DNA of 16,620 nucleotides from Elusimicrobiota bacterium (GTDB lineage Bacteria; Elusimicrobiota; Elusimicrobia; F11). A program made the position numbers and the translations under genes. This document shows, in pieces, positions 1 through 16,620 of the stretch (positions are counted from its first letter, which is position 1; each line of letters begins with the position of its first letter). The notes beneath the pieces are model-generated. The model had not been told where the DNA came from and did not search any database. It saw only the letters and a list, made by a program, of their open reading frames with translations. The stretch covers positions 1 to 16,620 of the forward strand of contig JBJXGI010000076.1 in the NCBI GenBank assembly GCA_046153645.1, in the 5' to 3' direction.

Positions 1-81
1 GGGATTTCACATGTTTTGTATTCATACATGTGAATTATCGCCAAAGAAAAATTAGTTGGAGACGGGGAATGGAGTTTAAAC

Positions 82-435
82 ATGTTCAATTATCAACAGA
101 ATTTACTAATCCATCCCCAATTTGCGATGTCAAGTTTCTTCAGAGGGAAACGAGGTTGGGGCGGTCGAAATACTACCCCTTACGTATTTACAGAACAAGG
201 TGTTGCTATGTTATCTTCCGTCCTGAATAGTGATCGAGCGATTCAAGTGAATATTCACATAATGCGAGCATTTATGAAAATTCGAGAATGGTTAACGACA
301 CATCATGACCTACAAGAACAGATCAAAAAATTAGAAGAGAAATTTGATCGTAAGTATGCGGTGGTGTTTGAAGCCATTCAATTATTGTTAGATGAGCCGA
401 AGAAACCAGTACGAATTAAAGGTTTTGGAAAATAA
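82..435 (+). pseudogene. ORF6N-domain DNA-binding protein, apparently N-terminally truncated
   Basis: QFAMSS..WGGR..PYVFTEQGVAMLSSVLNSDRAIQVNIHIMRAF..IGF-like tail matches the C-terminal half of ORF6N proteins. The usual N-terminal IRGQKVMLD..LA.LY..AVKRN..RFP segment is absent. GGAG at 71-74 precedes ATG 82. Confidence 0.7.
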
Positions 436-440
436 AGCAC

Positions 441-1532
441 CTACGGCAAAAACTTTGAAGGCTTCTTAAGTTTTATGGGTAAATATTTTTCAATAACGTG
501 ATTAAGCCCATGTTTGGCGAAGGCCTGTTGTTCAACACGCACACCCATTTCTAACATTTGTTCAATGGCGGCTTTCCACGGTTTGTGAAATTTGATGAAA
601 GGGTCATTTTTAAGTGCGTCTTTGGCGCGTTTAATATCCACTTCTTCAAGTGGGTGAGTAGCATCTTTTAATTTGTAATCAATAATGTCTTGAGGGGTTA
701 CACCTAAATAGCTGGCTTGTGGAACGCAAAAAAATTGATTTAAGTGCGCGTTATTGCCAGATCCCACTTTGAGGGTGCGATAAATATTGGTGATGCCGTA
801 AGGGTCGCCGTCAACAAAAGCATAGACCGGAAGTTGTTTATCATCAGCCAATCGTCGAATAAAGCGGCGACAAGCGCGTGTGGGAACACCGCCCATTGAA
901 ACCAAAATGCAGTTAGCGGTCGTGTAGTAATTATGTTTGACCAATCGCTGAAACATACCAGCGGTTTCAATGGCCAAAATAAATTTCGCATTGGTTTCGA
1001 ATTTTAATTCCTCGCAGGCGGTTGGGATAGAATAAGAACCGGTTCCAAACTTCGTACAGTCAATTCGAATGTCTTTACCAGAGTCTGGGTCTTTATCGAT
1101 TACAATTAATTTTCCAGCTACGTCGCCGCCTTTTTCTTCTGGAATAAAACCCATTTTTTCGCGATTTAATCTGAAATGCGCTTCGATGTCGTCCATAATT
1201 GTGTCGGATTCAGGTTGTTCGTGGAAACGAGCTTCGCCCCAGTTTTTGGAAACGTAGTAGGCCTCTCTTTTGGTTGCCATATCGTCTTTGCGAACAATTT
1301 CGTGAGAGAGTGCCATCATGCGCATGGTTTGTGCAAATGTTTTGACGGTGTTGTAGGTAAGTGCGCGCTCTTTGACGCGATCACCTATTTCAAAGTAACC
1401 TTTCTTTTTATCGTAGGTCACATTCTCGAGACTACGAATGGGGAAATCCATAGACGGTGCCAACTTTTTGAGAACATCTTGATACACGCGGTTGGCTGCT
1501 TCGTAAATTAACTTTTCGGTTTTTTTATCCAT
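441..1532 (-). CDS. top6A: DNA topoisomerase VI subunit A (Spo11-like)
   Basis: TKREAYY (catalytic Tyr motif), IETAGMF and DGDPYG (Toprim E and DxD), GGVP, EQQA. Overlaps the top6B stop by 8 nt. Confidence 0.96.
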   Translation of the reverse strand: MDKKTEKLIYEAANRVYQDVLKKLAPSMDFPIRSLENVTYDKKKGYFEIGDRVKERALTYNTVKTFAQTMRMMALSHEIVRKDDMATKREAYYVSKNWGEARFHEQPESDTIMDDIEAHFRLNREKMGFIPEEKGGDVAGKLIVIDKDPDSGKDIRIDCTKFGTGSYSIPTACEELKFETNAKFILAIETAGMFQRLVKHNYYTTANCILVSMGGVPTRACRRFIRRLADDKQLPVYAFVDGDPYGITNIYRTLKVGSGNNAHLNQFFCVPQASYLGVTPQDIIDYKLKDATHPLEEVDIKRAKDALKNDPFIKFHKPWKAAIEQMLEMGVRVEQQAFAKHGLNHVIEKYLPIKLKKPSKFLP

Positions 1533-3168
1533 GAGTGGGGGTTTTATCCTTTTCCAAAATATCGGTGAGTAAGTTCAATACACGTTTCTCTTCTTTTTCT
1601 TTGAATCCCAAAATTTCTCGAAGTCCAATACCAATGTGTGGCAAATAAGAACGAATATAATCTTTTTTTCGTTTGGCTTCGGCTTCACGGTAACCGCGTC
1701 GTAAATAAGCATCAAGTCTTCGCCCACATTCTTGTAGGGCCAAACGAATTTCTTTGGTGATCTCAGAATAACCGGCCACGGCTTCTTTTGATTCCGAAGT
1801 AAAGGGAACCCAAACGCTCGCCATGTGAACAGCAATTAAAAGCGGTGCACTGGGTAAAGCACCTTTTGATTGATCAACGCCATAATTTTTCCAAGCTGTT
1901 TGCAAAACACTTTTTGTAATTGCACAGGCCGATTGCTGATATAACAAGGGAACACGATTGGCAAAACGCATTACTTCTGCTAATTCTTCTTTAGGCAGAT
2001 CGCCACCATAAGCCAGCGCCACTTCAATTTGAAAGGGGTTCCCTCGGTAAACTGATGGTGGACGGGTTAAGGCGGTATAAAAATCCGCGTTTAAATTCTT
2101 TTTAATTCCCTGCAGTAAATTACTTTCACCAATCGGAGACAAACAATTGGTGGGGGGATTCATGATTTTAGTCTGGCCGATGGTTTTATGAAGTTTATCA
2201 GCATCACTGTGGGCGATGTCTGTTGGTTTGGCATTTGGATCAATGCCGGCTGTTTTTAAAATTTTCCCTGCTACGTTGGTTGACACACGCGCAAAATCTT
2301 TCGCTAAAAATGATTTGACTGAACGGGCGGACGTGCTTTTGAGCATCTTCATTAAAATGCCAAGTTCCACACCGTGAGGATGCGGTTTAATTTCTTTCGG
2401 TTGAATGGGGAGTGATTTGCTTGCTGGTTTATAATGTTCTTTGGTTCCGTCAGGTCCTTTGTAAATAAGTTCAATGTGTGGGTTGGCTAGTGCCGTTTGC
2501 CTTACGTAATCTTCAACCGAGTGACGACCTTTTTGAAATTTGGCTTCCAGTTCAATATGAACTTTGGTGCCATGGGGTCGGTCCCACTTCACAATTTCAT
2601 CTTTGACCACAGTGGGTAAATTTTTTGCGGTATCAATTTGAATTTCAAAATAATGCGCTGGTTTTTTCGCAGAGATGCGGGAGGTAATTTTTGTCGGTGA
2701 ACCCGTGGTTAACTGTCCATACATGCCCGCGGCCGAGATCCCGATTCCTTGTTGTCCACGGCTTTGTTTCATCGAATGAAATTTCGAACCATAAAGCAAC
2801 TTTCCAAAAATACTAGGTATCTGTTCTTTAACAACACCGGGTCCATTGTCAGTTACAATCACAATAAACCGGTCATTTTCTAATTCTTTAATTTCAACTG
2901 AAATTTCAGGAGAAATTTTTGCCTCTTCACATGCATCCAAACTATTATCTACCGCTTCGCGAACAGTGGTGAGCAGGGCTTTTTTGGCGTTATCAAATCC
3001 AAGTAAATGGCGGTTTTTAAGAAAAAATTCGCTAACGGAAATATCCCGCTGCTTGGTTGCCATTCGATCGGCTTCAGTTTTACCTTCTCCACCCTTCTCC
3101 TTGTGGATTACGGGGGGCTTTTCTTTTGGTTTTTTAATAACAGAAATGGGTTTGATTTGTTTTTTCAT
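1525..3168 (-). CDS. top6B: DNA topoisomerase VI subunit B
   Basis: ISVSEFF.KN.HLLGF, EAVDNSLDA, DNGPG, GKLLYGSKF, SRGQQGIGIS (GHKL motifs), KPHPHG, RFANRVPL, VPFTSESKEA (transducer). Confidence 0.97.
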   Translation of the reverse strand: MKKQIKPISVIKKPKEKPPVIHKEKGGEGKTEADRMATKQRDISVSEFFLKNRHLLGFDNAKKALLTTVREAVDNSLDACEEAKISPEISVEIKELENDRFIVIVTDNGPGVVKEQIPSIFGKLLYGSKFHSMKQSRGQQGIGISAAGMYGQLTTGSPTKITSRISAKKPAHYFEIQIDTAKNLPTVVKDEIVKWDRPHGTKVHIELEAKFQKGRHSVEDYVRQTALANPHIELIYKGPDGTKEHYKPASKSLPIQPKEIKPHPHGVELGILMKMLKSTSARSVKSFLAKDFARVSTNVAGKILKTAGIDPNAKPTDIAHSDADKLHKTIGQTKIMNPPTNCLSPIGESNLLQGIKKNLNADFYTALTRPPSVYRGNPFQIEVALAYGGDLPKEELAEVMRFANRVPLLYQQSACAITKSVLQTAWKNYGVDQSKGALPSAPLLIAVHMASVWVPFTSESKEAVAGYSEITKEIRLALQECGRRLDAYLRRGYREAEAKRKKDYIRSYLPHIGIGLREILGFKEKEEKRVLNLLTDILEKDKTPTHG

Positions 3169-3192
3169 TCCGTAAGATTACTACACCGAGAA

Positions 3193-3969
3193 TTATTCTG
3201 GAAGTTTAAACGTGGCCCATAACACGGTATGGTCTGATGGTTCAGGGGCTTGGCGGGGGGCAAGGTCTACTTGAATATCTGTGCAAGTTTTGGCCAGGTC
3301 AGGGGTTGCTAAAATGTGGTCGATTCTCCAGCCTTTATTGTTTTTGAATGCATTGGCGAACATCGCCCAAAAGGTGTAACTCACCGTATCAGGATATTTC
3401 ATTCGATAAACATCAACGAAACGGTTATGAATGGTTTTTTTGTACGCTTCGCGAGCGGCGATATGAAAGCAAGGGTGATCTTTGTTAGGAATGGGGTTAG
3501 CCAAATCAATGGGTTCAGGGGCCACATTTAAATCGCCTACCCAAATGGTGGGAAGTTTATTTTTTAAATATGAATCAAAATATTTTTGTAGTCGTTCATA
3601 CCAATTTAATTTGTATTCATATTTGGGAGATTCAATTTCGAATCCTTGAGGTATATAGGTGTTTACAATTTGAATTCCACCTATCACAACTTGCAGCAAC
3701 CGAAAATCTTCTGAGTCTGGCCCATCTTGAAATCCATAAATTACTTTTTCTGGTTTTTCTCTGGTGAGTGTGGCAACTCCGTTATATCCTTTCATTCCAC
3801 GAAACGTCACATGATAACCTGCTGCTTGCAGGGGCTGCAGCGGAAAGTCAGTATCCACTACTTTGGTTTCTTGTAAACACAAAACATCAGGTGAGTTTTT
3901 TTTGAGCCAATCTAAAACAATCGGCATGCGTTTACGAATGGAGTTACAATTGTAAGTGGCGATTTTCAT
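3193..3969 (-). CDS. xth: exodeoxyribonuclease III (AP endonuclease)
   Basis: MKIATYNCNSIR, LQETK, YNGVA, GDLN, WRIDH, SDH. Start placed at ATG 3969 (MKIATYN), 7 nt after the upstream stop. Confidence 0.95.
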   Translation of the reverse strand: MKIATYNCNSIRKRMPIVLDWLKKNSPDVLCLQETKVVDTDFPLQPLQAAGYHVTFRGMKGYNGVATLTREKPEKVIYGFQDGPDSEDFRLLQVVIGGIQIVNTYIPQGFEIESPKYEYKLNWYERLQKYFDSYLKNKLPTIWVGDLNVAPEPIDLANPIPNKDHPCFHIAAREAYKKTIHNRFVDVYRMKYPDTVSYTFWAMFANAFKNNKGWRIDHILATPDLAKTCTDIQVDLAPRQAPEPSDHTVLWATFKLPE

Positions 3970-3976
3970 TTTTTGA

Positions 3977-4252
3977 TTACTTTTTGTGTTGTGTTTCAAT
4001 AATTTTTAGTGATTCAGTAACAGAAGTGTTTTTGCTGGGAAGGCAGACCACACGCCCCTTGCCGTATTCTTTGCGCAAAATCGTTAAAACTTCATCTAGC
4101 CATGAAGGACCAATAGCAAGGACTCCAGAGAAATCGAGAGCAATTTTCTCTCCTTGTTTGGGCTTAAAATAAGCTTTGATAGTAAGCCCTGCTTCTTTAC
4201 CCGCTGGCCGAGAAGTAAGAATTTCTCCAAATTTTTTTAAATTTACTTTCAT
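3977..4252 (-). CDS. STAS-like (DUF4325-type) small protein
   Basis: FG..L.SR..G and LDFSGV..IGPSWLDE pattern of DUF4325/STAS-like proteins. ATG 4252 forms an ATGA overlap with the upstream stop (4249-4251). Confidence 0.8.
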   Translation of the reverse strand: MKVNLKKFGEILTSRPAGKEAGLTIKAYFKPKQGEKIALDFSGVLAIGPSWLDEVLTILRKEYGKGRVVCLPSKNTSVTESLKIIETQHKK

Positions 4253-5025
4253 TTTAGTCTCCAAGTCATAAGGGTGAAGGTCCCGTTAACTTTCGAGAAA
4301 TTCTTACTCAGAAGAGCCGCACATTTTTCACCTTGCTCTCCATATTGGACGTGTCCCGTTCCCGAAATACAAGCAACGCCGCACCCTTGAGTTGTTGAAA
4401 GGTTATTTTTAACATATTTCAATCCGTTTCCTCGTTGTTCTGGCGCTCTTCCTGAAATAATTGTTTCAAACGCAGCTTTTAAAGCGGTTTGATCGTCTTT
4501 CAAGTGTTTATGAATTTTGATAAGTGATTGAAAAATACCTTGTCCTCTGTCCGCAATCCAAACCCAAAGATGATGCCCCGTGACTTGTGACTCGAACCAG
4601 CAGCCCGGAACATCTTTCCATTGTCCAAGGTTATGATCAAACGAGTTGTTACCAATTTCACCGATAATAGAAATAACCAAAGGCAAAATATTTTCTGATA
4701 AACCATTGTTCATAAAAGATTTCAAATGAGGCAATCGGGCATTAAAAATTTCTCTTGTTTCGCAAACCCATTGCTGAGGATTTTTGTCAAGAGTTTTGGC
4801 GTTAATCCAATGGGAGACCGCTTCAAAATCCGGTATCCCTGCTAAAGCATAATAAGTTAAGGGGGGTGACCCTATGGCTTCCAAAACTTCTTGTTCAACG
4901 AGGCTTCGTAAATGGCGATGAATAATTTGAGGTGAAATATTCAAGTGTTCTCGTAACTCGACGGGCCTCATTTTTTGGTTTTTTTTTATCAATTCAATGA
5001 TTTCTGATCGCGTTTTGGTTTTCAT
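4249..5025 (-). CDS. winged-HTH + histidine-kinase-like ATPase (HATPase_c) protein
   Basis: N-terminal wHTH (ELREHLNISPQIIHRHLRSLVEQ..L..IGSPP..YY). C-terminal N box EIGNNSFDH, G1 IADRGQGI, G2 RGNGL, GTF. Confidence 0.85.
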   Translation of the reverse strand: MKTKTRSEIIELIKKNQKMRPVELREHLNISPQIIHRHLRSLVEQEVLEAIGSPPLTYYALAGIPDFEAVSHWINAKTLDKNPQQWVCETREIFNARLPHLKSFMNNGLSENILPLVISIIGEIGNNSFDHNLGQWKDVPGCWFESQVTGHHLWVWIADRGQGIFQSLIKIHKHLKDDQTALKAAFETIISGRAPEQRGNGLKYVKNNLSTTQGCGVACISGTGHVQYGEQGEKCAALLSKNFSKVNGTFTLMTWRLK

Positions 5026-5066
5026 AGTTTATAGTTTACTATAAACTATAAACTATATTAATGCAA
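5024..5066 (-). promoter_or_regulatory. sigma70-type promoter overlapped by a perfect 15-bp inverted repeat (putative operator)
   Basis: Minus strand reads TTGCAT(5066-5061)-17 nt-TATAGT(5043-5038)-12 nt-ATG. Plus strand has ATAGTTTATAGTTTA(5024-5038)-CTA-TAAACTATAAACTAT(5042-5056). Confidence 0.75.
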
Positions 5067-5107
5067 CGAGGTTTTCTTAAATTCTCTTTGTTTTCATATG
5101 ATAGGTT

Positions 5108-5890
5108 GTGCGTAAAAAAATAATATTCATTATAGCTTTGGTTATTCTATTGCCGCCGTTATGGTATCTCACTCATTTGCCAAAGACAAGCGAGTTGAAA
5201 ACCACAAATCCCAAAACCTCCGCCATTCGAATTTATCGCGAGGAACAAAAAATAAAAAAAGGGAAAAAGCCGCATTCATCCATGCAATGGCGCAATCTTA
5301 AGGATATATCTCCTTATTTAATTCATGCCGTTATTCTCGCTGAAGATGATACTTTTTATCGGCACCATGGTTTTGATTTTGAACAACTTAAAAAAGCTTT
5401 CCAAGAAAATTGGAAGCGTAAACGTTTTGCTTTTGGCGCCAGCACAATTACGCAGCAGTTAGCACGCACGCTATATTTGTCTTCTCATAAAAATTTACTT
5501 CGTAAAGCCAAAGAAGCGCTGATCACTCGCCGTCTCGAAAAAACATTACCCAAGTATCGAATTCTTGAGCTCTACTTAAATGTTGTTGAATGGGGGCCTG
5601 AAATTTACGGGGCTGAAGCGGCGTCACAACATCATTTTGGTAAATCCTCCATTGCCTTAACGGCAAATGAGGCTATTGCGCTGGCCGCTATTTTGCCAAG
5701 TCCACGAAAATGGAACCCCATGAAGGAAAACGGTTTTATGGGACGGCGAAAATCTATTCTTTATGAGCGAATGGTCAGAGCCCATCACATTGTTTCTGAA
5801 GTTGAGGTAGAAGAGTCAACAGGCTCTGTGGTATCACCTGGAAGCGAAGAGCTGCCTACTGATGAAATCGGCGAATCAATAAAGGAATAA
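5108..5890 (+). CDS. mtgA: monofunctional peptidoglycan transglycosylase (GT51)
   Basis: N-terminal TM segment, AEDDTFYRHHG, GASTITQQLAR, RKAKE, ILELYLNVVEWG, GAEAA, LPSP. No transpeptidase domain. Confidence 0.92.
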   Translation: MRKKIIFIIALVILLPPLWYLTHLPKTSELKTTNPKTSAIRIYREEQKIKKGKKPHSSMQWRNLKDISPYLIHAVILAEDDTFYRHHGFDFEQLKKAFQENWKRKRFAFGASTITQQLARTLYLSSHKNLLRKAKEALITRRLEKTLPKYRILELYLNVVEWGPEIYGAEAASQHHFGKSSIALTANEAIALAAILPSPRKWNPMKENGFMGRRKSILYERMVRAHHIVSEVEVEESTGSVVSPGSEELPTDEIGESIKE

Positions 5891-6870
5891 TGTATTCAAA
5901 GGAAAGAAAAATGAACACTCCAGAAAAATCAAATGAAATAAAACTTATTCGTTTTTATGAAGCACCTGTGAAAGCGGTTTGGGATGCGTGGACGGAACCT
6001 GAACAAGTAGCAAAATGGTGGGGTCCGCGCGGCTTTACTCTCACATCACACAGCAAAGATATTACGACTGGCGGCCATTGGCATTACACGATGCACGGCC
6101 CCAATGGCGCTGATTATGTGAACAAAACCAAATATCTCGAAGTGGTTCCTTATAAGAAACTTCACTATGACCACGGCGGCAATGATGAACGCGCTCCGCT
6201 TTTCCGCGTGACGGTTTACTTTAAAGAAGTGAAAGGCGGAACAGAAATGGACATGACAATGGCTTTAGCGACAGCAGAAGCCGCCGAACAAACACGTCAA
6301 TTTATTAAAAAAGCAGGTGGCGATTCTACTTGGGACCGCTTCGCGGAATACTTAAAACAAAAAGCGAGTGGCAAAGACGTGTTTGTGATTAATCGCAGTT
6401 TTAACGCTCCTATTAATGTGGTGTTCGACATGTGGACTGACCCGAAACATTTTTCACAGTGGTTAGCACCCACCGGTTTTCATATGAAGTTTATTAAAGC
6501 TGACATTCGCCCCAACGGTAAAACATTTTATTCCATGACTGCTGAAAACGGCAGTATGACTCTGTATGGCTGTGCCGAATACTTGAAAATCGAACGTCCA
6601 CACACGTTGGTTTACAATCAACAATTTTGTGATGAACACGAAAATATTTCACACCACCCGATGGTACCCACGTACCCTGAAACCATGCAAACAACGGTTC
6701 AGTTTTCTGAAGAAGGTTCTCACCAAACACGTGTCACTGTAACTTGGGAACCGATTGGTAATGTCAAACCCGAAGAGTTCGCCGCTTTTATACAGATGCG
6801 CGCTGGAATGACTCAAGGTTGGACAGGGTCATTCGATAAATTGGAAGAGTATTTAGTGCACGTCCGATGA
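5890..6870 (+). CDS. tandem SRPBCC/AHSA1-like domain protein (start may be ATG 5911)
   Basis: Two AHSA1-type repeats: R.Y.AP...VWDAWT.PE....WWGP and RSFNAP...VF..WTDP....W, ending GW..SFDKLEEYL. Confidence 0.88.
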   Translation: MYSKERKMNTPEKSNEIKLIRFYEAPVKAVWDAWTEPEQVAKWWGPRGFTLTSHSKDITTGGHWHYTMHGPNGADYVNKTKYLEVVPYKKLHYDHGGNDERAPLFRVTVYFKEVKGGTEMDMTMALATAEAAEQTRQFIKKAGGDSTWDRFAEYLKQKASGKDVFVINRSFNAPINVVFDMWTDPKHFSQWLAPTGFHMKFIKADIRPNGKTFYSMTAENGSMTLYGCAEYLKIERPHTLVYNQQFCDEHENISHHPMVPTYPETMQTTVQFSEEGSHQTRVTVTWEPIGNVKPEEFAAFIQMRAGMTQGWTGSFDKLEEYLVHVR

Positions 6871-6978
6871 ACAGTAATTTAATTTTTGATTTATTGTTGT
6901 TGGTTTTACATTAAATTTATATTCATTGTTTAATCTTTTGGACGAGTCAACATTTAATTTAATCAGGAGATAATTGCA

Positions 6979-7908
6979 ATGAAAGTTAAAATTTATTTAC
7001 TACTAATTATTTTATGTTCAGCACCGAATGTAATACAAGCTCGATATTATGATGCCGCCAATGGACGTTTTATTAGCCCAGATACCATTGTTCAAGATCC
7101 TGTTGATCCCCAAAACTTCAATCGATATGCCTATGTTAGAAATAACCCTCTGATTCTCACAGATCCATCAGGGAATAAATGGAAATTAAGTAACACCTGG
7201 AGCAAAGTTGGAGATTTGTTGAAATCAGTTTTATCTCAATCTCCAGGTCACCCACATTCTGGTGCTTCAGAAAATAGGCCAACGTCTCCCAGAAATCCTG
7301 GTAAGCTTGGAATGCCAAATCCGCGCACTTCTGACTTGTCCTCTCTTGTTACAATCCAACAACTGCCTGTTATTTATTCTGGCCCCACCACAGTTTTCAC
7401 ATGGGCTATAGTTGATTCATTTTCAGATGATTTTTTGAATTCGGGAAGTTATGAAAAATTATCTTCAAATATTTTTGGACATAATGTGAATGAAAAAGAA
7501 AAACGGGCATTGGCTTCATTGATAGGTTTTGGAGGTAGTTATATTTATAGAGCTATTGTTGGTTATTCTGCGACCAGTTATAAAGGAAGAGGATATGCTG
7601 AGAAAGACCCATCTTTAGATGCTGGAATTCAGGGTTTTAATAATATTGGTATTGCTCATATGGGGACTCCTAAAACATTTTTTGATGAAGGTAATTCTTT
7701 CTCGCAATTCTCTAATAATATATTTGGCGTCAATACTGTTGCCGGAATGCATGATCAATTTCAAGTCCAATTAGAAAAACATTGGGGAGTTGGGGCCCGT
7801 GGAAGGTGGAATGCATTTGGAATGCCTATTGCGGCAGTAATGACTTACCCAACATTGGTATGGCACCCCATTTGGCTATATGAAAATGAACTTAAAAATG
7901 GCCGATAA
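6979..7908 (+). CDS. signal peptide + minimal RHS repeat-associated core + putative toxin C-terminal domain
   Basis: AGGAG RBS. Hydrophobic N-terminus, then ARYYD...GRFISPD...NRYAYVRNNPLILTDPSG, then about 240 aa of variable C-terminus. Confidence 0.85.
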   Translation: MKVKIYLLLIILCSAPNVIQARYYDAANGRFISPDTIVQDPVDPQNFNRYAYVRNNPLILTDPSGNKWKLSNTWSKVGDLLKSVLSQSPGHPHSGASENRPTSPRNPGKLGMPNPRTSDLSSLVTIQQLPVIYSGPTTVFTWAIVDSFSDDFLNSGSYEKLSSNIFGHNVNEKEKRALASLIGFGGSYIYRAIVGYSATSYKGRGYAEKDPSLDAGIQGFNNIGIAHMGTPKTFFDEGNSFSQFSNNIFGVNTVAGMHDQFQVQLEKHWGVGARGRWNAFGMPIAAVMTYPTLVWHPIWLYENELKNGR

Positions 7909-7911
7909 TTT

Positions 7912-8514
7912 ATGAATAAATTATATTTTAAAAATTATTTTTTACTGACTATTTTGTTTATTCTGTCGTTACAAGGTTGTACTTTTACTTACTATAGATT
8001 AAGAAATAGCAAAAGTATTAAGTCGGCGACAATAGTCGCAAAGAAGCCTTGTGAGTTTAAGTATTCTATCGATATAGAATATGAACCGCGACTCCTCCAT
8101 GGTCAATATCCTTTTTGGGAGGATGTACCCACAAAGATGGTGGATCGATATATTAAGGTGACCCAAGACGCTTTTAATGAAACGGCTTGCACAGCGCAAT
8201 TGGTGACTGATAACAACCAAGCAAATTTATTAATTTCTGTTTTGTATAGACCATTTTTAAGCGCCTTACCACAGGAATGGCTGACAGGATTATCATTTGG
8301 CTTGGTTCCAAGTTGGGGAACAAGACGCGGAGAATTTGTCCTTACCTTTAAAAATACGATTTCCGATAGGGAAAAAAAGTATTACATAGACAGGCCCGCA
8401 TTTAATCATTTAATTGCATTTCCATTTTTCTGGGTGCCGCTTAATTCAAAAGAAATAATGCTATACAAAAAAGCGCTCATTGATTTTGTTGAAATTGAAA
8501 AATTGAATTATTAA
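7912..8514 (+). CDS. lipoprotein, putative immunity protein
   Basis: Lipobox LQGC after a hydrophobic stretch. Starts 3 nt after the Rhs-CT stop. Same low GC as that gene. Confidence 0.7.
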   Translation: MNKLYFKNYFLLTILFILSLQGCTFTYYRLRNSKSIKSATIVAKKPCEFKYSIDIEYEPRLLHGQYPFWEDVPTKMVDRYIKVTQDAFNETACTAQLVTDNNQANLLISVLYRPFLSALPQEWLTGLSFGLVPSWGTRRGEFVLTFKNTISDREKKYYIDRPAFNHLIAFPFFWVPLNSKEIMLYKKALIDFVEIEKLNY

Positions 8515-8527
8515 GTTTTTATTCTGT

Positions 8528-8756
8528 TTAATTCCAATCATCAATCTTTAAATCGTTCGGTGCAGGTTTGCCTTTTCCTTTGGATAGATTAAAAGTGATG
8601 TGGGTATCAAGCCATTCTTCGGGCCAGCTTTCGCCGTCCACTTAAATCTTTAGGCGAAAGCCATTTTAAGAAAGTGCCACCGACCAATTGGCTCTAATAT
8701 CCCATGCGTTTTTCATAAGCGGCACCGTTATCAAAACGAATTTGATCTGTGGTCAT
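8528..8756 (-). pseudogene. chimeric gene debris: class I SAM methyltransferase N-terminus joined to SRPBCC fragments
   Basis: Hand translation from ATG 8756 gives MTTDQIRFDNGAAYEKRMGY*SQLVGGTFLKWLSP (TAG at 8696-8694). A second frame gives PEEWLDTHITFNLS-KGKGKPAPNDLKIDDWN* (stop 8530-8528). Confidence 0.65.
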
Positions 8757-8792
8757 ATGGGCTCTTTAGAAACCAAAAAATATTACTAAATC

Positions 8793-8846
8793 ACTGCCCC
8801 TATGGCCGAAGGCGCCGATACCTATATAATCGGCCAGAGGGGCAGT
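8793..8846. terminator. GC-rich 17-bp inverted repeat (1 mismatch, 20-nt loop), likely terminator or stabilising stem downstream of the Spy-like gene
   Basis: ACTGCCCCTATGGCCGA (8793-8809) pairs with TCGGCCAGAGGGGCAGT (8830-8846). Confidence 0.5.
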
Positions 8847-8899
8847 CGCGTTTTATGGATGTGTCGGCATCACCACTTGAATATTATTTTGGGAGACTT

Positions 8900-9304
8900 T
8901 TATTTTTTATCCTTCTTCATTTTTTTATCCATCTTCTTTTTCATTTTGCACTCGTCTGTGCATCCATTTTTGCATTCGGGTCCGCATTTCATGCCGTGTT
9001 CGTGGTTTTCGCCGTGTTGATGCATGGCTTCGAATTTGGTTTTTTGTTCATCGGTCAAGACCGCTTTAATTTTCTCACGAGTCTCTTCGTGGATCGCTTT
9101 GATCTTTTCGTGTTTCTCTTTTTTTATGGTTTCAATTTGCGTGCTTTGCTCTGGTGTAAGGCCGAGCGCTTCAGTCATCTTGCCCATTTTTCCTTCGGCT
9201 GGTTTCTCATCGCCGACGCCGCATTTCCCGCAGTGCGCGTGAACCATTGAACCGAACGAGACTGATAAGCCCAGCATTGTTAGTAATAGTATTTTTCTTT
9301 TCAT
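8900..9304 (-). CDS. secreted Spy/CpxP-like (LTxxQ) protein with Cys/His-rich ends
   Basis: AAGGAG RBS before ATG 9304. Signal peptide ending VHA. LGLTPEQ and VLTDEQKTKF motifs, plus HCGKCG and KCGPECKNGCTDEC. Confidence 0.75.
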   Translation of the reverse strand: MKRKILLLTMLGLSVSFGSMVHAHCGKCGVGDEKPAEGKMGKMTEALGLTPEQSTQIETIKKEKHEKIKAIHEETREKIKAVLTDEQKTKFEAMHQHGENHEHGMKCGPECKNGCTDECKMKKKMDKKMKKDKK

Positions 9305-9338
9305 TATTTTCTCCTTTATTGGTGTAACAGATTTGATG

Positions 9339-9378
9339 ATTATAGTATGTCCTTTTATCAATCAGTTGGGTATCAGTT
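9339..9378 (-). promoter_or_regulatory. putative activator-dependent promoter of the Spy-like gene
   Basis: Perfect TATAAT (9344-9339). Direct repeat AACTGAT at 9367-9361 and 9378-9372 (11-bp period) sits at the -35 position. Confidence 0.5.
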
Positions 9379-9393
9379 TTTATATCTCCTCTT

Positions 9394-10131
9394 TTAATCG
9401 TTAGTTCGTTTGGACATTGGATTGTTGAGCTGCTTCGTTATCTCCTTTGTATTATCTGACTTCAAATTCTCATGGATGGATGAAAACTTTTGAACTGCAT
9501 CAGGAATTAAACCTCCAATAGCCGCATCAACTCTTGCTCTAACTCGCGAGAAAATGTCGTCAGCAATACCGGAAAGTTTTAATTCGTAATGTTTTCTAAG
9601 AACATACTCATGTATCAATGTTCTCCTTGAGGCTAATCGACGAGATGCTTGCAATGCGTCTTGTTTTGCGAGGTTGCGTTCATAGGTATTTCCAACCGGA
9701 TTAAAAACAGTTTGATTTGGGTTAGCAGAAGTCACCGATACATTGGGATCTTTTGCGGCACTTAGAGTCATTTCTGATATTCGAACGGAATGTTCCAATA
9801 CCGCGATCCCTTCCGTGTAAATGTGGTCACGCGCTATCTTTGTGAGATCGCTTTGTGAAAATTTCCTGCCAGCGACAACTGCTAGACGCCAAACTTCTTG
9901 GGCGACGCCAGTAGATTCAGATGGATATCCACCAGCTTCATACGCCATGATTTTTTGAACATCAAAGTCGCCTAAGATTCTTGCGAGACGGCTGGTTTTT
10001 AACGCGATGTTTACCAATGGCAATTCGCTTAGCTCGATATTTCTAAGAATATCCCCGGAAAGATCGAGGGCCTCTTGAAGGGAGGCTCTGCTTGGGTGAA
10101 CAAGATCATCGCTGTTGTGGTTTTTTTCCAT
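9394..10131 (-). CDS. AbiTii-like domain protein, probably C-terminally truncated
   Basis: IL.NIELSELPL.NIALK.SRLAR.LGD......YE..GY resembles the AbiTii N-terminal domain. Start placed at ATG 10131 because the longer ORF runs through the tRNA. Confidence 0.6.
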   Translation of the reverse strand: MEKNHNSDDLVHPSRASLQEALDLSGDILRNIELSELPLVNIALKTSRLARILGDFDVQKIMAYEAGGYPSESTGVAQEVWRLAVVAGRKFSQSDLTKIARDHIYTEGIAVLEHSVRISEMTLSAAKDPNVSVTSANPNQTVFNPVGNTYERNLAKQDALQASRRLASRRTLIHEYVLRKHYELKLSGIADDIFSRVRARVDAAIGGLIPDAVQKFSSIHENLKSDNTKEITKQLNNPMSKRTND

Positions 10132-10157
10132 GATTAACTCTGCATGAGTAAAAAATT

Positions 10158-10244
10158 CGGAGAGGGAGGGATTCGAACCCCCGGTACCCGTGAAGGCACT
10201 CACGCTTTCAAGGCGTGCGCTTTAAACCACTCAGCCACCTCTCC
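10158..10244 (-). tRNA. tRNA-Ser(TGA), intact, CCA not encoded
   Basis: GGAGAGG/CCTCTCC acceptor stem, discriminator G, anticodon arm CACGC-CTTGAAA-GCGTG, long variable arm, T-arm GGGGG-TTCGAAT-CCCTC. Confidence 0.97.
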
Positions 10245-10249
10245 TAAAA

Positions 10250-10801
10250 TTAGTGTCCGTCTTTCTTAACGATACCGGGTTGCACCGCGGGCGTTCTTGG
10301 TAAATCATCGGCCACATGTATCGGCAATGAACGCTTACCTTGCAAAATTTCAATTGCTCCTTGTCTAAGAAGCCGAAATTCCTCTTCAATCGCCCCATGT
10401 GCCATAGGTGAATAGCTCGAATTTTTTATGTGTGTTTTGTCGAAGTCATAGTCCAACACGGTCGCCATCCGGTGTAGCATTTCAACAAGCAGATCAATTC
10501 GTTTAATAGCCCACTGTTCAACTGGAATTTGGGTCTGACCTAAATGGTCAAGATATTCCTTCCATGAGTCTAGAACTGCGCGTTCCTTTTTCTCGTTTTT
10601 GTCAAATTCAAGGTCAATCCTGTTTAGTGCTTCGACGTGCGCCCATGTAATGGTGTAGCTCCGGGTTGCCATTAACGTCTGAAAAATTGAAAGCTTTCGT
10701 TCCCTGATTTCACGCTTTCGATCTAAATATCGCGTTAGCTGAACAGCTATCAGCGGACCAGTCAGTACTGCTACAACCATCACCCAATCAGCTATTGTCA
10801 T
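10250..10801 (-). CDS. DUF6680-like protein with N-terminal TM helix
   Basis: AAGGAGG RBS before ATG 10801. Pattern AVL.GP.IAVQ....LD......RK..IF.TLMATR......HVEALN.IDLEF..W..Y..HL..LL..MA..L.Y.FD...I....YSP..HG. Confidence 0.7.
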   Translation of the reverse strand: MTIADWVMVVAVLTGPLIAVQLTRYLDRKREIRERKLSIFQTLMATRSYTITWAHVEALNRIDLEFDKNEKKERAVLDSWKEYLDHLGQTQIPVEQWAIKRIDLLVEMLHRMATVLDYDFDKTHIKNSSYSPMAHGAIEEEFRLLRQGAIEILQGKRSLPIHVADDLPRTPAVQPGIVKKDGH

Positions 10802-10862
10802 AATCCCTCCTTTAAGCACGGTGACTCAAATAAAAACCCGGGCTTAGGTTTTCGATCCCCTT

Positions 10863-10962
10863 ACAACCCTTTACAACTTAGTTTACAACCAACCCGTCAA
10901 TTTACATCCATCTGCATCAACACGCATATCAGCTTCTCCGACGAGAAAGTGCGATAGGTTTG
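10863..10962 (-). repeat. 100-bp conserved non-coding element, copy A
   Basis: 78/100 ungapped identity (hand count) to 13822-13921. Two TTTACAAC boxes 12 bp apart, and an invariant AAAGTGCGATAGGTTTG. Confidence 0.92.
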
Positions 10963-10975
10963 GTTGATCTTCAAT

Positions 10976-11014
10976 TTTCAAGTCGTCCGCATTCGACCAC
11001 TCTGCCACCTCTCC
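10976..11014 (-). pseudogene. 5' half of a tRNA-Ser(TGA), ending at the anticodon loop (att-like fragment)
   Basis: GGAGAGGTGGCAGAGTGGTCGAATGCGGACGACTTGAAA is 33/39 identical to the intact tRNA's 5' half. No 3' half follows. Confidence 0.9.
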
Positions 11015-11035
11015 ATTCATTACGACTATTGCCAA

Positions 11036-11066
11036 GGAGGTGACTGCACAAGACGCTGCCACCTCC
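11036..11066. other. stem-loop between the TPR gene and the tRNA half
   Basis: Minus strand GGAGGTGGCAGC-GTCTTGT-GCAGTCACCTCC: a 12-bp stem with one mismatch and one G-U pair. Confidence 0.6.
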
Positions 11067-11190
11067 CCAAAAATTACTTGTTGCCGTTTACGCGATTTGG
11101 GAATGATACCTCCAAAACGACACATCCCACATCTGTTTTGAATGGGCCATGTTCTTCCCCTGGCGGCCTGCTCGCATAGTGCCTACTTTG

Positions 11191-13818
11191 CTAATTGCTT
11201 CCGCTTCCGCCACAAGCGGAGCAGGTGGTCATACCGCCCGAGCTGTGGGAGGTGCGAATGCTGCCAGCGGAGTTATAAAAATCTTCACGTTGCGACGCGG
11301 TTGCGCCGCTGGGCGCCGAGATACGCGTTTGACTTGCGCCTCCGCTTTGCCAAACTTGACCGGACCCATTACAGCGGGAACAGACGCTGGGAGAGTTGTT
11401 CGGCTGGTTGCTGTTGATGCCTTGCTGGTATTCGCGCCACGATGCGTCCGCCGCTTCTTTTTCTTCCTGTGCTTTTATCTCCGCTTCGACAACGCGCCAG
11501 TCGCGATCGCTGTTGCGTGTGGAAACATAGGGCGCTACACCGGAAGCCGGATAATTGAAGATGGTATGGTCACGGCCAACTCGTGTGTCATAAGTGAAAT
11601 CCCCATTGGGGTTCAGGGTGATGAACGAATCGCGGTCGATAACTGCAATTTCGGACATGTTCCTTCGGTCCCGGCGTGCTTGCACAACAGCGCCTTTGAG
11701 AAAAAGCGACCAGCCTCCATTGTCTTCCATTATCACTCCCGTCTCGGGTAAGTGCTTTTCATTGAGGTCACCTCGAAACCAACCAAATCCGGGAATATCC
11801 AATCGCGCTTGGCGCCCAGGCGCGGTTGTTGCCACCAGTCCATCGCTTAAGGTGATGATGGTCTTATCGCCCTCAACAACGCGAGACACTTCTTTAATGA
11901 GTGTTGTCGGTACACCGTAGAAGAACGGACCGCTGAGCAGATCGAATCCGTCGGCGTACACAAAAACTCCTTCTGAAACTCCTTCCGATTCATTGGAAAG
12001 CGGTTTTAACAAACCGAAATAAAACGAACCGAAGGGAGTCCATGGGAGCGAATCGGGAGGGAACCAGGCGAGGTCGCGATATCCCAAAGGATAAATGTGT
12101 TTCCCGCTGGACGTTGTTTTGGGTGACTCCACGGGGCCGCGCTTACCATCGCGGAACGCTTTTTGATAGTTGACGCCGTCGGGAAGAAGATAAATGCCTT
12201 CGAAGTCATGAAGAAGATAAACGCCTTCGGAAATTTTCGGCCAAAGCCTGAGGGAGCCGTCCTTCTGCCACTGAGTGCGTAGCCCGATTGATGAATAGAT
12301 GGGGTCCAGATTTCCTTTTTCCCGAACGTGGGTGGCCATGGGCGCCAACATTTCCATCAGGTTTTTGGGCTTGGCGCCGCCTCGCTTTGCGATGAATGAT
12401 TCGCGGGCCTTTTCATAAAGGGGATCGTATTTCACAAGCGCCTTCAAGTCCTTTTTGATTTGGGAGGCCGTCTTATAGTTTTGCGCGGCCAGGAAATCAT
12501 TGCCCGCCGCGGTGTGGATGTCGCCCCGAAGCGCGTAATTTTCAATCTTGAACGGCTTGTAGGCAATGAGATGAGCCGACGTGTAAAGCGCTTCGGTGTA
12601 CCGCCCAGCCTTGGTCAGAGTGAGGGCTTTGTTGCGCAGAGCGAAGTCGTCCCAGGGGGTTTGGGCCAGGAGCAAATCCCAATTCTTGACGGCTTCATCG
12701 AAGTTTCCAAGACCGGTGTGAATGAGCCCCAAATTGGTGAGCCCCGCCGGAACGGCCAGAGTGGGATCCAAGGCAAGCCCCTCTTGAACGGACGTCAACG
12801 CTTCCGCGAATTTGCCTTGTAAGCGCAGCGAGGCCCCGCGGTTGATCATGGCGCGAGCGAATTTTGGGTCGACCTTTAACGCCTGGGCAAGTGCGGCATC
12901 GGCACGAGCAAAATCAGGGTTGGGTCGTCTGAGCAAGGTGGCGGCCAAATAGCTGTGGCCACGCGGGTCGTGTGGCGTCGCGCGAGCGGCCTCTTCACAC
13001 GCCAACAGAGTTCTTTCATTCGCCTCGGGGAATAGATGCATGCACCAGTCAACGGCGCTCGCCGAGTCTTTGAGGAGCTCCTTCCCGCGTTTGGACTTGC
13101 TCACAGTGTCCATGTCTTTAACGTAGTCATTGAACCCAGCGCGGTCGTGATATCTCATTGATCCGTGGGGATAGGAATTCAGGTTTCCGACGGATTCGGA
13201 GAGTTTGACAGCGACCAGCAAATCCTTTTTTTGATCCGAGATTTTCCCAAGAGCGTCATAAAAAGTTGAACGCTCAGCGTAATTCTTGTAATTGGGAACC
13301 AGCTTGATCGCCACGGTTATTTCGGCAACGGCCTTCTTGAATTCTTTACTTTCTCCATAGGCATTGGCCCGAACATTGTGGGCGTAAGCCTTCATCCATT
13401 TTCCATAGGCCGCGAATTTCTTGAACGCCTCATCGCGGGCCTTTTCACCCTTGGCATTTTCAAACGCTTTTAACGCCTTTCGCCCTGTTATCTGGCCTGA
13501 ATCTTCAGACCGTTTCCAATACATCTTGATGGTTTCCAATTCGGGTATTTCGCTGCTGACTTGACGGTCAGCGAGAGCCAGCCAATCCCAGACATTGGCG
13601 TCGATCGGCTGTTCGCCATCGGCCACCAATTGACCGCAGGCTTCAAACACTTTCCACGGGTCTATGGCTTCATAGGCGGCGCGACAGGCCTGCATCGGGG
13701 TGGGTGTGGCCCACCCCGGTAAAACAGAACCGACCGCTACAAAAACCCCCATAAATATAAATTGTTTCAACCTTGTTGTTCTTAACGTCTTGTGGTTTTT
13801 TAATTTCATTGTTAGCAC
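11191..13818 (-). CDS. large exported TPR-repeat protein with C-terminal CxxCxGxG zinc-finger (true start may be a downstream ATG)
   Basis: Signal-like FIFMGVFVAVGSVLPGWA. TPR consensus (AMINRGASL..QGKFAEA.....GLALDP, LTNLGLIH..LGNFDEA). CSRCNGSG...CSACGGSG at the end. GC visibly higher than flanks (34/60 in line 12841 vs 21/60 in line 1561). Confidence 0.85.
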   Translation of the reverse strand: MLTMKLKNHKTLRTTRLKQFIFMGVFVAVGSVLPGWATPTPMQACRAAYEAIDPWKVFEACGQLVADGEQPIDANVWDWLALADRQVSSEIPELETIKMYWKRSEDSGQITGRKALKAFENAKGEKARDEAFKKFAAYGKWMKAYAHNVRANAYGESKEFKKAVAEITVAIKLVPNYKNYAERSTFYDALGKISDQKKDLLVAVKLSESVGNLNSYPHGSMRYHDRAGFNDYVKDMDTVSKSKRGKELLKDSASAVDWCMHLFPEANERTLLACEEAARATPHDPRGHSYLAATLLRRPNPDFARADAALAQALKVDPKFARAMINRGASLRLQGKFAEALTSVQEGLALDPTLAVPAGLTNLGLIHTGLGNFDEAVKNWDLLLAQTPWDDFALRNKALTLTKAGRYTEALYTSAHLIAYKPFKIENYALRGDIHTAAGNDFLAAQNYKTASQIKKDLKALVKYDPLYEKARESFIAKRGGAKPKNLMEMLAPMATHVREKGNLDPIYSSIGLRTQWQKDGSLRLWPKISEGVYLLHDFEGIYLLPDGVNYQKAFRDGKRGPVESPKTTSSGKHIYPLGYRDLAWFPPDSLPWTPFGSFYFGLLKPLSNESEGVSEGVFVYADGFDLLSGPFFYGVPTTLIKEVSRVVEGDKTIITLSDGLVATTAPGRQARLDIPGFGWFRGDLNEKHLPETGVIMEDNGGWSLFLKGAVVQARRDRRNMSEIAVIDRDSFITLNPNGDFTYDTRVGRDHTIFNYPASGVAPYVSTRNSDRDWRVVEAEIKAQEEKEAADASWREYQQGINSNQPNNSPSVCSRCNGSGQVWQSGGASQTRISAPSGATASQREDFYNSAGSIRTSHSSGGMTTCSACGGSGSN

Positions 13819-13821
13819 TTA

Positions 13822-13921
13822 ACAATCCTTTACAACCCAGTTTACAACCTGCCAGTCAATTTACAGCTATCTCCGCGAACATCCGTCACAGTCACTCCGA
13901 CAAAAAAGTGCGATAGGTTTG
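13822..13921 (-). repeat. 100-bp conserved non-coding element, copy B
   Basis: Direct repeat of 10863-10962 at an offset of 2959 bp. TTTACAAC boxes at 13829 and 13841. Confidence 0.92.
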
Positions 13922-13945
13922 ACTGTTTTTATTTCTCTTCTTTTT

Positions 13946-14374
13946 TCACGCGCTCTTTGAGCATTTTCGGCAACAAATCAAAGAGTCAATGGAAAACCGG
14001 CCGCCTCCGGTAAAAACAAATGAAAGGGCCACGGCTCCATAAAGAAATGCCAATTCTTTGACTTGGAAGGGATCCTTCGCATGCGCCCAAAAAAACGCGA
14101 CTGCCATGGTCACAAAAACAAAAAAAGCGGAAATTCTGGTGCCAAGGCCAATGGCGATAAAAAGGCCGCCGACCAATTCAGCCAGCCCTGCCAACCATGC
14201 CATGATGGTGGGCGCTGGCATGCCCATTTGTGTGAGTCCTTCGGCCATGCGCGGCATTATGCCACCGAATACTTTTTGGTAACCATGATAGGCCATTCCC
14301 AGTCCCATCAAAACACGGAGGATTAATAGCCCGCCGCTTTTTAATTTACATTTGAGTCCTGTATGTTCAGTCAT
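13946..14374 (-). CDS. DoxX family membrane protein
   Basis: LLILRV..G.....HG.QK, AELVGG....GL.TR, ELA..Y......GGGRFSID. Confidence 0.92.
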   Translation of the reverse strand: MTEHTGLKCKLKSGGLLILRVLMGLGMAYHGYQKVFGGIMPRMAEGLTQMGMPAPTIMAWLAGLAELVGGLFIAIGLGTRISAFFVFVTMAVAFFWAHAKDPFQVKELAFLYGAVALSFVFTGGGRFSIDSLICCRKCSKSA

Positions 14375-14402
14375 TGATCCCCCCGTATTTTTTCCTTTAT
14401 AT

Positions 14403-15017
14403 TTATTTCACTCGTTTGTAGGTAATTTCCATGTTTTTGAATTCTTTTCCATCGGGTCCTTTGGAGTAAGATAAATACACGTGGTTATCATTATCAATAA
14501 TTTTTGTTTCTGTGCGGGCCCATTTGTTTTTTTCACCGGTCATAGGGCAGCTAAAATCACCATCGGAAGAGAAAGTTTTGGTTGTTGCGTCATATTTTCC
14601 TGAAAACTTCATCATCCCGGTCATGAAGTTATCAAGCCAAATGGATTCATATTGCCCGCGAATATTATCATAGCCAATAAGTCCCATGCCTTCAAAAGGT
14701 TGGCCAGCCCAATCGCCTTTAAATTCTTCTTGTACAAAACGGCCACCCAAAACCCACCAGTTTTTGGCTAAACCTTTTGATTCTTCAACTTTTCCATTGG
14801 GTTCCATCCAACCTTTCACTTCGGCTGTCCAATTTCCAATCAAAGGTTCAAGCATTTTGTGATTTTCTGAAGGAGAGCCATGTTTCATCGCATTCATCAT
14901 CGCTTCTGACATCATGGGTTCTTTTGTTATTAATTTTTTATCTTTTTTCCCAGCCCATAAAGTTGTTAGAGACCCCGCGACAATAACGATCGCCACTATT
15001 TTCATTCCATTTTTCAT
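14403..15017 (-). CDS. DUF1579-domain secreted protein
   Basis: GAGAGG RBS before ATG 15017, signal peptide, P...H..L..L.G.W, LGGRF, FEG.G..GYDN....Y.S.W.D...T, MEITY.R. Confidence 0.85.
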   Translation of the reverse strand: MKNGMKIVAIVIVAGSLTTLWAGKKDKKLITKEPMMSEAMMNAMKHGSPSENHKMLEPLIGNWTAEVKGWMEPNGKVEESKGLAKNWWVLGGRFVQEEFKGDWAGQPFEGMGLIGYDNIRGQYESIWLDNFMTGMMKFSGKYDATTKTFSSDGDFSCPMTGEKNKWARTETKIIDNDNHVYLSYSKGPDGKEFKNMEITYKRVK

Positions 15018-15092
15018 GTTAACCTCTCTTTTCATTAGATTCATTTTTAAAAAATTTTTAGGATTTTAACTTGTTTTGTTAAAGATGTGTTG

Positions 15093-15404
15093 TTAATTCC
15101 TTCCCTGATTTTCAAGTTTGTAAATAGCTCGAATAAGGTGGGAAAATTTTCTCCCAAAAGGTGTGAGAAAATATTCCACCTTGGGAGGAATGACCGGAAA
15201 TGATTTCTTTTCCAGAATTCCAAAGGCCACTAGTTTCTTGAGCCTTTCAGTTAGCACTTTTCTTGATAAATTTTTGGCGCTTTTTTCTAATTTCCCAGGT
15301 CGGCGGTTACCTTGTTGAATTTCGTTTAATACGTGAAGCGACCATTTGCAACCGATAATAGATTCCATCATTTCAGGTGTTGTGTAACTTTCTCGTTTTT
15401 TCAT
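15093..15404 (-). CDS. HxlR-family winged-helix regulator
   Basis: IIGCKWS..VL, LS.KVL.ERLK.L...GI, FP.IPPKVEY.LTPFG. Confidence 0.92.
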   Translation of the reverse strand: MKKRESYTTPEMMESIIGCKWSLHVLNEIQQGNRRPGKLEKSAKNLSRKVLTERLKKLVAFGILEKKSFPVIPPKVEYFLTPFGRKFSHLIRAIYKLENQGRN

Positions 15405-15425
15405 TTAACCTTTTAAAAGCCACTG

Positions 15426-15460
15426 TTACTTTTGGGTGCGTATTGAACCAAAAAGTGCGG
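15426..15460. promoter_or_regulatory. putative HxlR operator in the divergent intergenic region
   Basis: TTACTTTTGGGTGCG and AACCAAAAAGTGCG repeat GTGCG 19 bp apart, with TTTTGG/CCAAAA dyad symmetry. Confidence 0.4.
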
Positions 15461-15521
15461 GCTATCCCATTTAATATTGAGAAGCTATGTTTGTGCCATT
15501 CTAATATTAAAGGAGTAAAAC

Positions 15522-15761
15522 ATGAAAAATAAAGCAATATTTTATCACGCAGGTTGCCCGGTTTGTGTGAGCGCAGAACAAGGTGTGACAAGCGCCATTG
15601 ATCAGAATAGGTATCAAATTGAAATTGTTCACTTGGGAAAAGACAAAAATCGTATTTCTGAAGCTGAAAAAGCCGGCGTCAAATCAGTTCCAGCCTTGGT
15701 TATTGATGAACGCGTTTTTCATATCAACTTCGGAGCAAACTTAAGCGATTTGAAAAATTAG
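15522..15761 (+). CDS. small thioredoxin/glutaredoxin-like protein
   Basis: AAGGAG RBS, FYHAGCPVC, GVKSVPALV, FHINFGA. Confidence 0.9.
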   Translation: MKNKAIFYHAGCPVCVSAEQGVTSAIDQNRYQIEIVHLGKDKNRISEAEKAGVKSVPALVIDERVFHINFGANLSDLKN

Positions 15762-15814
15762 TTTTCAATTGCGGTTTATTATTTGATGGATTGAACTTGA
15801 GAAGAAAAAACCTG

Positions 15815-16273
15815 TTATCGATTCGAATGAATCACGCCACTCGTGTGGCTGCCGGCGCAATCTGAACCTGTAAAAAATATGTTGAGAAGAGTGCTCGGTC
15901 TGTTTCCTTCGGCTGTTCCCGTAAAAGTCCCTGCGCAGGGTGAGGTTTGATTCATCACAACGTCCATATGGTCGGTGTAAATGTAGCCATCCACGGTTCC
16001 TTGAATATTTAAATCCGGCACAGAATAACTTCCTTGAACCGTGGAGCCATTTTGGTTAAAGCTCATACTCACTGTTTTAGAAGAAGTATAAATAGAAGTG
16101 GAATACTCACCCGTCCAGCTGCCTTGCGTGTTAAGCGTGTAAGGGGTGGGGTTTGAAAAGCTAGAGCCTTTTTTGTCTTTTTCACACCCGGAAAAAATAA
16201 AAATCACCCCTAAAATAAGAGGCAAAAATGTTTTTTTCATCAGAGCGGCACTATTTTTATTAGAGATTTTCAT
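15815..16273 (-). CDS. hypothetical lipoprotein (start may be ATG 16240)
   Basis: MKKTFLPLILGVIFIFSGC lipobox, followed by a Ser/Thr/Gly-rich beta-type sequence. Confidence 0.7.
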   Translation of the reverse strand: MKISNKNSAALMKKTFLPLILGVIFIFSGCEKDKKGSSFSNPTPYTLNTQGSWTGEYSTSIYTSSKTVSMSFNQNGSTVQGSYSVPDLNIQGTVDGYIYTDHMDVVMNQTSPCAGTFTGTAEGNRPSTLLNIFFTGSDCAGSHTSGVIHSNR

Positions 16274-16350
16274 AAGCTATTTTGGCTTATATTGCCTTAA
16301 AATCTCTTTAAGAACAGGTTAAGCTTGGGTTAAAAATTTATAGAAAAGTA

Positions 16351-16620
16351 TTAACTCTCAAAGCTGCAAAGGTATTCGGTTAAGCCCTCTTTAACTGTGA
16401 TATCAAAAGATGATCTTGGAGCAACAAAGAATGTTTCACCTGTTGAATATTTCTTTTCTAAACTTTCGGTGGCTAGTTTAACGAAACATTCTCCGGAAAT
16501 AATGTCCATTCTCTCTCCTTCTTCGGTTTTGAAATGATATTGCCCAGGTCGGATTGCGCCAATGGTTTGGCGTTTTCCATCTTTAGAAAGAATTGTATGA
16601 CTCACCACGCCACCATCAAA
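16351..16620 (-). CDS. ppnP: pyrimidine/purine nucleoside phosphorylase (DUF1255), 5' end outside the window
   Basis: The frame stays open to the window edge (FDGGVVSH). T.G...PG.Y.F.T...E.M.I.SG and F.V...SSF...V.....YLC.F. Confidence 0.88.
   Translation of the reverse strand, partial: FDGGVVSHTILSKDGKRQTIGAIRPGQYHFKTEEGERMDIISGECFVKLATESLEKKYSTGETFFVAPRSSFDITVKEGLTEYLCSFES

Follow-up and report, generated by a model that had tools for sequence, protein, structure and literature searches.

Integrons are built from the integrase IntI, an attI site and attC sites, and hold a one-directional row of short, promoterless, unrelated genes in which the newest lies by the anchor.

Closer relatives of the locus described here are found among elements that use tRNA genes as targets. 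In tRNA-dependent lysogeny, as set out in the sections of Guerrero-Bustamante & Hatfull (2024, PMC10865867) drawn on here, a tyrosine integrase uses a short core in a tRNA gene, the tRNA at the junction is not rebuilt and the element carries a tRNA whose isotype is the same. Related integrases with and without tRNA rebuilding coexist in that account, and the integration of a second plasmid into the carried tRNA is speculation by its authors. The portion of the Islander study considered here (PMC4383910) reports 159 of 3919 islands with a displaced 5' fragment upstream of an intact tRNA, and an anticodon-centred crossover. We analysed contig JBJXGI010000076.1 from 1 to 16,620 (assembly GCA_046153645.1, Elusimicrobiota bacterium, G000 among the genomes compared). 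This whole stretch of 16,620 nucleotides is called the window.

Results

A two-gene stack lies ahead of the only tRNA-Ser(TGA) gene

The stack ahead of tRNA-Ser that an earlier note had described from the letters alone is real: the site repeat, the orphan half and the 770-bp spacing of the two cores (10976-10982 and 10206-10212) were all recovered. The parts are, in reading direction:

13946..14374, minus strand: doxX gene (ORF and Pfam DoxX), the upstream flank, with its stop about 10 nt before site B
13816..13936, minus strand: site B, assigned as a left attachment arm without core and without tRNA half; leader-complement motif at 13905-13921, arm-type repeats at about 13849-13819
11191..13809, minus strand: TPR protein gene, cargo 1 (ORF and Pfam TPR_1/2), with C-terminal CxxC repeats and its ATG about 7 nt past site B
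11030..11069, minus strand: degenerate tRNA-Ser 5' half with T-tract leader, found by repeat and sequence comparison; its counterpart in G001 keeps the 7-nt core at its end
10976..11014, minus strand: orphan tRNA-Ser(TGA) 5' half of another allele, with compensated D-stem and anticodon stem GACGA; core 10976-10982 at its end
10857..10975, minus strand: site A, assigned as a left attachment arm; motif at 10946-10962, three arm-type repeats at about 10890-10860
10250..10801, minus strand: DUF6680 gene, cargo 2 (domain match), with its stop 6 nt before the tRNA and no second arm upstream of the tRNA
10245..10249, minus strand: T-tract leader, typical of element-borne tRNA copies
10158..10244, minus strand: intact tRNA-Ser(TGA) with core 10206-10212, single-copy in the assembly; probably element-borne
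9394..10131, minus strand: AbiTii-domain gene of 245 aa (about 340-350 aa in homologs), ending at a putative deletion junction

Of the 42 tRNAs called in the assembly, this is the sole Ser(TGA) gene. An offset of 2959 bp separates site A (10863-10971) from site B (13822-13930), and the two are 78% identical over 100 nt (BLAST, E 6e-17); no third copy was found in the 2.63-Mb assembly by BLAST, and a 26-site profile also returned A and B only. The twofold unit of site, gene and 5' half that had been proposed holds for these two spacings and breaks down at site B, which has neither core nor tRNA half ahead of it, so that the TPR unit is not enclosed by two cores. The DUF6680 assignment was confirmed (E 1e-55), as was the TPR protein by Pfam TPR_1/2. 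As had been stated, the TPR gene is GC-richer than the flanks (0.535 against 0.40; DUF6680, 0.446) and the window has no recombinase: none of the six tyrosine recombinases of the genome is on its contig. No PF00589 match, and hence no IntI, was detected on this contig; an IntI-like gene is present on another one (C73). No long inverted repeat was seen at the sites among the longest 25 listed of 90, and the boundaries are direct repeats (site and tRNA half).

The AbiTii gene directly downstream of the tRNA was not part of the earlier note. Its homology ends at about 9421-9451 and the remainder is nowhere in the assembly, which suggests a deletion junction. Alternatively, the gene could come from an island on the 3' side that is unrelated to the stack.

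The sites match the left arm of one integrase clade

In the profile search of genomes that had been suggested as a check, matches mostly followed tRNA halves, and the genes behind them were varied, co-oriented and mostly single. In the class Elusimicrobia the ~120-bp site is present in 21 of 150 genomes, where a tRNA half or core (Ser or Cys) mostly precedes it and varied, tightly packed cargo follows. It starts precisely at the core in the anticodon loop; several copies have decayed or are interrupted by palindromic inserts, and integrase-free arrays reach 3-4 sites. A phylum sample searched with model R2 gave matches in 2 of 151 genomes (G000 and G005) and none outside the class among those searched. 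The exact arm pattern had no match in viral contigs; a stricter arm pattern, too strict to probe other phyla, gave two matches in genome_contigs (both relatives already known) and one in metagenome_contigs.

A clade of tyrosine integrases (at least 58% identity to the query) was found in 6 of 201 class genomes, all six with site or arm matches. These integrases are 46-65% identical within the clade, with xis upstream and, in some elements, primase genes. Their elements cross over in the 7-nt anticodon loop of tRNA-Ser (TGA, GCT) or tRNA-Cys. The left junction runs from the host 5' half through the core to the ~120-bp site, and at the right junction the repeats of the site recur in a second arm, which lies at the 3' end of the integrase. 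The tandem arm repeat lies 55-68 nt before a half or stub at five of the six integrase ends (background p <=0.0013); at the sixth the repeat is a variant of that element's own, and its copy in the site is identical to the one at the integrase end. Site repeats are shared and co-vary with the integrase-end arm. Moreover, the site A motif (10946-10962) matches the reverse complement of the 5' leader of the clade integrase. Substitutions in the motif are G-U-compatible in 30 cases over 15 possible positions and of the A-C type in 6 over 3; with no G-U enrichment, an antisense role is not favoured over a DNA operator. Taken together, these sequence comparisons indicate that the site is the left attachment arm of one tyrosine-integrase clade, tied to the anticodon loop.

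The second arm was absent before all 29 other array halves checked (best score 1.0 versus 27-31). Within the window no second arm precedes either half, and no arm pair lies outside sites A and B; a candidate remnant in the DUF6680 tail scored as background (p 0.34) and was rejected. A clade integrase, as a candidate for the partner tyrosine recombinase that had been postulated, was found in six relatives and not in this genome, where the best of the six tyrosine recombinases is about 26-30% identical to the clade. These six were rejected as cognate partners on account of this low identity and of the leader motif, which is nowhere else in the genome; tblastn with them returned nothing in 25 loci. 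None of 42 candidate stretches in viral contigs was confirmed as a clade integrase, so that no free attP was seen.

Complete elements in relatives are of two types

In type I elements (n=3), a host-identical 5' half follows the second arm, behind the integrase. Type II elements (n=3; G032, G056 and G079) have only a dead stub behind the integrase, with 23-26 of 32 positions unlike those of real halves; the old 3' half is displaced to the far end. Between the left core and a complete tRNA-Ser, 0.2-1.2 kb further on, lie a slot, empty or with one gene, and a T-tract, and no arm follows this internal tRNA. In all three genomes the orphan half pairs perfectly with the displaced 3' half, 12-15 kb off behind the integrase. 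G032 even shows mirror nesting, with stems ATGCT then CCTGT upstream and ACAGG then AGCAT downstream. In G043, the xis end and the integrase promoter are kept ahead of a half and the integrase is gone.

Orphan halves often mispair with the nearest intact 3' stem

The orphan 5' half (10976-11014) shares 85% identity with that of the intact tRNA (E 7e-6), is close to the intact tRNA of G064, and mispairs with the present 3' half at two of five anticodon-stem pairs. Across the genomes compared, which are related and not independent, orphan halves show 1-3 mispairs with the nearest intact 3' stem in 7 of 13 pairs (5 of 9 integrase-free ones; two mispairs in the window) and are stem-compatible in the other 6 of 13; intact tRNAs have no stem mispair (13/13). 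A TTT leader precedes 23 of 33 array halves, including all three type II internal tRNAs, and none of the three type I halves nor of the six halves labelled host, the labels host and carried having been assigned within this analysis. These results run against the proposal that a unit carries the 5' half only and rebuilds the tRNA: the window half is mispaired, no second arm precedes any of the 29 array halves, and elements of relatives with the same left end hold a complete tRNA.

No displaced second Ser(TGA) 3' half was detected in G000. With an exact pattern, none was found in any of the ten site-bearing genomes without clade integrase, several of whose assemblies are fragmented (G071 lacked even the first). 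Loss of the right part must therefore be assumed each time. In G031 and G044, integrase-free units of 0.8-2.2 kb lie between identical halves (0/32 differences).

Cargo genes are single, co-oriented and tightly packed

A TPR homolog, 47% identical, lies ahead of the same two halves, orphan and degenerate, in G001, and a 164-aa PF06983 gene precedes halves in both G002 and G003; each pair comes from different genera. Units range from 176 to 2620 bp across arrays, some of them empty, and in 9 of 12 single-gene intervals no more than 30 nt separate the stop from the half that follows. Where the halves are identical, the spacers are longer (82-177 nt). Array cargo genes are promoterless and co-oriented. 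As the DUF6680 stop, 6 nt from the tRNA, leaves no room for a promoter, transcription must come from upstream; cargo and tRNA are probably transcribed together by read-through. The one-gene slot often holds defence or toxin-antitoxin genes.

Discussion

Each window unit is probably the left end of a satellite-like element that replaced the tRNA and was nested with others, the right part with the integrase having been lost. A type II element would bring its own tRNA, which could then serve as the target of the next element, and because this tRNA comes along the element could land in any allele. Old 5' halves would accumulate upstream; downstream, the old 3' halves would do so in the mirrored order. 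Deletion of the right part (integrase, second arm and old 3' half) would strand a left end that cannot leave, since the sole tRNA-Ser(UGA) lies in it. Such a ratchet would leave a row of site, gene and tRNA half that looks like an integron. In the window, the TPR unit would have come first, with a tRNA of stem GACGA; site A, DUF6680 and the present tRNA, probably with AbiTii, would have arrived in a later element, which would then have been cut inside AbiTii. The stem mismatch, the T-tract and the truncated AbiTii suggest that the present tRNA is element-borne. The tight packing counts against this reading, being unexpected for random erosion, as do the failure to find a displaced second Ser(TGA) 3' half in G000 or in the ten genomes searched, the identical-half units of G031 and G044 and the 6 of 13 stem-compatible pairs; these units and pairs fit fresh insertions of 5' halves equally well. 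Of the earlier picture of an integron-like array at a tRNA anticodon loop, the attachment arm and the varied cargo after halves stand and the self-contained cassettes are not supported; the outcome is close to the case that the earlier note had itself set against its proposal, namely eroded ends of integrase-bearing islands.

One alternative, which we consider unlikely, is that circles of site, gene and 5' half are moved by the clade integrase in trans through the left arm alone, so that the tRNA would act as an integron-like attachment site. It would account for the promoterless, co-oriented and tightly packed genes, for units as small as 176 bp and as large as 2620 bp with empty ones among them, for the identical flanking halves in G031 and G044 with no displaced 3' half found, for the same cargo before halves in different genera, and for sites in 6 of 12 genomes of the window's family, none of which has a clade integrase. 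Lambda Int is known to recombine arm with arm (attL x attL), which was also counted in its favour. However, the second arm is absent, stems mismatch the present 3' half in five of nine integrase-free pairs, the window included, complete type II elements share the identical left-end anatomy, and G000, with a best identity of about 26-28%, has no clade integrase. A junction of the predicted 770-bp circle was not among the joints listed for four sequencing runs (low-depth contigs); joints with other tRNA sequence between the two sides were read as tRNAs of other organisms. It is similarly improbable that the arm-tRNA slot is a true cassette system, in which single promoterless genes would be captured, one-armed circles moved by a passing satellite integrase, and the integrase leader held down by the conserved motif of the site, as an operator copy or an antisense RNA read from the tRNA promoter.

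Still more doubtful is the view that the units are type I elements reduced by internal deletion from the end of the first gene through the integrase and second arm, their tRNA alleles having later changed by mutation or gene conversion. Three type I elements with identical halves exist, the integrase is deleted ahead of a half in G043, identical-half units have the longer spacers, and the deletion route is that of CIMEs as far as described in the part of PMC5704250 used here. Against it, the T-tract leader, common in the units, is found in none of the three type I elements, deletions ending within 30 nt of a half would be needed repeatedly, and the orphan of the window is a compensated, different allele near the intact tRNA of G064. 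It is very improbable that the site represents a promoter or regulatory RNA of the host that was copied before genes, and not a recombination arm: the tRNA has no room for its own promoter and needs an upstream driver, but the repeats co-vary with the integrase-end arm, the site begins at the anticodon-loop core, Rfam has no family for it (only the tRNA was above threshold), and within the sites a promoter scan gave no minus-strand consensus promoter (3 sites versus 5.3 expected).

If the units are indeed stranded left ends, natural genomes show the nested integration into a carried tRNA that is speculation in the sections of PMC10865867 cited above. They would also reveal a simple gene-gain ratchet, in which the one-gene slot is fixed together with an essential tRNA, since a front end with the cell's only copy cannot be lost. 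Other integrase-less stacks of 5' tRNA halves could be examined for the same alternative by stem comparison and a search for displaced 3' halves, and such units escape island finders whose criteria include an integrase and 2 kb. If one-armed circles were moved instead, tRNA-Ser would collect genes in the manner of an integron, with a lambda-type integrase acting on it in trans. In addition, the clade supplies integrases with a 7-nt core and a motif common to the att arm and the integrase leader.

Comparison with known systems

Like the elements of tRNA-dependent lysogeny, G032, G056 and G079 have a short core (7 nt), a stub that is not a real half (23-26/32 different) and a complete tRNA-Ser; the window lacks the integrase end. 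The systems in the cited sections of PMC10865867 are, unlike these, full phages of Actinobacteria, and a promoter of its own serves the Fionnbharth tRNA. In the present elements, a one-gene slot separates attL from the tRNA, which is in host orientation 0.2-1.2 kb behind attL and has no room for a promoter, and natural nested arrays and stranded left ends are seen. The 5'-fragment islands of Islander resemble the window in that the half at 10976-11014 is upstream of the tRNA, in the same orientation, and ends at the anticodon loop; type I relatives fit exactly. In contrast, Islander, in the portion of PMC4383910 considered, requires an integrase and at least 2 kb per unit, which were found in G047 (twice) and G043, whereas the window units are integrase-free, unit A measures 770 bp and the halves are different alleles.

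CIMEs, in the part of PMC5704250 used here, are likewise decayed elements without an integrase that have stacked up as site-specific integration recurred at one gene, and integration and transfer genes are gone from the window units as well. However, CIMEs keep attL and attR where the window units keep the left arm only, and stacking here is on the 5' side, with type II elements nested and not in tandem. The tycheposons of Prochlorococcus (10.1101/2020.12.28.424599) share tRNA-specific tyrosine integrases, satellite-like modules, partial tRNAs and remnants that build islands one way; within the part of that work compared, they differ in that no complete replacement tRNA, conserved arm per gene or one-gene slot is described.

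With integrons, the locus shares a row of short promoterless unrelated genes in one direction with the newest beside the anchor, but the site here is the double-strand arm of an integrase of the lambda type, the locus has no IntI, and no attC hairpin was seen at the sites among the longest 25 listed of 90 inverted repeats. The locus looks like a junction of tRNA-dependent lysogeny and CIME-like accretion, with a resemblance to the integron that appears only superficial.

Organisation of the tRNA-Ser locus

On the minus strand, the locus consists of doxX, site B, a TPR gene, a degenerate tRNA half, an orphan tRNA-Ser 5' half (displaced upstream of the intact tRNA), the 7-nt anticodon-loop core, site A, a DUF6680 gene, the intact tRNA-Ser(TGA) and an AbiTii gene. 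Over 100 nt, sites A and B share 78% identity (E 6e-17); no third copy was found in the 2.63-Mb assembly of this genome (G000). The two cores are 770 bp apart; upstream of site B there is neither a core nor a tRNA half. Among 42 tRNA calls in the assembly, the window tRNA is the sole Ser(TGA) gene. GC content is 0.535 in the TPR gene versus 0.40 in the flanks.

The orphan half has a compensated D-stem and an anticodon stem, GACGA, which forms two mispairs with the present 3' stem GCGTG. It is a different allele, and a crossover in the loop alone could therefore not have exchanged the two halves cleanly. It closely resembles the intact tRNAs of two related genomes, G064 and G001. In G001, this TPR gene and degenerate half likewise stand before a whole GATGA/TCATC tRNA; the G001 contig stops within the TPR gene, so that the site of this unit is absent from the assembly. 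The AbiTii gene 3' of the tRNA encodes 245 aa; of the best 120 of 527 homologs, nearly all have about 340–350 aa. Similarity to them ends at about 9421–9451, and the missing remainder was not found in the G000 assembly with five homologs as queries.

Three other regions of the window were noted:
441–3168: two genes whose sequences resemble the A and B subunits of topoisomerase VI; in relative G003, the B-like gene is likewise close to this tRNA
3977–5025: HTH/ATPase-like and small-gene pair, which at least five relatives also have close to their tRNA-Ser(TGA) locus (68–74% identity)
6979–8514: low-GC pair (a gene with an RHS-core-like motif, then a lipoprotein-like gene) without a Pfam match, perhaps what remains of a polymorphic toxin with its immunity gene

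Distribution, targets and cargo of the site

A site model built from 4 sequences matched 19 of 151 class genomes (G000 included) and 6 of the 12 genomes of the family. With 26 sequences, 21 of 150 class genomes matched; in a phylum sample 2 of 151 genomes were positive, none of them outside class Elusimicrobia. The fetched loci contained 38 profile matches (one site enters twice), preceded by a recognisable tRNA 5' half in 22 cases, by the core only in 7 and by neither in 9. Target tRNAs are Ser(TGA), Ser(CGA), Ser(GCT) and Cys(GCA), the last being used by the same integrase clade and site within one genus (L141:7901–9117 in G080; L169:327–1680 in G075). G056 and G032 have the longest arrays (3–4 sites). 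Empty units, made of a site, a T-tract and a tRNA, are also present. The core of the intact tRNA-Ser(TGA) in G025 (L081:5178–5266) deviates by one base, and this change might prevent additional integration.

Cargo, annotated for 46 + 15 proteins, differs from locus to locus without relation: SDR, EamA, methyltransferase, AAA ATPase, HNH, Mrr-like (PADLOC PDC-S02), AlbA, AbiV, DUF4145 (PADLOC PD-T7-4), ParE, VapBC and MNT-HEPN, together with many genes lacking any family assignment. Among 20 inspected intervals, 12 were single-gene, and in 9 of these the cargo stop lies at most 30 nt from the next half. Short GC-rich palindromic inserts break many dead tRNA halves and sites:
L029:2264–2440
L029:4447–4588
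L030:8008–8150
L073:1790–2070
L074:8281–8420
L169:1500–1680

A cognate integrase clade

No tyrosine recombinase was detectable in the first 25 loci with the six of G000 as queries. A family search in five genomes located integrases 11–18 kb downstream of sites, after an HTH_17 xis-like gene and with their 3' ends facing tRNA-Ser. One of them, used as query, gave hits at E 1e-30 or better in 13 of 201 class genomes; the close clade (identity at least 58%) is found in six (G047, G043, G056, G079, G080 and G032). G000 has no clade integrase, its best match reaching about 26–28% identity. A lone 396-aa tyrosine recombinase lies amid flagellar-type housekeeping genes (G000:C58:65785–66975).

The 9-nt repeats of the site reappear as a tandem pair at 5 of 6 integrase 3' ends, 55–68 nt ahead of the half or stub (a dead tRNA remnant), with a background p of 0.0013 or less. 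By analogy with the lambda family, we take them to be arm-type sites. The divergent integrase of G047 contig C12 has a variant repeat both at its site and at its end. Moreover, the most conserved site motif, 12–14 nt after the core, corresponds in 6 of 7 integrases to the reverse complement of the leader that lies between the TATAAT-like box and the ribosome-binding site (just upstream of the ATG in L118, L116, L138, L139, L142 and L141). In G047 C12, motif and leader have changed together; in G079, leader and site have both lost it. The recurring repeats and the leader match together assign the site to this clade. A wobble test gave no reason to prefer antisense pairing to a DNA operator. Inside each G047 element there is a second site, of the type that the other element has, after a core-like 7-mer without tRNA half (L071:8474–8598 and L072:8340–8440).

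Two element geometries and the nature of the units

Elements in relatives fall into two types. In type I (G047 C1, G047 C12 and G043, whose ends sit on two separate contigs), the integrase is followed by a second arm and a 5' half, which agrees with the displaced half at all 32 positions in each of the three elements. In type II (G032, G056 and G079), a complete tRNA-Ser lies 197–1244 bp past the left core, followed by 12–15 kb that include defence and primase genes among others, then integrase, second arm, stub (23–26 of 32 positions differing), core and a second 3' half. In all three, the orphan 5' half pairs with this distal 3' half without a mismatch, while the internal tRNA stem forms 3, 2 and 0 mispairs with it. 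No arm was found behind the internal tRNA, and the upstream site is therefore the left arm of the type II element. G032 has two nested layers in mirror order.

A second arm was absent upstream of all 29 array halves, the 4 empty units being counted apart since their score comes solely from their own site. A TTT leader precedes 23 of 33 array halves and 3 of 3 type II internal tRNAs; it is missing from all 3 type I halves and from all 6 halves that we ourselves labelled as host. That the units are deletion relics of type I elements appears improbable. Each window unit probably represents a type II element's left end: deletion of the right part would leave this end behind, and the essential tRNA it contains would hold the unit in place.

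Several observations count against this left-end reading. No displaced second 3' half was found in G000, nor by an exact-pattern search in any of 10 other genomes that have sites but lack the clade integrase; 6 of 13 orphan/intact pairs have compatible stems; G031 and G044 contain small integrase-free units flanked by identical halves; and no clade integrase was detected in any of the 12 family genomes, although sites persist there. The close packing and the same cargo in different genera fit one-armed mobile cassettes, which we consider an unlikely explanation. Contigs of four sequencing runs contained neither a circle nor an empty site, which at their low depth is no evidence either way.

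Overall, the feature is real and its origin lies most likely in nested, tRNA-replacing satellite elements. The integron-like array of single-gene cassettes proposed in the earlier note is borne out as a resemblance; self-contained cassettes are not supported, the orphan half being mispaired with the present 3' stem.

Comparison with known systems

The feature in the window looks like an integron but qualifies neither as an integron nor as a CIME. An ordinary integron, separate from the tRNA-Ser locus, is present at a contig end in G000:C73 (L035:4061–5700), with an IntI-like integrase and, by eye, attI and a first cassette upstream. Accretion of CIMEs is described (PMC5704250), but CIMEs retain both att sites, unlike the window feature. 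Islands with 5' tRNA fragments make up 159 of 3919 catalogued islands (PMC4383910), tycheposon islands contain partial tRNAs and remnants (10.1101/2020.12.28.424599), and passages of PMC10872708 and PMC9897764 give only general cases of tRNA-fragment repeats. In the largely open-access literature searched (non-autonomous tRNA-fragment arrays, integron-like tRNA arrays and nested replacement tRNAs in this group), no description of this layout or of antisense from attL was found. tRNA-dependent lysogeny (PMC10865867) matches the type II elements, and its authors speculate on integration into the carried tRNA.
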